A DNA stretch of 64,000 nucleotides, from sequence record MN850566.1. One strand, 5' to 3'. A program made the translations under genes and the position numbers. The notes beneath the pieces are model-generated. The model saw only the letters and a list, made by a program, of their open reading frames with translations, was not told where the DNA came from and searched no databases. Numbering within the stretch: the stretch's first letter is position 1; each line of letters begins with the position of its first letter. Below are positions 1 through 64,000 of the stretch, in pieces. The DNA is from Escherichia phage garuso.

Positions 1-132
1 CATAATCACACAGTTGGCATTGGTGCTCACAGTCATACAGTTAGTGGTAACACTGGTGGTACAGGTTCTGGTTCAGCATTTAGTGTAACTAACCAGTTCT
101 ATAAGCTGATGGCTTGGGTAAGAACTGCTTAA
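1..132 (+). CDS. 3' end of a tail-fibre-like protein (partial CDS, C-terminal 43 codons)
   Basis: Frame 1 reads ...HNHTVGIGAHSHTVSGNTGGTGSGSAFSVTNQFYKLMAWVRTA then TAA at 130-132; HxH motifs resemble fibre tip domains. Confidence 0.4.
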   Translation, partial: HNHTVGIGAHSHTVSGNTGGTGSGSAFSVTNQFYKLMAWVRTA

Positions 133-211
133 TCCCTTATTGACTGATTGTTAAGATGGTGTTAATATTCTTTATGGGTATTCTCACCATCTTGGCTGAT
201 GAGGTGATTAA

Positions 212-406
212 ATGCCTACAATCCTAGCAATTCTCCTAAAAAATCTAGGTAGTTTCTTCTGGAAACTCATTTTATCCCTTCTAAGTGAATACATGATTGA
301 GAAAGTGTTCTTTAAGCTTGCAAGATACCTTGCGAGTAAAACAGACACACCTATTGATGATGAGTTCGTAGATAACTTAGAAAAAGCTTTTAAGGGGGAG
401 AAATAA
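212..406 (+). CDS. hypothetical small hydrophobic protein
   Basis: ORF track 64 aa, hydrophobic N-terminal half. Confidence 0.35.
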   Translation: MPTILAILLKNLGSFFWKLILSLLSEYMIEKVFFKLARYLASKTDTPIDDEFVDNLEKAFKGEK

Positions 407-772
407 ATGAAGTGGCTAGAGGAAGCTTTTAAAAATAATATTGGTGCAATTGTAGTTGGTATTTTTAGTGTTATTGGGATGTATACCACTATGCAAGTTT
501 CAAGTGGTAAGCAAGAAGTGTCTGTCACAACAAAGTTACAGCAGCTAGATAATTATTCCAAAAGTAACTATTCAGCTATTCGTGATTTACAGTCTGACAT
601 GAGACTGATTCAGCTAGGGATGGAGAACCAGAAAGTTCAGTTAGAGAATGTTAAGGGTGAAAACGCAAAACTTACTAAAACCCTTGATAAATTCTCTGAC
701 AGTGTGAATAATCTGGCTCAATCGGTATCAGCCCTCCAAGCTATTACTGAGAAGAATACAAAAGAACACTGA
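407..772 (+). CDS. hypothetical membrane-anchored coiled-coil protein
   Basis: 121 aa; N-terminal hydrophobic segment (IGAIVVGIFSVIGMY) then heptad-rich region; followed by terminator. Confidence 0.45.
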   Translation: MKWLEEAFKNNIGAIVVGIFSVIGMYTTMQVSSGKQEVSVTTKLQQLDNYSKSNYSAIRDLQSDMRLIQLGMENQKVQLENVKGENAKLTKTLDKFSDSVNNLAQSVSALQAITEKNTKEH

Positions 773-785
773 AAATAAAATTTTA

Positions 786-813
786 AGGCTCCTTTTTACG
801 GGAGCCTTTTTTG
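786..813 (+). terminator. rho-independent terminator
   Basis: AGGCTCC-8 nt loop-GGAGCCT followed by TTTTTT; sits between convergent genes. Confidence 0.6.
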
Positions 814-815
814 TT

Positions 816-1715
816 TTATTTACCTACTGATAAAGGTGCTTCAATCTTTCCTGCATGTTGGTAGTTACTAATTCCACCAATAAAGTCACTTGCAGTAAGA
901 TGTTTCAGGTCACTTAAAGTATTAAGTTGTAGACCAATCTCAAAAGTTGGTGCATGGAACTCTTCATTGTTCATCAGTTCATAAACCTGCTTCATATGAT
1001 TCTGATAAATCTGAGTATCTCCAAAGACACCTATCAAGTATCGTGGAGTATACCCAGTCATCTTGCAAAGAACTTCCAGAATAAAGCCATAGGATGCAAT
1101 GTTAAACGGAAGTCCTAAAAAGGTGTCTACAGAACGTTGATACCATTGTAAGTCAACTTCACCTTCGTTAGTGATATAAATCTGAAACAGGACATGACAA
1201 GGTGCTAAAGCCATTGAGTTTGCTGCAATATCTGCTGCATTCCAAGCATTAACAAGCATGTAGCGGTCTGTGATATCACCCTTCATCTTCGTTACTAAGG
1301 TATCTAATTGGTCTACAACACAACCATTATGACCTTCAAAGTTTCTCCACTGAACCCCGTAGATTCTCCCACCTGCATCTTCTAACCAATCCTGTTCAGA
1401 GGAATAGTTAGAGCTTAACCAACGTTTAAAATCATCTGACCAGATAGTCCAGCGTTCCCCATCATTTTCACCCCAAGTACGGTAACGGAGTTCGCCAAGT
1501 TTATTCTCACCATTCAGGAACCATAAAGCTTCCCCAATAACTTGCCGTGTAAACACCTGTTTAGATGTTAAGAGTGGGAAACCAGTACGCATATCAAAAC
1601 GAAACTGTGGTGGAGCAAATGCAGAGATAACATCCCCAGTTCGTGTAGTACGCAGTTCACCAACAGATAGAACATGGTTCAGGATATTTTTGTAACTCAA
1701 ATCAGCTTGTGACAT
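816..1715 (-). CDS. thyA: thymidylate synthase
   Basis: 299 aa; motifs ALAPCH and RSVDTFLGLPFNIASY typical of ThyA. Confidence 0.9.
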   Translation of the reverse strand: MSQADLSYKNILNHVLSVGELRTTRTGDVISAFAPPQFRFDMRTGFPLLTSKQVFTRQVIGEALWFLNGENKLGELRYRTWGENDGERWTIWSDDFKRWLSSNYSSEQDWLEDAGGRIYGVQWRNFEGHNGCVVDQLDTLVTKMKGDITDRYMLVNAWNAADIAANSMALAPCHVLFQIYITNEGEVDLQWYQRSVDTFLGLPFNIASYGFILEVLCKMTGYTPRYLIGVFGDTQIYQNHMKQVYELMNNEEFHAPTFEIGLQLNTLSDLKHLTASDFIGGISNYQHAGKIEAPLSVGK

Positions 1716-1716
1716 A

Positions 1717-2262
1717 TCAAAAGTGTCCTTTTACTTGTGGAACATAAATCTCAAAGGTTGCTTTACCATCATCTGAGGGTCTTGACTGCACCTTTGCAAA
1801 TACACGGTTATCATACAGTTTATCGAAGAAGTTTTCAAAAGGTAAATACACAGTGGCCTCTTCAGTGACTTTATGGAAAACTGTATGGAAAACTACACCA
1901 GCATACGGCAAAGCATCGACAAGAACACCTGCACCACCAATTACAAAGACATCTTCATCAATAGAGCTATCAAGATACTTCAAAAATGCTCCAAATGACT
2001 CTTTACTGGCTTTAGCATACATTACATCATCTTTGCCAAAGTCTATGCCTAAGTATGGTACAGAATTTGTTAAGATGAGGTTTGCACGTTCTGGTAAAGG
2101 TTTACTACCCAGAGTCTTAAAAGTCTCATTACCCATGACTACTAAGTTATTTTTAGTGAGTCTCTTAAACTCTTGCATGTCCTGTTTATGTCGAGGCCAC
2201 GGCATACCAGTTGGAGTACCAAATTCACCGTTTTCACCACTTGCAAATATTAGTTTAATCAT
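1717..2262 (-). CDS. folA: dihydrofolate reductase
   Basis: 181 aa; N-terminal MIKLIFA...GMPW and VVMGNETFKTLG motifs; adjacent to thyA. Confidence 0.8.
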   Translation of the reverse strand: MIKLIFASGENGEFGTPTGMPWPRHKQDMQEFKRLTKNNLVVMGNETFKTLGSKPLPERANLILTNSVPYLGIDFGKDDVMYAKASKESFGAFLKYLDSSIDEDVFVIGGAGVLVDALPYAGVVFHTVFHKVTEEATVYLPFENFFDKLYDNRVFAKVQSRPSDDGKATFEIYVPQVKGHF

Positions 2263-2519
2263 TTTGTAAACCCTTTCTTAATGAACCAGTTGATGACACT
2301 CTTCACAACTTTACTACGATGGTAGATAAAATGTGGAGAGGGTTGGTATGAACCATAAGCCCAGAAAGCGATAATTTCATTACACACTGTGCATCGGGTA
2401 CTTTCTTCAGCAATATGACCGTTGACTATTTCACTTACCTCACCTTGTAAGTCTGTACGCCCACAATGTGGACAACGGATAGGTGTTCCATCAGACTCAT
2501 AGCAGTGTTCAATTTTCAT
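2259..2519 (-). CDS. hypothetical zinc-ribbon protein
   Basis: 86 aa with CPHCG...CTVCN Cys pairs. Confidence 0.45.
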   Translation of the reverse strand: MKIEHCYESDGTPIRCPHCGRTDLQGEVSEIVNGHIAEESTRCTVCNEIIAFWAYGSYQPSPHFIYHRSKVVKSVINWFIKKGFTK

Positions 2520-3035
2520 CTATTTAACCTCAAAAACTGGTTCAAGAACCAATATAAAGTCTACACAGTCATCTTCTTCATCCAGAATACCATCAAAGTT
2601 CTTAGGTACAAAGTCGAAGAGACTCATAGAATATTGGTCAGAAGTAACCCTGATAGTGTTCCCTAGATTCTCTACAGTTAATATTGTACGGCTTTCTGTT
2701 ACCTCACTTAGAAGATTACTCACAAAGTCATCTAAGAAGTGTTTCATCAGTGACTTGAAGCCTTTAGGGTAATCTGTACCAGAGTATGTTTCAATCTGAG
2801 GAACAAGCTTAACATTTATACTAGTCTTTGTTAAGAACGTTTTAGAGAACATGCTATCAGGTAGCTTACAAACAGTCTTTCCAGTACCTTCATGTTCAAT
2901 CTCAACAAAACCAGCTTCGTCGCCACATGTAACTATTTTAAAAGATGCTTCATTCTCATACTGTGAAGCCATAAACTTTTTAAGCATCTCTTTAAGGAAG
3001 TCTGCATGAGCATCTTGTAAGAAGATATCAATCAT
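2520..3035 (-). CDS. hypothetical protein
   Basis: 171 aa ORF, tightly packed with neighbours. Confidence 0.5.
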   Translation of the reverse strand: MIDIFLQDAHADFLKEMLKKFMASQYENEASFKIVTCGDEAGFVEIEHEGTGKTVCKLPDSMFSKTFLTKTSINVKLVPQIETYSGTDYPKGFKSLMKHFLDDFVSNLLSEVTESRTILTVENLGNTIRVTSDQYSMSLFDFVPKNFDGILDEEDDCVDFILVLEPVFEVK

Positions 3036-3048
3036 AGTTAATCACCTA

Positions 3049-3408
3049 TTATGGGAACAAACACTTAATGTCATCGTTTTTGAAAACAAAACTTGTGTAA
3101 TTATGACCATCAACATCCAGCCAAACAGCCTGAACATCTACACCATCAAGATTCTGGTAAAGCTCTTTGATGAAGTGGTCTTTCACAATCTGACTGCTAG
3201 TTGTTTCCAGCTTAATGTTCGAGATTGCTGAACCTACAGCCATATAGCCCATGACACGTTTCTTCTCAGTATGCTTAATCTTACCATCTTTGTAAGCCAT
3301 AATGAGATTGGAAAGAATCTTTACACCATAATACTTTTCAAGGTGAGTAGGTACACCATAAAAGCCTAATGCGAAGTTTTCAGAGTGGATAATGTTTTCA
3401 CGTTTCAT
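3049..3408 (-). CDS. hypothetical protein
   Basis: 119 aa ORF. Confidence 0.5.
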   Translation of the reverse strand: MKRENIIHSENFALGFYGVPTHLEKYYGVKILSNLIMAYKDGKIKHTEKKRVMGYMAVGSAISNIKLETTSSQIVKDHFIKELYQNLDGVDVQAVWLDVDGHNYTSFVFKNDDIKCLFP

Positions 3409-3409
3409 A

Positions 3410-3739
3410 TTAGTCTGCCAACCTTAAATTGAAATTAACACCAAATTTTTCACATACTTCCAACATATACTCAAGTGAAACATTCCCAGTGAGGTGGATT
3501 ATGTTGGATACACGAGCTTGAGAGATACCACAAATTTTAGCAACTTGCTCTTGAGAAAGACCTCTGGATTTAATCTCTCTCTTAAAACGATGTGCAACGA
3601 AGTCTCTCATTTCGTCTACATCCATTGGACAAATATAACTCTCCATTTCAGCCTCTCTATCAGCCTCCCAATCATCTTGTGGGGCATAAGGGTCAAAAAC
3701 CTCATTCATCTTTCTTCTTCCGTTTGCGTGAAGTGTCAA
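3410..3739 (-). CDS. putative HTH DNA-binding protein
   Basis: 109 aa; C-terminal LSQEQVAKICGISQARVSNI resembles XRE/Cro-type helix-turn-helix. Confidence 0.5.
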   Translation of the reverse strand: MTLHANGRRKMNEVFDPYAPQDDWEADREAEMESYICPMDVDEMRDFVAHRFKREIKSRGLSQEQVAKICGISQARVSNIIHLTGNVSLEYMLEVCEKFGVNFNLRLAD

Positions 3740-3914
3740 TCAATGAATCTATGTTTGTAGCCCTAACCTTTTCACGTTCATCATTAAGATAATCGTCAAG
3801 AGCCTTTTCAATCTGTGAATCATCTTGACAGATGACTGTAAAGACTGTAAAGCCGTCTGTATCGTCAATTATCTTACCATAACCGCTTCTGGGATGTAAC
3901 TTTTTAAGAGCCAT
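3702..3914 (-). CDS. hypothetical protein
   Basis: 70 aa ORF. Confidence 0.35.
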   Translation of the reverse strand: MALKKLHPRSGYGKIIDDTDGFTVFTVICQDDSQIEKALDDYLNDEREKVRATNIDSLIDTSRKRKKKDE

Positions 3915-3915
3915 A

Positions 3916-4299
3916 TTAGATACCTGTGCAGCTTCTGTTTTCTAAGAAATACTCAACACCATACATAGCTTTTTGCATCAAATCTTCTTTAAACTGGATA
4001 CGATGGTTGAGCATAGCCTGTACATCAATATCATCATGGTGCTTCTCTTTAATATTTGCAGATTGCAGGAAATACTCTGCAAGAACGCGATACTGGTAGT
4101 CAGTTACCTTATCAGTCATCTCTGTCAAAGACTCTTCAGAGATTGGTTTAAGTAGCTCACCATTAGCTAGAGCAACACCTTTTACAATCTGGCAAGTATC
4201 CTCTGGAACACCTGATAAGTCCACATTTGGAAGTTCTGTTGCATTGACTGGTAAATTCATTGCCATAACCATTGCAGCAGCTAATAAAATCTTTTTCAT
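3916..4299 (-). CDS. hypothetical secreted protein
   Basis: 127 aa; signal-peptide-like N-terminus MKKILLAAAMVMAMNLPVNA. Confidence 0.5.
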   Translation of the reverse strand: MKKILLAAAMVMAMNLPVNATELPNVDLSGVPEDTCQIVKGVALANGELLKPISEESLTEMTDKVTDYQYRVLAEYFLQSANIKEKHHDDIDVQAMLNHRIQFKEDLMQKAMYGVEYFLENRSCTGI

Positions 4300-4543
4300 A
4301 ATGACCTCAAAGTTATATTAAATTTTGTATTACATTGAGTATAAAAATAAGCTATAACACCTGACTTGTCAACAGATTTTATAGCTTATTTGGCAGATTT
4401 TTTATAAGGCTACTGCCATCCTTCCATACCTTACCTTACCACACCTAACCATACCTAACCAAACTACACCATACAATACCTTGTTAAAAGACCCTCTTAA
4501 AGACCTTTTAAAAAGGAGCCTCCGAAGAGGCTACCTAGTCAAC
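4300..4543 (-). repeat. repeated intergenic module (terminator hairpin + pyrimidine-rich tract + promoter-like site), copy 1
   Basis: Shares GGCTACTGCCATCC...CCATACC and AAAGACCCTCTTAAAGACCTTTTAAAAAGG blocks with 5590-5900. Confidence 0.5.
4506..4532 (-). terminator. rho-independent terminator (minus strand)
   Basis: On minus strand AGCCTC-TTCG-GAGGCT followed by CCTTTTT; downstream of gene 4544-4984. Confidence 0.55.
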
Positions 4544-4984
4544 TTAGAAAGGTTTTCTACGTTGCTTATTAATGTTAGCTTTCATAGCAGCTAAATGGTT
4601 TTGCTGTTCAATCAGTCGTGAACGTTCTTGATGACTAAGTGCCATAGTATTCACATTCTCAATCGCTTGAGTAGCTTGCTTTAAAGCTCGACCAATCTTA
4701 CCAGACATTTTACGTTTTGCAATAGTTGCTTGATGCTTAGGCTCAACCACACGATAACCAACACCCATTGAAGCAACCAGATAAATCTTCTCTTCTTTAA
4801 GAAGCTTCTCAATAAACTTCTCAAGTCGGTTTAGACGTGTAAGCGCATAAGCCTTCATTTCATCTTCGTACTTAACAATGTCACCTTGATAAGTTGGCTT
4901 CACAATACCTAAGAAGGTATCCATCTCAGAGTGTGATACAGTGTCACCGTAACTAAACTTTGCTGCTAATGCTTTTGTATTCAT
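4544..4984 (-). CDS. hypothetical protein
   Basis: 146 aa ORF. Confidence 0.5.
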   Translation of the reverse strand: MNTKALAAKFSYGDTVSHSEMDTFLGIVKPTYQGDIVKYEDEMKAYALTRLNRLEKFIEKLLKEEKIYLVASMGVGYRVVEPKHQATIAKRKMSGKIGRALKQATQAIENVNTMALSHQERSRLIEQQNHLAAMKANINKQRRKPF

Positions 4985-4986
4985 AA

Positions 4987-5900
<914 letters not shown>

Positions 5901-6119
5901 GATGTTGGTGAGTACCCGTTGGTTTATGCTGCTCAGTATACTCACCAAATTTTCTATGTCAACAACTTTTTATAAAAAAGTTCTGATAGCTATATGTGTC
6001 ACGAAACAAAAGATTGTAAACAAGACACCCATTGCAAAAGATGTGTCCAAAAGCTTACTTGCAACGTATGACAATACAAAGACAACCAGTATAAACAGAA
6101 TGACTGTACTGAACATAGT

Positions 6120-7220
6120 TTATTCATAATCCCTAATAACTAGCCCTACAGGGAACTGTAAAGACCCCTTACGAGTCATCTTCTGGAACTGAACCGTTAA
6201 AGGTTTCCCGATAAACTCTTCAGGATGTTCAGCAAGATACTTCTTCTTCTCATGGGTAGTTTTCCATGAAACATCTACAAAGACATTAGGAAGAGTCTCT
6301 ACAACGAACTTGCCATGACCACGCTTATCGGTCTTTACACCAGTCACTTTAAACTCTTCAGTGTGCATCTTCTTGTGCTTAATCAAGAAGTATGAACGGT
6401 GACAACACTCATAGAATGAGTCTTCAGAGATTGAACGGTACATTGCACCTTCAAACTTAGCTTCAACCCACTTATCATGAGCTTCATCAAACTCTTCCCA
6501 AGAATTTACACGGATAGTCTGTACAGGAACAACTCTACAGGCATCCCCAAGCTCAACAATAGGTGAGTTATCAATAACTTCACGACGCTCAGGCCAAGAT
6601 TTTGAATTGTCACAGATATCATACCAGTAGAATTTAAGAAGGTGACGGTCTGGATTGTCAGCATTCTTAATCATAGATACAATATCTTCTAAGTCCCAAC
6701 CATGAGCATAAATCTCGCCATCAAAGTCTTCAACTTGCGGGTGTAATTTAAGCAGCAAAAGCAAATCTGGGATTAGTTCTGCTGGAACGTTGTAAACAGT
6801 ATTCTCACGAGAATAAGCCGTGAAACTAACTGAATCAGCATCTCTTGAAATTCTGCAACGTACACCATCAAGTTTTGGTTGAGCATCAGCAGGGAACTTC
6901 AGATACTTTGCATGACTAACCTTTGCAGCATCATGAGCAAGCTGTACACCTACTTTCTCAGTATTCTTTGCAGACTCTTTTGTGTAAGCGTAGCCTTTAC
7001 GGTCAACTTGCTTTTTATACTTAGCAGCAACTTCAAAGAGAGCTTGCTGTTCAGCGTTACGCTCATTCTTTTTACCGATGTTTTTCGGTTCTGCTGTGTA
7101 CTCTTCAAACATCATCTTGCCATTTTCTTTACCATAGGTTGTAATAACTTTGTCACCTACAGCAACGCATGACCAGACGTTGAAAGAGCCATCTTTATTT
7201 TGTTTGTATAGGATTGTCAT
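6120..7220 (-). CDS. ATP-dependent DNA ligase
   Basis: Nucleotidyltransferase motifs KLDGVR (motif I), DGEIY (III), EGAMYRS (IV), LIKHKK (V); start set at second Met of ORF 6120-7253. Confidence 0.8.
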   Translation of the reverse strand: MTILYKQNKDGSFNVWSCVAVGDKVITTYGKENGKMMFEEYTAEPKNIGKKNERNAEQQALFEVAAKYKKQVDRKGYAYTKESAKNTEKVGVQLAHDAAKVSHAKYLKFPADAQPKLDGVRCRISRDADSVSFTAYSRENTVYNVPAELIPDLLLLLKLHPQVEDFDGEIYAHGWDLEDIVSMIKNADNPDRHLLKFYWYDICDNSKSWPERREVIDNSPIVELGDACRVVPVQTIRVNSWEEFDEAHDKWVEAKFEGAMYRSISEDSFYECCHRSYFLIKHKKMHTEEFKVTGVKTDKRGHGKFVVETLPNVFVDVSWKTTHEKKKYLAEHPEEFIGKPLTVQFQKMTRKGSLQFPVGLVIRDYE

Positions 7221-7222
7221 TT

Positions 7223-7414
7223 TTATTCCTCTGAGTGATACCAAGTATTGCAAGCATTACATGCGTAAAGCTCTAAGTCATTTTTATCTGGTTTATGAAA
7301 ACAGTTTGCTCCGCAGTGGCAACGAAATGGCTTTCCACCAACTGTCAGGACGAAGGACTGAATCTTTCCATCAGGAGTCCGTACAGCATTTTTATGCTTA
7401 TCTTCTTTGTTCAT
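7223..7414 (-). CDS. hypothetical zinc-ribbon protein
   Basis: 63 aa with CHCG...CNACN. Confidence 0.4.
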   Translation of the reverse strand: MNKEDKHKNAVRTPDGKIQSFVLTVGGKPFRCHCGANCFHKPDKNDLELYACNACNTWYHSEE

Positions 7415-7433
7415 TTCCTCTTGCCACCAATTT

Positions 7434-7715
7434 CTACGTCAATAACTTGAACATCACCAGCAACATCAACTTATGAATGATGCTTTCCACAGTGTAAGTC
7501 CAACCATCAATGCGAACCAACTCACCTTCTCGTGGGACGATTGGGTTACGTTGAGCTACCGTTGTAGTAGAGTGAACAACATCATAACAATAGATATAGT
7601 TTACTAGGACTTCCATCGTGAAACCCTCACTCAATAACCGTAGTGTGTGATTGACCATTTTTGCCATAGCTATAAGATGTTGTTGTTTGGGAGTTTGGAC
7701 ATCTGACAACAACAA
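7434..7715 (-). CDS. hypothetical protein
   Basis: 93 aa ORF; 5' end overlaps next ORF so true start may be internal. Confidence 0.3.
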   Translation of the reverse strand: MLLSDVQTPKQQHLIAMAKMVNHTLRLLSEGFTMEVLVNYIYCYDVVHSTTTVAQRNPIVPREGELVRIDGWTYTVESIIHKLMLLVMFKLLT

Positions 7716-7863
7716 TATCTCTGCTTATAGCATCACCATGTAACTTGTATACTCTGCAATCTTGCATCTCTGGTGGGAGGCTGTAAGAAGCATTTTTATC
7801 TTCATAAGAAGGGTTGCAGCCAGATAGAAAAATAACACCAAGCGCAATTACTGATTTCCACAT
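7627..7863 (-). CDS. putative lipoprotein
   Basis: Lipobox VIFLSGC after hydrophobic stretch; start set at internal Met of ORF 7627-7887. Confidence 0.45.
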   Translation of the reverse strand: MWKSVIALGVIFLSGCNPSYEDKNASYSLPPEMQDCRVYKLHGDAISRDIVVVRCPNSQTTTSYSYGKNGQSHTTVIE

Positions 7864-8050
7864 AATACACCCCTGTTTACTGTTCACGATGCTCTACTTC
7901 TCTGTATGTACGTCGATAATGAATGATAAGTGGTGCTAATTCATTGCTTTTAACATTTGAGCGTAACAGTTGCCAGTCAAAACCTTTACCAACTCTTCCA
8001 TATAAATTAAAAAACTTAACTTTGCGTTTCATTTTCGGTATCTCCAATAT

Positions 8051-8278
8051 TCAGAGGTTAATATTAATACGTTCGCCCTTAAGGACTCCAGTACGGTCCC
8101 TTGCAATCTTACCATCAACAATAAGGATATGCGCAGACCTTAAAGAGTCATTATTAAAACCTTTTACGAACTTACTAGGCATCACTACAATAAGCATCTC
8201 CTGAATCAACTCTGGAGTATAGCAGTTATCATGAAGTTGTTGGATAACGTCTGCAAGTGTCATTTTTGATGTCTCCAA
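8051..8278 (-). CDS. hypothetical protein
   Basis: 75 aa ORF. Confidence 0.4.
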   Translation of the reverse strand: METSKMTLADVIQQLHDNCYTPELIQEMLIVVMPSKFVKGFNNDSLRSAHILIVDGKIARDRTGVLKGERININL

Positions 8279-8469
8279 TACTCAATGTCAATAAGTTCTT
8301 GTGCAATGCTTTTCAGATTACCTTTCAAGAAAACCTTCTCAGAACCTGAAAGAGATGAATTGTCAATTAACCTGTTCATTCTCTCAAACAACTTCTGCTT
8401 ACGGTTCTTGATAGTTTCCTTTGAAGCGCCTTTCATCATCGCTGCATGGGTTCTTCCACGATGGCTCAT
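8260..8469 (-). CDS. hypothetical protein
   Basis: 69 aa basic ORF. Confidence 0.4.
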   Translation of the reverse strand: MSHRGRTHAAMMKGASKETIKNRKQKLFERMNRLIDNSSLSGSEKVFLKGNLKSIAQELIDIEYWRHQK

Positions 8470-8520
8470 AAGTCCTCCTATACAAGATATTGTATAAGGT
8501 ACTCTTCCCTGAGCACCTTG

Positions 8521-9072
8521 TCAACTTAGTTTTGCAAACTCTCCGTGGAGTTTAATAGCAGCTTCACAGTAAGCTTTATGGGCTTCTTCAGGGGTGTCAA
8601 ACATACCAAGATGATAGTTTTTACCTTGTAAACGTATCATTGCTCGAAACCTTTTACTTATCTTCTGTACACCTTTTGGCAACCCAGATGGGGACTCTCT
8701 TGACCGATTGCAAGAGTTTTGTGAAGCTGTACAAACCCTTAAATTCAAGTACCTATTGTCCCAACCGTCCCCATTCTTATGGTCAACCTGTAAGGTTTTA
8801 TCAGGTAGATATCCATCCATATACAAGACAACTAAACGATTTGCTTGGTAACCCCTTCCATCAATCAGCAACTGAACTGACTTGTGTCCATCAGTATTTG
8901 TTCTGTAGTTTCCAGCCCTCTTACCTCCAAATCTAGAGTTAGAGTTTGCATTACCTTCTCTAAACTTCCAAGTAAAGACCCCTGTTTCGGGGTCGTAGTC
9001 CAATAGCTCCTTAAGACGAATTTCTGTAATCATTTCAACACCATCAATGTACCTCATACCAGCTCTTACCAA
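8521..9072 (-). CDS. HNH homing-endonuclease-like protein
   Basis: 183 aa; HNH core VDHKNGDGWDNRYLNLRVCTASQN; N-terminal LDYDPETGVFTWK shared with ORF 18923-19447; overlaps 3' end of polymerase exon 2. Confidence 0.7.
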   Translation of the reverse strand: MVRAGMRYIDGVEMITEIRLKELLDYDPETGVFTWKFREGNANSNSRFGGKRAGNYRTNTDGHKSVQLLIDGRGYQANRLVVLYMDGYLPDKTLQVDHKNGDGWDNRYLNLRVCTASQNSCNRSRESPSGLPKGVQKISKRFRAMIRLQGKNYHLGMFDTPEEAHKAYCEAAIKLHGEFAKLS

Positions 9073-9604
9073 CCTTACCTGTGCCAGTTACAAGCGTCTC
9101 ACTCTTCAAACCTAAATTCTTAGATGCCTGACCATACATCCAGTCAGTTATGGCTTTAACTTCTTGAGTCATACTTTCTGGGCATTCCCAACTGTTTTCA
9201 TCGTGGTATGCCAGCAAAAGCCTAGCACCGATTGCTGGTTTTCGTCCATTTAATTTTGTCAATCCTTCTTCACATGCTCTTCTACAAGCAAGGTTAATTG
9301 CCTCGTTCTGAATCTGGCTTTCCGAACCCATGAGCAAATAATTCAATAACTTATGTGGAGATTTACACCACAACCATGCACCTGCTACCTTTACAAAACC
9401 CCCTTTAGAGATTGCAGCAGTCTTACCAAACACCTCTTCAAGTGCCTTTTTAGTTGCTTTGTAGTCAGCTTCCAAGTCATCTAGCAGCTTCTTAATTTTA
9501 GGCAAACGAATAAAGTAAGTCTGTTTAGTCAGCGCACCTTCCTGAGTAGTTGCAGCCTTAATCGTCTTAGCAAACTTCTCATCACCTGCACCGAACAATA
9601 CATC
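9044..9604 (-). CDS. DNA polymerase (family A), 3' exon
   Basis: Begins inside motif B (LFGAGDEKFAK, cf. T7 YGAGDEK) and contains motif C region LLAYHDE; 5' boundary approximate. Confidence 0.75.
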   Translation of the reverse strand, partial: DVLFGAGDEKFAKTIKAATTQEGALTKQTYFIRLPKIKKLLDDLEADYKATKKALEEVFGKTAAISKGGFVKVAGAWLWCKSPHKLLNYLLMGSESQIQNEAINLACRRACEEGLTKLNGRKPAIGARLLLAYHDENSWECPESMTQEVKAITDWMYGQASKNLGLKSETLVTGTGKVGKSWYEVH

Positions 9605-9915
9605 TGGTCAATACACTCGCAAGGTGTACCAGTTCTCTTATGAACTTCTCCGCATTTCTACGGAGTGTCGGACTATATCACGTAGTAATAATACTACCGT
9701 TGCACTTGGGAATGGTCATTAGCTTACCACCCTACTCTACTCAGTTCATACATTAAGTATGCTTTTCGATAGTCTCTGAACGTTTCTCTGTTAGGAATCT
9801 CTATAGTTATGTTATTTGCTTTAGGAGTCCTAACAGAGACTTCGCTGCTGATTACCATATCTTTACAGACTTAGGCTTCCAGCAATTCACAACGTTTTAC
9901 ATGCGCCACTGACGC
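9599..9915 (-). other. group I intron interrupting the DNA polymerase gene (no internal ORF)
   Basis: Minus strand carries R element GTTCAGAGACTA (plus 9770-9781) and S element GATATAGTCC (plus 9670-9679) in correct order; intervening sequence has stops in all frames; exact splice sites not resolved. Confidence 0.65.
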
Positions 9916-12054
9916 ATAGATACCATTCTTAGCCTTCTTACGTCCTTTGCTAATCTCATGAAGAAGATTCTCATCCTGAGTAGCTCGACAAGTCAAGATG
10001 TCCTGCTCATCATTCAAGTTAAAGTAAATACTATTCAGTGTATGTGCATCAGTCCCTGAATAGACAACGTACAGGTCATTCTCAGAGTCATAGTGAAGGT
10101 ACTTATCAATCTCTGGGTTGAGATACTCATCGAAGTGTTTGCAGTAATAGCGTCCATCTTCTTGACGAGTAAACTCAATCTCTTCTTTACCTTGCGTTAC
10201 CGCTTTGGTGAACTCTTTATCACCCATAAAGTTACAAAGGAGAACTAGCTGGGCTGAGTTCATATCAACGGAGACTACGTTGGTTCCCTCTTCGCAAATC
10301 CACACCTCCCTCATAGGCGCTCCATAGACAGCAGCACCAGACGGTACGTTTACAATACCATATTGTGTCATACGTCCAGTTGAAGTGCCAAACACCATTG
10401 CACCAGCACTAAGGCGACCATCAGGACGAATCTGGTTCAACCAACCTTTTTCATCATCCTTTGAGTTCTCAATAGTTCTGCGTCGGTGCATCAAAGTATA
10501 GTACTTAGCAATCTTCTGTCCAAGCTCACCTTCAATCGTATCATAAGATGATTCAGTAAGTTTTGGTGAAGTACGGATTAAGCAAGGTTCAAGCAAATCT
10601 GTGTATTTCTTCACAGACCAGTTATGCTCGATGTACTGTACACCTTCATGTTCAACATAACTCAAACCACACCGCTCAACCATTTCCTGCCACTTAGGAT
10701 GCTTTGTAATCATCTTTTTATTGTCTTTGAAACGACAAACTTTGATAGGGCGACCATCTGAGTCTTTCTTGTAATTCCAGTCATCTGGAATCCAACCAAC
10801 TGATTTCAAGTAGTCTTTAACAACTGCTACCTGAGTCATACGAGAAACTTCAAACTCAATTGGTGTATATGGTGCATCAATCAAACCTGTGTAGCGACTT
10901 GACTCAAGTTCAAAGTGATTGACAACGTGACTGTTATAGTACTTCACAGTCTTGACTGTTTTTACTGGTTTCCAGTCTTTGCATTTTTTGCCAATCTTTG
11001 CATTCAACTCGTTGCAGATTGCACGAGCATCCTTCATCGCTACAAAACCCTCTTTGTACTCTTCACCAGTTACAGAGTTGGTTGGTGTATAGCAATTCCT
11101 TTTTTCAATGTTAAAAATCTTTGTAGTTGGCTTACCAAATGGTTTGATTTCATAAGTCTGCATCTCACCATTACGTACCTGCTGACGATACTTTGTCTTA
11201 GGGTACTTGGTAATTCTCTTCAGTCCATCTGCATGACCAAATGTTTCAACATACTCATTCCAAGCTTTTGCAAACTCTTCTCCAGTCACTTTACCTTTGG
11301 TCTTAATAGTTGGAGGTAGATGTGGTTCAACCTCTGAAGCAAGCTCATTAGTCAACTTGTCAAGTTCCTTTACATGGAACTCCATAAGCTCCTTATCAGC
11401 TTTCCAACCATTGATAGCTTGCTGGCTCATCCAGAAAGATGTCTCTTTAGCTCGCATGTAAGTCTCATAAGTGTCTATACCACACTTCTTAAGCTTGAGA
11501 TACTCGTTATCAAGTGCCCGTTTAGTTTTGGCATTAATACGGATATCTTCTACAACACGAGTGAAGATTTCTGCATTCCACACACCCCAATGTTCAATCT
11601 CTGGTTTACGGACACCGACACGAGCACCCCATGCAGCCAAACCATGAGCACCTTTATAACCCTTTGGGGTTGGCCTATCCATCCACTGAACACGAGACTG
11701 GATAAGAGAATCCTGAAAGAAATTACTCCACGGCTTACATTTTGGATTATCAAAGTTCCATAAATCAGGCGCAATGTGATTGAAAACCCACCAGTCATAG
11801 CCGAGACCATTATGGATGCAAAGACGTTTTGCCTTTAACGCAAATTCAACACCTTCACGTAAGCCGCCCTTGATGTACTTAGTGTACTTGTGACCGAGGA
11901 TAGGTTCATCTGTAAAGACCCATACAGGTGGCTCTTCATCATCAGATTTATAGTCTGCGAAAGCCATTACGTGCACTTTAGTGAACTCAAGGAGTAAACC
12001 ATCAGTTTCTGTATCACCAACCAAATGTAAGTTTTTAAAATCTACGTTTTCCAT
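9916..12054 (-). CDS. DNA polymerase (family A), 5' exon with 3'-5' exonuclease domain
   Basis: Exo I motif DTETDGL; motif A region DMNSAQL; ends in motif B ...RKKAKNGIY; start set at Met with GAGGGAG SD (ORF track 9871-12084). Confidence 0.8.
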
Positions 12055-12109
12055 TTTTACTCCCTCTAAAATCATTAACCTCATACATTACTGCAAAAAA
12101 TTATAAAAA

Positions 12110-12145
12110 GCAAGTTGACAATGCACTTGACAAGGTGTTAATCTT
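12110..12145 (+). promoter_or_regulatory. candidate promoter with tandem TTGACA boxes
   Basis: AGTTGACAATGCACTTGACAAGGTGTTAATC; near-identical block at 57650-57680; divergent intergenic region. Confidence 0.35.
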
Positions 12146-12311
12146 TGCGAAGTGGGTTTTTACTTAAAAGGTTACTTAACAGTTTAACTATACAGATACT
12201 TTAAAACTCTTAAAAGATTATTTAATAGCTTTTAAAAAGCTTTAAAGTATAACGTATAGAATACGTTAAGATAAAAGATTAAAACTTAATAGTTACTTAA
12301 AAGAGGCTTAC

Positions 12312-12734
12312 ATGCAGAAAATGTTTGTTCACCCAGACATAGCTGACTTTGTTAGAGCTTTGCAGAAGTTGGAAGAACTTGACATTGCTGCTCAACGGGA
12401 ATATGCTCACCATCACAGGAGAATGGTTGATATACAACATGAAATAGAGTTATCTGAAAACTATGAAGATGACTTAAAATGCTCTGTGTTTGAGCATATG
12501 AAAGATGTTGCTACAGCGAGACGTAAAGCTAAAGACACAGTTGCTTTACTAGACTCTCTTAAAAAGAGGTTGCAAAGTGGTACAGACCTGTGTAATCTAG
12601 CGTCACTGATTAACGATGTTGAAACTTCTTGGGATAGGCACTATTATCCACGTTCTGAAAAGACACTTGACTTTTCTTCATCCGAAAACTTAAAATGTTC
12701 TAGAAAGAAACTTAACCAACTGAGAGAGAAATAA
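12312..12734 (+). CDS. hypothetical protein
   Basis: 140 aa ORF, first gene of plus block. Confidence 0.5.
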   Translation: MQKMFVHPDIADFVRALQKLEELDIAAQREYAHHHRRMVDIQHEIELSENYEDDLKCSVFEHMKDVATARRKAKDTVALLDSLKKRLQSGTDLCNLASLINDVETSWDRHYYPRSEKTLDFSSSENLKCSRKKLNQLREK

Positions 12735-12735
12735 T

Positions 12736-13536
12736 ATGAATATCGATGTAGAAAAGATGCTTGAAGAAAAAGGTATTGACGAAGCATTTTTAATCAATGC
12801 CGTAGAAAGCATGGCTATGATTCTTCGTGGGAACAACTACACAGAACAGTTTATGCCTTCAAGCTATAACTTGCCTGAAGACAAGTCTGATAATGGTGCT
12901 TTTGCAGAACAGGTTAACATGATGTTGACAGACACTACACTTGCTTTAGCATCTATAGTCGTAGGTGTTGATGCTCTTGCAGAGTTCATTTTTAAGGAGA
13001 TGCAGAAAAATGACTATATCTCCCTTAACTCTGAAGAAAAGGACTTATTACTGTCATTAGGTAATAATGAGTTAATTTCCATGATAATTTCATCAACAAG
13101 TGCTGTTATGGCTGCTCTTGAGAAGCGAATGGGAGAGAAGCTGTCACGATATGAAAAACTTGATTGGGGGGTAGAAGAACTAAACCCACGAATCCAAGAA
13201 ATTATCCAGCAAACCAAAGATTCTTTGGAAGAAGCTGTTGAAAATGACTCTGTAGCTGATATAGAACCACTTCAGGTGAAAGTTGCACTGATGATTCCAG
13301 CTATCTCTACGATGATGAATATCGTTGCACTAATCCAACTTTCACAGATGATGGGTGTAAGTATTGAGTTCATTGAGGAGATGACTGGTGGCGTTAGTAT
13401 GCAAGCCATCAATGATGTTTTGGTGAACATTGGTGCTTCAATCATTGAAGAAAAACTACGCATTAACTTCGGTGATGATTTTGTGAAGCAAATCTCAGCT
13501 ATGGCTGAAAAAGAGTATGCTGACCAACTGCACTAA
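12736..13536 (+). CDS. hypothetical protein
   Basis: 266 aa acidic ORF. Confidence 0.5.
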   Translation: MNIDVEKMLEEKGIDEAFLINAVESMAMILRGNNYTEQFMPSSYNLPEDKSDNGAFAEQVNMMLTDTTLALASIVVGVDALAEFIFKEMQKNDYISLNSEEKDLLLSLGNNELISMIISSTSAVMAALEKRMGEKLSRYEKLDWGVEELNPRIQEIIQQTKDSLEEAVENDSVADIEPLQVKVALMIPAISTMMNIVALIQLSQMMGVSIEFIEEMTGGVSMQAINDVLVNIGASIIEEKLRINFGDDFVKQISAMAEKEYADQLH

Positions 13537-13564
13537 GTCTTTATAAATCTTACAAGCCTCCTTA

Positions 13565-13589
13565 GTTGGGGGCTTTTTAGTAATTAAGG
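13565..13589 (+). terminator. rho-independent terminator
   Basis: AGCCTCC-TTAGTT-GGGGGCT followed by TTTTT. Confidence 0.5.
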
Positions 13590-13597
13590 GAGATAAA

Positions 13598-14341
13598 ATG
13601 AGTAATATTATCGCATTTACTGGAAAGGCACGTTCTGGAAAAGACACCTCGTGTTCTATTGTGAAGAACATCTTAGAGGATGAGTACGGCTACAATGTTG
13701 CAGTAATGGCCTATGCAGACAACCTTAAACTATCTGCATCAAAGATATTTGACCTGACTTGGAATGACCTGTATGGTGAAACTAAAGAGACTCCACAGGT
13801 TTTTGATTTATCATATCCTGAATTGATGTTCAAAGTTACAGAAGCTATGGAGTTTACCTTCAAAGATGAACGTTACCATATGGATTTTAAGCTTATGTCA
13901 GAACTAACCGGACGATTAATCATGGAGCTTAAGAAGATTGCTAAACCGACTCTATTAACACGTCTAGGATTTAGCAACAAGTATAAATTCTCATCAAGAC
14001 AAATTCAACAGATTTGGGGTACTGAAGTCATCCGTAAAGTTATGGGTGACAAATTCTGGGCTAAAGACCTTGAAAAACGAATGGCTCGCTTCTTTGAATC
14101 TTGTTCACTTATGAATCAAGAGGGTGTTGTTTTAATCAGTGACTTAAGGTTTGACTCTGAAGCTGAGTGGCTGAGTAGATTTGCACACCAGACTATTGAA
14201 GTAAAAAGAGACAATGTGGACAAGGTTTCATCACATGTTTCAGAAAATGGAATTTCTACCAAATATGCGCGTGACATTATCCATAATAATGGTACTCTTG
14301 CAGACCTTGAAAGTAAGCTAAGAGCTATCCTGAAGATTTAA
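13598..14341 (+). CDS. deoxynucleoside monophosphate kinase
   Basis: N-terminal IIAFTGKARSGKDT matches T4 gp1 dNMP kinase P-loop FLSGVKRSGKDT. Confidence 0.7.
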   Translation: MSNIIAFTGKARSGKDTSCSIVKNILEDEYGYNVAVMAYADNLKLSASKIFDLTWNDLYGETKETPQVFDLSYPELMFKVTEAMEFTFKDERYHMDFKLMSELTGRLIMELKKIAKPTLLTRLGFSNKYKFSSRQIQQIWGTEVIRKVMGDKFWAKDLEKRMARFFESCSLMNQEGVVLISDLRFDSEAEWLSRFAHQTIEVKRDNVDKVSSHVSENGISTKYARDIIHNNGTLADLESKLRAILKI

Positions 14342-14349
14342 AAGAGAGA

Positions 14350-14550
14350 ATGAAGATGAGAGTAAAAGACAATTTTAAAGTTATTGACCACCGTTTAGTG
14401 GAACTCTCATCTCTTTCCAATGAGGTAATGATTGAACGTCTTAAGAGAGTTGAATCACGAAGGAAAGAGATTGCAGATGAAATTCATGAACTGGACAAGA
14501 TTGAAAATGGATTGAAGGCAGAACTACAACGAAGAGGTGCTAATGTCTAA
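14350..14550 (+). CDS. hypothetical protein
   Basis: 66 aa coiled-coil-like ORF. Confidence 0.4.
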   Translation: MKMRVKDNFKVIDHRLVELSSLSNEVMIERLKRVESRRKEIADEIHELDKIENGLKAELQRRGANV

Positions 14551-16528
14551 AGGTCGTAAATTGAAAGAGGCTGGTCAGTTTATTGGTCATTGTGCATGTC
14601 CACGTTGTGGTTCATCAGATGCTGGTTCAATCTATCATCATGACGATGATTCTTATTCGATGACTTGCTTTAGCTGTAACAAAGGTTTCCCAGAGTGGGA
14701 TTTTGATAAAGGACAAATCGTGAGCACTTATTCTACTGGTTCAGATAACAAAAACCGTACTTTCCGTGGAATGGATTTAGACGATGTAAAAGAAAACCTA
14801 GAAGCAATGGACTTGAAAGACAGGAAGATTCCTGCAAAAGTCCTTGAACGCTTAGGTATCAAGGTTGACATTGACAGTGACGGTGAAATTGATGCGCATT
14901 TCTATCCAACTTACAAACGTAATGAAGATGGTAAGCTAGAGCATGTTGGTTACCGTGTTCGTCACCGTTACCCAGAAGACCATCCAAAAGAGCACCTACG
15001 TGGTAAGCTAAAAGACTTTTCTGGTGGTGTTGGAGACATTAAAGGTGAACTGGCAATGTTCGGTTCATGGATTGCTCCAGAAGGTGGTAACCGTCTATTC
15101 ATCTGGGAAGGTGAGATGGAATGTGCGACAGCAATCTATATGACTTCTCTTGCGATTAAAGATAAGTCTCGTCGTAAGAATTACTGTCACGTATCTGTAC
15201 CATCAGGTGCAAACATTAAGTCTATCAAAGACAACTATCAGTACATCACATCATTTGATGAGATTTACTTGTGCTTTGATAACGATGAAGCAGGTGCTAA
15301 AGCCACTAAAGAGGCTGCTGGCATTCTCCCTATCGAGAAGGTTCGTTTATTCCAGTATCCAGAGGGTGTAAAAGACCTTAACGAATGGTGGACAAAGTTC
15401 TATAAAGAGAAAGATACAGTTCTTGAAGGGTTTAAGCAGCGTATATACAATGCACCCCGTTACTGCCCTGCTGGTATCAAGAACTTCGCAGATGGTTTTG
15501 AGGCAATGAAGAATCGTGGTCAGATTCCATTGATTCCTTTCCCAGAATCATTCGGAGATTTGAACAGACTGACTTATGGCGGTTATGGTTTAGGTGAGAT
15601 TACAACTCTGGCAGCACCCTCTTCAGTGGGTAAATCTGCATACACTCGTGAAATGATTTACACAGCTTGGAAAGAAACCGATTACAATATTGGTGTAATT
15701 CCTGTAGAAGATACCTATGAAGAGTTGATGGAGATGCTTTGTGCAATCCACCTTAGCAAGCAGATTTCTGAGATTCCTTATGACGAACGCGATTGGGATG
15801 AATTGAAGGAAGCACACGCAGAACTGTCTAAAGGTCGTCGTATCCACATCGTAGACCATCAAGGGGCAATTGACCAAGATAACTTGCTGGAGTTTGTTGA
15901 CTATCTTGTTAATAGCTTAGACTGTAAGATTATTATTCTTGACCCTATTACGTTGGCTCTGTCACGTTCAGATACGGATGAAGAGGAAGTTTTGTCTGAG
16001 CTATTGCGTCGTTGCAAACGCTACCAGTATGCACAAGTGAACGTCTGTCACGTTCGTAAGAGTGCAGGTGGTCAGAAGGCTAACTCTGAAGGTGGGGATA
16101 TCTCTGAAGAGGATATTAAAGGCTCTGGTGCGTATTTCCAGATTTCTATGAACAACATTCTGTTAATGCGTAACAAGGTTGACCCAGACCCTGTTAAGAA
16201 AAACTTGACAAAAATCAAGCTAACTAAATGTCGTCGTCACGGTAAGTCAACGGGTATTGCTGGTCATACTTGGTACAATCCAGATACAGGACGCCTCATC
16301 AAAGCATCTGGTTGCGGAGTTGACATTGATGGTGCAGCAGAAAATATTCGCCAACAGTTTGGTATTGGTGAAGCTGAAGACCATTACGATGACTCTTTGC
16401 CACATTATGAGGATGAAGTGTTTGACCGTGAGACTGGTGAAGTCTATACTGAAGAGCAGCGCCAAAGCTCAACGATTCCACCTGTATTAAGTGAGGATGC
16501 AGATGACTGCCCATTCGAAACTGAGTGA
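14537..16528 (+). CDS. bifunctional DNA primase-helicase (T7 gp4-like)
   Basis: N-terminal Cys4 zinc ribbon (CPRCG...CFSCN), TOPRIM-like FDNDEAG, C-terminal Walker A APSSVGKSA. Confidence 0.8.
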   Translation: MLMSKGRKLKEAGQFIGHCACPRCGSSDAGSIYHHDDDSYSMTCFSCNKGFPEWDFDKGQIVSTYSTGSDNKNRTFRGMDLDDVKENLEAMDLKDRKIPAKVLERLGIKVDIDSDGEIDAHFYPTYKRNEDGKLEHVGYRVRHRYPEDHPKEHLRGKLKDFSGGVGDIKGELAMFGSWIAPEGGNRLFIWEGEMECATAIYMTSLAIKDKSRRKNYCHVSVPSGANIKSIKDNYQYITSFDEIYLCFDNDEAGAKATKEAAGILPIEKVRLFQYPEGVKDLNEWWTKFYKEKDTVLEGFKQRIYNAPRYCPAGIKNFADGFEAMKNRGQIPLIPFPESFGDLNRLTYGGYGLGEITTLAAPSSVGKSAYTREMIYTAWKETDYNIGVIPVEDTYEELMEMLCAIHLSKQISEIPYDERDWDELKEAHAELSKGRRIHIVDHQGAIDQDNLLEFVDYLVNSLDCKIIILDPITLALSRSDTDEEEVLSELLRRCKRYQYAQVNVCHVRKSAGGQKANSEGGDISEEDIKGSGAYFQISMNNILLMRNKVDPDPVKKNLTKIKLTKCRRHGKSTGIAGHTWYNPDTGRLIKASGCGVDIDGAAENIRQQFGIGEAEDHYDDSLPHYEDEVFDRETGEVYTEEQRQSSTIPPVLSEDADDCPFETE

Positions 16529-16784
16529 TAGTTATAAAAGAGAGGGGTTCACACCCTTCTTTGAAGAAAAAAGTTTAAATAAATTTCAGGAAGAGTGTTT
16601 GACAAAGATTGATAGATTCTATAGAATGCTCCTCATGAAATGCGATGGAGAGGTTGAGATAAAAGAAGATTTTCACCAGAGCATGATTACAGTCATCATT
16701 GCGCTGCCTCAGCATAATATTAGTTGGCTGTTTATAATTAAAGAAAATGTGTTTGAATATCAAGTATATCGGAGAATATCATGA
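16491..16784 (+). CDS. hypothetical protein
   Basis: 97 aa ORF; start may be internal. Confidence 0.3.
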   Translation: MRMQMTAHSKLSDSYKREGFTPFFEEKSLNKFQEECLTKIDRFYRMLLMKCDGEVEIKEDFHQSMITVIIALPQHNISWLFIIKENVFEYQVYRRIS

Positions 16785-17002
16785 AACACTCTAAAGCATT
16801 TGAAAAAGTTTTTGGGGATTCCTTAAAAGCCACTGCTGGAAAACCAGCAAAATACTATGAAGAAAAACGTGTAAGAACTGGAAAAACTGCACGCAAAGCA
16901 GCTTCTAAAGATAAGCACAATTTCCAGTAATTAGTATTTGACAATAGGGTATCAACAAACTAGAATTGGTACTCTTCATAAATTGAGATAGAGGTTTAAA
17001 TA

Positions 17003-17860
17003 ATGTCTAAAGTTGTTAAAATGAAAGCTCCGGTAGAGAAGTACAACGGTACTGAACGTCAAACTCTGCGTTACCTGCTGAAAGATGTCTGGTTTTATTA
17101 CCTGAACACTTCACCACGTCCGGGGAAAGGTAAGTCTATTGATAAGAAATTCCCAGGCAAAGACTGTAACTACAGCGTATCAATTCTGGCAGAAGACGGT
17201 AACAAACTCTTTAAAGAGTTTACTAAGTCTAAGAAGAACCCAGAAGGTTGGGATAAAGTTACTACTGAAGCAGTTGATGCAGATGACTTCGAAGAGAAGT
17301 TTGGTTGTAAACCACCTTTTGAAGCAGACACTTACTACATCTTGAAAGTAAGTCGTGCAGCAGCTTATAAAGATGGTGCTGTATGGACAGCTAAACAGTC
17401 ATTCCCTGTAATGCTGATTGAAGAAGTAAATGGTAAGCGTGTAGCTGTTAAGCAGCCGATGAAGAAAATCAAAGCTCAAGCATCTGATAAACATGAAGAT
17501 GACAAGAACTATGATGTAATTCATCCAGATATCGCAGTTGGTAATGGTTCTTTTGGTAGTGTGATTCTTTCTACTCACTTCTACACTTTTGAGAACAATG
17601 TTCTGACAAAACCTATTCAGGAACAGTTTATCATTGATACTCTTGTACCTTACACTGGTGGTAACGGTGCTAATGGTGAACCTGAACTTGATGAAGATGA
17701 ACTGGCTATGCTTGGTCTTGATGGTGTTGAAGATAACGGTGAAATCACTGAAGAAGACGCAACAGACCATAAACCTTCGAATGCTTCTGATGATGGTGAT
17801 GATGAAGATTTGCCAGACCCAGATGACGAAGAAGATGAAGACTTCGATACAGAAGACTAA
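17003..17860 (+). CDS. putative single-stranded DNA-binding protein (gp2.5-like)
   Basis: 285 aa with strongly acidic C-terminal tail (DDGDDEDLPDPDDEEDEDFDTED) as in T7 gp2.5; position within replication module. Confidence 0.5.
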   Translation: MSKVVKMKAPVEKYNGTERQTLRYLLKDVWFYYLNTSPRPGKGKSIDKKFPGKDCNYSVSILAEDGNKLFKEFTKSKKNPEGWDKVTTEAVDADDFEEKFGCKPPFEADTYYILKVSRAAAYKDGAVWTAKQSFPVMLIEEVNGKRVAVKQPMKKIKAQASDKHEDDKNYDVIHPDIAVGNGSFGSVILSTHFYTFENNVLTKPIQEQFIIDTLVPYTGGNGANGEPELDEDELAMLGLDGVEDNGEITEEDATDHKPSNASDDGDDEDLPDPDDEEDEDFDTED

Positions 17861-17877
17861 TCTCTAAAAGTTACTTT

Positions 17878-17907
17878 AAAGCCCTGTACTTAGTATGGGG
17901 CTTTTTC
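17878..17907 (+). terminator. rho-independent terminator
   Basis: AAGCCC-loop-GGGCTT followed by TTTTT. Confidence 0.5.
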
Positions 17908-17922
17908 ATATGGAGAGCCATA

Positions 17923-18969
17923 ATGGAGAAGTACACATTAACAAAACTTCCCGATTCAGTTACACATGTTTTTATTGACTCTGATAGTATTGCCTATAAA
18001 GGTGCTTGTGTAGTTGAGAAAGCAAAATATAAATATGTCAATAAACTCACAGCAGAAGAATCTGAGCCATTTGATAATGCTAAAGATGCTGCAAGATGGT
18101 TAGCAGACCAGAGAATCCTTGTGGAAGAACTTGGCCTAGCATTTGATGAAGATGAATGGGAAAGACAGACTTGGAAAGAAGCTAAGAGTGAAAAAGAAGC
18201 TATCATGGCTACTCAACAGGTTCTTCAGGAATGGCTTAAGGTTGTTGGTAAAGAGAGAACTTGGGTAGGTTACTTAACAGAGAAAGGTGTGCATAAACAT
18301 AAAGACATTAAAGGTCTTGAGCACCAATATCAAGGTAACCGTAAAGATGCTGTCACACCAACACACTTAGTTGCTTGTCGTGAATATCTTCTGTCAAGAC
18401 CAGAGTTCAAACTCTTAAGGGGAGGCTTCGAAGCCGATTCAATCGTAATTGCTAAAGCTGAAAAGATGGGTAAGAAAGCTGCTCTTATGAGTATTGACAA
18501 AGACCTTCGACAAGCTGAAGGGACTTATTGTATTGATATGACTTATGAAAAATCACCACTAATCTTTATTGCTGACAATAATGTTGGTGATATCTGGGAT
18601 TGTCCTATCAAATCAAAACCAAAAGCTGCAAAAACAGTTGGTGTAGGTTTTAAATTCTTGTGTTATCAGGCTGTTGCTGGAGATAATGCAGACAACTACT
18701 TCGGCCTAAAAGGTGCTGGTAAAGTGGCTGTGATGAATGCTTTGGATGGTAAAGAGACTTACAAAGAGTGTCTTGATGCTATCTATGAACTCTATGCTAA
18801 AAAAGACTCTTATACCTACGTGTCATGGGATGGACAGACTGTTACAAAGACACCGTTAGAGTTAATGGAACAGCATTTCTTCCTAGCTTATCAAGAGCGA
18901 AATAAATCAGATATTTTTTCATTTGAAAAGTATGGTTGGACTCCAAATGTTGACTCAGCAGATACTTAA
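17923..18969 (+). CDS. 5'-3' exonuclease (T7 gp6 / T4 RNase H family)
   Basis: N-terminal VFIDSDSIA (cf. T4 RNase H LIDFSQIA), central SIDKD (cf. T7 gp6 SCDKD), H3TH-like GDNADNYFGLKGAGK. Confidence 0.6.
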   Translation: MEKYTLTKLPDSVTHVFIDSDSIAYKGACVVEKAKYKYVNKLTAEESEPFDNAKDAARWLADQRILVEELGLAFDEDEWERQTWKEAKSEKEAIMATQQVLQEWLKVVGKERTWVGYLTEKGVHKHKDIKGLEHQYQGNRKDAVTPTHLVACREYLLSRPEFKLLRGGFEADSIVIAKAEKMGKKAALMSIDKDLRQAEGTYCIDMTYEKSPLIFIADNNVGDIWDCPIKSKPKAAKTVGVGFKFLCYQAVAGDNADNYFGLKGAGKVAVMNALDGKETYKECLDAIYELYAKKDSYTYVSWDGQTVTKTPLELMEQHFFLAYQERNKSDIFSFEKYGWTPNVDSADT

Positions 18970-19447
18970 AGAATATCTACACTATGACCCCGAAACAGGG
19001 GTCTTTACGTGGATAAAGAAATCAGCTAAAAGAACAGTTATAGGTTCCATTGCAGGTACACCACATAAGCGAGGTTATATTAGGATAAAAATTAAAAGAA
19101 AACCCTATATGGCTCATGATTTAGCAATCCTGTACACAGACGGTTTCCTACCTAACAGAGTAGACCATCGAAACGGTATTACTAATGATAATCGGAGATT
19201 AAATCTAAGGGTTTGCACACAAGCTGAAAACTCTTGGAATAGAAGAACACACTCCAACAACACATCTGGAGTTAAGGGTGTATCTTTCTATAAGGCTAAC
19301 CAAAAATGGAAGGCCAGAGTTATGACACACGGAGTATCTCACTTTCTGGGGTATTTTGACAGTATTGAAGATGCCAAAGATGCAGTCACAAAGAAAAGAG
19401 AAGAACTACATAAAGAGTTTTCAAATCACGGAGAAGCTTATGAATGA
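18923..19447 (+). CDS. HNH homing-endonuclease-like protein
   Basis: 174 aa; HNH core VDHRNGITNDNRRLNLRVCTQAEN; paralog of 8521-9072. Confidence 0.7.
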   Translation: MKSMVGLQMLTQQILKEYLHYDPETGVFTWIKKSAKRTVIGSIAGTPHKRGYIRIKIKRKPYMAHDLAILYTDGFLPNRVDHRNGITNDNRRLNLRVCTQAENSWNRRTHSNNTSGVKGVSFYKANQKWKARVMTHGVSHFLGYFDSIEDAKDAVTKKREELHKEFSNHGEAYE

Positions 19448-19941
19448 AGATTAAAGGATTTGGCAATTGCCCTACCTACGGTCATTGGGTATCTTTATGT
19501 GGGGAAGTTGACCCCACTAAACATTTTGGCTTTGTCTATTTAGTACACTGTAAGAAGACTGGACAGTATTATATCGGAAAGAAACAGTTTAACAGTGTGA
19601 CCAAAAGAAAAGTTGCTGGGAAGACTCGGAAGAAGATAGTCACTAAGGAAAGTGATTGGATGACTTATGAGACTTCTTCTGAGTATATTAAAAAAGATAT
19701 TGAGAGTTTTGGAAAAGAATTTTTTGACTTTTACATTATTCAGACCTACTACACAAAAGGTGGCCTAGTCTATGGTGAAGCAAACCTTCAACATAAATTC
19801 GATGTAATGACAAAAAGGATTGACTCTAAGCTCAGACTCTTCTACAATGCCAATATTGCAGCAATTAAGTTTATCACTAAAGAAACTTATGAAGATGCTG
19901 AAAAAAGAATCCATAAGGTAATGAAAGCAAATTGTGCTTGA
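19444..19941 (+). CDS. GIY-YIG endonuclease-like protein
   Basis: FGFVYLVHCKKTGQYYIGKK fits GIY-(10 aa)-YIG motif. Confidence 0.55.
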   Translation: MKIKGFGNCPTYGHWVSLCGEVDPTKHFGFVYLVHCKKTGQYYIGKKQFNSVTKRKVAGKTRKKIVTKESDWMTYETSSEYIKKDIESFGKEFFDFYIIQTYYTKGGLVYGEANLQHKFDVMTKRIDSKLRLFYNANIAAIKFITKETYEDAEKRIHKVMKANCA

Positions 19942-19962
19942 TAACTATTGAGAGAGAATAAA

Positions 19963-20211
19963 ATGTTTAACAAAAGTAAAGCTGTGAGTCATGTAGCAAA
20001 AGTTGACAGCAAGATTGAAGAACTTGAGCGCATCCTTGCAAATGCTAGAGAGTCAATAATTAAAGAAGTTGAAGCTGTTGAGTCTCAAATGCAGCACCTA
20101 ATGCTTAAACGTCAAGAGCTACGTGAACATCTAGAATATATTGAAACACGAGAGCTAAAGGTTAACAAATATTTTAAGGAGTCCGAATGTTTAACTCAAG
20201 AGAATCAGTAA
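19963..20211 (+). CDS. hypothetical protein
   Basis: ORF track 19948-20211; ATG at 19963 has better SD. Confidence 0.4.
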   Translation: MFNKSKAVSHVAKVDSKIEELERILANARESIIKEVEAVESQMQHLMLKRQELREHLEYIETRELKVNKYFKESECLTQENQ

Positions 20212-20942
20212 AAAACTGGAACCTTCGTTGTGGAAACACTCAAAAGCAACCTTACAGTGATGAGTATTGGGAATCTTTAAAATCTCAATCTCTGTGTATG
20301 CTTGAAGAAGCAAAAGAGCTTGTAAAAGCAATTGAAGAGAAAGACCCCATTGAGACACTGGATGCTCAGGCAGATTTGCAATATGTTCTTGACGGCTTGA
20401 TTTATCTGTCACAACATGACCATAACGGTGCTATGAAAGCTGTTTGCCGTAATAATGACCTGAAGTACACAGATAACTATGAAGAAGCTTTAAAACGTCT
20501 TGCAGACATTGAAAAGCGTACTGGTCAAGAGTGTATTATCAGAATGTCAGTAGTTGATGGTAAAGAGTGGTATGCTATTGTTCGTGCAGCCGATGGGAAG
20601 ATTATGAAGCAATCAAATCTCCCTAAAGTACAGCTTGGTGAATACATTGTAGAACTTGAAAGCCAAGAACTTTTTGTGGTAGTATCTGAGACATGCGTTA
20701 TCTGCAAAGGTATTGTAGGTAGCTTAAAGGATTTGGGTGTAGATGGTTTTGTAGAAGTTAATCCAATTACCTCTAAAGCAGATAAAGACTTCTGTAAAGA
20801 GAACGGACTATGGATTGCAGATATTGTCTACTATGATGGTGAGCAGTTCCATGTAACCTCATACCCGAAACTGAATTATGATGCTAATAACCTGAAGTGC
20901 TGGTTAAAAGGGGTTGGTTATAATGGATTCACAGAACATTAA
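20187..20942 (+). CDS. hypothetical protein
   Basis: 251 aa ORF. Confidence 0.5.
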   Translation: MFNSRESVKNWNLRCGNTQKQPYSDEYWESLKSQSLCMLEEAKELVKAIEEKDPIETLDAQADLQYVLDGLIYLSQHDHNGAMKAVCRNNDLKYTDNYEEALKRLADIEKRTGQECIIRMSVVDGKEWYAIVRAADGKIMKQSNLPKVQLGEYIVELESQELFVVVSETCVICKGIVGSLKDLGVDGFVEVNPITSKADKDFCKENGLWIADIVYYDGEQFHVTSYPKLNYDANNLKCWLKGVGYNGFTEH

Positions 20943-21246
20943 TAAAGAGGGTGTGGCTCAGAAGAGCCACTTCTCAAACTACAATATTTCTATGACGGTG
21001 TTTATGAATGACCCGTTACTAGAAAAATATGGTGAGACTCCAGATACACTTCTGGACAATGAACAAGTTTTAAAAGCAGTCCTGTACAAATACGGTATTG
21101 ATATTGAGAAAGAGTATTCTTTTGAAATCTGCCAACACAGAAACACTTTTGGTAAAGTTGTGATGGCTCCACTCTTTATGGGCGTAGAAAGGACTGACTA
21201 TGGCTGGTTGTATCTGAAAAGAAACTTGGAGAAATACCGTGTCTAA
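20914..21246 (+). CDS. hypothetical protein
   Basis: 110 aa ORF. Confidence 0.45.
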   Translation: MVIMDSQNINKEGVAQKSHFSNYNISMTVFMNDPLLEKYGETPDTLLDNEQVLKAVLYKYGIDIEKEYSFEICQHRNTFGKVVMAPLFMGVERTDYGWLYLKRNLEKYRV

Positions 21247-21574
21247 AGCAAAAAAGCTATCTTATGATGACATTATCTCAGGTGCTAAGTTAGGTGTTGA
21301 TAGTATCGGACAAGATGTTAAGCACGGAGACACAGTCATGTACTGTGATGACCGAAGAGGTAGAAGTGCAATCTTGTTTGGAAGAATTGTTTGCAAGATG
21401 AGAGGTAATTACGTTGTTGCAGACATGGATGTGAACGTTACACAAAAACTTGAAACAATTATGGATGCTAGCGCACCATCATGGTTCCTAAATTGTATGC
21501 ACACCTCGTCAGTCACAAAAGTAAGTGATAAGTTTTACGATATGTGGCAGAATGAGCAAATTTTCAAGATTTAA
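21239..21574 (+). CDS. hypothetical protein
   Basis: 111 aa ORF. Confidence 0.45.
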   Translation: MSKAKKLSYDDIISGAKLGVDSIGQDVKHGDTVMYCDDRRGRSAILFGRIVCKMRGNYVVADMDVNVTQKLETIMDASAPSWFLNCMHTSSVTKVSDKFYDMWQNEQIFKI

Positions 21575-21579
21575 ACTAT

Positions 21580-21603
21580 GGAGCCTCTTCGGAGGCTCTT
21601 TTC
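21580..21603 (+). terminator. rho-independent terminator
   Basis: GGAGCCTC-TTCG-GAGGCTC followed by TTTT. Confidence 0.6.
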
Positions 21604-21620
21604 ATCTGTAGGATTCAAAA

Positions 21621-23855
21621 ATGATTAAGACAATTAAAAAATCAAACGGTACAGTAGTAAGCTTTGACCCAGAAAGACTGAATAAGTGGGCATCATGGGC
21701 AGATAAACGTGGGATTATCTGGTCAGAAGTCACTATGGAAGCCATGAAACGTGTCTATGAGGGTTGCACTACAAAAGAGATGCACCAAGCCATGATTGAT
21801 GTTTGTGTTGATAAACAAACTCAAGAGTACTCAGATATGGCTGGACGACTGCTTTTGGGTATTATCTACAAAGAAGCCTTTGGAGGCTTTACTAAGGTTC
21901 CTACGCTGGTTACCTTCGTTAAAAATATGGAGAGAGCAGGACTTTGGGAGAAGATGGATTATTCACAGGAAGAGCTTGAATACCTGCAAGGTTACATCGT
22001 ACACTCAAAAGATATCTCTTACGGTTATGCAGTCTTGAAACAGTTCAGAGACAAGTATGGTATCCGTGATATTAAAACAGGAAGACTTTTTGAGTCACCA
22101 CAATTTATGTTTATGGGTATGGCTATGAAAGCCTTTGAGAAGCAACCAAAGCACCGTAGACTGCAAGATGTTATCAAGCTGTACACTTACCTATCTGACC
22201 TGAAGATTAATGCTCCTACGCCTTATTTAAATGGTTTAAGAGCTACTAAATCAGGTTATGCGTCATGCTGTTTGATTAAGGCGAATGATACTGCTGAATC
22301 TCTAGGTATTGCTGCAAAGGTTGCCTATGACATGACCACAAAGCAAGCTGGTATTGGGATGCTGATGGAGACTCGCACTATTGGTGATGGCATCCGTCAA
22401 AATACTATTGAACACATGGGTAAGCTGCCTTATTATAAGCTTGTACGTTCATCTGTAGAGGCAAACAAACAGAAGAGTCGTGGTGGTTCAGCTAATAACT
22501 TCTACACTGCTCTAGACCCGCAGATTGAAGATTTACTGCGTTTGAAGCACCCTACAACGGTTCCTTCTAAACGTATTAATGAGATGGACTACTCATTCGG
22601 CACAAACGATTATTTCTGGCAGTGTGTTCAGTATGATACAGATTGGTTGCTATTCTCTTACAAAGATGCACCAAAACTCTATGACATGTTCTACACAGCA
22701 TCTGCTGATGAGTTTGCTATGGCAGTTGGTCACGCAGTACATTCAGGAGTTAAGCACAGACGAGTAAAGGCTCGTGAAATTGCTAAGCTGTTTATTCAAC
22801 AGCGTTATGCTACAGGTCGTGTGTATCCATTCTTCACTAACAATGCAAACACGCATACACCATTTAAAGAGTCATTGAAGATGTCAAATCTTTGTATGGA
22901 AATTGTGTTGCCAGTGTATGGTTTTGAGAAAGAGACAGACCTTTACAGAGATGATGCTGTGAAAGAGGATGGTGAGGTGGCTCTTTGCTTCCTAGCTAGT
23001 TTGGTTGCAGGGAGAATTTCAGAAGATGAATACGCTGACGTTGCTTATTATGCTCTTGCAATGGTTGACTCCGTTATTGACCTTATGGATTATCCGTATC
23101 CGTCGATGCGTAACCATGTTCAGAAGCGTCGTTCTGTTGGGATTGGCCTTACAAATGTGGCTCATTACCTTGCGAAGAACTACGTGAACTACTCTTCACG
23201 AGCAGGTAAAACGAAGCTTCATGAGCTTGCTGAAATGCACTCTTACTATCTGCATGAAGCCTCTCTGAGACTTGCTAAAGAGCGTGGTGTTCCAGAGTAC
23301 ATGAAGTTCACTAAGTATCCTGAAGGCTGGGTTCCTCCAAAGACAGCTAACAAGAAGATTGATGAAAAGCATGATGCAAAACTAAGATATGATTGGGATG
23401 ACTTAGCACAACGTATCAAAGAGAATGGTGGAATCCGAAACTCTGTATTAGAAGCTTACATGCCTAATGAGAGTTCTTCACTAGCAACTAATACGACAAA
23501 TGGCTTGTACCCAATTCGTGACTTTATTTTAACTAAAAAATCTGCAACTGGTAACGTACTGTTTATTGTTCCAGATTATGAAGAGTTGAAGTATGTTTAT
23601 GAAATTGCTTGGGATATTGACACCTTTGATATGATTGATTGTTATGCAATTGTTCAAAAGTTCACTGGTCAAGCTATTTCTTCAGACTTCTATGTTGACT
23701 ATGCAAAGTCTAAGAAGGTATCATTGGCTCAAGCTTTGAAGTACATGATTTATGCCAACTCAGTTGGTATGAAAACCATGTACTACCTTAACAGTCGCAT
23801 TGGTGTAGGTAAATCTGCACTGCAAGATGCTTATTGCGAGGGTTGTGGTGTTTAG
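21621..23855 (+). CDS. nrdA: ribonucleotide reductase class Ia, alpha subunit
   Basis: 744 aa; N-terminal ATP-cone-like region, size and neighbourhood (followed by nrdB and glutaredoxin). Confidence 0.85.
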   Translation: MIKTIKKSNGTVVSFDPERLNKWASWADKRGIIWSEVTMEAMKRVYEGCTTKEMHQAMIDVCVDKQTQEYSDMAGRLLLGIIYKEAFGGFTKVPTLVTFVKNMERAGLWEKMDYSQEELEYLQGYIVHSKDISYGYAVLKQFRDKYGIRDIKTGRLFESPQFMFMGMAMKAFEKQPKHRRLQDVIKLYTYLSDLKINAPTPYLNGLRATKSGYASCCLIKANDTAESLGIAAKVAYDMTTKQAGIGMLMETRTIGDGIRQNTIEHMGKLPYYKLVRSSVEANKQKSRGGSANNFYTALDPQIEDLLRLKHPTTVPSKRINEMDYSFGTNDYFWQCVQYDTDWLLFSYKDAPKLYDMFYTASADEFAMAVGHAVHSGVKHRRVKAREIAKLFIQQRYATGRVYPFFTNNANTHTPFKESLKMSNLCMEIVLPVYGFEKETDLYRDDAVKEDGEVALCFLASLVAGRISEDEYADVAYYALAMVDSVIDLMDYPYPSMRNHVQKRRSVGIGLTNVAHYLAKNYVNYSSRAGKTKLHELAEMHSYYLHEASLRLAKERGVPEYMKFTKYPEGWVPPKTANKKIDEKHDAKLRYDWDDLAQRIKENGGIRNSVLEAYMPNESSSLATNTTNGLYPIRDFILTKKSATGNVLFIVPDYEELKYVYEIAWDIDTFDMIDCYAIVQKFTGQAISSDFYVDYAKSKKVSLAQALKYMIYANSVGMKTMYYLNSRIGVGKSALQDAYCEGCGV

Positions 23856-23910
23856 TTTTAATAACTATGAGGGTCGTAAAAGACCCTCTAAAAATAACTT
23901 TGGAGAGACC

Positions 23911-24168
23911 ATGAAAGATTTAATAGAAAAACATGAGCGACCTATATACTTGCTCCACAAGCCTCGGAAAACGATGTACTATGTGAGTAGCACAGATATG
24001 ATGATAAAACAAAAGGATGACTCATGGGTTGCTGGTATCTCTTACATCTCCACAGTAGATGGTAAAATCTATGCAAGACCTTATGAGATGTTTAACAAAG
24101 AAAATTGGGAAGTTTTAGACAGAAAACAAGCCTCAGAAATGATAAAGAAAGGAGAAATCACACTATGA
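23911..24168 (+). CDS. hypothetical protein
   Basis: ORF track 23827-24168; start set at Met with GGAGAG SD; stop overlaps nrdB start (ATGA). Confidence 0.35.
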   Translation: MKDLIEKHERPIYLLHKPRKTMYYVSSTDMMIKQKDDSWVAGISYISTVDGKIYARPYEMFNKENWEVLDRKQASEMIKKGEITL

Positions 24169-25238
24169 TTAACCAGCACCCAATCTTTTTAGGTGGTGAG
24201 AGAAAAACTTTTGACTCACTCAATAAGCACTACCCAAAAATCTTTGAACTTTATAAACAACAAAAAGCACAAGATTGGTCAGAAGATGAGTTCCCTTTTG
24301 AACAATCACGTCTTGATTTTGAGAGTGTCCCAGCATCAATGTCAGGTGTAATGCTTGAGATTCTTAAGTGGCAATGGGAAGCAGACACTCAAGTTGCTAA
24401 GAGCTTGGCATTTGCCTTTGCACCTTTTATCTCTGATGACATATATGCAACTGCAATTATGAAGCAGTCTGAGATTGAAAACCTACATGCTCTTACTTAC
24501 TCAGAGATTGTAAGGCAATGTATTAAAAACCCTGAAACAATCTTAGATGAGATTAACCAGAATGTTGCTGTGCAAGACCGATTAAAAACTGTGAATCGTG
24601 TTCTTGAAGAATTATTGGATGAAGGGATAAACTACCGACTGAGTTATGTACGTGATTCACTTCTGGACAAAGACCCTTTACACTTCCATAAAGTGATTCT
24701 AAAAGGTCTGTTTGCAGTGACTGCACTTGAAGGTATATCTTTTATGGCATCCTTTGCATGTACCTTTGCACTTGATGCTCAAGATAAATTTCAGGGTATT
24801 GCTCAAGCTGTCCAGAAGATTATGCTTGACGAAATCCTTCACACTAAAATTGATATTGAAGTTTTAAAAGAAACTTTAAGAGATGATGAGTGGCAGAAAG
24901 CTTTTCAACAGATTCTTCCAGAGATTAAAGTAATCTTAGATGAAGTAGTTGAAAGTGAAGAGAAATGGTCGTATTATATCTTCTCCGAAGGACGTGCTGT
25001 AGTTGGCTTAAATACAAAGCTTCTTCATGAGTGGGTTTACTATAATGCTGCCCCACTGTATGATATGTTTGGCATTCCAAGAGATTTTGTAGCTCCCAAA
25101 GAACCACCTTTGAAGTACATGATTAAGAAGATGGAAATTGATAAAGAGCAGAATGCTAATCAGGAGCAACAGAACGGTGCGTACCTGTTGAATACTGTTG
25201 TAGATGATTTGAATAGTGGATTTTTAGAGGTTCCTTAA
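24165..25238 (+). CDS. nrdB: ribonucleotide reductase class Ia, beta subunit
   Basis: About 357 aa from ATG with AAAGGAG SD (ORF track starts 24105); follows nrdA. Confidence 0.8.
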   Translation: MINQHPIFLGGERKTFDSLNKHYPKIFELYKQQKAQDWSEDEFPFEQSRLDFESVPASMSGVMLEILKWQWEADTQVAKSLAFAFAPFISDDIYATAIMKQSEIENLHALTYSEIVRQCIKNPETILDEINQNVAVQDRLKTVNRVLEELLDEGINYRLSYVRDSLLDKDPLHFHKVILKGLFAVTALEGISFMASFACTFALDAQDKFQGIAQAVQKIMLDEILHTKIDIEVLKETLRDDEWQKAFQQILPEIKVILDEVVESEEKWSYYIFSEGRAVVGLNTKLLHEWVYYNAAPLYDMFGIPRDFVAPKEPPLKYMIKKMEIDKEQNANQEQQNGAYLLNTVVDDLNSGFLEVP

Positions 25239-25480
25239 TGACTTATATAATTTACTCCAAAACTGGATGCCCTCAGTGTGAGACTGCAAAGAATTTTGCA
25301 AAAGCTCGTGGTATTGACCATGTTGTGAGAATGTTAGGGCAGGATTATGAACTGTCAGACCTGATGGATATTGCACAGATGCCAGTTCGTCAGATGCCAT
25401 TCATCATGAAAACCGATGGACAAAACCTAAAACCTGTTGGGACGCTACAGAATTTTATGGCAGAGGTGAATAATGCTTAA
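25238..25480 (+). CDS. glutaredoxin-like protein
   Basis: 80 aa; CPQC active-site motif near N-terminus. Confidence 0.7.
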   Translation: MTYIIYSKTGCPQCETAKNFAKARGIDHVVRMLGQDYELSDLMDIAQMPVRQMPFIMKTDGQNLKPVGTLQNFMAEVNNA

Positions 25481-25679
25481 ACGCATTTGGGAAGGTTTGG
25501 TTGTTGATGCACCAGCTATTGTGATTGGTATGCTTATTGTTAACCTATTTACTGACTTTGAACAAGGTTCATTGTTTGGAGCCATGTTACTATGGGTTAT
25601 CTTCGAAATATTAGAGATACAGCTAGGCATCACTGAAAAACTAAGAGAAATCTTTGCGAAGTTTTCTAAAAAGATTTAA
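25473..25679 (+). CDS. hypothetical small membrane protein
   Basis: 68 aa hydrophobic ORF. Confidence 0.35.
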   Translation: MLKRIWEGLVVDAPAIVIGMLIVNLFTDFEQGSLFGAMLLWVIFEILEIQLGITEKLREIFAKFSKKI

Positions 25680-25686
25680 AATGAAA

Positions 25687-25709
25687 GGGTCTCTTCGGAG
25701 ACCTTTTTA
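25687..25709 (+). terminator. rho-independent terminator
   Basis: GGGTCTC-TTCG-GAGACC followed by TTTTT. Confidence 0.6.
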
Positions 25710-25727
25710 GCATGTAAAGGGGCAATA

Positions 25728-27872
25728 ATGAACAAAGTACAGATTATTAAAAAGAATGGCTCACTTGAAGAACCTGATATCAAAAAAGTTTTAGCAGCAG
25801 TCACAAAGTCAGCTAACAGAGTTGGTTATAAAGAGCTTCCACCAGATGTTACTCAAGCTCTTGAGTCAGCATTTATGAGGATTCTGGTAAAGTCCACTAA
25901 GCAGAATAATTTGCTAATTTCGGTAAATGATATTCACAGTATTGTTGAGGGTGCTTTGGCAGAAGTCAATCACGAGATTTATGAGTCTTACTCAACATAT
26001 AGAAATTACCGTAAAGAGGTTGCTCAAAATTGGGATGAGCTTTACCAAAAGACTAGAGATACACTCTTCTTAGGTGACCGTGAAAATGCTAACTTTGACA
26101 GCAGTTTAATTTCTACAAAAGGCTCAATTATTCGTGGTTACTTGACTAAAGAAATCTTTAAACAGTACCATTTAACACCAGAGGAACTTGAAGCCATTGA
26201 AAAAGGGTTTATCTACATCCATGATTTAAGAGACCTAATTTTTGGTGGTATCAACTGTTGCCTGTTTGACATCGGTAAAGTACTGAAAGGTGGCTTTGAA
26301 ATGTCTGGTATCGAATACTGTGAACCAAAGTCTGTGCTGTCAGCCTTACAGGTTATTGGCGATGTAGTTCTTTCAGCAACTGCACAGCAATTTGGTGGCT
26401 TTACTTTAGCAGAGATTGATAAGGTACTTGTACCGTATGCTAAAAAATCTTTAGTGTACCACTCAGAGAAAGCTGAAGAGTACGGAATACCTAAAGAGCA
26501 ACACTATAATTACGTAATGGAGCAATTACAGAATGAGTTAACACAAGGTTTCCAATCTCTTGAAATGAAACTTAACACTGTTCCTTGCAGTCGCGGTGAT
26601 TTTGCATTTACTACTCTGACATTTGGCCTGTTGGAACCAGATATGCACAATGAAGATAACCGTCTTCAGTTTATGATTACCAATACAATCCTTAATGTAA
26701 GGATGAACGGGCAAGGAAAAAGCAAAAAACCTGTTGTGTTTCCTAAACTTGTGTATATCTATGAAGAGACAAGACATAAACTTGATGTATGCCAAGCAAG
26801 GTTGTTTGAAAAAGCTATTGAGTGTTGCTCTAAAGCGATGTATCCAGATTTCTTAAGTGTATCTGGTCATGGTGCTGTAGCAGATGCTTTTAAGCGTTCT
26901 GGTAAGGTGATTTCACCGATGGGTTGCAGAGCTTTCTTATCTCCATATCTTAACGAGAATGGAGAAGAGTTCTATGTTGGTCGTGCTAACATTGGTGCTG
27001 TATCTTTGAACTTGCCAATGATTTACCAGTATTCTAAAGAGAATGGTTTAGATTTCTGGAAAGAGCTTGATAAGTACCTAGAGATGATTCGCAGCTTCCA
27101 CAAGAAACGCTACGAAATGATTGCTAACATGCCAGCAAGCTCTAACCCTCTTGCATTCACACAGGGTGGTCTGTACAAAGGGAATAAGAAACCTACTGAC
27201 AAGGTTGGCTGGGATATCGTGAAGTCCTTCACAGCTTCTTTTGGGGTTACTGCGCTTGATGAGCTATCTGTTCTTGCTGAAGGTAAACGACTCCATGAAG
27301 TTGGAAGCTGTAGTTTTGCATATGATGTTCTGGCATACATTAACATGAAAACTGAAGAGTTTAAGAACGAAGATGGCTTCTTGTATGCGGTATATGGCAC
27401 TCCAGCAGAATCACTTTGTGGAACTCAGTTAAAACAGTTCAGAGATATGTTTGGCGTTATTAAAGGTGTCTCTGACAAGGAATACTTTACAAACAGTTTC
27501 CATATGAATGTTGCAGCAGACATCTCACCATTTGAGAAGCAGGACTTAGAAGAGCCATTCTTCCATATCTGTAGAGGTGGTAGAATCCAGTATGTAAGGG
27601 TAGCTAACCCAGAAAACTTAACAGCACTTAAAAGTTGTATTACAAGAGGGATGTTGAAAGGTTTCTATCAGGGGCTTAACTTTGACTTAGCAATCTGTGA
27701 ACATTGTGGTAACAGACCAAAGGCTGATGTTGAAGAATGTGAGGTTTGCCATTCACATGATATCTCTGTGATTAACAGGGTGTGCGGGTACTTGTCATTC
27801 ACAAAAATTAAAGGTCAGTCTCGAATGAATGACGCTAAGATGGCAGAAATTAAGGATAGGGTTTCTATGTAA
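25728..27872 (+). CDS. nrdD: anaerobic ribonucleoside-triphosphate reductase
   Basis: 714 aa; C-terminal Cys4 cluster (CEHCGN...CEVCHS) and glycyl-radical motif RVCGYL. Confidence 0.85.
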   Translation: MNKVQIIKKNGSLEEPDIKKVLAAVTKSANRVGYKELPPDVTQALESAFMRILVKSTKQNNLLISVNDIHSIVEGALAEVNHEIYESYSTYRNYRKEVAQNWDELYQKTRDTLFLGDRENANFDSSLISTKGSIIRGYLTKEIFKQYHLTPEELEAIEKGFIYIHDLRDLIFGGINCCLFDIGKVLKGGFEMSGIEYCEPKSVLSALQVIGDVVLSATAQQFGGFTLAEIDKVLVPYAKKSLVYHSEKAEEYGIPKEQHYNYVMEQLQNELTQGFQSLEMKLNTVPCSRGDFAFTTLTFGLLEPDMHNEDNRLQFMITNTILNVRMNGQGKSKKPVVFPKLVYIYEETRHKLDVCQARLFEKAIECCSKAMYPDFLSVSGHGAVADAFKRSGKVISPMGCRAFLSPYLNENGEEFYVGRANIGAVSLNLPMIYQYSKENGLDFWKELDKYLEMIRSFHKKRYEMIANMPASSNPLAFTQGGLYKGNKKPTDKVGWDIVKSFTASFGVTALDELSVLAEGKRLHEVGSCSFAYDVLAYINMKTEEFKNEDGFLYAVYGTPAESLCGTQLKQFRDMFGVIKGVSDKEYFTNSFHMNVAADISPFEKQDLEEPFFHICRGGRIQYVRVANPENLTALKSCITRGMLKGFYQGLNFDLAICEHCGNRPKADVEECEVCHSHDISVINRVCGYLSFTKIKGQSRMNDAKMAEIKDRVSM

Positions 27873-27883
27873 AACTTGACAAG

Positions 27884-28270
27884 GTGGTGTGGGTCTTGAT
27901 AGGCTTACATCACCTTTTTATTTGGAGTTACATTATGGACTTGTGGCTTTATGTAGCAGTTTGTGGGATTGTATGTCTGATAATCTTATTTATTCTTGGA
28001 ATAATGCGATTTAGAGACATCATACAGTCAGATTTTTTGCCTGAGTTTACCATGATAGTTGGAGTTATTACACTTTGTGTCTTGGCTGTGTTCTATTCAT
28101 ACAAAACTGTGATATGGATGGAGGCAAACAATTGTGTAAAAACTCATCAGCATCGTGAGGTTACTCATTTTGTGAGTGTACTTAGTGGTAGCACCACTAT
28201 ACTTGTCCCACAAACTTCTGTAGAGTATCTTTACACATGTGATAATGGTAAAACTATATGGTGGAATTAA
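27884..28270 (+). CDS. hypothetical membrane protein
   Basis: 128 aa, multiple hydrophobic segments. Confidence 0.4.
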   Translation: MVWVLIGLHHLFIWSYIMDLWLYVAVCGIVCLIILFILGIMRFRDIIQSDFLPEFTMIVGVITLCVLAVFYSYKTVIWMEANNCVKTHQHREVTHFVSVLSGSTTILVPQTSVEYLYTCDNGKTIWWN

Positions 28271-28473
28271 CAATGACAACACTCTTAAAAGTATTGATAC
28301 CCATACTACATATAGCAGTCTTCTTTTTTGGTGTTAGTGTTATGGTATGGGGATTTTCAGACCCACAATGGAGTTTCTCATATCATGGTCAGATGGATTT
28401 ATGGTCATGCTTCAAACCATTTTTAGGGTTAGCTATAGCATTCAGTGCATTACCAACTAAGGTGAAATTATGA
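28258..28473 (+). CDS. hypothetical membrane protein
   Basis: 71 aa hydrophobic ORF. Confidence 0.35.
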   Translation: MVELTMTTLLKVLIPILHIAVFFFGVSVMVWGFSDPQWSFSYHGQMDLWSCFKPFLGLAIAFSALPTKVKL

Positions 28474-28865
28474 TTAAGTTGAACCAAAAACAGTTAGAGT
28501 GGATTAAAGATTATGCCTCAGAGTGTGGCTCTTGTGAAAAGAATCACGTAAGGTACTCAACATTCCATACGAACTTCACATTGTATATTGGTGACAATGT
28601 TCTAAGTGATTCTGTAGAAGATGGTGTAGTATTGCCTAATGAATTACTTGATAAACTAGCTGTAGTCTCTGGAACTTGGTCTGAAGAAGATGGTCACGAG
28701 CTGTCTGATGATGTTGTCTTCTACACCCTTGAAAACATCATGAACCCAGAGTACATTATGCTAATGACTTGCGCACAAGATTGTGTACCATTACAAAACT
28801 TCATTAAAGAGCACTGTGAAGAATTTATTACTAAACAGGTTCCTTGTCAGGTGGTATTTGAATGA
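28470..28865 (+). CDS. hypothetical protein
   Basis: 131 aa ORF. Confidence 0.45.
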   Translation: MIKLNQKQLEWIKDYASECGSCEKNHVRYSTFHTNFTLYIGDNVLSDSVEDGVVLPNELLDKLAVVSGTWSEEDGHELSDDVVFYTLENIMNPEYIMLMTCAQDCVPLQNFIKEHCEEFITKQVPCQVVFE

Positions 28866-29161
28866 GTAAAACAATTCGAAGAAAAGGTTTAAAGAACGTT
28901 CATGGACTTTATGAGTGGAGAAATGAGGTACGTAACAGAGAAAATGCTTCAGAGGTCTACTACCACTCTGATATGATGTCTAGAAAAGGTGGCTCTTACG
29001 ACTTCACAAGCCAGCCTTGTAGAGAGATTAAGAAGGCTACTAAACGTCTTACAAGAACACAAATAAGGCAGCTTTCTAAGACATCCTACTTAGATGAAGA
29101 CTTTGACATTGATAGCAAGTCTCCAAAGAAAGCTGCTCAGAGCACTTATATGTATTGGTGA
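28862..29161 (+). CDS. hypothetical protein
   Basis: 99 aa ORF. Confidence 0.45.
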   Translation: MSKTIRRKGLKNVHGLYEWRNEVRNRENASEVYYHSDMMSRKGGSYDFTSQPCREIKKATKRLTRTQIRQLSKTSYLDEDFDIDSKSPKKAAQSTYMYW

Positions 29162-29170
29162 GGTAACTAG

Positions 29171-29656
29171 ATGAATTACATGGAGATTCGACCATTTGAT
29201 ACAGCTAATGGTGAAGGGGTTCGTGTAAGCCTCTTCGTAGCTGGCTGTAAACATCACTGTGAAGGCTGCTTTAACAGGGAGTCTTGGAAGTTTAATGCTG
29301 GTAAAGTGTTCACTTATGCAAACCTCTACGGCATCATTAAGTTAATGGATGATGATGCTGTCAGTGGGCTGTCAATACTTGGTGGAGAACCTCTGGATGA
29401 TAGAAATATTCAAGAGGTTACCAACATATGCAAACGTATTAAAACCGTTTACCCAGAAAAATCTATCTGGCTCTGGACAGGTTTTCAGTTACACGAAAAA
29501 ATTCACCTAGATGTGATGAAATATGTTGACGTGGTGATTGATGGTAAGTATGATTCATCTAAACCAACAGTTAAACCATATCGTGGTTCTGATAACCAAA
29601 ACCTCTGGAGAAAAGAGTATGGATGGCAAGGCGATTGTCAATGGCGAGCAGAGTGA
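29171..29656 (+). CDS. nrdG: anaerobic RNR activating enzyme (radical SAM)
   Basis: 161 aa; CKHHCEGC (CxxxCxxC) radical-SAM cluster motif; downstream of nrdD. Confidence 0.8.
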   Translation: MNYMEIRPFDTANGEGVRVSLFVAGCKHHCEGCFNRESWKFNAGKVFTYANLYGIIKLMDDDAVSGLSILGGEPLDDRNIQEVTNICKRIKTVYPEKSIWLWTGFQLHEKIHLDVMKYVDVVIDGKYDSSKPTVKPYRGSDNQNLWRKEYGWQGDCQWRAE

Positions 29657-29894
29657 TTATTCTGGCAAATGGACTTACGACATCAACAAGTTAGATGCTT
29701 GGATGATTTATACGAGAGAAAAATTTGGTGCAAGTTCATTATGTGCTCTTGCAACGATGGTGAAGAACGTTACCTTTGACATTCATGACTCAGATAAGTT
29801 TGGAGACTTCTACAGGATTCAAAACATCAGAGAAGGCATGACTCCAATTGGTATCACTGAAGAAGAACTTCATAAGTTCTGTATTAAACTTTAA
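29619..29894 (+). CDS. hypothetical protein
   Basis: ORF track 29538-29894 overlaps nrdG; internal Met start assumed. Confidence 0.3.
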   Translation: MDGKAIVNGEQSDYSGKWTYDINKLDAWMIYTREKFGASSLCALATMVKNVTFDIHDSDKFGDFYRIQNIREGMTPIGITEEELHKFCIKL

Positions 29895-29908
29895 TGAGAG
29901 AGACTAAA

Positions 29909-30175
29909 ATGGGAATTTTAGGTAATATGAAAGCTGGCTTCTTGAAGGCACTGGCAAAAGCAGCAGCAATCATTTCTATGACTGGAAAGCAGGTTGGTGT
30001 AGATGCTTCAGCAGTTGCACAAGTTCTTACAAGCCAAATTGAACAGCAACCTTACATCTACGTAGGCCGTGGCAAAGGTGGTAAAAAACAAGCACATCGA
30101 CCAACTGGTGCAGCAGCAATTAAACGTGCAGCTAAAAAAGCTCGTAACCGTAAACGTAATAAGAAGGCTAAATAA
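29909..30175 (+). CDS. hypothetical basic protein
   Basis: Lys/Arg-rich C-terminus; start at ATG 29909. Confidence 0.4.
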   Translation: MGILGNMKAGFLKALAKAAAIISMTGKQVGVDASAVAQVLTSQIEQQPYIYVGRGKGGKKQAHRPTGAAAIKRAAKKARNRKRNKKAK

Positions 30176-30177
30176 TC

Positions 30178-30498
30178 ATGAGCAAAGTTTATAACACTCG
30201 CAAATTACAGATTTTCGTACTGTGCCAGTTTATGGCTAAAGAATACAACTTCTACTATTGCGGCACAGGTTTTATTAGCGACGATGATGGTTCATACCTA
30301 CCATTCAAAGAAGCTGTAAAACTCTTTAATGAAGAGAAAAGCTCTAAGAAAGATATTGAAAAGGTTAAGCTAACTTACAGTAAGAAAGATAAGAAGATTA
30401 TCTGCCTAGATAACTTTGTAAAAGTTACTGGAGAAGCAAAAGAGTTTATGGATGAGAGTGAGATTTCATTCACAAGCATCTTGAAAGTAGCTCAGTAA
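30178..30498 (+). CDS. hypothetical protein
   Basis: 106 aa ORF. Confidence 0.45.
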   Translation: MSKVYNTRKLQIFVLCQFMAKEYNFYYCGTGFISDDDGSYLPFKEAVKLFNEEKSSKKDIEKVKLTYSKKDKKIICLDNFVKVTGEAKEFMDESEISFTSILKVAQ

Positions 30499-30511
30499 AC
30501 AGATACTATAA

Positions 30512-30540
30512 GGGAACTGTAAAGGTTCCCTTTTTATTTT
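30512..30540 (+). terminator. rho-independent terminator
   Basis: GGGAAC-TGTAAAG-GTTCCC followed by TTTTTATTTT. Confidence 0.6.
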
Positions 30541-30549
30541 GGAGATGAT

Positions 30550-31065
30550 ATGTATCTGTCAAACCTAAAACGTTCTGCTGCAATGTCAGTGCTAAGACTC
30601 AGCTTTGAGGAACGTCAAGAGTTCATTGACTCCCACCAATACGACCCTTCTAACTCCAATCACATGATTCTCTGGAATCGTGGCAGTACTCGTGAAAGAG
30701 CACTATTCCGTTACTACCCGCATTACACCATAGATAACCTGTATGAATGTTTTGTTGTGAAGAACACCATTACAGTACTTAATAGACTTTGCAGATACAC
30801 AGGTAGTCAATCCTTCACATTAGGCCACCACAAACCTGTTACAAAGGGTGGTGAGCATCACTGTGCGAACTGGTTTATCCAAACTAAAGCTGATAACCAG
30901 AAGCAAGGAGATAGACTCCTAAGCATCCCTAAGATGACCTATGAAGAGCAAGAGAAATATATCAAAAATAATATGCCAGATGTGCTTGACAACAACTATA
31001 CAGATTTGGCAATATCTCTCCTGTTGAAGTTCGAGACAGTTTATAGGGCAACTTACAATGGCTAA
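30550..31065 (+). CDS. HNH nuclease family protein
   Basis: 171 aa; LGHHKPVTKGGEHHCANWFIQTKADNQKQ fits HNH motif. Confidence 0.5.
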   Translation: MYLSNLKRSAAMSVLRLSFEERQEFIDSHQYDPSNSNHMILWNRGSTRERALFRYYPHYTIDNLYECFVVKNTITVLNRLCRYTGSQSFTLGHHKPVTKGGEHHCANWFIQTKADNQKQGDRLLSIPKMTYEEQEKYIKNNMPDVLDNNYTDLAISLLLKFETVYRATYNG

Positions 31066-31336
31066 AGAGAAGTGGGAGATTTTACCATTAGTCAGTGAAG
31101 GCGGTAATGGTTGTGAAATGTACATGATACGTGGTCATGTTCCAGAACCAATTGCACTTGAGATGGTAAACAACTTTACAGATGGCTCTTACAAAGACTT
31201 AGGGGAGCCAAATATAAAGCAGCAATGGGTAAAGCCTGTACCAGACAGCACAGGTAACTGTAGTGTACTTTATCACGTTGTAGACCCTGCAAAATGCAAA
31301 TCTGCAATGGCAGTAACAAACGTAACTTTTGATTGA
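31058..31336 (+). CDS. hypothetical protein
   Basis: 92 aa ORF. Confidence 0.4.
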   Translation: MAKEKWEILPLVSEGGNGCEMYMIRGHVPEPIALEMVNNFTDGSYKDLGEPNIKQQWVKPVPDSTGNCSVLYHVVDPAKCKSAMAVTNVTFD

Positions 31337-31347
31337 GAGAGAAAACT

Positions 31348-32229
31348 ATGAAAACTGTTATTGAAGCCGTCGTCACCGCACAAGAGAAATTCTTCCACAC
31401 AGAAAAATTTAATATCATTCAATTCCCATCTGGAGAAATTGGTGGAAACTTCTCTGAAGATTTTGTTAAGTTTACTGAGCGTAATGCTGGTAAGATTGAT
31501 AATGTTATAATTACTGTACAGGGATATGACAAAGATACACTGTTTGCATTAGCTTTGGCTAAGGATGCCGTTGACAGTCTTGTTCCCCAGAAATCAGCGA
31601 TGAAAACCGTTGTTTTCGGGTTCTTACCAAATGCTCGATATGACCGCCACATGTTCAAAGGTGATGCAGCAGCACTGAAAGTCTTTGCCAACCTAGTTAA
31701 TGCAATGGGTTTTGATGCAGTATGTGCTCTTGACCCTCACAGTAATGTTGCAGAAAACTTATTTAAGTGCTTTCAAAGCATGAAGCAAAAAGATGTGGCA
31801 GTACACTTTGCAAGTGACCCACGCATTGATTTCTTGGTAGCCCCAGATGCAGGTGCAGCTAAGAAGACTGAAGATACCGCTAAAGAGGTGGATAAACCGT
31901 ATATCACAATGTCTAAGGTGCGCAATCTTAAGACTGGTGAAATTACTGGTATGCGAATCCTTGATGATGTTGATTTGACAGATAAAACTGTCATGATTCT
32001 GGATGATATTTGTGATGGAGGCCGAACCTTCGTAGAGGCAGCTAAACACCTACGTGAAGCAGGTGCAAAACGTGTGGAACTCTATGTAACTCATGGTATT
32101 TTCTCTAAAGGTGTTGAAAACTTACTTGACAACGGTATTGACCATATCTACACTACAAACACTTTAGGTGAAGCTAAAGACCGTGGCTTAACACATTACG
32201 CCCAAGTTACTGTAGCAACCATTGATTGA
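31348..32229 (+). CDS. ribose-phosphate pyrophosphokinase-like protein (PRTase fold)
   Basis: PRPP-binding-type motif ILDDICDGGRT; start at ATG 31348 with SD; adjacent to NAMPT. Confidence 0.6.
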   Translation: MKTVIEAVVTAQEKFFHTEKFNIIQFPSGEIGGNFSEDFVKFTERNAGKIDNVIITVQGYDKDTLFALALAKDAVDSLVPQKSAMKTVVFGFLPNARYDRHMFKGDAAALKVFANLVNAMGFDAVCALDPHSNVAENLFKCFQSMKQKDVAVHFASDPRIDFLVAPDAGAAKKTEDTAKEVDKPYITMSKVRNLKTGEITGMRILDDVDLTDKTVMILDDICDGGRTFVEAAKHLREAGAKRVELYVTHGIFSKGVENLLDNGIDHIYTTNTLGEAKDRGLTHYAQVTVATID

Positions 32230-32274
32230 AACTTTATAGGGGCTTGAAAGCCCCACTTTGAGAGAGATTAAAAG

Positions 32275-34056
32275 ATGACTAAATCACTTTACGCAGTACC
32301 AGCAGGTCTTAATGCAGATGCTTACAAGGCATCACATATATATCAGTATCCAGATGCTACGCAATATCTTATGTTGAACCTGACACCACGTAGTGATAAA
32401 TGGTTTAACAGCCCTTTGGCAATTGACGGTGTAGTGGCTTTTGGTATTCAACGTTTCGTTAAAGATTACTTGATAGACCACTGGAACGCCACTTTCTTTG
32501 AACGTGATAAAAAAGAAGCCATTGATGAAATCTTAGAAATCATGAATGGTGTTCTGGGTAAAGATGCTATCGGTCGAGAGCACTGGGAAGCACTTCACGA
32601 CTTAGGTTATCTACCAGTTGAAGTATACGCTGTAGAAGAAGGTACAGTTGTCCCTATGCGCGTCCCAATGATTGTCTTCCAGAACACTGTTTCAGGCTTC
32701 CATTGGGTAGCGGGGTATCTGGAAGATGCTTTCTCTGCTGAGATTTGGAAGGCTTGTACCATTGCAACTATTGCATTGCACTACAAACGTATCTGTAAGA
32801 AGTGGGCTGACCTTACTTGTGACAACGACTTGCATTTGCCTTATCAGTGCCATGACTTTGCTATGCGTGGTATGTCCGGCTTTACTGATGACGCATTTAA
32901 CGCTGTAGGCCACTTAACCAGCTTTAAAGGAACTGATAGCTTCCCTGCTGTGTATACGGCTAAACGAATCTATGGACAGTCCTACCCAATCTCTGATATT
33001 GGTAGCTCTGTACCAGCCACTGAGCACTCTGTAATGTGTGCAAACATTGCTTGGGAAGGTGGTAATGAGTTGATTGAAGAAGAAAGACGCTTTAAAGGTG
33101 AGTTACAAACCTTCCGTCGTTTCTTAACAGAAACTTACCCAACTGGTATTGCAAGTGTTGTTTCAGACACTTATAACTTCTGGAGAACTGTGTCAGAAAT
33201 TTTACCAGCACTTCGTAAAGAAATTATGGAACGTGATGGCAAACTGGTAATTCGTCCTGACTCTGGAGACCCTGTACATATTGTCACAGGTTATAAAGCA
33301 ATCCACTTAGAATGTGCTAAAAAGGCTTATTACGAGCACCTAAGCAAGCTGGAAGCCAGTGACACAATGTTGAATGCTGTTCTGAACATGAAGCTTGAAA
33401 ATATCAACTATGGTATTGCTGGATGGCTACTGTCAGAAGGCTACGAAATGGTTGTTGACAGAGAAGACTTTGAAGTTGCTGATACAGTGATGTTGAAAAA
33501 TGCTTATATGGTTGGTTCTGCAAACGTTGTAACACGTCCTGTAGCTGAGATTGATGGAGCTATTAAGACACTGTACAACATTTTTGGGGGAACTATTAAC
33601 TCTAAAGGGTTTAAGGTACTGGATGAGCATATCGGACTTATCTATGGTGACTCTATCACGCTGGAACGTGCAAACGAAATCCTGAAGCGTCTGTATGAAA
33701 TGGGGTTTGCAAGCTCTAACGTGGTGTTTGGTGTAGGCTCTTACACTTACCAGTACATGACTCGTGACACCTTTGCATTTGCTGTCAAAGCAACTCTTGC
33801 AAGCATTGGTGGCAAAGAGATTATGCTTGCAAAAGACCCTAAAACAGATAGTGGTGTTAAGAAATCTGCCTTTGGTGGTGTAGCGCCTATGTGGGATGGT
33901 GATAAGTTGAAAGCTGTAGATGGCTATGGAATACAGAGTTTTGCAGATGCACTTGAACACCCAGCTTGTGCTTTACGTTTAGTCTTTAGCGACTCTGAGC
34001 AGTTCGGTTATACAACTCTTGGTGATATTCGAAATAATATTGACAAGCAGCTTTAA
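32275..34056 (+). CDS. nicotinamide phosphoribosyltransferase (NAMPT/NadV-like)
   Basis: 593 aa; size and neighbourhood with PRPP-synthetase-like gene as in phage NAD salvage modules. Confidence 0.65.
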   Translation: MTKSLYAVPAGLNADAYKASHIYQYPDATQYLMLNLTPRSDKWFNSPLAIDGVVAFGIQRFVKDYLIDHWNATFFERDKKEAIDEILEIMNGVLGKDAIGREHWEALHDLGYLPVEVYAVEEGTVVPMRVPMIVFQNTVSGFHWVAGYLEDAFSAEIWKACTIATIALHYKRICKKWADLTCDNDLHLPYQCHDFAMRGMSGFTDDAFNAVGHLTSFKGTDSFPAVYTAKRIYGQSYPISDIGSSVPATEHSVMCANIAWEGGNELIEEERRFKGELQTFRRFLTETYPTGIASVVSDTYNFWRTVSEILPALRKEIMERDGKLVIRPDSGDPVHIVTGYKAIHLECAKKAYYEHLSKLEASDTMLNAVLNMKLENINYGIAGWLLSEGYEMVVDREDFEVADTVMLKNAYMVGSANVVTRPVAEIDGAIKTLYNIFGGTINSKGFKVLDEHIGLIYGDSITLERANEILKRLYEMGFASSNVVFGVGSYTYQYMTRDTFAFAVKATLASIGGKEIMLAKDPKTDSGVKKSAFGGVAPMWDGDKLKAVDGYGIQSFADALEHPACALRLVFSDSEQFGYTTLGDIRNNIDKQL

Positions 34057-34061
34057 AAGTA

Positions 34062-34083
34062 TATGATAAGAGGCTCCTACGGG
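34062..34083 (+). terminator. rho-independent terminator
   Basis: GGCTCC-TAC-GGGAGCC followed by TTTTT. Confidence 0.6.
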
Positions 34084-34109
34084 AGCCTTTTTAATTTCTG
34101 GAGAAAACT

Positions 34110-34445
34110 ATGAAAATCAAAGAGATGAACATCAACATTGTCTTAGAAGAACGTTGGGAGAACATTAAGAAACCTGAAGATGGTAAAAAGTTCCTTAACA
34201 AAATTTTAGTAGCAGCTAAAGAAGAACTGACTGGCAAGATTGCAGCAGCAATCACAATAAAAATCTGTGTAAAAGGTCTTCCACAACATCACCAATTTGC
34301 ACTTGACGAGTTTAAAGAAAGCTTCTACAATCCAAACAAACAGATGCTTGAAAGTAACTTTGCAGTGTCTACAAGTATCGTCCATGACAGAAGCTTTATC
34401 CTTTACAAGAATATGAGAGGTGAGTCATGCAAGCATATTGGATAG
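34110..34445 (+). CDS. hypothetical protein
   Basis: 111 aa ORF. Confidence 0.45.
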   Translation: MKIKEMNINIVLEERWENIKKPEDGKKFLNKILVAAKEELTGKIAAAITIKICVKGLPQHHQFALDEFKESFYNPNKQMLESNFAVSTSIVHDRSFILYKNMRGESCKHIG

Positions 34446-34604
34446 AAATTTTACTGTCACTTGGTAGTGTAGCAGTATTTGTTTACCTTCTTTGCAAGTA
34501 CTATGCAGAGCACAAGAAGTGTGATTACTGCAACGGGGAAGGGTACACAAGAGCAGGTTGTTGCCCTATTTGTGGTGGTTCTGGTAAAATGTTTAATAAG
34601 TAAT
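34428..34604 (+). CDS. hypothetical small membrane zinc-ribbon protein
   Basis: 58-codon ORF not in track (below cutoff): hydrophobic N-terminus then CDYCNG...CPICGG. Confidence 0.3.
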
Positions 34605-34631
34605 TTAACAGTAAACTAAGAGGAAAGTATT

Positions 34632-36998
34632 ATGCGCATGGTAAACGACCACGCAGAAGTGATTAAGAGTTCAACTTCTTTGGAGACATCTCAAGCACAG
34701 ATTACAATGACACCTGAAATGTTCAGCCTTTTGAGTTCAGGTGTATACACATTCAAAGAAAGGGCAGTGATTCGTGAACTGTCATGTAACGCAGTAGATG
34801 CTCAAAAAGAAGCTGGAAAAGAGAACATCCCATTCCATGTGCATTTACCTACTCGATTTGAGCCTTACTTTGAAGTCCGTGACTTTGGAACTGGTTTAAC
34901 CCATGACAAAGTAATGAGTTTGTATCTGAACTATGGGGCTTCTACGAAGAATGACTCCAATGATTACATTGGTGCAATGGGTATCGGCTCAAAATCCCCA
35001 TTTGCAATTGCTCAGTCATTCACAGTATCTAGCTATGTTGATGGTGTTGTTAATAAGTACTCTGTTTACCTTGAGAATGGTATCCCTCAAGTAACTAAGC
35101 TTACTACCAACCCAACAAATGAACCCAATGGTTTAGCTGTACGTGTGGCAGTTGCTGACCATCGTATTTCAAAGTTCTTTGAAGAGGCTGGTCACGTATA
35201 CTCATACTTTGCTGTAAAACCAGAAAGTAACATTGTGTATGATGATGTATTAGCAGATATGAATGTCATTGCCCGTGAAGAGGGTGTTTATGATGCTATG
35301 ATTCATAAGCAAAGCTGGCGTTCTAGTGGCAACAGGACAGAGTTTAATGTGGTGATGGGTAATATTGCCTACCCAGTGAACATGGAAGCATTACTTGGTG
35401 ATGATTTCTTCAAAGTCTTGCCAGAGTTTTTCCGTAGGAGCGTAGACCTTGTAAACATCTACATGCCTATTGGTTCAGTGGCTATTGCAGCTTCTCGTGA
35501 AGCATTGCAGATGAATGACACGACAAAAAATGTTATCATTGAGGCTACTAAAAAGATAACTGAAGCCATTACAAAGGATGTTATCAAGAAAGTTAACAAC
35601 CAACCTACACTCATGGATGCTGCACAGGCTTATGCTGAGTTACGTTTGAACTCACGAGAGATGTTTAATGCTGTGTGTCCAAAGCTAGAGTGGGGAGGCA
35701 TTAAGCTTGATTCTCTGGAAGAAGAATTACTAAACATTCGTCGTGGGATTATCTACGCAGAAGACGGCTCAGTCATTTATGAACGTGACGGTAAAGGTAA
35801 TATCAAGGTTGATAGGAACGGGAACAATATCCCTAAAGTGGATTATCTTTATAATCCAGTTGCTTATGTCAAGTTCAACTCTTTAGAGAGTAAGATTCGT
35901 GCAGCAGCACTTTCCTACACTCAAGAGGCAAGTATGTTCAATATCTTTGGTGCAATGCGTAAAAGCCAAATTGAACAGTTTTTGTTCGTGATTAATGACC
36001 GTCGTAATAAAAATGGCACTGAGAAGACTGTAGGCCGCAATCAGATTCTGCGTGGTGCATGTCGAGACTACGCTAGCGAGTCAAGCCTGTTCCACAGATA
36101 CAATGGTATTGTGTTTGTATTCTCGACTGAAAAAGAGTTAGATGATTTAATCAATCTACACAAGCTTGATAAAAGTTTGTTAAAGATTGTGAAGATGTCT
36201 GATAAGGAACACCATTATCAGCGTAAAGAAGCTGTGAGGGGTGTTGTAAAACTCTGGAAAGCTGTTCCATCAGAAACTAAAGCTTCATACACAGAGGTGT
36301 CAGAAGACCTAGATACAATTGAAGAACCCCAGCTTTATATCAAGGCAGTAGGCGACACAGTTGATGGTGAATGTTTTTGCTCATCCCCAGAAGATGTAGC
36401 TAAAACAATTGCTAATGTTATAGGAAAAACAGTCTATGTTTTCCGAAAAGCAAATTGGAAAAAGATACCAGAAGACTGGATTGAAGTAGATGAGAAGCTA
36501 TTGAATGACAGCTTAACTGATGTTCACTGGATTAATCATAACAGGTATATGACACGTATCTATATGAATGGTGTCCTTGACCTTACAAGTAGTTGGATTA
36601 TTGCCAGAAACTTTACGTTTAATAACAAGAAGATTTCTCGCGGGTATTGCTATTCACGAGATACAAACAAAACCATCTTCTTAGAAGGTAATGAGAATGC
36701 TGTTGAGGCAATGTTTGGTAAGATTCAGTATGTGGCTGCACCGTTTGCATACACTTACACTATCAGTGTTCTTCAGGATTTGAAGTCATGCCTTGACAAT
36801 GATACAAAACTGTACAAAAAGATTAAGAAAGCGGGTGACCGCATGGTTATCAAACTGACAAACTATCTTTCAAAAAGAAAACAAGAAAACTTCTTGCTTT
36901 CTCATTTAGATTGGAATAAAGTGTCACCCATCGAAGTGAGTAAGTTCTTAGGTTTTGATGTGAAGTGTGTTCCAGAAGGAACTACAATTTACGATTAA
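34632..36998 (+). CDS. GHKL-type (Hsp90/MutL-like) ATPase-domain protein
   Basis: N-terminal Bergerat-fold motifs RELSCNAVDA, DFGTGLT, GAMGIGSKSPF; 788 aa; remainder unassigned. Confidence 0.55.
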   Translation: MRMVNDHAEVIKSSTSLETSQAQITMTPEMFSLLSSGVYTFKERAVIRELSCNAVDAQKEAGKENIPFHVHLPTRFEPYFEVRDFGTGLTHDKVMSLYLNYGASTKNDSNDYIGAMGIGSKSPFAIAQSFTVSSYVDGVVNKYSVYLENGIPQVTKLTTNPTNEPNGLAVRVAVADHRISKFFEEAGHVYSYFAVKPESNIVYDDVLADMNVIAREEGVYDAMIHKQSWRSSGNRTEFNVVMGNIAYPVNMEALLGDDFFKVLPEFFRRSVDLVNIYMPIGSVAIAASREALQMNDTTKNVIIEATKKITEAITKDVIKKVNNQPTLMDAAQAYAELRLNSREMFNAVCPKLEWGGIKLDSLEEELLNIRRGIIYAEDGSVIYERDGKGNIKVDRNGNNIPKVDYLYNPVAYVKFNSLESKIRAAALSYTQEASMFNIFGAMRKSQIEQFLFVINDRRNKNGTEKTVGRNQILRGACRDYASESSLFHRYNGIVFVFSTEKELDDLINLHKLDKSLLKIVKMSDKEHHYQRKEAVRGVVKLWKAVPSETKASYTEVSEDLDTIEEPQLYIKAVGDTVDGECFCSSPEDVAKTIANVIGKTVYVFRKANWKKIPEDWIEVDEKLLNDSLTDVHWINHNRYMTRIYMNGVLDLTSSWIIARNFTFNNKKISRGYCYSRDTNKTIFLEGNENAVEAMFGKIQYVAAPFAYTYTISVLQDLKSCLDNDTKLYKKIKKAGDRMVIKLTNYLSKRKQENFLLSHLDWNKVSPIEVSKFLGFDVKCVPEGTTIYD

Positions 36999-37077
36999 AG
37001 TGTTTGACAAGGGGCTTCGAAGCCCCTTAGAATAGCCTTACAAAATGATTTATTAACTAACAAGAGAGAGTAATAAG

Positions 37078-38187
37078 ATGACTACTAAAACTAAAGCACA
37101 GATTGACGCAGAAATTTACGAACTGGTTAAAGAAGGTAAGCTGACTAAAACAGCTATTGCACAGAAGTTCAATACTTCAACCCGTTCAGTTGGTCGTGCT
37201 GTAGAGCGTCATGAAGCAACCTTAAAAGGTAAGAAAAAGGTAGCTTCTAAACCAGCTACGAAGACTTTGAAGCAAGTTGCTAAATCAGTTAAAAAGAAAG
37301 CTGACAAACCAGTTGAAAAGGTTGTTAAAGAGCCTGTACAGAAAGCTCCGGTAAATAAACTGCATGAAGCTATGCAGAATGGCAACCAGATTGAGTACAT
37401 GATTACTGGCGACTCTGTTATCATGACTTTCGGTGCAGATTCTGAAATCGTTGAATCTACCCATCCGAACTACAAAGAAATCGTGATGGCTGTTGTATCC
37501 GGTGAGTATAAGAAAGCTTTCGAACTGATGAACATTCGTAAGTCTATCGAAAACTTCACTCAGGGTGCTATCACCATCAAAGGTGACAAGTTATTCTACG
37601 GTGCTGTTGAGATGCGTTCTACTCTGGTTGACCGTATTCTTCACATGATGAAGACTGGAGATAAGGGTTTTGAACGCCTTGTGATGTTCTTCGAAAAACT
37701 GATGGAAAACCCATCTAAAGACTCTGTAGAACAACTTTGGGGATTCGTATCTCACCTTGATGTTGAAATTGATGAAGAAGGCTACATCATTGGTTGGAAG
37801 AAAGTCTCTACTCATGAAGGCAAGCTGGTTGACTCCCACACCTACAGAGTACCTAATGATTTGGGTAACATTGTAGAAATGCCACGTTGGATGGTTGATA
37901 ATAACCGTAACGTGACTTGCTCTCAGGGTCTTCACGTTGGTGCTTGGGATTATGTTCGTTGCTTCTCAGGTGATACAATCCTGAAGGTTCGTGTCCATCC
38001 ACGAGATGTTGTATCTGTTCCAACTGATTACAACGATATGAAGATGCGTTCGTCTCGTTATGAAGTTGCAGCAATCGTTGATAATCAACGTAAAGTGCTG
38101 AAAGAATGGGATGGCAAGACTGAAGCTTTGCATGTCATCGTTGGCACTGCTGGTGAACTAATCTCCCAACGTAAACGTGAAATCTAA
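37078..38187 (+). CDS. hypothetical protein with N-terminal HTH-like segment
   Basis: 369 aa; N-terminal LTKTAIAQKFNTSTRSVGRAVERH then Lys-rich linker. Confidence 0.45.
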   Translation: MTTKTKAQIDAEIYELVKEGKLTKTAIAQKFNTSTRSVGRAVERHEATLKGKKKVASKPATKTLKQVAKSVKKKADKPVEKVVKEPVQKAPVNKLHEAMQNGNQIEYMITGDSVIMTFGADSEIVESTHPNYKEIVMAVVSGEYKKAFELMNIRKSIENFTQGAITIKGDKLFYGAVEMRSTLVDRILHMMKTGDKGFERLVMFFEKLMENPSKDSVEQLWGFVSHLDVEIDEEGYIIGWKKVSTHEGKLVDSHTYRVPNDLGNIVEMPRWMVDNNRNVTCSQGLHVGAWDYVRCFSGDTILKVRVHPRDVVSVPTDYNDMKMRSSRYEVAAIVDNQRKVLKEWDGKTEALHVIVGTAGELISQRKREI

Positions 38188-38203
38188 TAAGTAATTTCTT
38201 AAA

Positions 38204-38228
38204 AGGCTGCTTCGGCGGCCTTTTTTAT
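38204..38228 (+). terminator. rho-independent terminator
   Basis: GGCTGC-TTCG-GCGGCC followed by TTTTTT. Confidence 0.55.
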
Positions 38229-38287
38229 TTGTATTTTGTGCAGAGTGCTGTATAATTGTTGTCACGATAAACTAAACAGGAGAACCA

Positions 38288-38836
38288 ATGAAGAAATTGA
38301 TTCTAGGTTTGTGCTTAATGTTTACAGCACACTTATCTTATGCAGTTGACTGCCCAGAGCTATCAATTAGCCAAAAAGTAAACATGTTAAAAGCTTACCA
38401 GTATGGTGAGAATAACATGGGTAAAGGTTGGGGTATCACTCTAGCTGCTATAGCCTTACAAGAGTCAGAGTTAGGTCTGAAGGTAGAGAATAAAAAGACA
38501 CATGATTATGGTATCTTCCAGAATCACTTGAAGACTGTTGTAAAGCGTAACAAAATTAGTCCTAATGTGGCTAAAAAGAAACTCTTAAAAGACTTTGACT
38601 ATGCTGCGAAGGAAACTCACAAAGAGCTTGAGTTTTGGACAAAGGTGCATGGTCAGCCAAAGTCAAAGAAGACTTTACAAAAAGTTTTAGCATCATATAA
38701 TGCTGGGTATTCGTACAAAATCCCTAAAGCTAAGAAATATTCTCAAGATGTCTATAACAACATGAAAGTCATTGCTCAATGTGAATTTGCAATAAACATT
38801 TCTAAGGTAAACCATGAAAAAATTAAAAAAGTCTGA
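38288..38836 (+). CDS. putative secreted lytic transglycosylase (SLT-like)
   Basis: Signal peptide MKKLILGLCLMFTAHLSYA; SLT-like motifs ALQESELG, YGIFQ, YNAGYSY. Confidence 0.5.
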   Translation: MKKLILGLCLMFTAHLSYAVDCPELSISQKVNMLKAYQYGENNMGKGWGITLAAIALQESELGLKVENKKTHDYGIFQNHLKTVVKRNKISPNVAKKKLLKDFDYAAKETHKELEFWTKVHGQPKSKKTLQKVLASYNAGYSYKIPKAKKYSQDVYNNMKVIAQCEFAINISKVNHEKIKKV

Positions 38837-39509
38837 TGAAGTACTGTGTCATGCTTACGACTTACATCCTCATGAGTTAGGTCTTGATTCCTGTGTATGG
38901 ACTCCAGAACAGTGTAGGGATTTTGAAGACACTGCAAGAGAAGTTGTATGTTCACTCGAAGAGTTCCACACATCAGAGCCAATTGTGAATGTTGTAGATA
39001 AAGAGACTGGACAAACTATAGGTGTAAGTCGTGATAGCTTAGTCATAGTCAATAAAGACCTTGTAGAAAAAGGTAACCTCATCTTAGCAGATATTGATGG
39101 TGTTCTTACAAATTTTAATCACGAAGATTGCTCAACGGAATTGACTGATGGGTCATTCTCACAGTACACTAATCTTCTTGACTCTGTAAGAGCAAAACCA
39201 ACGTATGTCTTTAGTATTATTGATGCAATTGCTAATCATGCTGCCGTTGGACTCTTGACAGCGAGAGGCGAATCTCAGAGAATACCTACTGAGATGTTTT
39301 TAAGGCATAACACAGAGCATGATTATATGCTTTTTATGCGTGGTTTTGGAACTAACTCTATAAGTGCAGAAAGTTTGAAAGTGAGGATGATTCAGTCTTG
39401 CATTCTGCCTTACTTTAATATAGTATGTTTTATAGAAGATACAGAGAAGAATGTGCAGAAGGTGAATAGAATCCTTCCACACATCAAAACCATGTTAGTT
39501 AAACATTGA
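38814..39509 (+). CDS. HAD-family phosphatase (possible 5'-deoxynucleotidase)
   Basis: HAD motif I LADIDGVL and downstream LLTARGE. Confidence 0.5.
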   Translation: MKKLKKSDEVLCHAYDLHPHELGLDSCVWTPEQCRDFEDTAREVVCSLEEFHTSEPIVNVVDKETGQTIGVSRDSLVIVNKDLVEKGNLILADIDGVLTNFNHEDCSTELTDGSFSQYTNLLDSVRAKPTYVFSIIDAIANHAAVGLLTARGESQRIPTEMFLRHNTEHDYMLFMRGFGTNSISAESLKVRMIQSCILPYFNIVCFIEDTEKNVQKVNRILPHIKTMLVKH

Positions 39510-39519
39510 GAGAAAACTT

Positions 39520-39984
39520 ATGAACAATATCATTACGGTAGCACTGGACGTTACGGCAAACAAATCTGAAGTAGTTCGTAACATTATCAAGAACAACTTT
39601 GAGGGTAAAATCTTTCGTGCTGTCAACGTAAAAGCAGACGGTAACATCAGAGAGTATCGTGCTCTTTTGAATGTTAAGAAACACGTCAAAGGTGCTGGTT
39701 CAACGACTGCACACAAAGAAAACCTGATGACTATCTATGATATGGGTATGGCTTCAGAGTTAGGTGCTGAAGGTATCGTTAAAGAAGGTGCTCCGTATCG
39801 CTCTTTCAATCTGGAAACTGCTCTCATGCTTTCCTTTACAAGTGGTTCTAAAACAACTACTTATCTCTTTACTGATGCTGCAACGGTATCTGCTATCAAG
39901 GATAACGCTATCAAAGCTGGGGTAGCTGCTGCTGCAAAAGCTTCTTCGATGGCTGCAAATGTCCTTGCTAAAGTCCTCGGTTAA
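39520..39984 (+). CDS. hypothetical protein
   Basis: 154 aa ORF. Confidence 0.5.
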   Translation: MNNIITVALDVTANKSEVVRNIIKNNFEGKIFRAVNVKADGNIREYRALLNVKKHVKGAGSTTAHKENLMTIYDMGMASELGAEGIVKEGAPYRSFNLETALMLSFTSGSKTTTYLFTDAATVSAIKDNAIKAGVAAAAKASSMAANVLAKVLG

Positions 39985-39996
39985 GGTTAAGATACA

Positions 39997-40019
39997 GGCT
40001 CCTTCGGGAGCCTTTTTCA
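39997..40019 (+). terminator. rho-independent terminator
   Basis: GGCTCC-TTCG-GGAGCC followed by TTTTT. Confidence 0.6.
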
Positions 40020-40036
40020 TTTCAGGAGATTGTTAA

Positions 40037-40384
40037 ATGACATTTAAAGAGTTCTGTCAAGCTACTTTCATAATTGTTTTCTTAGTTGGGGCAGGTGTCT
40101 GGGGAGGATACTCTTACAGAGACTATCAAGTTGCTGAAACTGAGCTAAACAATCAAAAGCTCATAAGTGTTGCTAAAGATGCTTATCAGGAAGGATTAGT
40201 AACATTGAGCACCAATTACAAAAATGATTTGAAGGATGTGCTTGCTAAGAATAAGCATACAAAAGAGGTACTAACATATGAAAAAACTAAGCCAGAGTTT
40301 TATAATGTTTGTGTTACTGATAACTATGTCAGGGTGTTCAACGAACAAAGTGAGCAGTACATTCAAAAACTCCCAAGTAAGTGA
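40037..40384 (+). CDS. putative i-spanin-like protein (N-terminal TM)
   Basis: 115 aa; N-terminal TM FIIVFLVGAGVWGG then helical periplasmic part; overlaps lipoprotein ORF in another frame. Confidence 0.35.
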   Translation: MTFKEFCQATFIIVFLVGAGVWGGYSYRDYQVAETELNNQKLISVAKDAYQEGLVTLSTNYKNDLKDVLAKNKHTKEVLTYEKTKPEFYNVCVTDNYVRVFNEQSEQYIQKLPSK

Positions 40385-40547
40385 GAGTGATAAGTACACT
40401 CAAGAAGAATCACGGTATATCATCAAAGGCAACACAGGCAGTGATGTAGCAGCAGCCCTTGAGTTCTATCGTGACGGCTTTTACCAGTGCACAATCAAAG
40501 CTAACAACCTTATTGACATGATTTTATTAGGGAATAAGCAGCAATGA
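40278..40547 (+). CDS. putative o-spanin-like lipoprotein
   Basis: Lipobox LITMSGC; embedded/overlapping arrangement typical of Rz/Rz1. Confidence 0.35.
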   Translation: MKKLSQSFIMFVLLITMSGCSTNKVSSTFKNSQVSESDKYTQEESRYIIKGNTGSDVAAALEFYRDGFYQCTIKANNLIDMILLGNKQQ

Positions 40548-40813
40548 CAGAGAATGAAGATACTTTCTATGTAGAAGGTTACTTACTGTTACCACGACCA
40601 AAAGAAACTTATATGCGAATTGACTTCATACCAACCATTATGGATAATGTGATGTGTCATATCTTTATGCAAGGTGTCACAGCACAGCTTAAGCATGTCG
40701 GTAAAGACTGCAAAATAAAGGTTGACACTCATCCAGAAATCAAAGAGAATCACTACACATGGTTCTTACCAGACTCTAAAGAAATCTTAGCAGTTCTCAA
40801 AACGAGGAAGTAA
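40544..40813 (+). CDS. hypothetical protein
   Basis: 89 aa ORF. Confidence 0.45.
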   Translation: MTENEDTFYVEGYLLLPRPKETYMRIDFIPTIMDNVMCHIFMQGVTAQLKHVGKDCKIKVDTHPEIKENHYTWFLPDSKEILAVLKTRK

Positions 40814-40815
40814 CT

Positions 40816-41142
40816 ATGCAGATTAATGGAAGAGACTTTGTAGCCGTTTACTACGAGAAAGGTAAAGAGGTTGGTGTAGCACAAGTAACTTATGGCAATG
40901 GTAAGTGGCTGTATGGAACAATCGCAGTAGTAGGAACAAGAAGTGATACAAAAACTTTTAAAGATTGTGTTGACCTTCTTGAAGAATCCATCCACAATCA
41001 TTGGTGTCTGATATGGATGACTGACAATGAAGTGATGGAACGTTTCAAAAAGATTGATATCAACATAGACAGCATTGAGCATGTTGACTTGTATGAACTG
41101 ACTGAGAAGGTAAATTATGAAAGTAATTCTAGCCAGAGATAA
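40816..41142 (+). CDS. hypothetical protein
   Basis: 108 aa ORF. Confidence 0.45.
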   Translation: MQINGRDFVAVYYEKGKEVGVAQVTYGNGKWLYGTIAVVGTRSDTKTFKDCVDLLEESIHNHWCLIWMTDNEVMERFKKIDINIDSIEHVDLYELTEKVNYESNSSQR

Positions 41143-41344
41143 AAAGACACGGAAAATTATCCGGTCAGCAGTATTTATTGGAAGAAATGAAGTGATTCCT
41201 TTTACAGCAAATGATGTGATAGTCTACAGGAAAAAATTAGCATTCAGTTATTGCTTACGTGGCTTTATCTCCCAGCCATTAGAAGATTTTAAAAATCGTT
41301 GTGGTAAAGGCATCATCATTCAAGAGGCAATTATTCATGGCTGA
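41117..41344 (+). CDS. hypothetical protein
   Basis: 75 aa ORF. Confidence 0.4.
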   Translation: MKVILARDKKTRKIIRSAVFIGRNEVIPFTANDVIVYRKKLAFSYCLRGFISQPLEDFKNRCGKGIIIQEAIIHG

Positions 41345-41537
41345 CTTCTGCAAAGACTGTGCTATCGAGATGTTTGGACGTGATACAGGTGATTTAAAAG
41401 GTCTTATCACTGAAGATGACTTTAAAGCTGGCTATGCAATGCCAGTAATCTGTGAAGGTTGTGGGTGCATCTGGGTAGACCATGAGGGGCAACGTGTAAA
41501 ACCTTCAGAAGATAAAGAATCTTGGGAGAGATGTTAA
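41337..41537 (+). CDS. hypothetical Cys-rich protein
   Basis: CKDC...CEGCGC; start at internal Met of ORF 41301-41537. Confidence 0.4.
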   Translation: MADFCKDCAIEMFGRDTGDLKGLITEDDFKAGYAMPVICEGCGCIWVDHEGQRVKPSEDKESWERC

Positions 41538-42323
41538 ATGGGTATTGTAAAAATCATCAATGGTGATATCTTTGCTGCATTTGATAAAGGTAAGTTTGAC
41601 ATCATTGGTCATGGTTGTAACTGTATGAACCTAATGGGTGCAGGTATCGCTGATAAGATTTCTAAACTTTACCCAAAAGCATATGAGACCGATACAGAAG
41701 TTTATCTATATGCAGGCGGTATAGGCCACAAACCCTGTGAAAATTTACTAGGTAACTTCTCTGTAGCACGTTTAAAACAAGGCCGTATAGCTAACCTTTA
41801 CACTCAGCTTAAGACTGGTAAAGATGCCCGATACAGTGCTTTAGAGTCATCTTTGAAACAGCTTAACAGATACTGTGAAGTCAATCAGTTGAAGAAAGTC
41901 GGGTTACCTATGATTGGTGCAGGTATCGGTGGGCTAGACGCTCAAGCCGTCACAGTTATCATTAATCAGGTGATGAAGAGTGTAGATGTGTATCTGTATG
42001 TCTATGAAGGAGAGATGTACCACAAGTTACGCTCAGGTTGGAAGAACTACTGTGAACCAGAATACTTTGCAGGTGTAGTAACGTTCACAGACAATACAGT
42101 TACCCTCTTCAGACGAAGAAAAGGTAAGATACATCAAAGTAACCCTCCGGTTGAAAAGATGTCTCTAAGTAACGCTCTAGTTACCCACCTGTCGAAGAGC
42201 AATCACAGGATTGCAGTAACATTTGGTAGTGATGCAGACACTTATATCTATGCAAGAACTGATGAGGGTATCGAGACAGTTTTCTCTTCGCCAGAAGTTA
42301 CCTTCTTAGACGCAAAGAACTAA
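41538..42323 (+). CDS. macro-domain protein (putative ADP-ribose binding/hydrolase)
   Basis: N-terminal IVKIINGDIFAAFDKGKFDIIGHGCNCMNLMGAGIADKI and PMIGAGIGGLD fit macro-domain glycine-rich motifs. Confidence 0.55.
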   Translation: MGIVKIINGDIFAAFDKGKFDIIGHGCNCMNLMGAGIADKISKLYPKAYETDTEVYLYAGGIGHKPCENLLGNFSVARLKQGRIANLYTQLKTGKDARYSALESSLKQLNRYCEVNQLKKVGLPMIGAGIGGLDAQAVTVIINQVMKSVDVYLYVYEGEMYHKLRSGWKNYCEPEYFAGVVTFTDNTVTLFRRRKGKIHQSNPPVEKMSLSNALVTHLSKSNHRIAVTFGSDADTYIYARTDEGIETVFSSPEVTFLDAKN

Positions 42324-42389
42324 GAAACTCTGTAGAGTATTCACAATAAACTAAGCCTTTCTTATCTGGTAAATTTTTCAGGTAAGGAG

Positions 42390-42600
42390 GGCTTTTTCAT
42401 TTCAGAATTGTGCAGGTATATTTCTATAGAGAAATCTGTAGAGGAAATTTTGAACTCCAAAGAGAAAATTCATTTTCAAACTGTGCAGGTAATCTCCAAA
42501 GGGTTTTTTCATTTTCAAAACGTGCAGAGAAAAATCAGGTCGGGCAAGAAAAATCATTTTAGAATTGTGCAGGTAGGTGGGTGCAGGTGGGGATGTCGCC
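42390..42600 (+). repeat. array of four or five direct repeats TTTCATTTTCA(A/G)AA(C/T)TGTGCAGGTA (iteron-like)
   Basis: Copies near 42395, 42466, 42504, 42553 (last followed by GGTGGGTGCAGGTGG) in a 490 bp ORF-free region. Confidence 0.55.
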
Positions 42601-42752
42601 ATTTCTCACAAGGCTACCACATCTGGAAATAAAAGTCAACAGAAAAATTTGTAGCGGATTGAAAAATAATTCTTGATTGTAGTTCTGTTTTGTGGTAGTC
42701 GCGCGCACCCGTTTCATTACAATCTTTGCAAAAAATATTTTTAAAATTCCTA

Positions 42753-42781
42753 TTGACTCTTTGAGTATGGTTATCTAATAT
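42753..42781 (+). promoter_or_regulatory. sigma70-like promoter TTGACT-17-TAATAT
   Basis: Consensus-like -35/-10 upstream of first cassette gene. Confidence 0.5.
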
Positions 42782-42831
42782 TTGCATCAGACGGGCAATC
42801 AAGCCCACTTCCTAAACTGGAGATTCAAAAA

Positions 42832-43020
42832 ATGGCATCAAGAAAGATTAAAGTTGGCGATGAGATTAACATCAAGCACGAACACTCTTACAAAATGCTA
42901 ACTATACGCTCTTATAAGGTTTATCAGGTGGAAGCTATCCACAAAGATAACACTTTTTCCTTAAAAGGTTATAGCGAACGTTTCCCTGCTGAACTCTTTG
43001 AGAAATGGAGCGCGAAATAA
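42832..43020 (+). CDS. small early protein (cassette gene 1)
   Basis: Preceded by conserved CCTAAACTGGAGATTCAAAAAATG leader. Confidence 0.5.
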   Translation: MASRKIKVGDEINIKHEHSYKMLTIRSYKVYQVEAIHKDNTFSLKGYSERFPAELFEKWSAK

Positions 43021-43226
43021 TGCTTTACAGTCGTAAATTGATGGTTACAACTAACGTTAACACAAAGGTAAAACGTTTTTACATGCAAATTTGTGGCGTA
43101 TGGTCTAGAATATCAGAGGCTGACTATTGCAACTATGTAGAAACAGCTATAAACTCTAATTGCTACCTTACAAGAAATACTAAGAATTTTACAAGGCAAA
43201 CAGTGATTTACTATTACGATAAATAA
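43020..43226 (+). CDS. small early protein (cassette gene 2)
   Basis: ORF track 43005-43226; ATG 43020 has GGAG upstream. Confidence 0.4.
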   Translation: MLYSRKLMVTTNVNTKVKRFYMQICGVWSRISEADYCNYVETAINSNCYLTRNTKNFTRQTVIYYYDK

Positions 43227-43228
43227 AA

Positions 43229-43313
43229 AGTACTTTACATGGGGCTTAAAAGTCTGTAGAGTAAGCCCCAGATAAAGAGCTTTACCAACAACCTTAAACT
43301 AGGAGATTCAAAA
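43229..43313 (+). repeat. promoter/stem-loop cassette type A, copy 1
   Basis: TTTACA-17-TAGAGT around hairpin GGGGCTTA/TAAGCCCC, then AGATAAAGAGCTTTACC...TAAACTAGGAGATTCAAAAATG. Confidence 0.6.
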
Positions 43314-43697
43314 ATGGCTTATCGTGCACCGAAATTCATCAACAAAGACAACTTTCGCAAAGTACTGGAGAAGTCACTTGATGAGAATTTTAAAGGCAAC
43401 ATTATTGTTGTTCACTCGTTTAATTTCAAGTATGATATCAACGGGAATAAAATCAACCATTACACGGCGACAATGCTAGATGGTACTCTTTCAAGTGAAA
43501 AAGCCATTTTACATGCACTTGCTGGACGTGGTAAAAACCTGATAAAATGCGATAAGAGACGTTATCAGGGTGGCGCATATGGTTATGATGATGCTGTTTA
43601 TCATCTTGAAAATATGGGCTATAAAGTAGAAAAAGCTGGGGTATCGCAAATCATCGGGAGCGATGGTTATGTAACAATCTTCAAAATTAACGAATAA
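43314..43697 (+). CDS. small early protein (cassette gene 3)
   Basis: 127 aa ORF directly after cassette A1. Confidence 0.5.
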   Translation: MAYRAPKFINKDNFRKVLEKSLDENFKGNIIVVHSFNFKYDINGNKINHYTATMLDGTLSSEKAILHALAGRGKNLIKCDKRRYQGGAYGYDDAVYHLENMGYKVEKAGVSQIIGSDGYVTIFKINE

Positions 43698-43698
43698 A

Positions 43699-43783
43699 GT
43701 ACTTTACAAGGGGCTTATAGTTCGATAAAGTAAGCCCCAGATAAAGAGCTTTACCACTAAATCCTAAATTGGAGAACTTAAAA
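43699..43783 (+). repeat. promoter/stem-loop cassette type A, copy 2
   Basis: TTTACA-17-TAAAGT with hairpin GGGGCTTA/TAAGCCCC; conserved leader. Confidence 0.6.
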
Positions 43784-44041
43784 ATGGCTATTATCAAAAA
43801 CGTTGTAATTACCGCAAAGACTCGTGATGACGCTCGTATCATGGCTAAAAAGTTATGCGGAAAAGTGGTTGACAACGGAAAACAATCTGCTGTAAGGTGG
43901 GGCGTGAAGGTTGATAAACAGTTAACTTTAAAACGCAGTTCAAACAACCTTTTTAAAGGTGTAAAAACACTCGGTAAAGTGAACGTGTTCACTAAACAAG
44001 GTTACAAAATGCACTTATCTTTAACTGGCAATTTAATCTGA
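43784..44041 (+). CDS. small early protein (cassette gene 4)
   Basis: ATG 43784 after conserved SD GGAGA (ORF track 43769 starts at TTG). Confidence 0.5.
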   Translation: MAIIKNVVITAKTRDDARIMAKKLCGKVVDNGKQSAVRWGVKVDKQLTLKRSSNNLFKGVKTLGKVNVFTKQGYKMHLSLTGNLI

Positions 44042-44045
44042 TAAA

Positions 44046-44129
44046 GTACTTTACATGGGGTTTAAAAGTTGATATCTTAAGCCCCAGATAAAGAGCTTTA
44101 CCACTAAATCCTAAACTGGAGATTCAAAA
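44046..44129 (+). repeat. promoter/stem-loop cassette type A, copy 3
   Basis: TTTACA-17-TATCTT, hairpin GGGGTTTA/TTAAGCCCC, conserved leader. Confidence 0.6.
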
Positions 44130-44642
44130 ATGAAAACTGTAGACGCTACTTTTGAAGTTGTAAAAGAAAAATTCACCATTATCTATGAAGCGGTAAATTG
44201 CTACGAAGCAAGCCATAACCTTGATAATTGGAAGTTTACAGATGACCATCAAGGCGGCGTGACTGTTAAAAATCCTAACTATCAGCATAATGCATTTAAA
44301 TATGCAATCCCTTTGCATTACAGCCTTAAACAGCTTTCAAGTGACTATGCAAAACAAGGCCGGGAAAATCCATCAAAAGAGGCTTACATCAGCTTACAAA
44401 AAGAACTAGAAAGAGATTTAGAAGCTTCAGAGTATAACATTGCCGCGAAAGTTGTAGATGCAAACGGTAAAACGGTTTTAGACAGCTTTTATATTGGTTA
44501 CGCTTTCGATTGGTGCTATAGTGACGGTGAGGATTTAGAAGATAGACTAAAAGAAGAGGTGAACAATTCAGACGCAGAAACTGAAGTATTAGAACGTTTG
44601 GAATCGTTGAAAGACTCAGTGATGAATATCTTTAAGAACTAA
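44130..44642 (+). CDS. small early protein (cassette gene 5)
   Basis: 170 aa ORF after cassette A3. Confidence 0.5.
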   Translation: MKTVDATFEVVKEKFTIIYEAVNCYEASHNLDNWKFTDDHQGGVTVKNPNYQHNAFKYAIPLHYSLKQLSSDYAKQGRENPSKEAYISLQKELERDLEASEYNIAAKVVDANGKTVLDSFYIGYAFDWCYSDGEDLEDRLKEEVNNSDAETEVLERLESLKDSVMNIFKN

Positions 44643-44648
44643 ATAGAT

Positions 44649-44734
44649 TTCTTTACACGGGGTTATCAAGCTGGTAAGATAGCCCCAGATAAAGAGATTT
44701 ATCAAATAAAGCCCTTAAACTAGGAGATTCTAAA
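44649..44734 (+). repeat. promoter/stem-loop cassette type A, copy 4 (divergent)
   Basis: TTTACA-17-TAAGAT, hairpin GGGGTTAT/ATAGCCCC (compensatory change vs other copies). Confidence 0.55.
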
Positions 44735-45031
44735 ATGAAATTATCAAATCAAGTGCGTGAAAATCTGAGCAAATTACTCAACAAAATTGATTTTATCGAG
44801 ACATCAAGAAATAATCATGATGTTATGGAATGGTTGCACGGCAAAATAAAAGGCCGTCGCGTAGTGATTTGCTTATGGAATAGTTGCAGGGAGTATAAAA
44901 AACCTGTATTGCAAGTAAATATTTATGATGATACTTTTAAAAGTCCAGTAAAGTCTAAAAGTGACTTATTAGAATCTTATGAGATAACTGTAAGTGGCAA
45001 AGTATCACGTAAAGAGGAAACACCATGTTAA
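44735..45031 (+). CDS. small early protein (cassette gene 6)
   Basis: 98 aa ORF. Confidence 0.5.
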   Translation: MKLSNQVRENLSKLLNKIDFIETSRNNHDVMEWLHGKIKGRRVVICLWNSCREYKKPVLQVNIYDDTFKSPVKSKSDLLESYEITVSGKVSRKEETPC

Positions 45032-45357
45032 TGACTGGTATCACTGCAATCATTGCCATTTTCGCGCTATATAAGGCATATAAAGCCTATAATCTAGCAA
45101 ATAAGGCAATCACGCAACAGGTTAGCAATAACCTTGTAGAAAGCTTTCTAGGACGTCTCAGTGATGAGCAAATAAAGCGGCTAGAGATGAGCTTCAGATA
45201 TAAAGCCAAAACCTATCAGATAAGTGACATCTTCAAAGATGATTTTCAGTTAGTTGATGATTATAATTCTCTGATAAATGCTTTAAACATCAGTGACTTG
45301 AAAGACTATCATGCTGTAATTGTTCAAGAGTTGAGCAAACGAAAACAAAATTCTTGA
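45025..45357 (+). CDS. small early membrane protein (cassette gene 7)
   Basis: 110 aa, N-terminal hydrophobic segment; start overlaps previous stop. Confidence 0.45.
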   Translation: MLMTGITAIIAIFALYKAYKAYNLANKAITQQVSNNLVESFLGRLSDEQIKRLEMSFRYKAKTYQISDIFKDDFQLVDDYNSLINALNISDLKDYHAVIVQELSKRKQNS

Positions 45358-45445
45358 CACTGGTTTTTAGATAGATTAAATTACACATCAACGGGGAGGG
45401 AATGACCTTCCCCACTAAATAAAGTCCTAAACTGGAGATTCTAAA
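45354..45445 (+). repeat. promoter/stem-loop cassette type B, copy 1
   Basis: TTGACA-17-TAAATT, then hairpin GGGGAGGG-AATGA-CCTTCCCC, then ACTAAATAAAGTCCTAAACTGGAGATTCTAAAATG. Confidence 0.6.
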
Positions 45446-45718
45446 ATGTATACTACTAACAACGGTCGCACTTTAAATGTCACACTACGTCACTATGTAG
45501 ATGGTGTCATGCACTTTGAAGACTTACAAGCTGAACAACATATCTTAGATTGGCAAGTCGCAGGACTCCAAAAAACTGCTACCGGATACGGTAAAAAGAT
45601 TCCAACCAGTTGGAAAGTACACTATGAAGGCCGTTTGCGCAGAATTTATCAGGATGTGCAAAGCAATAGTGCATCGAGTTACATTATAGTAAAAGGTAAA
45701 AAACTGCATTTAGTGTAA
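45446..45718 (+). CDS. small early protein (cassette gene 8)
   Basis: 90 aa ORF. Confidence 0.5.
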   Translation: MYTTNNGRTLNVTLRHYVDGVMHFEDLQAEQHILDWQVAGLQKTATGYGKKIPTSWKVHYEGRLRRIYQDVQSNSASSYIIVKGKKLHLV

Positions 45719-45719
45719 A

Positions 45720-45803
45720 GTACTTTACAGGGGGCTTATAGTTCGATAAAGTAAGCCCCAGATAAAGAGCTTTACCACTCAATCCTAAATTGGAGATTCT
45801 AAA
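45720..45803 (+). repeat. promoter/stem-loop cassette type A, copy 5
   Basis: Near-identical to copy 2. Confidence 0.6.
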
Positions 45804-46208
45804 ATGGCTATTAATAACCGTGAATTATCAATCTTAAAAGCACGCTTGACCGTTAATCGAATCAATATCATGACGTCATCAGCGCCTGATGAAACATTGC
45901 ACAACATTATCGGAAAGATTCAAAGCGTTATCTTAGACGTTGAAAACGTAAAAAGTTCATTGGCTGACGTTGCAGCAGGTATCACGCTAGACGGTGCGCA
46001 ATATGAAATGGCTGACATGTTAGGCAAATCGAAGGTAATGAATAAAGAGCTTGATTTAAAAATGTTTCGATTTGCCGTGAAAGTATGGTTATCTGTCGAG
46101 TATGACGCTAATTTTGCAATCGCTGATTTCTTTGCCACTTGGTTACAACGTAATTTGACAAATCATGATTTTCGTGATGTCTGTGATGCAATTTATGCAG
46201 AACTCTAA
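45804..46208 (+). CDS. small early protein (cassette gene 9)
   Basis: 134 aa ORF. Confidence 0.5.
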   Translation: MAINNRELSILKARLTVNRINIMTSSAPDETLHNIIGKIQSVILDVENVKSSLADVAAGITLDGAQYEMADMLGKSKVMNKELDLKMFRFAVKVWLSVEYDANFAIADFFATWLQRNLTNHDFRDVCDAIYAEL

Positions 46209-46216
46209 AAATTTTG

Positions 46217-46309
46217 TTGACACTGGTTTTTAGATAGATTAAATTACACATCAACGGGGAGGGAATGACCTTCCCCACTAAATAAAGTCCTAAACTGGAG
46301 ATTCTAAAA
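46217..46309 (+). repeat. promoter/stem-loop cassette type B, copy 2
   Basis: Near-identical to 45354-45445 over about 90 nt. Confidence 0.6.
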
Positions 46310-46513
46310 ATGGCTATTATTAACGGCTTAACCATTGAAACTACACACATCAAAGATATTAAAGTTGGTGATATAGTCCTTTCCCACGGCGTAGAAAAAA
46401 CTGTCACTGCAAAGGATATCAAAGAGGATTCTTTCATGGGTAGGACTCTCTTCGGTGATTCTTATTGCTTAGGTTATCTTGCAGTTTTAAAAGTTGTCAA
46501 AAATAACAAATAA
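46310..46513 (+). CDS. small early protein (cassette gene 10)
   Basis: 67 aa ORF. Confidence 0.45.
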   Translation: MAIINGLTIETTHIKDIKVGDIVLSHGVEKTVTAKDIKEDSFMGRTLFGDSYCLGYLAVLKVVKNNK

Positions 46514-46514
46514 A

Positions 46515-46599
46515 GTACTTTACAGGGGGCTTGGAAGTTGATATCTTAAGCCCCAGATAAAGAGCTTTACCACTAAATCCTAAACTGGAGATTCAAAAA
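46515..46599 (+). repeat. promoter/stem-loop cassette type A, copy 6
   Basis: TTTACA-17-TATCTT with hairpin GGGGCTT.../...AAGCCCC. Confidence 0.6.
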
Positions 46600-47142
46600 A
46601 TGAAATGCTTTCACGGTACTACTCAAGAAAACTTTATCAACCTGATTAATAATGGTGATAAGCCATCAGGTGCATGGAATTGTTCGGATATGGATGGCAA
46701 TTTTTACGTATACCCAGAAAATAAAATCTATGGTGACGATGAGGAAGAGATAGTATCCGAAGGTATTCAACAGGCGTTAGGAAATGCCACTATCACGGCA
46801 GCTTTCCAGATGAAAACCCAAAACATTGTTATCTTGGAACTTGATATTCCAGAGGACGAATTAAATGATGATTATTCTTGTGATAATATGTCTGGCGTAG
46901 CAAGTTTTACAGAATACTTCGATTTAAATTGGATTAAAAAGGTTTACGTAACCGAGTTTAATGCGATGTTTTCGCCTTTTTGTCTTCCTTCATTGGATAA
47001 CCCAAATTTAAACTATCTTGATGAGTCTCTGGAGCTTCTTGCTAAAAGCGTTCAACAGTCGGACAGTATTCAGGTTTTTTGTGACATCATGGATACACTG
47101 GCAGGAAACATCGCAGAAGAGGATTTAAAGAGCTTTTTTTAA
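46600..47142 (+). CDS. small early protein (cassette gene 11)
   Basis: 180 aa acidic ORF. Confidence 0.5.
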   Translation: MKCFHGTTQENFINLINNGDKPSGAWNCSDMDGNFYVYPENKIYGDDEEEIVSEGIQQALGNATITAAFQMKTQNIVILELDIPEDELNDDYSCDNMSGVASFTEYFDLNWIKKVYVTEFNAMFSPFCLPSLDNPNLNYLDESLELLAKSVQQSDSIQVFCDIMDTLAGNIAEEDLKSFF

Positions 47143-47173
47143 AAACCTATGCAATCACCTTATAAACACTAAT

Positions 47174-47196
47174 CAGCCCCTTGTAGGGGCTTTTAG
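47174..47196 (+). terminator. rho-independent terminator
   Basis: CAGCCCC-TTGTA-GGGGCT followed by TTTT. Confidence 0.5.
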
Positions 47197-47208
47197 GGGG
47201 CTTAAATC

Positions 47209-47442
47209 ATGCTTACAACCGTTTACCTCATCCTTTCCATCTGTAATGGTCATTCATGCGATTTTAAAGGGCTTGAAGAGTTTACAGGAAGTAAAGAAAA
47301 TGCTATTCAAGTTTGCCAGATAGCACGGCAAGACTATCCCGCAAGTGATGATATACAATGCTACTTTAAGACAGAAGATAAAGACGGCATCTATTTTGAC
47401 AGCGTTGACGGTCAATATGAAATTATCATTGAAAAAGACTAG
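47209..47442 (+). CDS. small early protein (cassette gene 12)
   Basis: 77 aa ORF. Confidence 0.45.
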   Translation: MLTTVYLILSICNGHSCDFKGLEEFTGSKENAIQVCQIARQDYPASDDIQCYFKTEDKDGIYFDSVDGQYEIIIEKD

Positions 47443-47457
47443 ACAAGCCTGATAAAA

Positions 47458-47532
47458 GTCTGTAAATTGTCAATCAACGGGGAGGGAATGACCTTCCCCA
47501 CTAAATGAAGTCCTAAACTGGAGATTCTAAAA
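47458..47532 (+). repeat. promoter/stem-loop cassette type B, copy 3
   Basis: GTCTGTAAATTGTCAATCAACGGGGAGGGAATGACCTTCCCCACTAAAT... conserved leader. Confidence 0.55.
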
Positions 47533-47874
47533 ATGGCTTATGTAACCGTAATTACCGATAAAGCTGGCGCATCTTGGTCAACTCAGGTTAGTGATAAGAT
47601 GTCGCCTATGCAGTGCCTAAAATACTTTGAACAGTGGAACAAAGGCGAGGACACAAGCCCCTTTCACGTAATGCAGATTATTCATGTAGACAATGAAGGG
47701 AAGAAAACAACTCTGAATAGTGAGTACTACGCAAGCCGTTTTGAAACGAGAAGTAAAGCAATGAAGCTCTTACGTGAGGCCGGATATGGTCACATTGCCG
47801 CGATAATCTGGGATGACCTTCTAAAAAGTCAACGTATCAGCTATGTAAAGCCTGAAAAAATATTCATCAGTTAA
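47533..47874 (+). CDS. small early protein (cassette gene 13)
   Basis: 113 aa ORF. Confidence 0.5.
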   Translation: MAYVTVITDKAGASWSTQVSDKMSPMQCLKYFEQWNKGEDTSPFHVMQIIHVDNEGKKTTLNSEYYASRFETRSKAMKLLREAGYGHIAAIIWDDLLKSQRISYVKPEKIFIS

Positions 47875-48035
47875 TCAATAACTTACAAAAAACTTTTAAA
47901 AAAGTGTTGACAATACCCCTTGACATTGGTAACTTTGTTCGAGGGGGTTTATCTAAAAGGGATTCACTTAAAAGATTCTTTATAGATAAGCTTAAAAATT
48001 GCTTGCAATCAGCTATCAAAACAAGTAAATTACTA

Positions 48036-48093
48036 ATCAACGGGAGGGATGACCTTCCCCACTAAATAAAATCCTTAAACTAGGAGAGTCAAA
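48036..48093 (+). repeat. promoter/stem-loop cassette type B, copy 4 (degenerate)
   Basis: TCAACGGGAGGGATGACCTTCCCCACTAAATAAAATCC...GGAGAGTCAAAATG. Confidence 0.5.
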
Positions 48094-48624
48094 ATGAACA
48101 AGTTTAAAGCTATCAACTTCATTCGTTCAAATGCTGTAATGTCAAAACCTGTAAAAGACACATACGAATTTCGCTGCAATGGGGTACACTTTGCAACCAT
48201 CACTAAGTCAGAAAACGGGGCTTATTACATTCATCGCCGTAATGTTTCTACTGTTGTAGTCTCTCACTTTATGCAAGCTGTAGCGGAATTATTACCGTTA
48301 TTCTTAGAGATTTACTTAGATGAGTGCAAAAACGTTCGTAACCACGTTAAAAACCTTTTAAACGGTTATAAAATGGCTTATGAACGTTCTATCAAGTCCT
48401 TAAACAAGTTTTATAAAGCCCCTGTAAATACTGTTTCAATGGCTTACAGTGTAAGCGGTGAGTTGGTTAGTCTCTTCGAAGTGGAAGAAATCGAACTATA
48501 TAACTCACGTCCTAGCGGTTACTCTAAGACACTAGGAGAGGGCTTATCTTTCAATATCAAGAACTTAGAAAAAACTTTAAAAGATATTGAAAAAGATATT
48601 GACGAGACAATCAAAAGTCTGTAA
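48094..48624 (+). CDS. small early protein (cassette gene 14)
   Basis: 176 aa ORF. Confidence 0.5.
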   Translation: MNKFKAINFIRSNAVMSKPVKDTYEFRCNGVHFATITKSENGAYYIHRRNVSTVVVSHFMQAVAELLPLFLEIYLDECKNVRNHVKNLLNGYKMAYERSIKSLNKFYKAPVNTVSMAYSVSGELVSLFEVEEIELYNSRPSGYSKTLGEGLSFNIKNLEKTLKDIEKDIDETIKSL

Positions 48625-48703
48625 ATTGTCAATCAACGGGGAGGGAATGACCTTCCCCACTAAATAAAACCCTTAATCAACTTCCTAAACTGGAGATTCT
48701 AAA
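48617..48703 (+). repeat. promoter/stem-loop cassette type B, copy 5
   Basis: Same GTCTGTAAATTGTCAATCAACGGGGAGGGAATGACCTTCCCC block as copy 3. Confidence 0.55.
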
Positions 48704-48952
48704 ATGGCTACTATCCGCGCAACTGTTAACGAATTCGGCTTCTACTCTCTGGACGTTAAATTTGACCTTGTAGGTACTGATAACACCTTTGAAATGGTGA
48801 AAGGCCTTATCAGCCAGACCATCAGTGACTACAACCCCTCTGATGAATTCTGGAAAGAAACAAAACAGGAAGTTCTCAAAGAGGGTTATACATACCACTA
48901 CTGGGGTGAAAAAATTGTCTCCCTGTACTACGACAAAAAAGGCACTAACTAA
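48704..48952 (+). CDS. small early protein (cassette gene 15)
   Basis: 82 aa ORF; last gene of plus block. Confidence 0.5.
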   Translation: MATIRATVNEFGFYSLDVKFDLVGTDNTFEMVKGLISQTISDYNPSDEFWKETKQEVLKEGYTYHYWGEKIVSLYYDKKGTN

Positions 48953-48990
48953 ACGCCGCAACGGGGCTAAATAGCCCCAGATACCTTTAC

Positions 48991-49017
48991 AGCCCCTTTC
49001 CCATAGGGGCTTTTTTA
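48991..49017 (+). terminator. rho-independent terminator ending the plus-strand block
   Basis: AGCCCCT-TTCCCAT-AGGGGCT followed by TTTTTT. Confidence 0.6.
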
Positions 49018-49019
49018 CG

Positions 49020-50550
49020 TCTTATCAAATCCCTTATACAACCCTTTCCCTTTCCTTTCCAGAATCTTATCAGACCTTAAAAAGCAATAACTCTATAGTC
49101 TACTCTATAGCCTTTTATCAAATCAACTTAAATATAAGCCCATAACCCGAAAGGGAAGGGCAACCGTTTAAACGCTCTATAAAGCTCTATAACAGCCTTA
49201 TCAACCTAACTTAAGGGATTGCATTAACTCACCCTAAAAAGCCCTTTATAAAGCTTCCCAGAGACTTAAAAGAATCTTATAAGGGTGTAAGCTTTATCAT
49301 CTCGTTAGCTATCTTGTGAACTACTAAACAAGCCCCTTGATAGTAACTGAAAAGTATGTTATAGGGGCTTTAAAGTTACTTTGAAGTAGCTTAAAAGTTA
49401 CGTAAATGCTAGCCCCCTTAACATTTTCTTAACAATTTCTTAACAATCCCTACATAGTTATGCTTTTAAGACACTTGTTAGCAACTTGTTAGCCCCTTGT
49501 TAAATCTCTGTTAAGACCACGTAAAAGCCTTGTAAGAACCTTTGACATAGCCTTAAAAGCTCCTGTAAAGCCCTATAAAGAGCTATCTGTACAGTTGGGG
49601 GGTAAATACTAGGAAGAGACTTAAAAGGGGTTATACAGAGCTATACAGAGCTTTTAAGAGGTATGTTTAAAGAATCACTAAGAAAGGAAAGGGAACGATA
49701 AGAAAAGAGTAGTGACCATGTTAATAGCTTGTTAAAAAGATTAAACACTTGTTAGAGACTTGTTAATTATCTTAACAAAATAACTCTTAACATTTAACTA
49801 CTTAGCTCTTGTTAGTCATCTGTTAAGATTCTGTAAAGCCTATTCAGCACTTGTTAAGAAACTGTTACACCCTTGTTAGTTCTGTTAAGAAACTGTTAAG
49901 ACCTTTGAAGAGTTGTTAAGAAGATGTGAGAACTGTTAAGAGATTGTTAAGGATATTTTAAAATTTTGCAAAGTACTTGTAAGGGAGCTGTTAAGGGCTA
50001 CCAAGCAGATATACATCCTAGACAGATATTTTTCAGTTCCTTCAAAGACCCTAAAAAATGACTTGATAGTCCTATTTTATAAAAATTTTAAAATTCTGAA
50101 TAATTACCTATACAGTCTTTTAAAAATACAGGTAGAAACAGGCTTATAAGATACCTTGTTAGTACCGTGTTAGACCTTGTGAGATAAGGTCTGTAAAGAT
50201 ATTCCTGTTAAGTTTGTTAAAACAGTCTATATAGAGGCTTAGTAATACCTAGTGAACACCTATAGAGGGTATCATAGCTAACCTAGAGATTAAGAGGTGT
50301 ATAGGAGCTTCTAAGAGGGTATAGAGAGATGGTTAAGGTGATTGTATAGGTTGTTTAGAAGGCTTGTTAGAAGAGTGTTTAGAAGGGCTATACAGAGGGG
50401 CTATTAAGACCACTAGATAGTTACTAAGATACTATATAGTACTATATAACTATATAGAGAGTAAGATTAAGAAGGTTGTTAAGAAGGATGTTAAGAAGGA
50501 TAGATATTTTATTCACATATGATGGTGACCCAGAGGTTGGGACAACCGAT
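49020..50550. repeat. ORF-free region with more than 20 TGTTA(A/G) repeats phased at about 11 bp
   Basis: e.g. CTTGTTAGCAA-CTTGTTAGCCC-CTTGTTAAATC-TCTGTTAAGAC near 49470-49515 and TGTTAAGAAACTGTTACACCCTTGTTAGTTCTGTTAAGAAACTGTTAAGA near 49850-49900; no ORF of 60 aa or more on either strand. Confidence 0.7.
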
Positions 50551-50551
50551 G

Positions 50552-50584
50552 AAATTTTATAAAAATTAAAAAGCCCCCAACTAA
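50552..50584 (-). terminator. rho-independent terminator ending the minus-strand block
   Basis: Minus strand AGCCTCC-TTAGTT-GGGGGCT followed by TTTTTAATTTTT. Confidence 0.5.
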
Positions 50585-50602
50585 GGAGGCTCTTAAGATA
50601 TT

Positions 50603-51196
50603 TTAAATCAGTGTTTCCAGAACTGTCTTCAGTGATGACTTGGTTGTCTGATAAAAATGAGTAAATCCATTGTTGTTATCAAACACCTGCATCATGATAT
50701 CATCTCCCTTGATTGGGTATACTCGGATATCATAGTGGAACCCATTAAAGACAGCAGAACCATTACAGAATGCACTAAAGTCATCCACTGAGATATACTC
50801 TTCATGACCTGTGATTTTTATGCAAACACCTTTACTCGGTCTCTTAGGGTTGATATCCTCCATCACAGACATACTCTGTCCACCAAGAGATATCATAGTG
50901 ACCACTTTACGGTTCTTCTGTCTAAAGTACATCTTAACTTTCTGTAAAGTGTCTTCATAGAACGGATAAGACTTCTCTACAAAGATGCCTTCTAATGGCT
51001 CTTTGCCGTTTACAATACCTCTGGTATGACGTACTGAGAAGATAAGTTGCTCTAGTATGTCAAGGCTTTCTTCGGAGAGTGCTTCCCGAATATCATTCCA
51101 GTCAAGGACTAGGTAGTTGCCTTCAACTTCTTTTAAGTTATCTTTTTTCATATCTATCACACCATTATCGTAAAACTTGGTAATCTGGGGCTGCAA
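50603..51196 (-). CDS. hypothetical protein
   Basis: 197 aa ORF. Confidence 0.5.
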   Translation of the reverse strand: MQPQITKFYDNGVIDMKKDNLKEVEGNYLVLDWNDIREALSEESLDILEQLIFSVRHTRGIVNGKEPLEGIFVEKSYPFYEDTLQKVKMYFRQKNRKVVTMISLGGQSMSVMEDINPKRPSKGVCIKITGHEEYISVDDFSAFCNGSAVFNGFHYDIRVYPIKGDDIMMQVFDNNNGFTHFYQTTKSSLKTVLETLI

Positions 51197-51629
51197 ACTT
51201 GTTGTCTTTGTTTTTAATGAGGTCTTCTTTTGTTACAAAGAATGTAAGCCCACATAAGTGTGTATAGTGGCTACCATACTCAAATACTTTAAGTAAGTAT
51301 TCGCCATCATCATAAACATGCTCTACTACACCTTTTGCAACAATCTTCCCAGTCTTGAAGTCTTTAAGAGGGTATACGTTACCAACTTTAGGGACTGTTT
51401 TCATCTCAGGTTCTTTTAGTTTCTCACCAACTTCTACATCACCTAGTAAGTGAGAACTTTCAAAAGCTACATATTGCATATAAGCTTCTGAGCATTCCCA
51501 GATAAAGCAATGTACAAGAGCCTTAGCAGCATGTCTTGAACAATTCAACTTATCACAAATCTCTTTGTACATTTCATCTTTAGTTGAGTTGTCAAGCATT
51601 GCTTTTTGAACAACTTCTTTAATTTTCAT
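51165..51629 (-). CDS. hypothetical protein
   Basis: 154 aa ORF. Confidence 0.5.
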   Translation of the reverse strand: MKIKEVVQKAMLDNSTKDEMYKEICDKLNCSRHAAKALVHCFIWECSEAYMQYVAFESSHLLGDVEVGEKLKEPEMKTVPKVGNVYPLKDFKTGKIVAKGVVEHVYDDGEYLLKVFEYGSHYTHLCGLTFFVTKEDLIKNKDNKFAAPDYQVLR

Positions 51630-51682
51630 TTCGCTACCTTCTAAGTTTCTACAAAGGGGCTATCAAGTAGCCCCTCAAGTTA

Positions 51683-51907
51683 CTACTCAGACTTTTCAGT
51701 CTTCTTATCGGATTTCTTACTAGTCTTCTTCTCAGCTTTCTGTTCAGGTTCCTTCTCAGAAGTTGCCTTGATAACCATATCAAGAAGCTCTGATAAATCA
51801 CTCTTCAGCAAAGTAACAGGCTGCTCGTTGTAGAAGTTTTTGTCAAGATAAATTTTGAACTCTTCAATAGATGGAAATCCAAAAATTGGTACAGGTGTCT
51901 TAATCAT
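51683..51907 (-). CDS. hypothetical protein
   Basis: 74 aa, Lys/Glu-rich C-terminus. Confidence 0.4.
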   Translation of the reverse strand: MIKTPVPIFGFPSIEEFKIYLDKNFYNEQPVTLLKSDLSELLDMVIKATSEKEPEQKAEKKTSKKSDKKTEKSE

Positions 51908-51983
51908 TACTTAGTCTCTCCATAGGCATCTTTTAAGATTGCCTTGTTAATCATTTCAGCGATTGCAAAACGAACACATACAG

Positions 51984-52517
51984 CTATAATTGTAGGTTGC
52001 ATTCTTTACTTACCTCTTCAAGTTTAACCTCAGAGTCCTTAAGTCGTTTCTTATGAACTCTGAACCTTATTAGTGAGACGATAATACCAGCTAAAGGAAC
52101 AGCATACAAGTACCAGATATCATGTATCTTTGTAGTAATCTGTGTAATGGTCAAATCTTGAGCTATGCAGCTAATTGCTGATACTGCCAGTAGCATTGCT
52201 AAGAAGAACGCCAGTACCATAACAATACTTAGGCAACCTCTGGCATGGTGTTCATGCTTAATACACTTATTCTTTTCGTCAACAACTCTGTTGTAGTCAT
52301 TTGCAAAGTCTCTGTAGAAAGCTTTCAGGTATTCTTGAGTGTAGCCTTCAAAGCAACCTGTACCATACCAATAATCACCACCAAAATGTGCTATGATACC
52401 AACCTCTCCATTTGGTTTCGTCACTCTTAAAGAAGTATGATGGCAAGTATCCTGAAAATCTATCTTGTATCTTTCTTCGTAAATCATTTTCCAACCCCTC
52501 TCAATCGTTTGTTCCAC
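51984..52517 (-). CDS. hypothetical membrane protein
   Basis: 177 aa with two hydrophobic segments. Confidence 0.45.
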   Translation of the reverse strand: MEQTIERGWKMIYEERYKIDFQDTCHHTSLRVTKPNGEVGIIAHFGGDYWYGTGCFEGYTQEYLKAFYRDFANDYNRVVDEKNKCIKHEHHARGCLSIVMVLAFFLAMLLAVSAISCIAQDLTITQITTKIHDIWYLYAVPLAGIIVSLIRFRVHKKRLKDSEVKLEEVSKECNLQL

Positions 52518-52702
52518 TCAAGGTCAACAAGTCTTTGCAGGACTTTCCCTCTAGGTGTTACGCCTTTTAAATCTGCATCATAGCAACGGTAAAAGTCACC
52601 TTCAGCGTGCTTACCATAGCATTTTCTGATATTCTGGCTTCTACGATACTGTTCTAACAGGGAAAGTTTGTAGTAATCTTCAACTGTAGTTAACTTTTTC
52701 AT
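52484..52702 (-). CDS. hypothetical protein
   Basis: 72 aa ORF. Confidence 0.4.
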   Translation of the reverse strand: MKKLTTVEDYYKLSLLEQYRRSQNIRKCYGKHAEGDFYRCYDADLKGVTPRGKVLQRLVDLEWNKRLRGVGK

Positions 52703-52785
52703 TCTTTTACCATGTCTCTTATCTAGAAACTAAAAAGGGAACTACCTCTCGATAGCTCCCATCATAATCAGTTTTGTATACTCGG

Positions 52786-53367
52786 TCAAGAGTATTTTTT
52801 AGGCAGTAATGCACTGCGCTTGTTACTCTCTTCACTCAATAGTGCGATAAAATCATCACTTTTACCTTTCCACGGGCTGAATGAAGGGATATGTTCACGG
52901 ATAGCCTCGATAACCGTCTTAAGTGCTGTGTTCTTCATCCACCAATCAGAATCTGCTGATGCTATCACGTAGTATCCACCGTCATCAGTTAAAATTGGCT
53001 CTGAAATACATGGTGAAATCAAAGTGGTGATGATTGAACCATTGTTCATGTAATATGTGCGCTTAATAACCTTTTCAAGAAGCTTGTGAAGGTCACCAAA
53101 CAGTGTTACAAGTTCTTTGTGGTCGATGTCTTTTTCTAGGTTTGCTCGGTACTTCAATAGTGCAGCGTCAACCTCTCTGTCATTAAACTTGAAATATTGA
53201 ACTTCATCAACAAGGCAAACACTGATGTTGTTAACATTCATAGTCAGCTTGCAAACTTTTGCAGGAGAGTTGATGCTTGGTTGAAAAAGTGCAACACACC
53301 CTTCAATATTTCCAAAGTGTTGTACAAGTGTTACTTGTGGAATGATATCCTGTTGCTCTTCGGACAT
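52786..53367 (-). CDS. hypothetical protein
   Basis: 193 aa ORF. Confidence 0.5.
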   Translation of the reverse strand: MSEEQQDIIPQVTLVQHFGNIEGCVALFQPSINSPAKVCKLTMNVNNISVCLVDEVQYFKFNDREVDAALLKYRANLEKDIDHKELVTLFGDLHKLLEKVIKRTYYMNNGSIITTLISPCISEPILTDDGGYYVIASADSDWWMKNTALKTVIEAIREHIPSFSPWKGKSDDFIALLSEESNKRSALLPKKYS

Positions 53368-53711
53368 TACAGTTTCCTCATTAAATACTTTTTAAGTTGT
53401 GTGTTAGGTTTCTCAAAAACTTCTATAGAAGATATCTTGACAGCTTCACCACGCATACCTGTATGTTTGAATATATAATACTCTAACATCCCTATGTACT
53501 TTGCTGGTAAGTCATGTTTGACATACACCGTCACAGAATCTTCAAATTCAACGACCTTTGTACCATCTTTGTAGTTAAACTCTTTAGGATGGTTGTAGTT
53601 GTCTATGTCATACATTAAAAAGAGTCTTTTACGTTGTAAGTCAAGCTTATTTGTTAAAGACTCTTTGATATCTGAGAAGTTTTTGTACACTGTGACATGG
53701 AGCTTACTCAT
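53367..53711 (-). CDS. hypothetical protein
   Basis: 114 aa ORF. Confidence 0.45.
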   Translation of the reverse strand: MSKLHVTVYKNFSDIKESLTNKLDLQRKRLFLMYDIDNYNHPKEFNYKDGTKVVEFEDSVTVYVKHDLPAKYIGMLEYYIFKHTGMRGEAVKISSIEVFEKPNTQLKKYLMRKL

Positions 53712-53997
53712 CGTTAAACTCTCTGACGAAGAAATAGTTGACTTTGTTATTACCTACCATAAGGTCAAAGCAGGTATTCTCAAAAGGTTTGTTGTAGGCA
53801 TCATATGAAACATATGGGTCAGCTACTTGCTTAGTGCTTAACTTCTTACTTGATGGGTTTAAGAGGCCACCATACAGCTTCTTGATAGACTCTTCTACAA
53901 CAGACCAGATGATTTCGTCAGTAATTTCTTCGTACAGGTCAAGTTCACGCTCTAGTGAGAAGTCACAAATAGGGAAAATAACCTGTACTTTACTCAT
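53704..53997 (-). CDS. hypothetical protein
   Basis: 97 aa ORF. Confidence 0.45.
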   Translation of the reverse strand: MSKVQVIFPICDFSLERELDLYEEITDEIIWSVVEESIKKLYGGLLNPSSKKLSTKQVADPYVSYDAYNKPFENTCFDLMVGNNKVNYFFVREFNDE

Positions 53998-54392
53998 TAG
54001 CGAATGACCTGTGTTACCTGAATAGCTTCAGTTACTGACAAATCACCAACCGTTTCTTCTTTGACGAAGGTGAAGGTAAGTTCAACAGGCTCTTGTTCTT
54101 CCTGCTCAACCGGAATACCGTTAAGCTCATCAAAGATTGATTGAGTTGTCCAGTCTTCTCCACCATCTGGGTAGTGGATTGCGTAAAGTGGAAACTCTAA
54201 ATTATACCAAGCAAAAACAGGGCAACCATCTGCATCATCTCGACATCTGTGGAGACATGTGTTTGTACCTTCAAAATGCAAATGGAGATTACCATTCTTC
54301 TCAAATAGAAGAGCATCTTGCAGGTCTAGTTCCTCATTTTCGCTGTAACGGCTGACATCAACCTTAACATGGATATGACTGTTATTATTCAT
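53997..54392 (-). CDS. hypothetical protein
   Basis: 131 aa ORF. Confidence 0.45.
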   Translation of the reverse strand: MNNNSHIHVKVDVSRYSENEELDLQDALLFEKNGNLHLHFEGTNTCLHRCRDDADGCPVFAWYNLEFPLYAIHYPDGGEDWTTQSIFDELNGIPVEQEEQEPVELTFTFVKEETVGDLSVTEAIQVTQVIR

Positions 54393-54783
54393 AAAAACCT
54401 CTCTCTGCTTGTTCGATTTTTGCTCTTAAAATTTCGCAATGTTGTAAATGGTAGTTAGCTTCTTGTTCATGTGTTGCTAACTGCCTTTCAAGAACAGTTT
54501 TATAATAACCTGCAAGTTGCTCTTTTGTCAACGGGTGTTCTGAAATAATATCGAGTCCACTTTCGCCAAGAGGGTTGAATTGTCCATGCTCATTGACATT
54601 GTAAGTCTCAAACTTGAACAGGCCATTGTTCACAGACTCAATAGGTGACAGTTCAACAAGCTCTACAGTAAACCGTGTATATACCTTGTCACCTCTTGAA
54701 ACCACATTGTTCCCGACAATGCGTACAAGCGAGCCATTACGAGTGTACTTAAAAGTTCCAAAGTCGCTAGCCCAAAGCTTCAT
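54385..54783 (-). CDS. hypothetical protein
   Basis: 132 aa ORF. Confidence 0.45.
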   Translation of the reverse strand: MKLWASDFGTFKYTRNGSLVRIVGNNVVSRGDKVYTRFTVELVELSPIESVNNGLFKFETYNVNEHGQFNPLGESGLDIISEHPLTKEQLAGYYKTVLERQLATHEQEANYHLQHCEILRAKIEQAERGFYE

Positions 54784-54801
54784 AGTTTTCTCCTTAGAAA
54801 A

Positions 54802-54826
54802 TAAAAAAGGCTCCCGAAGGAGCCTA
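54802..54826 (-). terminator. rho-independent terminator
   Basis: Minus strand AGGCTCC-TTCG-GGAGCCT followed by TTTTTTATTTT. Confidence 0.6.
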
Positions 54827-54834
54827 TGAAGATA

Positions 54835-55299
54835 TTACTTTGGATATACACTGTCAAGATAAATGTCAGCTTCCATTCTACGTCTGTTTTTCAGGCCGTT
54901 TGAAGTGACCTTCTTACCTTTCACTGTAACCTTGTTCCACCACTGCATAGCTTCTGCACAACCTACCTTATTACCAGCATTGTGGCGCTTGATAAATGTA
55001 GAATCCTGCATAGCTGTGATGCCGATGTTGTATGTTTCACTTACAAGTGCATCAAACTCGTTCTGAGAAGTTGGAACCTTGATGGCTTTGTTCACTGCTG
55101 CAACGAACTTTTCAACATCTGCAAGAAGATACTGTTCAGCTTGTTCAGCGGTAATCTTCATACCCATCTTAACAGGCTTCCCACCAATACGAATTGTCCC
55201 ATACCCGATTGTAGGGATTCCGGCAGAGTCTTCGTAAGCCTCTAACTTCAGACCTTCGAAGAACTTAATAGCATCTAAACCTTTTCTTGAGAGTTGCAT
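54835..55299 (-). CDS. endolysin, GH24 lysozyme
   Basis: 154 aa; GLKLEAYEDSAGIPTIGYGT matches catalytic region of phage lysozymes (T4 E / lambdoid family). Confidence 0.8.
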   Translation of the reverse strand: MQLSRKGLDAIKFFEGLKLEAYEDSAGIPTIGYGTIRIGGKPVKMGMKITAEQAEQYLLADVEKFVAAVNKAIKVPTSQNEFDALVSETYNIGITAMQDSTFIKRHNAGNKVGCAEAMQWWNKVTVKGKKVTSNGLKNRRRMEADIYLDSVYPK

Positions 55300-56183
55300 T
55301 ATGCCTCCCCTGCTGGATTAACTGTAACTGTTGCTGCATTAGATGTTACAGAGCCACCTGCGCCAGTAACTACACAGGTGTAGCTTCCTGAATCAGCAGC
55401 GGTTGCACCTTCTTTGGTGTAGGTTGCAGTAGTTGCATCGAGGATGTCTTCCTCATCTTTCTTCCACTGATAACCTGTTGCACCTGTTGCCACAACATTC
55501 AACGTTAAGGTCTCACCTTCATTGATTTCTTGATTGGTTGGCTGTTGAGTGATGACAGGAAGTGCATTCACAGTCACTGTTGCTGCATCTGAGGTAACAC
55601 TTGTTCCACCCTCTCCAGATACAACACAAGTGTATGAACCAGCATCAGAAGGTGCTACTGACTGTTTTGTGTAAGTTGCAGAATTGGCACTAGGGATGTC
55701 CTCACCATCCTTCTTCCACTGATATCCAGTGGCGTTAGTTGCTAGAATGCTTAGAGTAAGTGTGCCACCCTCATTGACTGTTTGACCTGTCGGTTGCTGA
55801 GTAATTGCTGGTGGCTTAATAGCATCCTTCAACTTAGCATTCAACATTGAGAACGGCTTAACTCTTGCCAACCATTCACAGTAAATTGTGTCAACATCTT
55901 TACCATTGATGATTGCATACTGCAAATCCATGAAGAAATCAGCAGTTCTCATCTGTGCACCAACACTGTAAAGCAATTCATCACTAAATGGAACTTTGTA
56001 GTCTGGTTTGTAGTCAAACTTCTCAACTTCTGCAATATCAGCTTCAGGCCAATATGAACTATAGGTAAGTGGTAAAATAGCCTCTTGATATGTTCTAAAA
56101 TCATACCTCTTACCAGCCTTTACATTTGCAATGAAACCCTTCACAAACTCTTTGAAGTCTGGGTAAGTCTTTGCTTTAATCAT
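55299..56183 (-). CDS. protein with two tandem Ig-like domains fused to a conserved N-terminal domain
   Basis: C-terminal duplicated about 90 aa units (QQPTGQTVNEGGTLTL...GSYTCVV / QQPTNQEINEGETLTL...GSYTCVV); N-terminal 125 aa paralogous to 56180-56551. Confidence 0.55.
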   Translation of the reverse strand: MIKAKTYPDFKEFVKGFIANVKAGKRYDFRTYQEAILPLTYSSYWPEADIAEVEKFDYKPDYKVPFSDELLYSVGAQMRTADFFMDLQYAIINGKDVDTIYCEWLARVKPFSMLNAKLKDAIKPPAITQQPTGQTVNEGGTLTLSILATNATGYQWKKDGEDIPSANSATYTKQSVAPSDAGSYTCVVSGEGGTSVTSDAATVTVNALPVITQQPTNQEINEGETLTLNVVATGATGYQWKKDEEDILDATTATYTKEGATAADSGSYTCVVTGAGGSVTSNAATVTVNPAGEA

Positions 56184-56551
56184 TTCTTTTTAGCCTCTAA
56201 ATGTGCGTTTAGTCTAAAATAACCTTTGTGATGCGGAGATACATCACCAACAACAATACCTTTAACCTTATAGCCTTTACCAATTACATACTGGATATCC
56301 ATAAGGAATCTTCCAAGTCCAACAATATGGAACATTGGATATAATAGGTTCTCAGAATCTGGAATATTGATTTCAGGTTTGTAGGTACGCTGTTCGATTG
56401 TTGGTGTAATATCTTCTTCAGGCCATTTGCTGAGTCTCCATGTCAAAGGTGTTGGGATAACATCATTAAGGTTGTACCTTTCACCATTTTGCACGGAATT
56501 GATATAGGATTGTAGGAAGCAATAAAAGTCTTTTGCACTCTTAGCTTTCAT
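56180..56551 (-). CDS. hypothetical protein, paralog of N-terminal domain of 55299-56183
   Basis: MKAKSAKDFYCFLQSYINSVQNGERYNL vs MIKAKTYPDFKEFVKGFIANVKAGKRYDF and later FLMDIQYVI vs FFMDLQYAI. Confidence 0.5.
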   Translation of the reverse strand: MKAKSAKDFYCFLQSYINSVQNGERYNLNDVIPTPLTWRLSKWPEEDITPTIEQRTYKPEINIPDSENLLYPMFHIVGLGRFLMDIQYVIGKGYKVKGIVVGDVSPHHKGYFRLNAHLEAKKK

Positions 56552-56598
56552 TAAATATCCTTATAAATAGTTAAAGGGGCATCAGCCCCTATTCACAC

Positions 56599-57189
56599 TT
56601 AAGCTTTGGTCTTAAGTAGGTTCTTAAGTTTTTTAAGATTCATACTCTCATCAAACTTAAAACCAAATCCATTGACATAATCAATGAACTCGGATTTCTT
56701 ACTGAGTGACAATGCGTAGCTCATATCAAAGTTCTTACTTGTTTCTGCGTCTGGGCTAGAGTTTACATCAAATGAAATTTCTGTAGGCTCTTGCTTACTT
56801 TTTCTCATATTATCAATCAACAAACATGTATAGTTTGCTGGATAGAAGTTTACACTACCATCAACGTAGCTGTACTTATTATTATGGATAAGGTTGGAAA
56901 ATACCTTAAGGAATGTTTCTGAGTCGTGGCAAACAAGTTTGAATTGGCTGCTCTCTCCAAGCGCAACTAATGAGTACGGACTTTCACTATCAAAGTCATA
57001 ATTTAGATTCGATGCCGTCACTGTTACACGCATCAAGTTATTAGCAATAGTCTTCTGTTTAAAAGAATTTTGAACATAGTGAAGACCTCTATCACACTGA
57101 TTGACTAGCTCTTTAAGCAGGTCATTTGCATATGGCGAATTAATTGATACAGAGCCATCACTATTGTAATTAAAACTTACTGTTAACAT
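56599..57189 (-). CDS. hypothetical protein
   Basis: 196 aa ORF. Confidence 0.5.
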   Translation of the reverse strand: MLTVSFNYNSDGSVSINSPYANDLLKELVNQCDRGLHYVQNSFKQKTIANNLMRVTVTASNLNYDFDSESPYSLVALGESSQFKLVCHDSETFLKVFSNLIHNNKYSYVDGSVNFYPANYTCLLIDNMRKSKQEPTEISFDVNSSPDAETSKNFDMSYALSLSKKSEFIDYVNGFGFKFDESMNLKKLKNLLKTKA

Positions 57190-57416
57190 TTTTCAGTTCT
57201 CCTGCGATTTATAATTTTGCTGCAATAGAGAAACGAAGTAAACTCACTGGAAGAAACCACTAAGTGTTGTTCACTAGATTGAGCCATTGCCCTGAAATAC
57301 ATTCCAGTCAAAGCATCATAGTGACTATTCTTTCCAATTGAGGTTATATAGCCATGACTCTTTGCAGTTTGATATAAATCTATAATATCTGCGATTTCTA
57401 ATTGGGAACTACACAT
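57183..57416 (-). CDS. hypothetical protein
   Basis: 77 aa ORF. Confidence 0.4.
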   Translation of the reverse strand: MCSSQLEIADIIDLYQTAKSHGYITSIGKNSHYDALTGMYFRAMAQSSEQHLVVSSSEFTSFLYCSKIINRRRTEKC

Positions 57417-57580
57417 AGATAATCCTCTTGTCTTCTGTAATTTTGAAAGAACAGGTACAGACCAATTTCAGAGGATGAATAGTAGATTAATTCTACCCTT
57501 TTTGATTCCTTACAGTGATTGGTATTCTTACCTTTCTTCGGTTTATTTGATTTTCTCATTAAGTCTCCTTTGTAGAACAA
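57398..57580 (-). CDS. hypothetical basic protein
   Basis: 60 aa ORF, first gene of minus block. Confidence 0.3.
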   Translation of the reverse strand: MFYKGDLMRKSNKPKKGKNTNHCKESKRVELIYYSSSEIGLYLFFQNYRRQEDYLCVVPN

Positions 57581-57649
57581 GGCAGACCTACAGCTTTAAG
57601 TAAGATGGTACAGTAATCCATACAACAAGTCAAGAACTATTGCAAGTTA

Positions 57650-57690
57650 AAAAAGTTGTTGACAAAGTACTTGACAAGGTGTAGGCTTAT
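57650..57690 (+). promoter_or_regulatory. candidate promoter with tandem TTGACA boxes
   Basis: GTTGACAAAGTACTTGACAAGGTGTAGGCTTATAAATAC; shares TTGACA-N-ACTTGACAAGGTG with 12110-12145. Confidence 0.35.
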
Positions 57691-57808
57691 AAATACTTAG
57701 AAGATAACTTAAAAGGTTCCTCTAAAAAGGCTATTTAAACAGATATCTTTCTGGATATCTATCTTTTATCTTAAAAGCCTTTTAAGAGGTCTTATAAGAG
57801 GCATACCA

Positions 57809-58180
57809 ATGAAAAACAGAACAAACAAAGGCCAGTTTAAAAAAGGCCAATCTGGAAACCCATCTGGAAGACCAAAAGGCTCTCGTAACAAAAGCTCACT
57901 TGTAAAAGCTCAACTGACCATTGATAATTCTGCTGAGTTTGCTGCAAAACTGTTTGAGGCGATTGTTACAAGGGACGCTGCTAAGCTTGCAGAGTTCGGG
58001 TTAAACACAGACGACGTAACCATCAAGAGTATGATTGAGGTCGGTAAAACCATCTTTACTCACTCAGCAGGTGAGATGAAAGCACTTGCAGCAGATACTA
58101 AGAAAACCCCTGATAATGGTGGTCAGCCACAGACAGATAACAAACCAACGTTCTCTGCTGTAGCGACTCTCAAAAAATAA
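57809..58180 (+). CDS. hypothetical protein with GNPSGRPKG motif
   Basis: 123 aa; N-terminal KKGQSGNPSGRPKGSRNK basic motif. Confidence 0.45.
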   Translation: MKNRTNKGQFKKGQSGNPSGRPKGSRNKSSLVKAQLTIDNSAEFAAKLFEAIVTRDAAKLAEFGLNTDDVTIKSMIEVGKTIFTHSAGEMKALAADTKKTPDNGGQPQTDNKPTFSAVATLKK

Positions 58181-58192
58181 TTTTAAAAGGTG

Positions 58193-58222
58193 TTGACAGA
58201 CTCTACAAAGTTGCTCTAAAGT
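58193..58222 (+). promoter_or_regulatory. sigma70-like promoter TTGACA-18-TAAAGT
   Basis: Upstream of 58262 gene. Confidence 0.45.
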
Positions 58223-58261
58223 CTGTCACATCAAACAACAAATGAGAGAAGAGAGTAAAAT

Positions 58262-64000: not shown

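Follow-up and report, generated by a model that had tools for sequence, protein, structure and literature searches.

A 311-nt group I intron without an open reading frame in motif B of a Felixounavirus DNA polymerase gene, most likely a derivative that lost its endonuclease gene

Group I introns of subgroup IA2 interrupt the polymerase genes of phages SPO1, SP82, Bastille, Pf-WMP3, phiL7 and PhiI/W31, where they are described (PMC3428280) as self-splicing, placed in conserved regions and equipped with endonuclease genes in P6-type loops. They sit at E. coli Pol I positions 674, 676 and 881, whereas the intron described here lies at about position 764, and their endonucleases (I-HmuI, I-BasI, I-TslI and I-PfoP3I) belong to the HNH family and not to the Endonuclease VII type. 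Among Felix-like phages, a listing in Fang et al. 2018 (PMC6083498) gives the Endo VII-motif proteins of JH2, EC6 and FSL SP-010 as intron-encoded. The literature on phage SPJ41 mentions ‘two introns’ with no details, and no introns are reported in the genome paper of Felix O1, a phage whose polymerase is uninterrupted and 906 aa long. In the literature searched, we found no published description of intron structure, splice sites or ORF-less forms in Felix O1-like phages. An ORF-less group I intron with an adjacent free-standing endonuclease gene, as found here, is known from the psbA gene of cyanophage S-PM2, whose endonuclease is F-CphI (PMC6083498).

We analyzed 64,000 nt of Escherichia phage garuso (MN850566.1), referred to below as the window, which belongs to Felixounavirus (Felix O1-like phages) and shows 99% identity to Escherichia phage warpig. 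In the window, the gene for the family-A DNA polymerase is, with high probability, interrupted in motif B, its most conserved motif, by a 311-nt ORF-less group I intron, most likely an endonuclease-loss derivative (Table 1). The introns of JH2, EC6 and FSL SP-010 share their insertion site and flanks with this copy and are 97-99% identical to it in the core, but they carry a 160-aa endonuclease gene in P6 (~802 nt) that the window copy (311 nt) appears to have lost. The intron of phage Berlin, from another host phage family, likewise belongs to group I and lies within motif B of a family-A polymerase. Its Endonuclease VII-type ORF is 50% identical to the Felixounavirus one, and the two introns have in common the S element and the 14-mer GTTCATAAGAGAAC in P9.1. 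Berlin’s intron is inserted 11 nt upstream, by our own reading in the codon of T7 Phe524 (RDNAKTF^IYG). Its 5' half cannot be aligned at the sequence level and proved too divergent for use in deeper covariation analysis.

Table 1. Positions of the polymerase exons, the intron and its elements, and the downstream endonuclease gene in the window
Feature	Position	Strand	Basis or remark
DNA polymerase exon 1	9912..12054	-	ORF list; colinear with intron-less ekra polymerase; Pfam DNA_pol_A
Group I intron, ORF-less, 311 nt	9601..9911	-	Rfam RF00028; 311-nt gap relative to intron-less relatives; hand-built structure
P1 helix	9900..9918	-	Read from sequence; invariant in 9 intron alleles; in minimum-free-energy fold
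UAA stop ending the exon 1 read-through, 14 codons in, inside P5	9871..9873	-	
P6a stem and loop	9785..9839	-	Alignments; 12 bp UCUCUGUUAGGA / UCCUAACAGAGA; position of the endonuclease gene in relatives
Deletion scar GACTCCTAAAGCAAATAA	9812..9829	-	Hybrid of two imperfect direct repeats, one on each side of the endonuclease ORF in the ~802-nt form
R element (J6/7 and P7 5' strand) GUUCAGAGACUA	9770..9781	-	Rfam, sequence
P7.1 (9761-9747) and P7.2 (9732-9708) hairpins, between P7 and P3'	9708..9761	-	
S element (P7 3' strand) GAUAUAGUCC	9670..9679	-	Rfam, sequence
P9 (GAAA loop), P9.1 and P9.2 peripheral hairpins ahead of the 3' splice site	9605..9665	-	
DNA polymerase exon 2	9044..9600	-	ORF list, colinearity, Taq alignment
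Free-standing HNH_3 and AP2 endonuclease gene, directly after the polymerase stop	8521..9057	-	Pfam; separate from the intron

On the minus strand, the polymerase ORF (9871..12084) reads ...GRKKAKNGIY, runs on into non-polymerase sequence, and the polymerase frame picks up again at 9598 as (V)LFGAGDEKFAK. A Pfam match to PF00476 DNA_pol_A (1.8e-15, 57.2 bits against a cut-off of 34.3) identifies the product as a family-A polymerase; motifs A and C align to Taq polymerase and the motif B region to T7 residues 517-620. Exon 1 covers the exonuclease domain and motif A and breaks off halfway through motif B, after ...RKKAKNGIYA and the opening base of a Leu codon; exon 2, which begins UA UUG UUC GGU (..LLFGAGDEK) and has its stop codon at 9044-9046, supplies the remainder of motif B and motif C (YHDE). 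With motif A in one exon and motif C in the other, both exons are needed. The polymerase start assigned in an earlier note on this DNA, ATG 12054, is preceded by a good Shine-Dalgarno sequence (GAGGGAG); GenBank relatives annotate 12075.

Comparison with 25 intron-less relatives places the end of exon 1 at 9912 (U-1), the intron at 9911-9601 and the start of exon 2 at 9600. The intron begins CAGUGGCGCAUG and ends ...GACCAGAUG, with omega-G at 9601, and the size difference to the relatives in megablast is exactly 311 nt. At the insertion site, all 25 intron-less alleles have KAKNGIYALLFGAGDE or a close variant, and the flanks TATGCGT|...G|TATTGTT are identical in 10/10 intron-bearing alleles. 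Other splice junctions were rejected: only 9912|9911 and 9601|9600 fit, because every shift breaks the frame or IYALLFG, and the 311-nt gap agrees with this placement. At the 3' side, ...CCAGAUG at 9601 is the only boundary that restores IYALLFG. The spliced reading ...NGIYALLFGAGDEK is colinear with the 906-aa intron-less polymerase and differs from that of phage ekra at 10 of 906 residues, none of them at the junction. Within the O-helix (motif B), the insertion splits the codon that corresponds to T7 Phe528 and to Leu764 of E. coli Pol I. Four exon changes are linked to the intron, all synonymous, and the upstream two create the U.G wobble of P1 and an adjacent G-C pair.

The earlier note, made from the sequence alone, had described the gene as split within motif B by an ORF-less group I intron, and the Rfam match, the fold and the colinearity agree with that description. 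Its inability to place the junctions, which stemmed from expecting a Gly after IY by analogy with T7, dissolves: Felixounavirus polymerases read IYALLFGAG, with Ala-Leu-Leu after IY, the junction codon is Leu (T|TA), and the U(-1) and omega-G rules are both satisfied with ...TATGCGT as the end of exon 1 and TATTGTT... as the start of exon 2. Two of its figures change: the read-through beyond exon 1 amounts to 14 codons (ASVAHVKRCELLEA) and not 17, with the UAA at 9873-9871, and the gap estimated at ~320 nt is an intron of exactly 311 nt. It placed both core elements exactly: R (GTTCAGAGACTA) at plus 9770-9781, S (GATATAGTCC) at plus 9670-9679. Three of the checks it had proposed came out in its favor: alignment to intron-less relatives restored the frame and fixed the junctions (25 alleles), a covariance-model search with Rfam Intron_gpI exceeded the gathering score, and manual P1-P10 folding gave a consistent structure, as detailed below. 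It was also right that the intervening sequence has stops in every frame, which we found in all three frames of the coding strand, and that the interruption is neither an intein nor a boundary between two polymerase subunits. An intein was rejected on the stop 14 codons into the insert and the stops in all frames, and a two-subunit polymerase on the missing ribosome-binding site for exon 2 and the split in mid-helix.

Searched across the whole 64-kb window, Rfam Intron_gpI (RF00028) matches 9648-9923 on the minus strand with 63.3 bits (gathering score 50, E=1.1e-13). The match spans the full model (1-253), lies far above chance and ends at P9, the intron itself running on through P9.1 and P9.2 to 9601. 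The R element agrees with the Rfam consensus at 11/12 positions and the S element nearly throughout. A 268-nt sibling intron scores 64.9 bits; the ORF-bearing relatives BPS15Q2, Berlin and Jarilo yield no match at the gathering threshold; their P6 insert presumably disrupts the model, and the result is uninformative. In the minimum-free-energy fold (z=-3.5), P1, P3-P6, P7.1, P7.2, P8, P9 and P9.1 all appear. In a hand-drawn P1-P10 structure of 88 pairs, pairing holds at 99.7% over 9 alleles, compared with 28-47% when the partners are slid, and all core helices P3-P8, including the P7 pseudoknot with R and S, as well as P7.1 and P7.2, are 100% paired. Compensatory changes occur in P6a (U-A to C-G) and P8, four one-sided changes retain a standard pair, and only two cells are unpaired. 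Covariation support is thin, with two pairs changed on both sides, because most helices are invariant among these nine close alleles. The fold has P7.1 and P7.2, lacks P2 and has the additional helices P9.1 and P9.2. Michel and Westhof reportedly described P7.1 and P7.2 in 1990 as extra helices typical of subgroup IA. By these two helices, the intron can be assigned to subgroup IA, that of the IA2-like phage introns.

At the 5' splice site, exon UAUGCGU (9918-9912) pairs in P1 with the internal guide GCGCAUG (9906-9900), leaving U(9912).G as the wobble, and the loop CAGUG (9911-9907) is able to pair with exon 2 UAUUG (9600-9596) as P10. From these features we infer that the intron splices. One pre-mRNA would be transcribed from the polymerase gene, and the exon 1 tail AUGCGU and the intron guide GCGCAU would form P1, its U.G wobble placed at the splice site. 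An exogenous G would attack after U at 9912, P10 (CAGUG/UAUUG) would align exon 2, and the second step would take place after omega-G at 9601. The spliced mRNA, ...AAT GGT ATC TAT GCG T|TA TTG TTC GGT..., should then encode a single polymerase of 899-906 aa, depending on the start codon, with motif B intact. The expected RNA junction is ...GGTATCTATGCGT^TATTGTTCGGTG..., and the peptide spanning it would be NGIYALLFGAGDEK.

At this one site, relatives carry the intron in three forms: ~802 nt with an endonuclease gene, 311 nt, and 268 nt, the last representing a larger P6 deletion. A study from 2000, cited in PMC11878797, reportedly described one intron in a phage population with full-length ORF-bearing and shorter ORF-less derivatives at the same site; gene, host and endonuclease family differ from those considered here. 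In the ~802-nt form, common in relatives, P6 houses a 160-aa Endonuclease VII-type (DHHRN-type) homing endonuclease gene with a Pfam Endonuclease_7 match at 1e-19; the intron family has, in these phages, a homing endonuclease gene of its own. ORF-bearing forms number ~41 records and fall into two ORF subtypes (79% amino-acid identity), with the ORF of VpaE1 partly decayed, while the 311-nt form is found in ~10 records that are at least 99% identical. The window copy is without the endonuclease gene; on the coding strand, a single ORF fits entirely within the intron and measures 44 aa (9724-9858).

How the short form arose can be judged from an alignment of the 311-, 268- and 780-805-nt forms. 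In the P6 scar, the final codons of the endonuclease ORF and its TAA stop survive, and the short repeats that flank this ORF read GACTCCTAAA... and GACTACCTAA.... The C-terminus of the ORF is conserved in the Berlin and Jarilo homologues, with the alignment reaching residue 159/160, which marks the retained codons as the endonuclease gene's own. Loss of 491 nt between imperfect direct repeats of a ~802-nt mobile intron would have removed the endonuclease gene and kept its last codons and stop. We consider the 311-nt form most likely to be such a deletion derivative, the direction being drawn from the diversity of the forms and the conserved C-terminus rather than from a rooted phylogeny. The opposite order, in which an ancestral 311-nt form was later invaded in its P6 loop by an Endonuclease VII-type gene, is unlikely: although insertion and deletion between short repeats are formally symmetrical, and pre-existing introns are thought to have been invaded by endonuclease genes (PMC3428280, PMC6083498), the 311-nt form already holds codons whose counterparts are conserved in unrelated phages, and its scar exactly matches one ORF subtype even though the two subtypes share the insertion point. 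Its copies are also nearly identical among themselves, and the independent 268-nt deletion and the decaying VpaE1 ORF show that loss is ongoing. Counting against our reading, the window intron is a mosaic, with a core closest to the EC6-type allele and a scar matching the BPS15Q2 type.

The intron has spread horizontally. Alleles that share only 76-85% identity in their exons are 96-99% identical in the intron core, and the 311-nt form adjoins two different HNH families and, in EC106, also a diverged exon 2. Near the insertion site, the window and intron-less ekra differ only at -31, -22, -2, -1, +2 and +3. The window copy cannot promote its own homing; it could still spread by recombination or be mobilized in trans by the intron endonuclease of a co-infecting relative.

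The free-standing gene downstream of the polymerase matches Pfam PF13392 at 3.5e-12 and AP2 at 6.8e-6, the latter below the curated cut-off. It could start at TTG 9072, ATG 9057 or ATG 9033, of which only 9033 is conserved in ekra. The overlap with exon 2 reported in the earlier note depends on this choice and disappears with the ekra-conserved start. Five allele families occupy this slot, and the three best sampled are also found beside intron-less polymerases with unchanged insertion sites. The note had further raised trans-acting (collaborative) homing, in which the HNH-AP2 enzyme would cut intron-less alleles near the insertion site and the intron, protecting its own genome, would be copied into the break, with the HNH gene thus driving the intron's mobility. 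The setting it described stands insofar as a free-standing endonuclease gene adjoins an intron-bearing gene, but endonuclease-bearing genomes lacking the intron keep the site unchanged, and we judge collaborative homing in its strict form to be quite improbable for this reason.

The arrangement itself is suggestive. Between the HNH gene and the insertion site lie 557 nt, and Bonocora and Shub are said to have found, in 2009, a free-standing endonuclease gene downstream of the T3 polymerase gene, a layout that this one likewise resembles. An insert of ~0.5 kb follows the polymerase gene in 35/35 listed rows with ORF-less introns (27 of 268 nt, 8 of 311 nt), is an HNH gene wherever annotated and represents three HNH families (W, b and c), compared with only ~12 of ~38 rows with ORF-bearing introns; this census counts BLAST spans in the listed rows, with ~28 further ORF-less records outside them, and ignores kinship. 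The association is confounded by clonal sampling (REP, phiWec and SUT series) and reflects about two deletion events. All three families also occur beside intron-less polymerases: W, as the same allele (at least 90% identity), in ekra, L006 and L009, and b and c at four loci each. The ekra HNH gene is 99% identical to that of the window, and yet the intron insertion site of ekra (near ...TATGCACTGCTGTTCGG... in intron-less alleles) is identical over -80..+43 to that of the HNH-less phage L011, such that ekra would cut itself if this were the target. Free-standing endonucleases usually cut next to their own insertion point, and the polymorphisms that track the HNH gene lie at the 3' end of the polymerase gene, by the HNH insertion point. 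Finally, the window and ekra have backbone and HNH gene in common, and the intron, with a very short conversion tract, is all that sets them apart, which indicates that the intron was gained or lost independently of the HNH gene.

The layout also resembles that of F-CphI and the psbA intron of S-PM2 (PMC6083498). The protection relationship that defines that pair is absent here, because the neighboring endonuclease also occurs with intron-less alleles and unchanged sites. F-CphI belongs, in addition, to the Endo VII-motif family, like the endonuclease that the window intron probably lost and unlike its HNH neighbor. A looser connection is conceivable, though doubtful: ORF-less derivatives may persist only beside a free-standing downstream HNH gene that took over from the lost Endonuclease VII-type gene. 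It is based on the 35/35 listed GenBank rows and three unrelated HNH families, against about one third of ORF-bearing introns. The HNH enzyme might cut nearby and pull the intron along by co-conversion; one homing endonuclease family would then have naturally succeeded another, in a looser kind of collaborative homing.

That the intron no longer splices and the polymerase consists of two separately translated polypeptides is very hard to sustain, even if GenBank records such as that of phage Mushroom contain two DNA polymerase CDSs and the exon 2 ORF opens with a TTG codon, as the split would fall in the middle of the O-helix, exon 2 has no preceding Shine-Dalgarno sequence, the ribozyme core is invariant or compensated across alleles, P1 and P10 pairing is preserved in the exon flanks through synonymous codons, and the isolates are viable and lytic with an essential polymerase.

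The element is ordinary biology of a well-known phage type and leaves knowledge of group I introns unchanged. The site nevertheless holds a dense natural series of empty alleles, intact and decaying endonuclease genes and two independent ORF-less deletions, and it adjoins a slot filled by five free-standing HNH families, which makes it a convenient system for the gain and loss cycle of homing elements and their interactions. The exact junctions permit annotation of one joined polymerase CDS, and correct annotation prevents errors in pangenomes and phylogenies of a genus used for Salmonella typing and biocontrol. Many Felixounavirus records split the polymerase into two genes, and some add a spurious 44-codon intron ORF; in the records of relatives with two DNA polymerase CDSs, labels such as ‘DNA polymerase subunit’ are found, as in phage Mushroom.

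The polymerase gene of Escherichia phage garuso is interrupted by a genuine group I intron, which is well formed, has exactly placed junctions and is very probably splicing-competent. When the whole window was searched, the Rfam group I intron model matched minus strand 9648-9923 with 63.3 bits (E=1.1e-13), above its gathering score of 50, as the sole non-tRNA match. This covariance-model match bears out the earlier note, which had recognized an intron from its R and S core elements and from stops in every frame. Both elements lie at exactly the coordinates it claimed, and none of the three reading frames across the insert is free of stops; the read-through past exon 1, which it put at 17 codons, amounts to 14.

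Many relatives align to the window in two pieces, with a span exactly 311 nt shorter than the window's. The polymerase of the intron-less relative ekra is uninterrupted (906 aa) and reads ...AAT GGT ATC TAT GCA CTG CTG TTC GGT..., or NGIYALLFG. The boundaries 9912/9911 and 9601/9600 are the only ones in the window that restore this sequence, and they satisfy both the U(-1) and the omega-G rule. The earlier difficulty in placing the junctions arose because the Gly that follows IY in T7 was expected; Felixounavirus polymerases have Ala-Leu-Leu instead. The spliced RNA would thus be predicted to read ...AATGGTATCTATGCGT^TATTGTTCGGTGCAGG..., and the predicted protein is a single polypeptide of about 103 kDa with NGIYALLFGAGDEK as its junction-spanning peptide. 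Aligned to an intron-less relative, as had been proposed, the predicted spliced protein runs colinear with that of ekra and differs from it by 10 substitutions over 906 residues, none of which falls at the junction. Among 35 sampled loci (from the window, GenBank and IMG/VR), the flanks are identical in all 10 intron-bearing alleles, and K(A/S)KNGIY(A/C)LLFG(A/G)GDE is encoded by all 25 intron-less ones. The intron is an ordinary but cleanly documented new member of a classical class of phage elements.

Coordinates of the polymerase gene, its intron and other features in the window
Feature	Position	Strand	Description
Polymerase start candidates	12054-12084	minus	three in-frame ATGs
Polymerase ORF 1	9871..12084	minus	ends ...GRKKAKNGIY-ASVAHVKRCELLEA-stop
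Exon 1 end	9912 (last base)	minus	...ATC TAT GCG T
Intron	9911-9601	minus	311 nt; CAGTGG...CCAGATG
Intronic ORF	9724-9858	minus	44 codons; wholly within intron, P6 loop to P7.2
Hybrid repeat	9829-9812		GACTCCTAAAGCAAATAA
Exon 2 start	9600 (first base)	minus	TA TTG TTC GGT
Polymerase ORF 2	9044..9598	minus	starts (V)LFGAGDEKFAK
HNH_3 + AP2 protein gene	8521-9057	minus	directly after polymerase gene
tRNA gene cluster	59843-63380	plus	17 genes, above Rfam threshold

The interrupted region aligns to residues 517-620 of T7 DNA polymerase (HMMER), so that the interrupted codon corresponds to T7 Phe528, which by the standard motif B correspondence is equivalent to the O-helix residue Leu764 of E. coli Pol I. 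Exon 1 contains motif A and exon 2 motif C, and neither half could therefore be an active polymerase alone. For family-A polymerases of phages, the intron sites catalogued earlier map to E. coli positions 674, 676 and 881 (PMC3428280). As to the start of the gene, a strong Shine-Dalgarno sequence (GAGGGAG) precedes only the ATG at 12054; the start annotated in GenBank relatives is 12075.

Folded together with short stretches of the flanking exons, the intron has a minimum-free-energy structure (-96.7 kcal/mol, z=-3.5) that contains P1, P3, P4, P5, P6/P6a, P7.1, P7.2, P8, P9 and P9.1, with a GUAA loop on P5 and a GAAA loop on P9; P2 is absent. P1 is formed by UAUGCGU/GCGCAUG, U.G wobble included, and UAUUG of exon 2 can pair with CAGUG in the P1 loop as P10. 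With P7, P10 and P9.2 placed by hand, the P1-P10 folding suggested in the earlier note could be completed: over nine alleles, 99.7% of the cells of its 88 pairs are paired, compared with 28-47% when the partners are slid. Compensatory changes occur in P6a (U-A/C-G) and P8 (C-G/U-A), and four one-sided changes preserve a standard pair. Since most pairs are invariant, the pair count signifies consistency rather than strong covariation, and the main weight for the fold is carried by the covariance-model score. The presence of P7.1 and P7.2 assigns the intron to the IA type, which is usual in phages.

Matches to the region 8400-12200 came from 259 phage records, almost exclusively of Felix O1-like myoviruses (Felixounavirus, Ounavirinae); Escherichia phage warpig is 99.0% identical to it. 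A search with the intron alone found it in about 104 Felixounavirus records and in three forms, which differ solely in the P6 loop. The window's ORF-less 311-nt form occurs in about 10 records (at least 99% identical), a 780-805-nt form with an annotated 'endonuclease VII' gene inside in about 41, and an ORF-less 268-nt form in about 53. The P6 ORF of the long form (160 aa; Pfam Endonuclease_7 match, 1e-19) lies between two imperfect direct repeats, GACTCCTAAAACAAAG and GACTACCTAAGCAAAT. In the window these are replaced by a hybrid of the two, 491 nt of the long form are missing, and the last codons and stop of the endonuclease ORF are retained. The C-terminus of this ORF is conserved in homologues from T7-like phages, and diversity is greater among the long forms, which include two ORF subtypes at one shared insertion point. 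The best reading of the window copy is therefore that it derives from such a form by deletion and has lost the homing endonuclease gene. In the 268-nt form, a larger part of P6 was deleted independently. In Escherichia phage VpaE1, a 22-nt deletion inside the ORF leaves a 780-nt intron in which only the C-terminal half of the ORF still matches, as if the homing endonuclease gene were decaying. The 44-codon intronic ORF of the window is almost certainly not a real gene; in warpig and EC106 it has been called as a hypothetical protein.

Between alleles, intron cores are 96-99% identical where the flanking exons are only 76-85% identical. The window and ekra have backbone and neighbours in common and differ at nine positions that lie no more than 80 nt from the insertion site. 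Three of the nine are polymorphisms also seen in intron-less alleles; the remaining six are -31, -22, -2, -1, +2 and +3, which points to a conversion tract only a few tens of bases long. The changes at -2, -1, +2 and +3 are found in every intron-bearing allele and are all synonymous, and two of them make the P1 wobble and the adjoining G-C pair. EC106 carries an identical 311-nt form with a diverged exon 2 and another HNH family; recombination therefore continues to move the ORF-less copy. Two IMG/VR loci (L018 and L020, ~3990-4005) are intron-less yet have intron-type flanks, TATGCG TTG CTG and TATGCG TTA CTG, where GCA CTG CTG is usual in intron-less sequences. Precise intron loss or partial co-conversion could have left such footprints; the c-type HNH gene, which accompanies the 268-nt intron, is present at both loci.

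Across the sampled loci (L001-L035), the slot after the polymerase gene holds five HNH-AP2 allele families that are 39-74% identical to each other, and in many phages, wV8 among them, it has no HNH gene. Three families occur beside an intron (W, the window's own, b and c), and each also occurs beside intron-less polymerases. The earlier note had suggested trans-acting (collaborative) homing, a model under which the HNH protein should cut intron-less alleles near TATGCACTGCTGTTCGG; on the present reading, that cut would instead be made by the Endonuclease VII-type protein of long introns such as that of BPS15Q2, and the HNH protein would act near the 3' end of the polymerase gene in HNH-less genomes. 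The defining feature of collaborative homing is contradicted by ekra, which has the window's HNH allele and whose intron-less site matches that of the HNH-less phage L011 at every position from -80 to +43. Polymorphisms clustered in the final ~130 nt of the polymerase gene track HNH presence (for example, W-M-Y versus W-Y-Y), which suggests that the putative HNH target and co-conversion tract lie at the gene's 3' end. A looser cooperative model is kept alive by the ~0.5-kb insert that follows the polymerase gene in 35/35 listed GenBank rows with an ORF-less intron and in about 12 of about 38 listed rows with an ORF-bearing one, although this association is weak evidence because of clonal sampling and only two deletion events.

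Fang et al. (2018) had already listed the proteins of JH2, EC6 and FSL SP-010 as intron-encoded and as belonging to the Endo VII-motif (DHHRN) family of homing endonucleases. Our literature search found no published description of the Felixounavirus polymerase intron or its ORF-less forms, and the Felix O1 genome paper reported no introns. Yersinia phage Berlin, whose polymerase is annotated as a joined CDS, likewise has an intron in motif B (L036 2317-2997), inserted 11 nt upstream of where the Felixounavirus intron lies. Its Endonuclease VII-type protein is 50% identical to that of the Felixounavirus intron, and the 14-mer GTTCATAAGAGAAC in P9.1 is common to both introns. Motif B appears to be a target common to this endonuclease family in two phage families. 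For the Felixounavirus phage SPJ41, 'two introns' were reported with their locations not given (PMC9951933); the 268-nt polymerase intron is one of them, and a second may lie elsewhere in Felixounavirus. In some members nrdD is split by an endonuclease gene (PMC4837284).

The clustered tRNA genes of the window are typical of Felix O1-like phages. MG065664 and MG065668, named Campylobacter phages A132 and A126, contain a polymerase region of Felixounavirus type that includes the 268-nt intron and is 96% identical to that of coliphage L27; mislabelling or contamination is likely.

Follow-up and report, generated by a model that had tools for sequence, protein, structure and literature searches.

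The polymerase and exonuclease regions of the phage studied here probably comprise, as read from their sequence, three independent nuclease-related elements of known kinds and one core gene. The region is mostly ordinary biology, apart from one conserved DNA hairpin. The source phage of the window (the whole 64,000-nt stretch of DNA that was analysed) is a Felixounavirus, and the 3' half of its polymerase gene is 97% identical to that of phage ekra and 100% to that of phage warpig. A sequence-only reading had placed three ORFs, named HNH-A, HNH-B and the GIY-YIG gene in Table 1, and all three are present there. Its proposal that they are homing endonucleases is supported for HNH-A and HNH-B, which have intact catalytic residues and empty alleles, but not for the GIY-YIG gene.

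Table 1. Features of the two regions, in window coordinates.
Feature	Position	Strand	Basis or detail
HNH-A, free-standing HNH(N)-AP2 endonuclease gene	8521..9072	-	Pfam HNH_3 and AP2; PHROG 99
Hairpin GACCCC-GAAACA-GGGGTC in HNH-A	8977..8994	-	exact match; encodes DPETGV
DNA polymerase exon 2	9044..9600	-	alignment to intronless ekra polymerase; Pfam DNA_pol_A
Group I intron, 311 nt, IA2-like with P7.1/P7.2, no ORF	9601..9911	-	Rfam Intron_gpI
DNA polymerase exon 1	9912..12084	-	ends ...ATCTATGCGT; ORF list and ekra alignment
5'-3' exonuclease	17923..18969	+	annotated exodeoxyribonuclease or 5'-3' exonuclease in phages Mushroom and ekra
HNH-B, free-standing HNH(N)-AP2 endonuclease gene	18923..19447	+	Pfam HNH_3; PHROG 99
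HNH-B insert block, absent from empty alleles	18939..19429	+	491 nt; junction alignment
Hairpin GACCCC-GAAACA-GGGGTC, second copy, in HNH-B	18986..19003	+	51-nt RNA fold -19.9 kcal/mol, z-score -4.8
GIY-YIG nuclease-domain protein, 165 aa	19444..19941	+	Pfam SegE_GIY-YIG 3.7e-28

HNH-A and HNH-B appear to be free-standing members of the HNH(N)-AP2 family of homing-endonuclease genes. Their proteins are 39% identical over 181 aa (E 1e-35). Both contain L.YDPETGVFTW and an HNH core, as had been claimed, both exceed the cut-off of Pfam HNH_3 (3.7e-12 for HNH-A, 1.8e-7 for HNH-B), and both match PHROG 99 (6e-60 and 6e-70, respectively). A D-H...N...N-L-R...N core (D84, H85, N93, N97, L98, R99 and N109) is invariant across nine allele classes that include both proteins. 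The alignment was checked for loss of the catalytic His and Asn, and these residues are intact in HNH-A and HNH-B. The family profile matches I-HmuI (PDB 1U3E; E 6e-8 over 66 residues) as well as solved plant AP2/ERF domains (E 2.8e-11 to 2.6e-4). AP2 was also matched by HNH-A at 7e-6 and weakly by HNH-B, with single-protein scores of 26.7 and 17.6 bits that lie below the gathering score of 33.3. Each protein is predicted to begin with a beta-hairpin motif, followed by an HNH core like that of I-HmuI and, at the C-terminus, a DNA-binding AP2 domain.

Each gene appears to occupy its own polymorphic site, HNH-A directly past the polymerase stop and HNH-B inside the exonuclease 3' end. The longest HNH-A ORF, of 183 aa, opens with TTG at 9072. 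Translation more likely begins at the ATG at 9033, which is conserved among alleles, gives 170 aa and is located 10 nt past the polymerase stop codon. The proposed overlap with the polymerase gene is therefore seen with the TTG start and is lost with the conserved ATG. For HNH-B, the longest ORF encodes 174 aa and the conserved ATG at 18947 gives 166 aa; the overlap with the exonuclease gene is at least 23 nt for either start codon, and that of the HNH-B stop with the GIY-YIG start is read directly as ATGA. The 491-nt HNH-B block is inserted 8 codons ahead of the exonuclease stop, at a junction that in empty alleles lies between ...AAATATAATTG and GGAGCCGTGTATGAATGAAGATTAA. The final 9 codons of the exonuclease (TPNVDSADT) derive from the 5' end of the insert, which supplies a replacement exonuclease tail and restores the ribosome-binding site and start-codon overlap for the downstream gene.

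In relatives, both sites carry empty, same or divergent alleles at exactly identical junctions, and both genes look mobile because these three states occur at the same junctions. Alleles without an endonuclease gene were found at the polymerase site in 14 of 33 sequences and at the exonuclease site in 16 of 31. Within one site, the 5' and 3' ends of the alleles are 81-100% identical and the cores unrelated. Full-length HNH-A is present in 27 of 303 GenBank relatives, and the HNH-B allele type in 27 GenBank records. In one relative (locus L007) HNH-A is 92% identical to the window copy in a polymerase exon 2 background of just 82%. Differences associated with the HNH-B insert concentrate in the 3'-terminal 58 nt of the exonuclease gene, where position -9 is A in all empty alleles and in no occupied one; at the polymerase site flank differences track the insert weakly. 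The two HNH genes had been taken for recent paralogs that spread within the genome, a view that the 39% identity and the clustering of alleles by site do not bear out. HNH-B is 57% identical to other exonuclease-site alleles and 34-41% to polymerase-site alleles. These comparisons place HNH-A and HNH-B in old lineages, each specific to its site, and speak against recent copying within the genome. During mixed infection, the HNH enzyme would nick or cut the cognate region of a co-infecting genome whose site is empty or differently occupied, and recombinational repair would then copy the endonuclease gene together with nearby flanking markers.

It is unlikely that the HNH genes are instead variable accessory or domesticated nucleases, serving for example the exclusion of competing phages, replication or packaging, with a patchiness produced by deletion and general recombination. 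Such a role would fit the purifying selection on HNH-B (dN/dS 0.07 against a 79%-identical allele in locus L047), the old site-specific lineages and the restriction of each HNH allele type to just ~9% of records. Felixounavirus genomes are also mosaic with frequent recombination, and several divergent alleles per site could also reflect ordinary recombination among accessory genes. However, the indel boundaries are exact and identical over many backgrounds, and several unrelated cores lie between common ends at the same two sites. Moreover, HNH-AP2 is a classic phage homing-endonuclease family (PMC2248197; PMC5318435), and Felix-O1-like genomes are already reported to differ chiefly by indels of homing-endonuclease genes (PMC3728262).

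The polymerase 3' end that adjoins HNH-A is exon 2 of an intron-split gene; the intron, presumably self-splicing, had been overlooked. It matches Rfam RF00028 (Intron_gpI) over the full model length with 63.3 bits (gathering score 50, E 1e-13). It is precisely missing from ekra, in which the reading frame is restored. Exon 2 starts TATTGTTCGG and encodes (L)LFGAGDEK... up to the stop codon. The spliced polymerase has 909 aa, the length of an uninterrupted ORF in locus L003, and the spliced sequence reads IYALLFGAGDEK as in ekra and L003. In P1 the exon AUGCGU pairs with GCGCAU, with U.G at the 5' splice site. The intron ends ...CAGAUG, its terminal base being G, and P8 contains one compensatory pair change. 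Within the polymerase, the insertion point of the intron falls in the O-helix (motif B), between the residues that correspond to Y526 and Y530 of T7 polymerase. Because it splits the O-helix of an essential polymerase, it would still have to splice. The intron occurs in 96 GenBank records, in 311-nt, 268-nt and ~800-nt forms; it was not annotated in the records inspected and no mention of it was found in the literature searched. The ORF of the ~800-nt form is an Endonuclease_7 (PF02945, 5.9e-20). Comparison of the forms indicates that the 311-nt intron is a deletion derivative of the ~800-nt intron, which encodes an endonuclease-VII-type homing enzyme in relatives. This enzyme would have been lost through a deletion bounded by short direct repeats in the P6a loop, and the ORF-less intron would stand at the point of the usual intron life cycle where the endonuclease disappears.

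An intron that lacks an ORF beside a free-standing HNH gene has the anatomy of collaborative or trans homing, in which HNH-A would cut intronless polymerase genes at or near the insertion site, ~570 nt away, and thereby mobilise the endonuclease-less intron. Comparable pairs have been described for T3 gene 5.3 and the PhiI intron, for F-CphI and psbA and for T4 mobE and I-TevIII (PMC3984707; PMC2790892), and self-cleavage is tolerated by HNH enzymes that nick, I-HmuI among them (PMC3428280). About half of the GenBank records with the 311-nt intron also have HNH-A (warpig, Tf, Mushroom, GEC_vB_NS7), but this association is confounded by near-identical genomes. Across GenBank records the intron is present in 10 of 27 with HNH-A (37%) and in 86 of 276 without it (31%), which leaves 17 of 27 HNH-A records intronless. 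Furthermore, the 60 nt around the insertion site in ekra are identical to those of genomes that have neither intron nor endonuclease gene, and in most carriers the intron has a dedicated endonuclease-VII-type enzyme of its own. We consider such cooperation very unlikely; the sequences give no sign that HNH-A serves the intron. In that case the candidate target of HNH-A would be the intronless sequence ...AATGGTATCTATGCACTGCTGTTCGGT...

The GIY-YIG gene occupies one constant position in all 30 loci examined, none of which has an empty site, and is found in ~297 GenBank Ounavirinae records. It is intact in 29 of the 30 loci, and its dN/dS of 0.05 is like that of the exonuclease. Universal presence at low dN/dS speaks against the homing element that had been proposed here. 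The catalytic domain spans residues 21-138; a C-terminal DNA-binding domain of the Seg or I-TevI type was not found, and the structure predicted past residue 138 consists of a short strand and a C-terminal helix. By these comparisons the gene is a fixed, non-mobile member of the phage core genome and encodes a conserved nuclease with a single domain. Its SegE_GIY-YIG match, a partial hit to a PHROG with a homing-endonuclease annotation and its place next to a hotspot for endonuclease-gene insertion would also suit a still selfish, Seg-like homing gene that became fixed in Ounavirinae after a sweep. We regard this as highly improbable for a protein of only 165 aa that is universal and intact as described, extends to Erwinia phages at 63% identity and has homologs conserved in T4-like cyanophages.

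The common HNH motif is also conserved at the nucleotide level, which had likewise gone unnoticed. In both HNH genes, a hairpin starts 39 nt past the conserved ATG. Its stems are invariant in 34 of 35 copies from nine allele classes, and the one deviating copy belongs to a pseudogene that has lost 1 nt of the stem. In Felixounavirus, GACCCC-N6-GGGGTC always encodes the motif, and it is built from rare codons: in the window, only 3.6% of prolines are encoded by CCC and only 8.3% of glycines by GGG. The stem codons are always GAC, CCC, GGG and GTC in the nine classes, whose proteins are 34-73% identical, while 18 of 19 other invariant HNH residues use 2-4 codons. This codon pattern identifies the hairpin as a nucleotide-level constraint in Felixounavirus HNH genes. 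Its architecture is the same as that of the intergenic terminator-like hairpins of the window, and on the minus strand the HNH-A copy ranks first among terminator-like sites. Only three such hairpins in the window are intragenic, all in HNH-A, HNH-B and the GIY-YIG gene; the last, 55 nt into the gene, is a looser analogue that is broken in 7 of 31 sequences.

It is improbable that the hairpin is a by-product without nucleic-acid function. It would then come from the conserved D-P-x-x-G-V peptide alone, with its partly self-complementary codons, or from local gene conversion between copies. The YDPETGVFTW peptide is indeed family-wide, with the motif in 424 IMG/VR relatives; the fixed codon positions of DPxxGV alone yield 3 of 6 stem pairs, and no compensatory changes were seen in the stems. 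Yet ~50 relatives outside Felixounavirus encode the same peptide with varied codons and only 2-5 Watson-Crick pairs, and the four fixed stem codons with rare CCC and GGG argue in the same direction. The hairpin is present in Enterobacteriaceae myovirus copies (Felixounavirus, Klebsiella phage KpV52) and absent from these ~50 relatives. Gene conversion between copies is disfavoured, since loops and flanks have diverged.

Our best guess for the hairpin is a weak terminator or attenuator that would limit nuclease expression. The T-run past it is short (TTTACTTGG in one copy, TTTACGTGG in the other), so it would be a weak terminator at best. As the stems do not vary, there is no covariation to separate an RNA structure from a DNA sequence or protein-binding site. 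Tentatively, the hairpin may be a cis-acting intragenic element of a kind undescribed for homing-endonuclease genes, mimicking the phage's own terminators; we hold this as possible rather than probable. It could keep nuclease expression low, or its effect could be exerted on the DNA itself, as an AP2/G-tract binding site for autoregulation or as a shared handle for core swapping between alleles. The hairpin offers a small, cleanly testable example of synonymous-site selection within a selfish gene.

In many Felixounavirus records the entries read "DNA polymerase (x2)", "hypothetical protein" inside the intron and "NAD synthetase" for the GIY-YIG gene. They should be annotated as a single polymerase gene split by an intron, as that intron with its endonuclease-VII-type homing enzyme where it has one, and as a GIY-YIG nuclease of the core genome. 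Among the more than 300 sequenced relatives every state is found, namely empty sites, several endonuclease alleles and an intron ORF that is intact, frameshifted or deleted. Felixounavirus is thus a ready system for the homing-endonuclease life cycle and for allele competition in therapeutic coliphages and Salmonella phages.

Magnani et al. 2004 reportedly noted HNH-AP2 copies in Felix O1 and RB49. HNH-A and HNH-B resemble the phage HNN/HNH-AP2 genes of Xp10, OP1 and Xop411 in their HNH_3-type D-H...N...N core without cysteine dyads and in the C-terminal AP2. Phage HNH-AP2 genes are free-standing, occur in several copies per genome and are gained and lost between close relatives (PMC2248197; PMC5318435; PMC3185647). 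The genes described here differ in having two fixed sites, each with several allelic cores between common ends, and in encoding their N-terminal motif through an invariant DNA hairpin. Among solved structures, the HNH core of I-HmuI comes closest; this HNH nicking endonuclease of the SPO1 polymerase intron also targets a phage family-A polymerase gene. However, I-HmuI is intron-encoded, with a NUMOD4-type N-terminus and a helix-turn-helix C-terminus in place of AP2.

Free-standing HNH genes have precedents in the collaborative homing of T3 gene 5.3/PhiI I-TslI and F-CphI/psbA and the trans homing of T4 mobE/I-TevIII. As in the T3/PhiI-type pairs, an HNH gene lies beside a polymerase gene whose intron, in some relatives, lacks a working endonuclease (PMC3984707). 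Unlike these pairs, there is no co-occurrence signal here, HNH-A genomes keep the common intronless site, and the intron's own enzyme in relatives is endonuclease-VII-type and non-homologous to HNH-A. The intron itself resembles the group IA2 introns of phage family-A polymerases (SPO1/SP82, PhiI/W31, Pf-WMP3, phiL7) in its fingers-subdomain location and P7.1/P7.2. In those introns the ORF, when present, is in P6a, as in the relatives' intron (PMC3428280). In contrast to the SPO1/PhiI type, the host is a Felixounavirus myovirus, the window copy has lost the ORF and the homing enzyme is, as in the F-CphI family, an Endonuclease_7 (PF02945) rather than a classical HNH.

The GIY-YIG protein differs from T4 SegE and I-TevI in being single-domain, universal and under purifying selection; in lifestyle its gene resembles T4 EndoII (DenA), a housekeeping phage nuclease, and not a Seg element. 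In T4-type I-TevI, I-TevII, I-TevIII, segB and mobE, conserved 5'-end RNA hairpins sequester the ribosome-binding site and limit expression (PMC2988022). The HNH hairpin is likewise conserved and at the 5' end of a phage homing-endonuclease gene. Unlike the T4-type hairpins, it lies inside the ORF, 39 nt past the start, leaves the ribosome-binding site uncovered and resembles the intergenic terminators of the phage.

The finding as a whole is real and largely ordinary. The locus holds putative homing-endonuclease genes of a known family at two polymorphic sites, an apparently degenerate mobile intron and a core nuclease; an invariant hairpin is the sole unexplained item. Coordinates are collected in the table. 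The window can be assigned on sequence grounds to a Felix-O1-like myovirus (Felixounavirus), because the 12.5 kb around these genes share 97% identity with Escherichia phage ekra and have matches in 295 phage records, almost all of them from Ounavirinae, and a stretch from approximately 11,100 to 6,300 is 100% identical to phage warpig. The GC content of the window is ~39%. An array of 17 tRNA genes (Rfam) is expected of Felix-O1-like phages. The DNA ligase appears as two overlapping ORFs, both annotated as 'DNA ligase' in warpig; possible causes are a frameshift, a split gene and an annotation artefact.

Coordinates of features in the window
Feature	Position	Strand	Remarks
HNH-A ORF	8521-9072	-	by the polymerase 3' end
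HNH-B ORF	18923-19447	+	by the exonuclease 3' end
GIY-YIG gene	19444-19941	+	165 aa; adjoins HNH-B
Exonuclease-site insert	18939-19429	+	491-nt block, 8 codons before the exonuclease stop
Third site, empty	32229-32275		PRPP synthetase (31333-32229) directly followed by nicotinamide phosphoribosyltransferase (32275-34056)
Polymerase exon 1	9912-12084	-
Predicted group I intron	9911-9601	-
Polymerase exon 2	9044-9600	-
DNA ligase	6120-7414	-	ORFs 7223-7414 (63 aa, Cys-rich) and 6120-7253 (377 aa)
tRNA array	59843-63380	+	17 genes
Hairpin in HNH-A	8977-8994	-	GACCCC-N6-GGGGTC
Hairpin in HNH-B	18986-19003	+	GACCCC-N6-GGGGTC
Hairpin in GIY-YIG gene	19499-19517	+	GTGGGG-AAGTTGA-CCCCAC, 55 nt into the ORF
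Intergenic terminator-like hairpins	787-806, 34072-34087, 39997-40012, 48992-49010	+
Intergenic terminator-like hairpin	54824-54809	-

The two HNH ORFs (HNH-A and HNH-B) and the GIY-YIG ORF are present as described in the sequence-only reading. Comparison of the gene junctions with those of relatives revealed alleles lacking an endonuclease gene at both sites. The polymerase site is empty in 14 of 33 sequences, where the polymerase stop leads directly to the next gene, and is otherwise occupied by HNH-A or by an allele of one of at least four further classes. The exonuclease site is empty in 16 of 31 sequences and otherwise carries HNH-B or one of two other classes. The insert at the exonuclease site swaps the tail of the exonuclease (EPCMNED to TPNVDSADT) and restores a GGAG ribosome-binding site and an ATGA overlap for the next gene. 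Differences linked to occupancy are concentrated in the final 58 nt of the exonuclease gene. Target-site differences are weakly associated with occupancy at the polymerase site. Alleles at one site agree in their 5' and 3' ends (81-100% nucleotide identity) but have cores in which no nucleotide similarity was detected, and the sites therefore behave like cassettes. HNH-B has a dN/dS of 0.07 compared to a 79%-identical allele. The pattern at both sites fits free-standing homing-endonuclease genes, for which we infer cleavage and homing. It also agrees with an earlier published statement that insertions and deletions of such genes are the chief differences between Felix-O1-like genomes (PMC3728262). 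At a third site, between its PRPP synthetase and nicotinamide phosphoribosyltransferase genes, ekra carries the HNH homing-endonuclease gene ekra_28; this site is empty in the window.

HNH-A and HNH-B had been taken for recent paralogs that spread within the genome. Their homology is supported (E 1e-35), the recent spread is not: they share only 39% identity, and HNH alleles cluster by site, so that they represent old site-specific lineages rather than recent intragenomic copies. Searching the window by tblastn with HNH-A, HNH-B, the GIY-YIG protein, the intron ORF of relatives (see below) and the allele of the related locus L003 yielded no further paralogs; all it found was a 30-aa piece left of the intron ORF. 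Both proteins score above the Pfam HNH_3 cut-off, with a weaker AP2 match. A profile built from nine allele classes matches I-HmuI (1U3E) across the HNH core and plant AP2/ERF domains across the C-terminus, and the core residues (D-H, N, N-L-R, N) are invariant in all nine classes. The proteins thus belong to the HNH(N)-AP2 family, known earlier from Xp10-like phages and Felix O1 (PMC2248197; PMC3185647; PMC5318435, citing Magnani 2004).

The start codons of both HNH genes are ambiguous. An allele-conserved ATG of HNH-B at 18947 gives a 23-nt overlap with the exonuclease gene, in line with the overlap proposed before. The corresponding conserved ATG of HNH-A, at 9033, lies 10 nt past the polymerase stop, and therefore the proposed overlap with the polymerase gene disappears if this codon is used. 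Near the polymerase 3' end most endonuclease-carrying alleles read GGTAAGAGCTGG (window 9044-9072; loci L001-L033), and several empty alleles have GGTAAAAGCTGG at the corresponding position. The change from GGTAAAAGCTGG to GGTAAGAGCTGG creates TAAGAG, which resembles a Shine-Dalgarno sequence more closely and precedes ATG 9057, a possible alternative start of HNH-A.

The adjacent GIY-YIG gene had also been considered a homing endonuclease, a reading that was not upheld. The gene occupies the same position in 30 of 30 loci and occurs in ~297 GenBank records at ≥60% identity, Erwinia phages included; its dN/dS of 0.05 equals that of the exonuclease, and the protein has no DNA-binding domain. The ORF is intact in 29 of the 30 loci, and distant homologs are found in T4-like cyanophages. 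The protein matches SegE_GIY-YIG (Pfam, 3.7e-28) and retains the GIY...YIG, Arg, Glu and Asn positions. A sequence search gave no significant match to a solved structure, and structure comparison relied on a fold search instead. The gene encodes a core single-domain nuclease; the name 'NAD synthetase', which PHROG 447 and many records give it, is a misnomer.

The polymerase is read as two separate ORFs (737 and 184 aa). Between them Rfam detects a full-length group I intron (63.3 bits; gathering score 50), and alignment with the uninterrupted ekra polymerase delimits an exact 311-nt insert. The polymerase gene thus appears to be split by an intron, which had been overlooked in the first reading. 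The end of exon 1 (AUGCGU) pairs with intron GCGCAU, with a U.G pair at the splice site; the last intron base is G, and the predicted spliced product contains NGIYALLFGAGDEK. On alignment with T7 DNA polymerase, the insertion site falls between the residues corresponding to Y526 and Y530, within the O-helix; this is the fingers subdomain, in which other phage polymerase IA2 introns also lie (PMC3428280). Intron-bearing alleles read GCG UUA UUG, interrupted after the first U of UUA, and most intronless alleles GCA CUG CUG; P1 needs two of these four synonymous changes. Two intronless loci, L016 and L018 (~3990-4010), carry the intron-bearing-like exon codons TATGCGTTGCTG and TATGCGTTACTG instead of the usual TATGCACTGCTG, which may have been left behind by precise loss of the intron or by partial co-conversion.

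In relatives the intron is ~800 nt long and carries a 179-aa Endonuclease_7 ORF (PF02945, 5.9e-20) in the P6a loop. The window intron corresponds to this sequence minus the ORF, lost between the direct repeats GACTCCTAAA and GACTACCTAAG, with the 12-bp P6a stem intact. Other relatives have a 268-nt form resulting from a larger deletion, or a 22-nt deletion frameshifting the ORF, as in locus L011. One P8 pair shows a compensatory change (U-A to C-G). In one of these forms the intron is present in 96 of ~303 GenBank relatives. None of the records inspected annotates it as an intron, the literature searched contained no mention of a Felixounavirus polymerase intron, and Felix O1 is described as free of introns in its genome paper. 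A co-conversion tract around the intron could not be delimited, as window-ekra differences are spread over >2 kb and warpig is identical throughout its matching stretch.

Once the intron was found, the first idea was that HNH-A mobilizes it by collaborative or trans homing, which the anatomy of the two elements recalls (PMC3984707). This idea was downgraded because 17 of the 27 GenBank records with HNH-A lack the intron, their insertion site being unaltered, and because the intron is about equally frequent with (37%) and without HNH-A (31%); in addition, 60 nt at the ekra insertion site are the same as in genomes lacking both intron and HNH-A. We consider such homing unlikely, with the caveat that nicking HNH enzymes can tolerate self-cleavage.

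HNH-A and HNH-B both contain exactly GACCCCGAAACAGGGGTC, which begins 39 nt after the conserved ATG. It forms a hairpin encoding the DPETGV part of the YDPETGVFTW motif. Both stems are unchanged in 34 of 35 copies from the nine allele classes, the sole exception being a pseudogene whose 5' stem has lost 1 nt; loop sequences differ between copies and alter the encoded amino acids. All four stem codons are rare in the window (CCC, 3.6% of proline codons; GGG, 8.3% of glycine codons), with a joint probability of ~1e-4. Among 23 invariant residues, a single codon is found only for the four stem residues and the catalytic Asp, against 3-4 codons in other glycine, proline and alanine columns. As a control, the peptide is common to 424 IMG/VR relatives, and ~50 non-Felixounavirus copies among the best 80 of these loci have varied codons and only 2-5 Watson-Crick pairs. 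This difference points to the peptide as a family-wide protein feature and to the hairpin as a probable added nucleotide-level constraint. Elsewhere the hairpin was found only in rare HNH genes that adjoin an exonuclease gene in relatives of Klebsiella phage KpV52. In vB_KpnM_KpV52 itself, an unrelated phage (47 kb, 49% GC), an HNH-AP2 gene in this position encodes HYDPVTGVFTW with the same GACCCC...GGGGTC stems (L074:4406-4435); only 4 of the 72 related records have this gene. Among the relatives of the window, a 1-nt deletion in the hairpin stem (L048:4563) frameshifts the exonuclease-site HNH gene, and this gene and the L011 intron ORF represent endonuclease-gene decay.

Among terminator-like sites on its strand, the hairpin ranks first. 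In all, 14 GC-rich hairpins of 6 perfect base pairs occur in the window: ten are located between genes, many of these terminator-like with a following T-run, one falls only in a short, doubtful opposite-strand ORF, and just three lie inside clear genes, namely HNH-A, HNH-B and the GIY-YIG gene. Of 31 sequences, 22 have a perfect GIY-YIG hairpin, with one compensatory change (U-A to C-G), and 7 a clearly disrupted one. Several intergenic hairpins recur with near-identical stems (GGCTCC...GGAGCC or GCCCCT...AGGGGC) and a T-run after each, and look like the phage's standard intrinsic terminators. A larger structure sequestering the ribosome-binding site was rejected for the HNH genes, as folds of 141-146 nt exceeded shuffled sequences in stability marginally or not at all (z-scores of -0.13 and -2.0); the hairpin stands alone. 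Our best guess is an intragenic attenuator that limits nuclease expression; the hairpin may act as an RNA structure or as a DNA binding site. Hairpin regulation is known from T4-type homing-endonuclease genes; there, however, the hairpins cover the ribosome-binding site (PMC2988022), whereas those of HNH-A and HNH-B lie inside the ORF.

Follow-up and report, generated by a model that had tools for sequence, protein, structure and literature searches.

Each of the two strand-switch regions of Escherichia phage garuso (MN850566.1; the window, that is the whole stretch analysed, is 64,000 nucleotides long) contains a tandem TTGACA block. Judged from its sequence, the block is probably the -35 and spacer core of a host sigma-70-type promoter, with the nearby palindromes lying in leaders that are probably structured. 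The promoters are ordinary apart from one real oddity, a second and strictly conserved TTGACA. The window derives from a Felixounavirus, a Felix O1-like myovirus, and shows 96–99% identity to Felixounavirus genomes.

The tandem TTGACA block and the predicted promoters

Open reading frames run leftward up to 12084 (region 1) and 57580 (region 2), and rightward from 12312 and 57809, respectively. GC skew changes sign at both regions; these turns coincide with gene orientation and thus carry no independent information. The first-pass annotation had set both blocks in strand switches bounded by 12085–12311 and 57581–57808. The setting is borne out by the ORF directions and by the skew flip at each, and the right-hand limits stand; the left-hand limits probably lie further left, the real intergenic spans being probably 12055–12311 and 57560–57808, since conserved pairs of a Shine-Dalgarno sequence and an ATG put the leftward starts at 12054 and 57559. 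In divergent relatives these intergenic regions are conserved as much as, or more than, the flanking genes. Rightward of region 1 lies an operon with a 140-aa ORF, a dNMP kinase, a primase/helicase and then further genes. A Pfam search with the small proteins flanking both regions gave DUF5681 as its sole match and no DNA-binding domain adjoining either region.

The block, TTGACA-N4-ACTTGACAAGGTG (23 nt), has exactly two copies in the window (12115–12137 and 57659–57681). The claim that both regions share it was thus correct, with positions a few bases off the 12113–12140 and 57653–57678 first given. In 100 dinucleotide shuffles, with up to three mismatches allowed, the mean was 0.05 matches and no shuffle gave three or more. 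A third copy with a longer gap (Table 1; region 3) lies upstream of a 176-aa ORF at 48094. TTGACA is frequent in the genome, with 52 plus-strand copies in the window; of perfect pairs 12–13 bp apart, three were counted where about 0.085 would be expected (Poisson P = 1e-4). Each of these pairs is intergenic, lies on the plus strand and points at a plus-strand ORF 115–160 nt downstream, the spacing within pairs being 12, 12 and 13 bp (a gap of 6–7 nt).

Conservation was compared across Felixouna-, Moogle- and Suspvirus relatives. Over the three sites, none of the 36 hexamer columns varies vs 14 of 19 in the gap between the hexamers (Fisher p = 2.7e-9); at the third copy, both hexamers are invariant in 17 distinct relatives and four of the seven spacer positions vary. 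The A-tract and the TAnnnT are also kept while neighbouring positions vary. Purifying selection thus falls on the hexamers rather than on the spacer, except that the second hexamer is itself inside the spacer, at about -24 to -17, and is conserved like the -35.

Table 1. Positions of the sequence elements in the window
Region	Element	Position	Strand	Remarks
1	TAATGT, proposed -10 of leftward DNA-polymerase promoter	12085–12090	-	17 nt from TTGCTT
1	TTGCTT, proposed -35 of leftward DNA-polymerase promoter	12113–12108	-	overlaps A-tract
1	A-tract AAAAAGCAAG	12105–12114	+	directly upstream of -35, UP-proximal-like; invariant in 21/21 distinct relatives, 9 nt to its left vary
1	Upstream TTGACA, proposed -35 of rightward promoter	12115–12120	+	sole TAnnnT within N15–19 is at N18, with TGn; invariant in relatives
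1	Second TTGACA, within ACTTGACAAGGTG	12127–12132	+	about -24 to -19; invariant
1	TGtTAATCT, extended -10-like	12136–12144	+	predicted start near 12150–12152
1	Predicted rightward leader, about 160 nt	12150–12311	+	A/T-rich; four CTTWWAAG words plus variants
1	Palindrome TAACGTAT-AGA-ATACGTTA	12250–12268	+	8-nt arms
2	Leftward promoter TTGACT-N17-TACCAT	57605–57633	-	called by scan; invariant in all relatives
2	A-tract AAAAAA	57649–57654	+	upstream of -35; AAAAA kept in relatives
2	Upstream TTGACA, proposed -35 of rightward promoter	57659–57664	+	TAGGCT at N17; invariant; TTGACA of Felix O1 "P41"
2	Second TTGACA, within ACTTGACAAGGTG	57671–57676	+	about -23 to -18; invariant
2	TAGGCT, proposed -10	57682–57687	+	predicted start near 57693–57695
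2	Predicted long irregular hairpin, leader of the DUF5681 gene	57708–57798	+	33 pairs; the 57741–57760 palindrome is its tip
2	Palindrome AGATATC-TTTCTG-GATATCT	57741–57760	+	invariant in every relative
2	Palindrome TCTTAAAAG-C-CTTTTAAGA	57769–57787	+	9-nt arms, two CTTWWAAG words
3	Third copy, AAAAAAgtg-TTGACA-N7-TTGACA-ttgg-TAACTT	47898–47935	+	TTGACA-N17-TGgTAACTT; first hexamer at 47907; predicted start near 47942
	One-mismatch copy of ACTTGACAAGGTG	8514–8526	-	-35 of TTGACA-N17-TACCTT
	Lone 13-mer ACTTGACAAGGTG	27874–27886	+	-35 of TTGACA-N18-TAGGCT

Canonical features of sigma-70 promoters are a TTGACA -35, a proximal UP subsite (of the rrnB P1 type) and an extended -10 TGn (of the galP1 type). 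At 12115, 57659 and 47907 a -35, a -10 with T-12/A-11/T-7, intergenic placement and suitable orientation were all found. The first hexamer alone is followed by a TAnnnT 17–18 nt on (TAATCT at N18, TAGGCT and TAACTT at N17); a TGn precedes it at two of the three sites (regions 1 and 3), and each of these -10 candidates matches TATAAT at only three of six positions. Relatives keep TGnTAnnnT in region 1 (TGgTAGTCT or TGtTAGTCT) and TA(G/A)nnT in region 2 (TAGCCT, TAAGTT, TAGTGT). For the second hexamer, no -10-like hexamer was found 15–19 nt downstream in regions 1 and 3 (best 2/6, most 0–1/6); in region 2 its sole partner is a weak AATACT at N15, which shifts and degrades in relatives with a 1-nt insertion. 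The initially transcribed sequence predicted for the third copy is similar to that of region 1 (CGAAGTGGGTTTTTAC vs CGAGGGGGTTTATC).

In the promoter model that we favour, the A-tract would serve as a proximal-UP-like element, the first TTGACA as the -35 and the TAnnnT as a weak -10, the second TTGACA being left within the spacer. E. coli or Salmonella RNA polymerase would start rightward at or near the positions predicted in Table 1, and a separate leftward sigma-70-type promoter would stand back to back with it in each divergent region. In region 1 the leftward polymerase promoter was read from the sequence by eye and was not called by the generic scan; its start is predicted near 12078, with the likely true ATG at 12054. 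All relatives preserve its TAnnGT (TAGGGT, TAAGGT, TAGTGT) at constant spacing, while the spacer sequence varies. The leftward promoter of region 2 has a predicted start near 57598 and would serve the small ORF starting at 57559 and the genes behind it. The divergent -35 hexamers are separated by 1 bp in region 1 and by 25 bp in region 2, and the predicted starts by about 73 and 96 bp. The first-pass annotation mentioned neither the leftward promoters nor the third copy, and it also lacked the clusters of CTTWWAAG words described below.

A generic promoter and terminator scan of both regions called the leftward promoter of region 2 but passed over the rightward ones, whose -10 matches do not reach its 4/6 rule. 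Its only other call, TTGTCA-N18-AATAGT, is not conserved in relatives. Other candidates were likewise discarded. TTGTCAA, read from the block on the minus strand as a leftward -35, has no workable -10 in region 1 and a non-conserved one in region 2. TATAAA (57688) and minus-strand TATAAT (12101) as -10 elements would require impossible spacings of 10–11 or 22–23 nt and are unconserved in Moogle- and Susp-type relatives. The T4-late-like TATAAATA at 57688–57695 is not conserved in divergent relatives, and the TAGAAT in the palindrome loop of region 1 lacks a -35 and is not conserved. Sigma-32, sigma-E, sigma-28, PhoB/OmpR-type direct repeats and the marbox, compared by eye, misfit in their spacings. 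TTGACA-N6-TTGACAAGG was searched in IMG/VR; among the matches listed, most seem from contig size to lie in unrelated contigs and only about a dozen in Felix-like ones, which was judged to be chance level.

Similar promoters occur elsewhere. The genome of phage AYO145A has about ten of the form A-tract/TTGACA/N16–18/TAnnnT, and a similar A-tract stands ahead of most of its TTGACA promoters. Erwinia phage Pistou has a single hexamer at the homologous polymerase site, in a plain TTGACA-N17-TACATT, and TTGACA-N16-TAGAAT in its DUF5681 region.

Parts of these promoters have been predicted before. The Felix O1 genome paper (Whichard et al. 2010; PMC3185647) took divergent promoters to lie between genes 96/97 and between genes 40/41. 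The TTGACA of its P41, at Felix O1 position 21515, is the same DNA as the upstream hexamer of the block in region 2; the -10 of P41 was given as TATAGG at N15, whereas the one proposed here is TAGGCT at N17. In the AYO145A record (NC_028825), promoter features at 24198–24232 and 65801–65830 overlie both blocks, with the hexamers paired with TATAAA at 23 or 11 nt; both spacings are impossible, so existing predictions are loose. These earlier predictions remarked neither on the tandem hexamer and its conservation nor on a third copy or leftward partners. The same Felix O1 paper identified neither an RNA polymerase of the phage nor any polymerase modifiers, stated that the mechanism timing transcription was unknown, and reported no homologous sequence in the 96–97 region (PMC3185647). 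By RT-PCR, genes 41, 42, 96, 97 and 98 were maximal at 25 min and the text calls ORF 96 early (PMC3185647), which leaves these data ambiguous on "early" timing. Given naked DNA, an all-E. coli cell-free system yields FelixO1, VpaE1 and Alf5 (PMC13591810), which indicates that host polymerase is enough to launch the phage and lends indirect support to initiation by the host holoenzyme. In the literature searched, no transcriptome or start-site map of Felix O1 or a Felixounavirus was found.

Palindromes, leader RNA and CTTWWAAG words

The palindromes had been proposed, together with the TTGACA block, as shared operator or promoter architecture. Both are present, the arms in region 1 being 8 nt long at 12250–12268 rather than 7 nt at about 12248–12264; the palindrome at 57769–57787, which is better than that at 57741–57760, had been overlooked. 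By shuffling, an arm of at least 8 nt has P = 0.17 in region 1 and 0.07 in region 2, and an arm of at least 9 nt P = 0.017 in region 2. By presence alone the palindromes are within chance; their significance lies in conservation and in compensatory changes in relatives.

In region 1, two pairs of the palindrome change on both sides and are still complementary (A-T to T-A in six sequences, C-G to T-A in two). The right arm could pair equally well with CTTAAC at 12176–12181, with the same covariation, so that about two independent events support two alternative pairings equally. A consensus long hairpin of 26 pairs can be drawn here, with 98% of cells paired vs 11–59% when the partners are slid. 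The palindrome at 57741–57760 is invariant and therefore gives no covariation information. The long region 2 hairpin has an RNAalifold consensus of -25 kcal/mol, and its substitutions comprise one pair going from C-G to U.G to U-A and one from A-U to G.U. Four additional Mooglevirus sequences held one informative variant only (Sf14, which adds a U.G). Region 2 counts two to three independent events, which, like those of region 1, are very few for a covariation argument.

Compared with shuffled sequences, leader folding gave z values of -1.7 to -1.8 in region 1 (not significant), -2.6 to -2.7 in region 2 and -3.0 in region 3; in regions 1 and 2, folding of the minus strand is as good as that of the plus strand, or better. 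The region 1 leader is 83–89% identical to divergent relatives vs 67–77% for the downstream gene. No Rfam family was found for the leaders at the gathering score or at a permissive E-value, where only noise (E = 0.14–0.96) appeared.

The promoter half of the proposal is supported by the -35, the A-tract, the TAnnnT, the conservation and the third copy. The operator half finds no support for the palindromes: relative to the predicted starts, that of region 1 occupies about +100 to +118 and those of region 2 +47 to +67 and +75 to +94, downstream and off the promoter cores, with stem-like substitutions and with half-sites unrelated between regions (ACGTAT vs GATATC; TAACGTAT and AGATATC share none). 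Lambda-like operators were not recognised either: there is no dyad at the promoter core and no repeated half-site, and what the regions share is the TTGACA block only. The palindromes are most likely stems of a leader RNA structure, a reading preferred to shared operators because their symmetry is kept by compensatory changes and fits the leader hairpins. The rightward transcripts would open with conserved leaders of 115–160 nt rich in self-complementary CTTWWAAG, and these would act as RNA, in mRNA stability, processing or translation control. The leaders may also bind protein at the DNA level, since the stem word also fills a 1.6-kb repeat region at 48960–50600.

CTTWWAAG occurs in 42 copies vs about 8 expected, and its clusters are confined to regions 1 and 2 and this 1.6-kb ORF-free region, which is full of related repeats spaced 11–12 bp apart. 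In region 1 the words recur in 12–13-bp steps, and the counterpart of region 2 in Pistou likewise contains the triplet CTTAAAAG-CTTTAAAG-CTGTAAAG.

Alternative explanations of the second hexamer and the repeats

The promoter model gives no account of the invariance of the second hexamer. Our best guess is that it would be an extra docking site, for sigma region 4 or a phage factor, tuning or timing the three promoters. The wider proposal, in which a phage factor or a second sigma region 4 docks at the second TTGACA and times the three units, with the CTTWWAAG arrays part of the same DNA-level network, we regard as doubtful. It is equally unlikely that both hexamers form the site of a phage regulator, such as the 99-aa Cro/C1-type HTH protein, with the palindromes as further operators. 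The second hexamer is indeed invariant yet has no -10 partner, and the statement on Felix O1 timing quoted above leaves room for a regulator. An HTH_3 protein is encoded elsewhere in the genome, named repressor or regulator in some records; records of Felixouna- and Moogleviruses contain it but no Erwinia phage was found to, and Pistou, the one Erwinia relative examined, has no tandem hexamers, but this co-occurrence is a single contrast between lineages differing in many genes. Cro/C1-type dimers normally read inverted repeats, whereas the hexamers are direct repeats at spacings that are not fixed. Moreover, two single promoters use the 13-mer ACTTGACAAGGTG as a -35 of ordinary appearance, and the palindromes, with their unrelated half-sites, are far downstream of the promoter cores.

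That 13-mer use, together with the perfect consensus and invariance of both hexamers and the AATACT in region 2, could instead speak for two overlapping promoters, each hexamer being a -35, with starts about 12 nt apart or different holoenzymes. We hold this to be quite improbable, since regions 1 and 3 have nothing -10-like at 15–19 nt past the second TTGACA, the AATACT degrades in relatives with the insertion, and by eye no match to another sigma consensus was evident. The excess and clustering of CTTWWAAG, its 12–13-bp steps, the triplet recurring in Pistou and the position of region 1 next to the DNA polymerase and primase/helicase genes would suit replication or packaging sites, with the words, palindromes and perhaps the hexamers as iteron-like arrays and transcription incidental. 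This is very unlikely: no initiator protein or DnaA-box-like element was identified, the GC skew turns merely follow gene orientation, the G.U-tolerant changes in region 2 favour plus-strand RNA pairing, and the promoter features stand whatever is made of replication. Chance, or A/T-rich low complexity without function, might seem to suffice for palindromes that singly fall within the shuffle range and for so common a hexamer as TTGACA. For the block it is refuted by two exact 23-nt copies against the 0.05 expected and by hexamers that stay constant in three genera despite variation in the nucleotides between them; the intergenic regions are moreover as conserved as coding DNA, and as a general explanation chance has next to no credibility.

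Relation to known systems and significance

The favoured promoter model resembles canonical E. coli sigma-70 promoters in the TTGACA, the 17–18-nt spacer, the TAnnnT, the A-tract at about -46 to -40 and, in regions 1 and 3, the TGn; it differs in the second TTGACA added in the spacer and in the weak 3/6 -10. As at lambda PR/PRM, two outward-facing promoters lie within about 75–100 bp, but the phage regions are without repeated dyad operators between or over the cores, their palindromes are downstream and unrelated, and the phage is virulent. The sites of lambda CII and P22 C1 are TTGC-N6-TTGC direct repeats straddling the -35 of promoters which, when CII-dependent, lack a perfect -35. The tandem blocks are like them in that a motif near the -35 of a phage promoter is repeated directly after 6 nt; they are not sites of this activator type, the period being 12–13 bp rather than 10, the repeats full -35 consensus sequences and a perfect -35 present. 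The predicted leader hairpins recall structured 5' leaders (the ompA stem-loop; the RNase III sites of T7 early and lambda N transcripts) in being long, A/U-rich and irregular, in standing before a ribosome-binding site and in their conservation, with few changes that keep pairing; unlike these, they have no sequence or Rfam relation to described leaders.

Felix O1-type phages are widely used in typing of Salmonella and E. coli, in biocontrol and in cell-free phage engineering. The promoter elements, the third copy and the leftward partners are targets for start mapping and engineering, and loose database annotations are corrected. The second hexamer, kept in three genera though apparently unusable as a -35, is the one feature from which something new might be learnt. 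If the second hexamer is not regulatory, what remains are ordinary host-type promoters with a strong -35, a weak -10 and structured leaders. Should it prove regulatory, it would lead towards the temporal switch that is still missing, and the docking-site reading, if true, would be a previously undescribed way for a virulent phage to programme the host sigma-70 polymerase.

Divergent regions and their flanking genes

The orientation of the ORFs and the GC skew confirm that regions 1 and 2 are divergent strand-switch regions. Both have matches in more than 250 Felix O1-like genomes (Ounavirinae, Felixounavirus) at identities of up to 98–99%, the best being in Escherichia phages tootiki, bumzen and adrianh. 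In Felix O1 numbering, region 1 is flanked by genes 96 and 97 and region 2 by genes 40 and 41. The DUF5681 gene is followed rightward by a gene for a Ro-like RNA-binding protein, a tRNA cluster and, further on, morphogenesis genes; 17 tRNA genes, expected in Felix O1-like phages, are clustered at 59843–63380, downstream of the region 2 operon.

The DNA polymerase gene appears as split ORFs (9871–12084 and 9044–9598) because it is interrupted by a group I intron at 9648–9923 on the minus strand (Rfam RF00028, 63 bits, E = 1e-13). The polymerase of the annotated relative AYO145A (NC_028825) is uninterrupted (906 aa), and Felix O1 was reported to be without introns (PMC3185647). A conserved GAGGGAG-ATG indicates that the polymerase start is likely at 12054, not 12084.

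Positions and elements of the divergent regions, the third tandem-hexamer site (region 3) and related single promoters
Feature	Position	Direction	Elements or neighbours
Region 1	12085–12311	divergent	left: DNA polymerase gene, leftward; right: 140-aa ORF, then dNMP kinase and primase/helicase, all rightward
Region 1 block	12115–12137	rightward	predicted -10 TAATCT at N18 from first hexamer, TGn just before
Region 1 leftward promoter (proposed)		minus	TTGCTT (= invariant AAAAAGCAAG beside block); 17 nt on, TAATGT (12090–12085)
Region 1 palindrome	12250–12268		TAACGTAT-AGA-ATACGTTA
Region 2	57581–57808	divergent	left: small and tail/lysis gene block, leftward; right: DUF5681 gene, rightward
Region 2 block	57659–57681	rightward	predicted -10 TAGGCT at N17 from first hexamer
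Region 2 leftward promoter (predicted)	57633–57605	minus	TTGACT-N17-TACCAT
Region 2 palindrome	57741–57760		AGATATC-TTTCTG-GATATCT
Region 2 further palindrome	57769–57787		TCTTAAAAG-C-CTTTTAAGA
Region 3 (third copy)	47898–47935		AAAAAAgtg-TTGACA-N7-TTGACA-ttgg-TAACTT (first TTGACA at 47907), equal to TTGACA-N17-TGgTAACTT
Further ACTTGACAAGGTG copy	27874 (site 27874–27925)		TTGACA at 27876, ordinary -35 of TTGACA-N18-TAGGCT
One-mismatch ACTTGACAAGGTG copy	8514–8526	minus	TTGACA at 8521, -35 of TTGACA-N17-TACCTT

Predicted tandem-hexamer promoters

A TTGACA block shared by the two regions had been proposed in the first-pass annotation. TTGACA-N4-ACTTGACAAGGTG does occur exactly twice, a few bases from where it had been placed, and shuffled sequences gave 0.05 matches even with three mismatches permitted. 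Only the first (upstream) hexamer lies at a workable distance from a TAnnnT. After the second, the best match to TATAAT in regions 1 and 3 was only 2/6, and region 2 has only AATACT at N15, which is weak and not conserved. An A-tract, which resembles a proximal UP-element subsite, precedes both blocks, its end 3–5 nt away from the hexamer; about 10 other intergenic TTGACA/N16–18/TAnnnT sites in the fully annotated AYO145A are arranged in this way.

Relatives were compared using 28 IMG/VR contigs (21 distinct sequences) for region 1 and 27 contigs (14 distinct) for region 2, Felix O1 and four Mooglevirus records being added later to the region 2 set. The set covers Felixounavirus, Mooglevirus (Michonne, Sf13/14/17, HP1, KMM2) and Suspvirus (SUSP2), and the flanking genes of its most distant members are only 67–85% identical. 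Conservation extends to both hexamers, the TAnnnT and the A-tract, but not to the nucleotides between and beside the hexamers. A genome-wide search revealed exactly one further perfect tandem TTGACA pair in intergenic DNA. This third copy is upstream of a 176-aa ORF at 48094, outside any divergent region; among 17 distinct relatives it shows the same pattern of conservation, and the sequence predicted to be transcribed first is similar to that of region 1. With the three sites pooled, none of the 36 hexamer columns varies, whereas 14 of the 19 columns between the hexamers do (Fisher p = 2.7e-9), and perfect hexamer pairs 12–13 bp apart number three against about 0.085 expected. Geometry, A-tract context and comparative footprint thus bear out the shared promoter architecture, and the upstream TTGACA is predicted on these grounds to serve rightward transcription as a sigma-70 -35 element.

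Leftward promoters are also predicted. That of region 2, detected by scanning, is invariant in all relatives. About 38 nt downstream of it, a conserved, strong AAGGAG-ATG at 57559 opens a 53-aa leftward ORF (57401–57559, minus strand) which is conserved in all relatives; this ORF was entered as ORF84 in the original Felix O1 record but is without annotation in AYO145A. In region 1 the TAATGT keeps its T, A and final T in every relative, and the spacer is constant in length and variable in sequence. Each region would thus hold a back-to-back pair, with predicted starts about 73 bp (region 1) and 96 bp (region 2) apart.

In Felix O1, Whichard et al. described four transcription units, supposed that genes 96/97 and genes 40/41 each have divergent promoters between them, and saw "no other obviously homologous sequences" in the two regions (PMC3185647). 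Their predicted promoter P41, TTGACA(N15)TATAGG at 21515–21541 (PMC3185647), takes as its TTGACA the first of the two hexamers in the region 2 block. The Felix O1 sequence is GGTATAGGCT where the window has GGTGTAGGCT. In the AYO145A record each block is covered by an annotated promoter, with its hexamers paired at distances that misfit sigma-70 spacing. By sequence, the elements are best described as ordinary sigma-70-type promoters, loosely predicted before. Felix O1 was stated to encode no RNA polymerase or polymerase modifier and to have an unknown mode of temporal control (PMC3185647). A cell-free system made entirely from E. coli yields FelixO1, VpaE1 and Alf5 when given naked phage DNA (PMC13591810), which fits host-polymerase promoters. 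The label "early", also given to these starts in the first-pass annotation, is ambiguous, since genes 41, 42, 96, 97 and 98 were maximal at 25 min by RT-PCR, yet the same text calls ORF 96 early (PMC3185647).

Palindromes and predicted leaders

The two palindromes that had been noticed are present, and region 2 contains another that had been missed. Shuffles of region 1 gave an 8-nt arm with P = 0.17, and those of region 2 a 9-nt arm with P = 0.017; alone, the palindromes are unremarkable for such A/T-rich DNA. The first-pass annotation had likened them to operator or promoter elements. Speaking against an operator role are their unrelated half-sites and a position of +47 to +118 relative to the predicted starts. 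The symmetry of the region 1 palindrome is kept in relatives via two double changes, but its right arm could pair equally well with CTTAAC at 12176–12181, where the covariation is the same; this alternative forms the base of a long 26-pair hairpin. Using RNAalifold, the palindrome first noticed in region 2 becomes the tip of an irregular 33-pair hairpin (57708–57798). Here one pair reads C-G, U.G or U-A across relatives, another changes from A-U to G.U, and a further U.G is seen in Sf14; the other substitutions fall in loops or helix ends, and two terminal pairs are broken in a few sequences. Because the palindromes lie far downstream, have unrelated half-sites and keep their pairing, we favour leader RNA structure, with a putative role in stability, processing or translation control, over operators, the covariation amounting to few independent events. 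Region 2 folds better than shuffles (z = -2.6 to -2.7) and region 1 not significantly so (z = -1.7 to -1.8), the two DNA strands fold about equally well, and an Rfam search matched no family. The predicted rightward leaders are about 160, 115 and 150 nt long and equal or exceed the neighbouring genes in conservation (83–92% versus 67–93% identity).

The self-complementary CTTWWAAG, abundant in the leaders, is present in 42 copies in the window, where about 8 would be expected; its clusters are confined to regions 1 and 2 and one ORF-free stretch of 1.6 kb. This hairpin-stem word may itself be a protein-binding unit. The ORF-free stretch (48960–50600) lies between the convergent ends of plus and minus gene blocks and shares CTTWWAAG with both divergent regions; it contains dozens of degenerate words (CTTGTTAG, CTGTTAAGA, CTATACAGAG, CTTAAAAG, TTAAGAAGG), many at 11–12-bp steps. 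Candidate roles for it are those of an origin, a packaging site or a protein-array site, and such a repeat stretch is not mentioned in the Felix O1 genome paper (PMC3185647). The Erwinia phage Pistou homologue of region 2 (L224 1880–1950) has a triplet, CTTAAAAG-t-CTTTAAAG-ataa-CTGTAAAG, which mirrors CTTAAAAG-c-CTTTTAAG-aggt-CTTATAAG at 57770–57798; unlike the window triplet, it is upstream of the proximal TTGACA-N16-TAGAAT promoter.

The second hexamer

The second hexamer is at about -24 to -17, within the spacer of the promoter set by the first. Its offset is 12, 12 and 13 bp from the first hexamer and 6, 5 and 4 bp from the -10; the distance held constant is that from first hexamer to -10. 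The 13-mer around it, ACTTGACAAGGTG, has six matches with one mismatch permitted, versus 0.19 expected. The promoter at 27876 overlaps a hairpin and T-run at the end of nrdD. Since ACTTGACAAGGTG supplies the predicted -35 of single promoters elsewhere, the second hexamer has the appearance of a functional -35 module in a position where -35 function is impossible. It may be a second docking site for sigma region 4, a site at which a phage factor binds, or something else. A lead for such a factor is a 99-aa Cro/C1-type HTH_3 protein (Pfam E = 4e-11) encoded in this strictly lytic phage at about 3410–3739 (minus strand; AYO145A 57904–58200, L004:12904–13200, minus strand). It is found in 260 records, Felixounavirus and Mooglevirus genomes among them and no Erwinia (Kolesnikvirus) phage, a single phyletic contrast in which Pistou is also without the tandem hexamers. 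Cro/C1-type dimers do not usually read direct repeats at variable spacing.

The one outgroup genome, Pistou (Kolesnikvirus; polymerase 63% identical), has a single TTGACA-N17-TACATT upstream of the polymerase cluster and TTGACA-N16-TAGAAT upstream of the DUF5681 gene, with ACTTGACA only further downstream. Because its homologous regions carry TTGACA/TAnnnT-type promoters, the promoter would be old; the second hexamer, absent from the promoter spacer in this outgroup, seems to have been gained in the enterobacterial genera, although it is invariant in them. A literature search found no start-site or RNA-seq study. As far as we found, three features had not been described before: the invariant second consensus hexamer that the spacers of the three paralogous promoters share, the leftward promoters in back-to-back arrangement, and leaders that are conserved and probably structured.

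Follow-up and report, generated by a model that had tools for sequence, protein, structure and literature searches.

The rIIA-rIIB gene pair of the Felix O1-like phage garuso, a probable counter-defence module

Two adjacent genes of Escherichia phage garuso are, by homology, the rIIA-rIIB pair of a Felix O1-like phage and orthologues of the classical rII genes of T4; together they very probably form an accessory counter-defence module. The genes lie in a window of 64,000 nucleotides (sequence record MN850566.1), on whose + strand the two genes and the other features given below with coordinates are found. The original prediction, made from the letters of the DNA, had noted an ORF of 788 aa followed by one of 369 aa, and had quoted nucleotide-binding motifs from the first; both ORFs (34632-36998 and 37078-38187) and the motifs are present exactly as it described them. 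Its view that the pair has an unknown role is mistaken, since PHROGs assigns the two proteins to rIIA and rIIB and the pair is annotated as such in phage warpig and across hundreds of genomes of the Felix O1 type.

Identification of the rIIA-rIIB pair

The window derives from a Felixounavirus. Its DNA between 34000 and 38400 is 99.2 % identical to that of Escherichia phage warpig (MN850637), and 209 phage records cover 80 % of it or more; warpig and most of the annotated records among the matches listed carry the names rIIA and rIIB. In PHROGs, phrog_612 ('RIIA lysis inhibitor') covers the whole of the 788-aa protein (89.5 kDa, 34632..36998; E 4.9e-189), residues 1-770 of the protein corresponding to positions 1-716 of the 725 in the profile. 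The 369-aa protein (41.8 kDa, pI 9.2, 37078..38187) matches phrog_609, 'RIIB lysis inhibitor', with an E value of 3e-88. BLASTP aligns T4 rIIA with residues 24-317 of the first protein (E 2e-37, 32 % identity over 306 aa) and T4 rIIB with residues 11-339 of the second (E 5e-61, 35 % identity), the helix-turn-helix segment lying within the latter alignment. Further orthologues are gp84 of phage Bas63 for the first protein, and Bas63 gp85 and SUSP1 rIIB for the second. Both genes have good Shine-Dalgarno sequences, and rIIA directly precedes rIIB, on the same strand and with a spacer of 80 nt, in the order shared with T4, Bas63 and SUSP1 (in the T4 record, the pair straddles the ends of the linear sequence).

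A search by tblastn of 50,697 phage records detected homologues of rIIA in 2925 and of rIIB in 2907 of them. Judged by these counts, the pair is no oddity: it is common among large virulent phages, as an accessory whose two genes occur together, contrary to the earlier reading of it as not standard for phages. The assignment to rIIA and rIIB therefore follows from the PHROGs matches, the T4 alignments, the warpig annotation, the gene order and the near-equal numbers of homologues. The profile match thus places the 788-aa protein in a well-characterised family, RIIA, whose known partner, RIIB, is encoded next to it; the original prediction had itself named such an outcome as speaking against it. 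Pfam gave no assignment above cut-off for either protein, the best matches being HATPase_c for the 788-aa protein (E 0.13) and HTH_Tnp_ISL3 for the 369-aa protein (E 8e-4); the copy of Pfam that was searched did not include PF26926, which a precomputed table places on nearly all the rIIB homologues listed.

Transcription unit and neighbouring genes

The promoters and terminators given here are consensus matches only. A sigma70-like promoter, TTGACA-N16-TATGAT, with 11 of 12 matches, is found at 34040-34067; directly after it comes the hairpin of a strong intrinsic terminator (34068-34091), which closes the NAMPT transcription unit. A second terminator lies at 38201..38224, 13 nt past the rIIB stop codon, where the rII unit ends. 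Between these two terminators stand four genes: a 111-aa ORF, a 58-aa ORF, rIIA and rIIB. The 111-aa ORF (34110..34445), which belongs to phrog_4262 with an annotation that names no function (it is hypothetical in warpig and Bas63), is probably co-transcribed with rIIA. The 58-aa ORF (34427..34603, phrog_3931) encodes one transmembrane helix and two CxxCxGxG zinc-finger motifs; it is the counterpart of bas63_0083, a 'putative membrane protein', and is left without annotation in warpig. The idea that the small ORF upstream of rIIA is the counterpart of T4 rIIA.1 was ruled out, as the two show no similarity. Within the spacer between rIIA and rIIB sit the hairpin GGGGCTTCGAAGCCCC and another sigma70-like promoter, TTGACA-N18-TAGAAT (37004..37033, 11 of 12 matches), which may be a separate promoter for rIIB.

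Immediately upstream of the unit are genes for a ribose-phosphate pyrophosphokinase (Prs) and for NAMPT, whose Bas63 counterparts, g79 and g80, counter Sir2-HerA (10.1101/2024.10.10.617714). On the downstream side are genes for a secreted protein resembling SLT, for a polynucleotide kinase, for spanins and for a protein with a Macro domain. With Prs and NAMPT on one side and the polynucleotide kinase and its neighbours on the other, the rII pair therefore lies in an accessory region together with further counter-defence candidates.

Domain organisation of rIIA

The N-terminal part of rIIA is, as predicted, a GHKL (Bergerat) ATP-binding domain (about aa 25-200, 34704..35231); its N, G1 and G2 boxes are all intact. 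Conservation was assessed on an alignment of 51 sequences, 21-68 % identical to the query. E49, N53 and D56 of the N box are invariant, as are D84 and G86 of the G1 box (D84-x-G86-x-G88, G88 being kept in 48 of the 51) and G114, G117, G119 and K121 of the G2 box or ATP lid (G114-x2-G117-x-G119-S-K121). A second invariant cluster (G243, Y247, G281, R289, E290) falls in the next domain, which is transducer-like (about aa 201-320, 35232..35591). R289 may correspond to the Arg or Lys with which the transducer domain of GHL enzymes contacts the gamma-phosphate. Beyond about residue 320, conservation falls away in a region (about aa 321-788, 35592..36998) that is nevertheless modelled with confidence; this drop agrees with the 'highly variable C-terminal domain' of rIIA noted in PMC7824862. 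No solved-structure relative of residues 321-788 was found.

A single-sequence search of PDB sequences with rIIA returned no match, and only the family profile reached Hsp90 and TRAP1 (N-domains, E 7.8e-6), in an alignment that displays the Hsp90-like signature 'E-T...LYS-K...IRELxxNxxDA'. The predicted kinship with GHKL/Hsp90-like ATPases thus holds, on the intact Bergerat motifs and this profile match. The description of the protein as much shorter than Hsp90 does not. The NCBIfam model 'HSP90 family protein' scores 42.5 bits on rIIA against a cut-off of 455, and covers its N-domain only. The ATPase module is followed by no TOPRIM domain, no MutL C-terminal endonuclease or dimerisation domain and no MORC CW or coiled-coil domain, which bears out the earlier remark that MutL and topoisomerase C-terminal domains are absent; nor was there an Hsp90 C-terminal dimerisation domain, such as membership of the Hsp90 family would require. 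Alignment and model together show an intact ATP-binding site and a clamp-type architecture. Since the C-terminal domains are missing and the scores are far under the cut-offs, rIIA stands outside the Hsp90, topoisomerase, MutL and MORC families, though it would operate in the manner of the GHL ATPases, as a dimerising clamp.

Domain organisation and variation of rIIB

The AF2 model of rIIB has a mean pLDDT of 85 and divides the protein into an N-terminal helix-turn-helix domain (aa 6-51, 37093..37230), a disordered Lys-rich linker (aa 52-93, 37231..37356) and a conserved core (37357..38184). The first two had been anticipated in the original prediction. The helix-turn-helix comprises three helices (pLDDT about 95); its closest resemblance is to DNA-binding domains of the sigma region 4, DeoR and LuxR types. 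The linker is modelled with a pLDDT below 50 over residues 54-92 and contains 15 Lys among the 44 residues 50-93; its length in homologues lies anywhere between 0 and about 220 residues, and its charge varies by lineage. The core consists of a middle domain of mixed alpha/beta structure (aa 94-225) and a C-terminal domain rich in beta structure (about aa 226-369, placed at 235-366 in the AF2 model), and contains all the invariant residues (F204, G235, K241, V273, C281, G284, H286 and P308), three of which form a motif in the C-terminal domain, C281-x2-G284-x-H286, that is invariant in 51 homologues. No solved-structure relative was found for the middle or the C-terminal domain, and a single-sequence search of PDB sequences with rIIB gave one non-significant match, E2F4 (E 0.56). 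An ADP-ribosyltransferase fold for the C-terminal domain was considered and rejected, similarity to such enzymes together with an H-Y-E or R-S-E triad not being found.

Within the genus, rIIB is more variable than rIIA, as judged from identity bands in tblastn. Compared with Bas63, residues 241-369 of rIIB are about 70 % identical with a pS of 0.5-0.6, against a pS of 0.2 or less elsewhere, and they are nearer the SUSP1 allele (about 84 %). Because pS is also high, the divergence from Bas63 in residues 241-369 reflects mainly a recombinant patch, and positive selection was set aside on the same ground.

Function of the pair

The conditional phenotype of the rII genes is documented in several orthologues. 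In Bas63, deleting gp84 or gp85 cuts plating on a host carrying QatABCD by 10^4-10^5-fold, and complementation largely restores it (10.1101/2024.10.10.617714); the QatABCD mechanism proposed in this PhageMaP preprint is speculative. Knock-down of rIIA or rIIB by CRISPRi-ART in T4, MM02, EdH4, SUSP1 and N4 leaves infection of naive hosts unaffected and renders the phages sensitive to lambda RexAB (PMC11879866). Likewise, transposon insertions in T4 rIIA/B are depleted in the presence of RexAB and not otherwise (HIDEN-SEQ, 10.1101/2025.11.20.689424). These published genetics support, by orthology, the interpretation of garuso rII as a counter-defence pair, and the original guess of an anti-defence role proves right on the evidence of Bas63 against QatABCD and of T4, SUSP1 and N4 against RexAB.

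A working model can be drawn for the module. The pair would be dispensable on naive hosts and needed against certain abortive-infection systems, RexAB and, for the genus, QatABCD. rIIA would act as a dimerising clamp that is driven by ATP, of the Gyrase/Hsp90/MutL/MORC type, built from its Bergerat ATPase and transducer domain, and its variable C-terminal region would confer specificity for a partner or target, a task that rIIB, which would supply the helix-turn-helix, a flexible basic tether and the conserved core domain, may share. ATP hydrolysis, dimerisation and the formation of a rIIA-rIIB complex are suggested by the fold and the genetics. Working jointly at a site reported to be the inner membrane or the replication complex of the phage, the two proteins would either prevent triggering of a host sensor or block the membrane-level effector of that sensor. 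Any association with the membrane would be peripheral, since no transmembrane helix is predicted in rIIA (maximum KD19 1.29) or rIIB (maximum KD19 0.78). Hosts would in turn have evolved sensors of rIIB, CARD-gasdermin and Tmn, because rIIB is conserved.

Another interpretation is that rIIA and rIIB are accessory parts of a membrane-attached replisome which anchor the replicating DNA, and that abortive infection fires from mis-assembly of this structure rather than from lost inhibition. Such an anchor is described in PMC13001434, which cites older work, and a helix-turn-helix, a basic tether and a GHL-type clamp would make a plausible DNA-handling architecture. I nonetheless consider this interpretation unlikely: in T4, MM02, EdH4, SUSP1, N4 and Bas63 the genes are dispensable when no defence system is present, neither protein has a transmembrane segment, and the rII genes adjoin genes of counter-defence, with Prs and NAMPT on the upstream side and polynucleotide kinase on the downstream side, and these separate them from the nearest nucleotide-metabolism gene, that of an organic-radical-activating enzyme.

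A further possibility is that rIIB serves chiefly as a helix-turn-helix transcription factor that down-regulates phage genes, with rIIA as its ATP-dependent modulator, counter-defence being an indirect consequence. The DNA-binding-like domain is confidently modelled, the basic linker could contact DNA, and PMC7824862 classes rIIB as a specific transcription factor. However, many rIIB homologues align with no more than the C-terminal ~55-65 % of the query, the invariant columns are all within aa 204-308 with none in the helix-turn-helix, and no operator or regulon is known. In addition, RIIB expressed alone triggers the Lysobacter CARD-gasdermin system (10.1101/2023.05.28.542683) and the Tmn NTPase, the latter through direct binding as seen by co-immunoprecipitation (PMC13001434), which suggests a role at the protein level. 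A mainly transcriptional one is very improbable. Finally, it is scarcely credible that rIIA acts as a phage chaperone of the Hsp90 type, or as a DNA enzyme akin to topoisomerases or MutL, with rIIB as co-factor, membership of these families being effectively refuted by the sub-threshold Hsp90 score, the missing C-terminal domains and a residue 321-788 region that has no solved relative. The reading of the module as an accessory counter-defence pair is accordingly the one retained here.

Few phage genes have been known for longer than the rII genes. The locus is already known, the genus being annotated and the near-identical Bas63 orthologues already tested, and as a discovery this instance of a classical pair matters little. 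The long-standing question is how the rII proteins work at the molecular level, a general one that is not particular to this locus. To that question the models offer starting points rather than a new finding on a new system: an intact clamp ATPase of the GHL type in which R289 is a candidate transducer residue, a rIIB core and a rIIA C-terminal region without solved relative, and a mosaic C-terminal domain of rIIB.

Comparison with known systems

The GHL clamp ATPases (Hsp90/TRAP1, MORC, Topo VI-B, GyrB, MutL) share with rIIA the Bergerat fold with all its motifs, followed in both cases by a second domain of the transducer type. They differ from it in their C-terminal functional domains, in place of which rIIA carries a C-terminal region specific to phages; its obligate partner is rIIB.

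The closest tested system is that of Bas63 (Escherichia phage JohannRWettstein, MZ501086), which belongs to the same genus and whose two proteins have the same lengths as those of the window. Synteny is identical (Prs, NAMPT, the small ORFs, rIIA, rIIB, orf182, PNK, spanins), gp84 (bas63_0084) is 98 % identical to the rIIA of the window and gp85 (bas63_0085) 88 % to its rIIB. The proteins of SUSP1, a member of the same subfamily, Ounavirinae, are 63 % identical for rIIA and 82 % for rIIB.

T4 is more distant, being a phage of 169 kb in the Tevenvirinae whereas garuso, of about 87 kb, is in the Ounavirinae. T4 rIIA (725 aa, against 788 aa in the window) is homologous over its N-terminal ~310 aa, the C-terminal halves of the two proteins giving no alignment. 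T4 rIIB (312 aa, against 369 aa) is homologous over nearly its full length, helix-turn-helix included, but its linker is short and non-basic where that of the window is Lys-rich. Gene order and orientation are the same in both phages, and the T4 pair, too, acts in counter-defence against abortive infection.

Divergence of the rIIB C-terminal domain

Comparison with Bas63 (Escherichia phage JohannRWettstein) sets one segment of the rII genes apart from its surroundings. Over rIIB residues 241-369 (37798-38187), pS is 0.5-0.6 and pN 0.18-0.24, whereas pS does not exceed 0.2 and pN 0.014 elsewhere in rIIB, across rIIA or in nearby genes. The two rIIB proteins are about 99% alike over residues 1-240; over residues 241-369 the Bas63 allele has about 70% amino acid identity to that of the window, and the allele of the Suspvirus phage SUSP1 is nearer, at about 84%. 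Judged from these sequence comparisons, the C-terminal domain of rIIB is a recombinant patch. Across the genus, identity bands from homologue searches of phage records show rIIB to be far more variable than rIIA, a difference consistent with host immune sensors targeting rIIB.

The two proteins also share a profile, phrog_609 ('RIIB', 1055 positions), of which the rIIA N-terminus matches positions 31-299 and rIIB positions 755-1048. This layout suggests that rIIA-rIIB fusion proteins occur naturally in some phages. Such fusions, if real, would give Rosetta-stone support for a physical rIIA-rIIB complex.

Organization of the rII unit

Two sites matching the promoter consensus, both on the + strand, have unusual layouts. 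At 34040-34091 the NAMPT terminator hairpin follows immediately on a near-consensus promoter; any transcript initiated there would therefore have its 5' end within the stem. The other, a promoter-like site between rIIA and rIIB (37004-37033), holds a perfect GGGGCTTCGAAGCCCC hairpin in its 18-nt spacer.

Just 5' of rIIA, and overlapping the 3' end of the 111-aa ORF, lies a 58-aa ORF (34427-34603, +) preceded by a good SD sequence. Its product has a single predicted TM helix (KD19 2.11) and, after it, two CxxCxGxG motifs of the DnaJ zinc-finger type, and matches phrog_3931 (PHROGs, E 1.8e-33). The Bas63 counterpart, bas63_0083, is annotated 'putative membrane protein'; the 99% identical record of phage warpig has no annotation for the ORF. 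Compared with T4 rIIA.1, it displayed no similarity. This putative membrane zinc-finger peptide might be functionally linked to the rII pair, with which it is probably co-transcribed and which is reportedly membrane-associated.

Neighbouring genes

Directly 5' of the rII unit, ribose-phosphate pyrophosphokinase (298 aa) and nicotinamide phosphoribosyltransferase (593 aa) are encoded at 31333-34056 (+) and form an NAD+ salvage pair, whose Bas63 orthologues, g79/g80, reportedly act against Sir2-HerA, a defence that depletes NAD (10.1101/2024.10.10.617714). Immediately 3' of the rIIB terminator, a 182-aa ORF (38288-38836, +), which has a TATAAT promoter-like element of its own, encodes a signal-like hydrophobic segment at its N-terminus. 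It matches phrog_600 (function not assigned) and, weakly and below cut-off, an SLT transglycosylase (Pfam, E 0.0012); in warpig it is annotated 'putative lysin'.

Farther along, a 261-aa protein (41538-42323, +), called a 'putative phosphatase' in the warpig and Bas63 annotations, has a Macro domain at its N-terminus; the Pfam hit (PF01661, E 1.5e-7) is above cut-off. The protein could be an ADP-ribose-processing counter-defence enzyme. The cluster of 18 tRNA genes (59843-63383, +), among them two each for tRNA-Met, tRNA-Lys and tRNA-Leu, is typical of Felix O1-like phages.

Comparison with T4

The PhageMaP preprint claims '>80%' sequence homology of Bas63 g84/g85 to T4 RIIA/B (10.1101/2024.10.10.617714). 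By contrast, direct BLASTP against T4 with the window rIIA and rIIB, which are 98% and 88% identical to g84 and g85, respectively, gave only 32% identity for rIIA, over the N-terminal 306 aa, and only 35% for rIIB.
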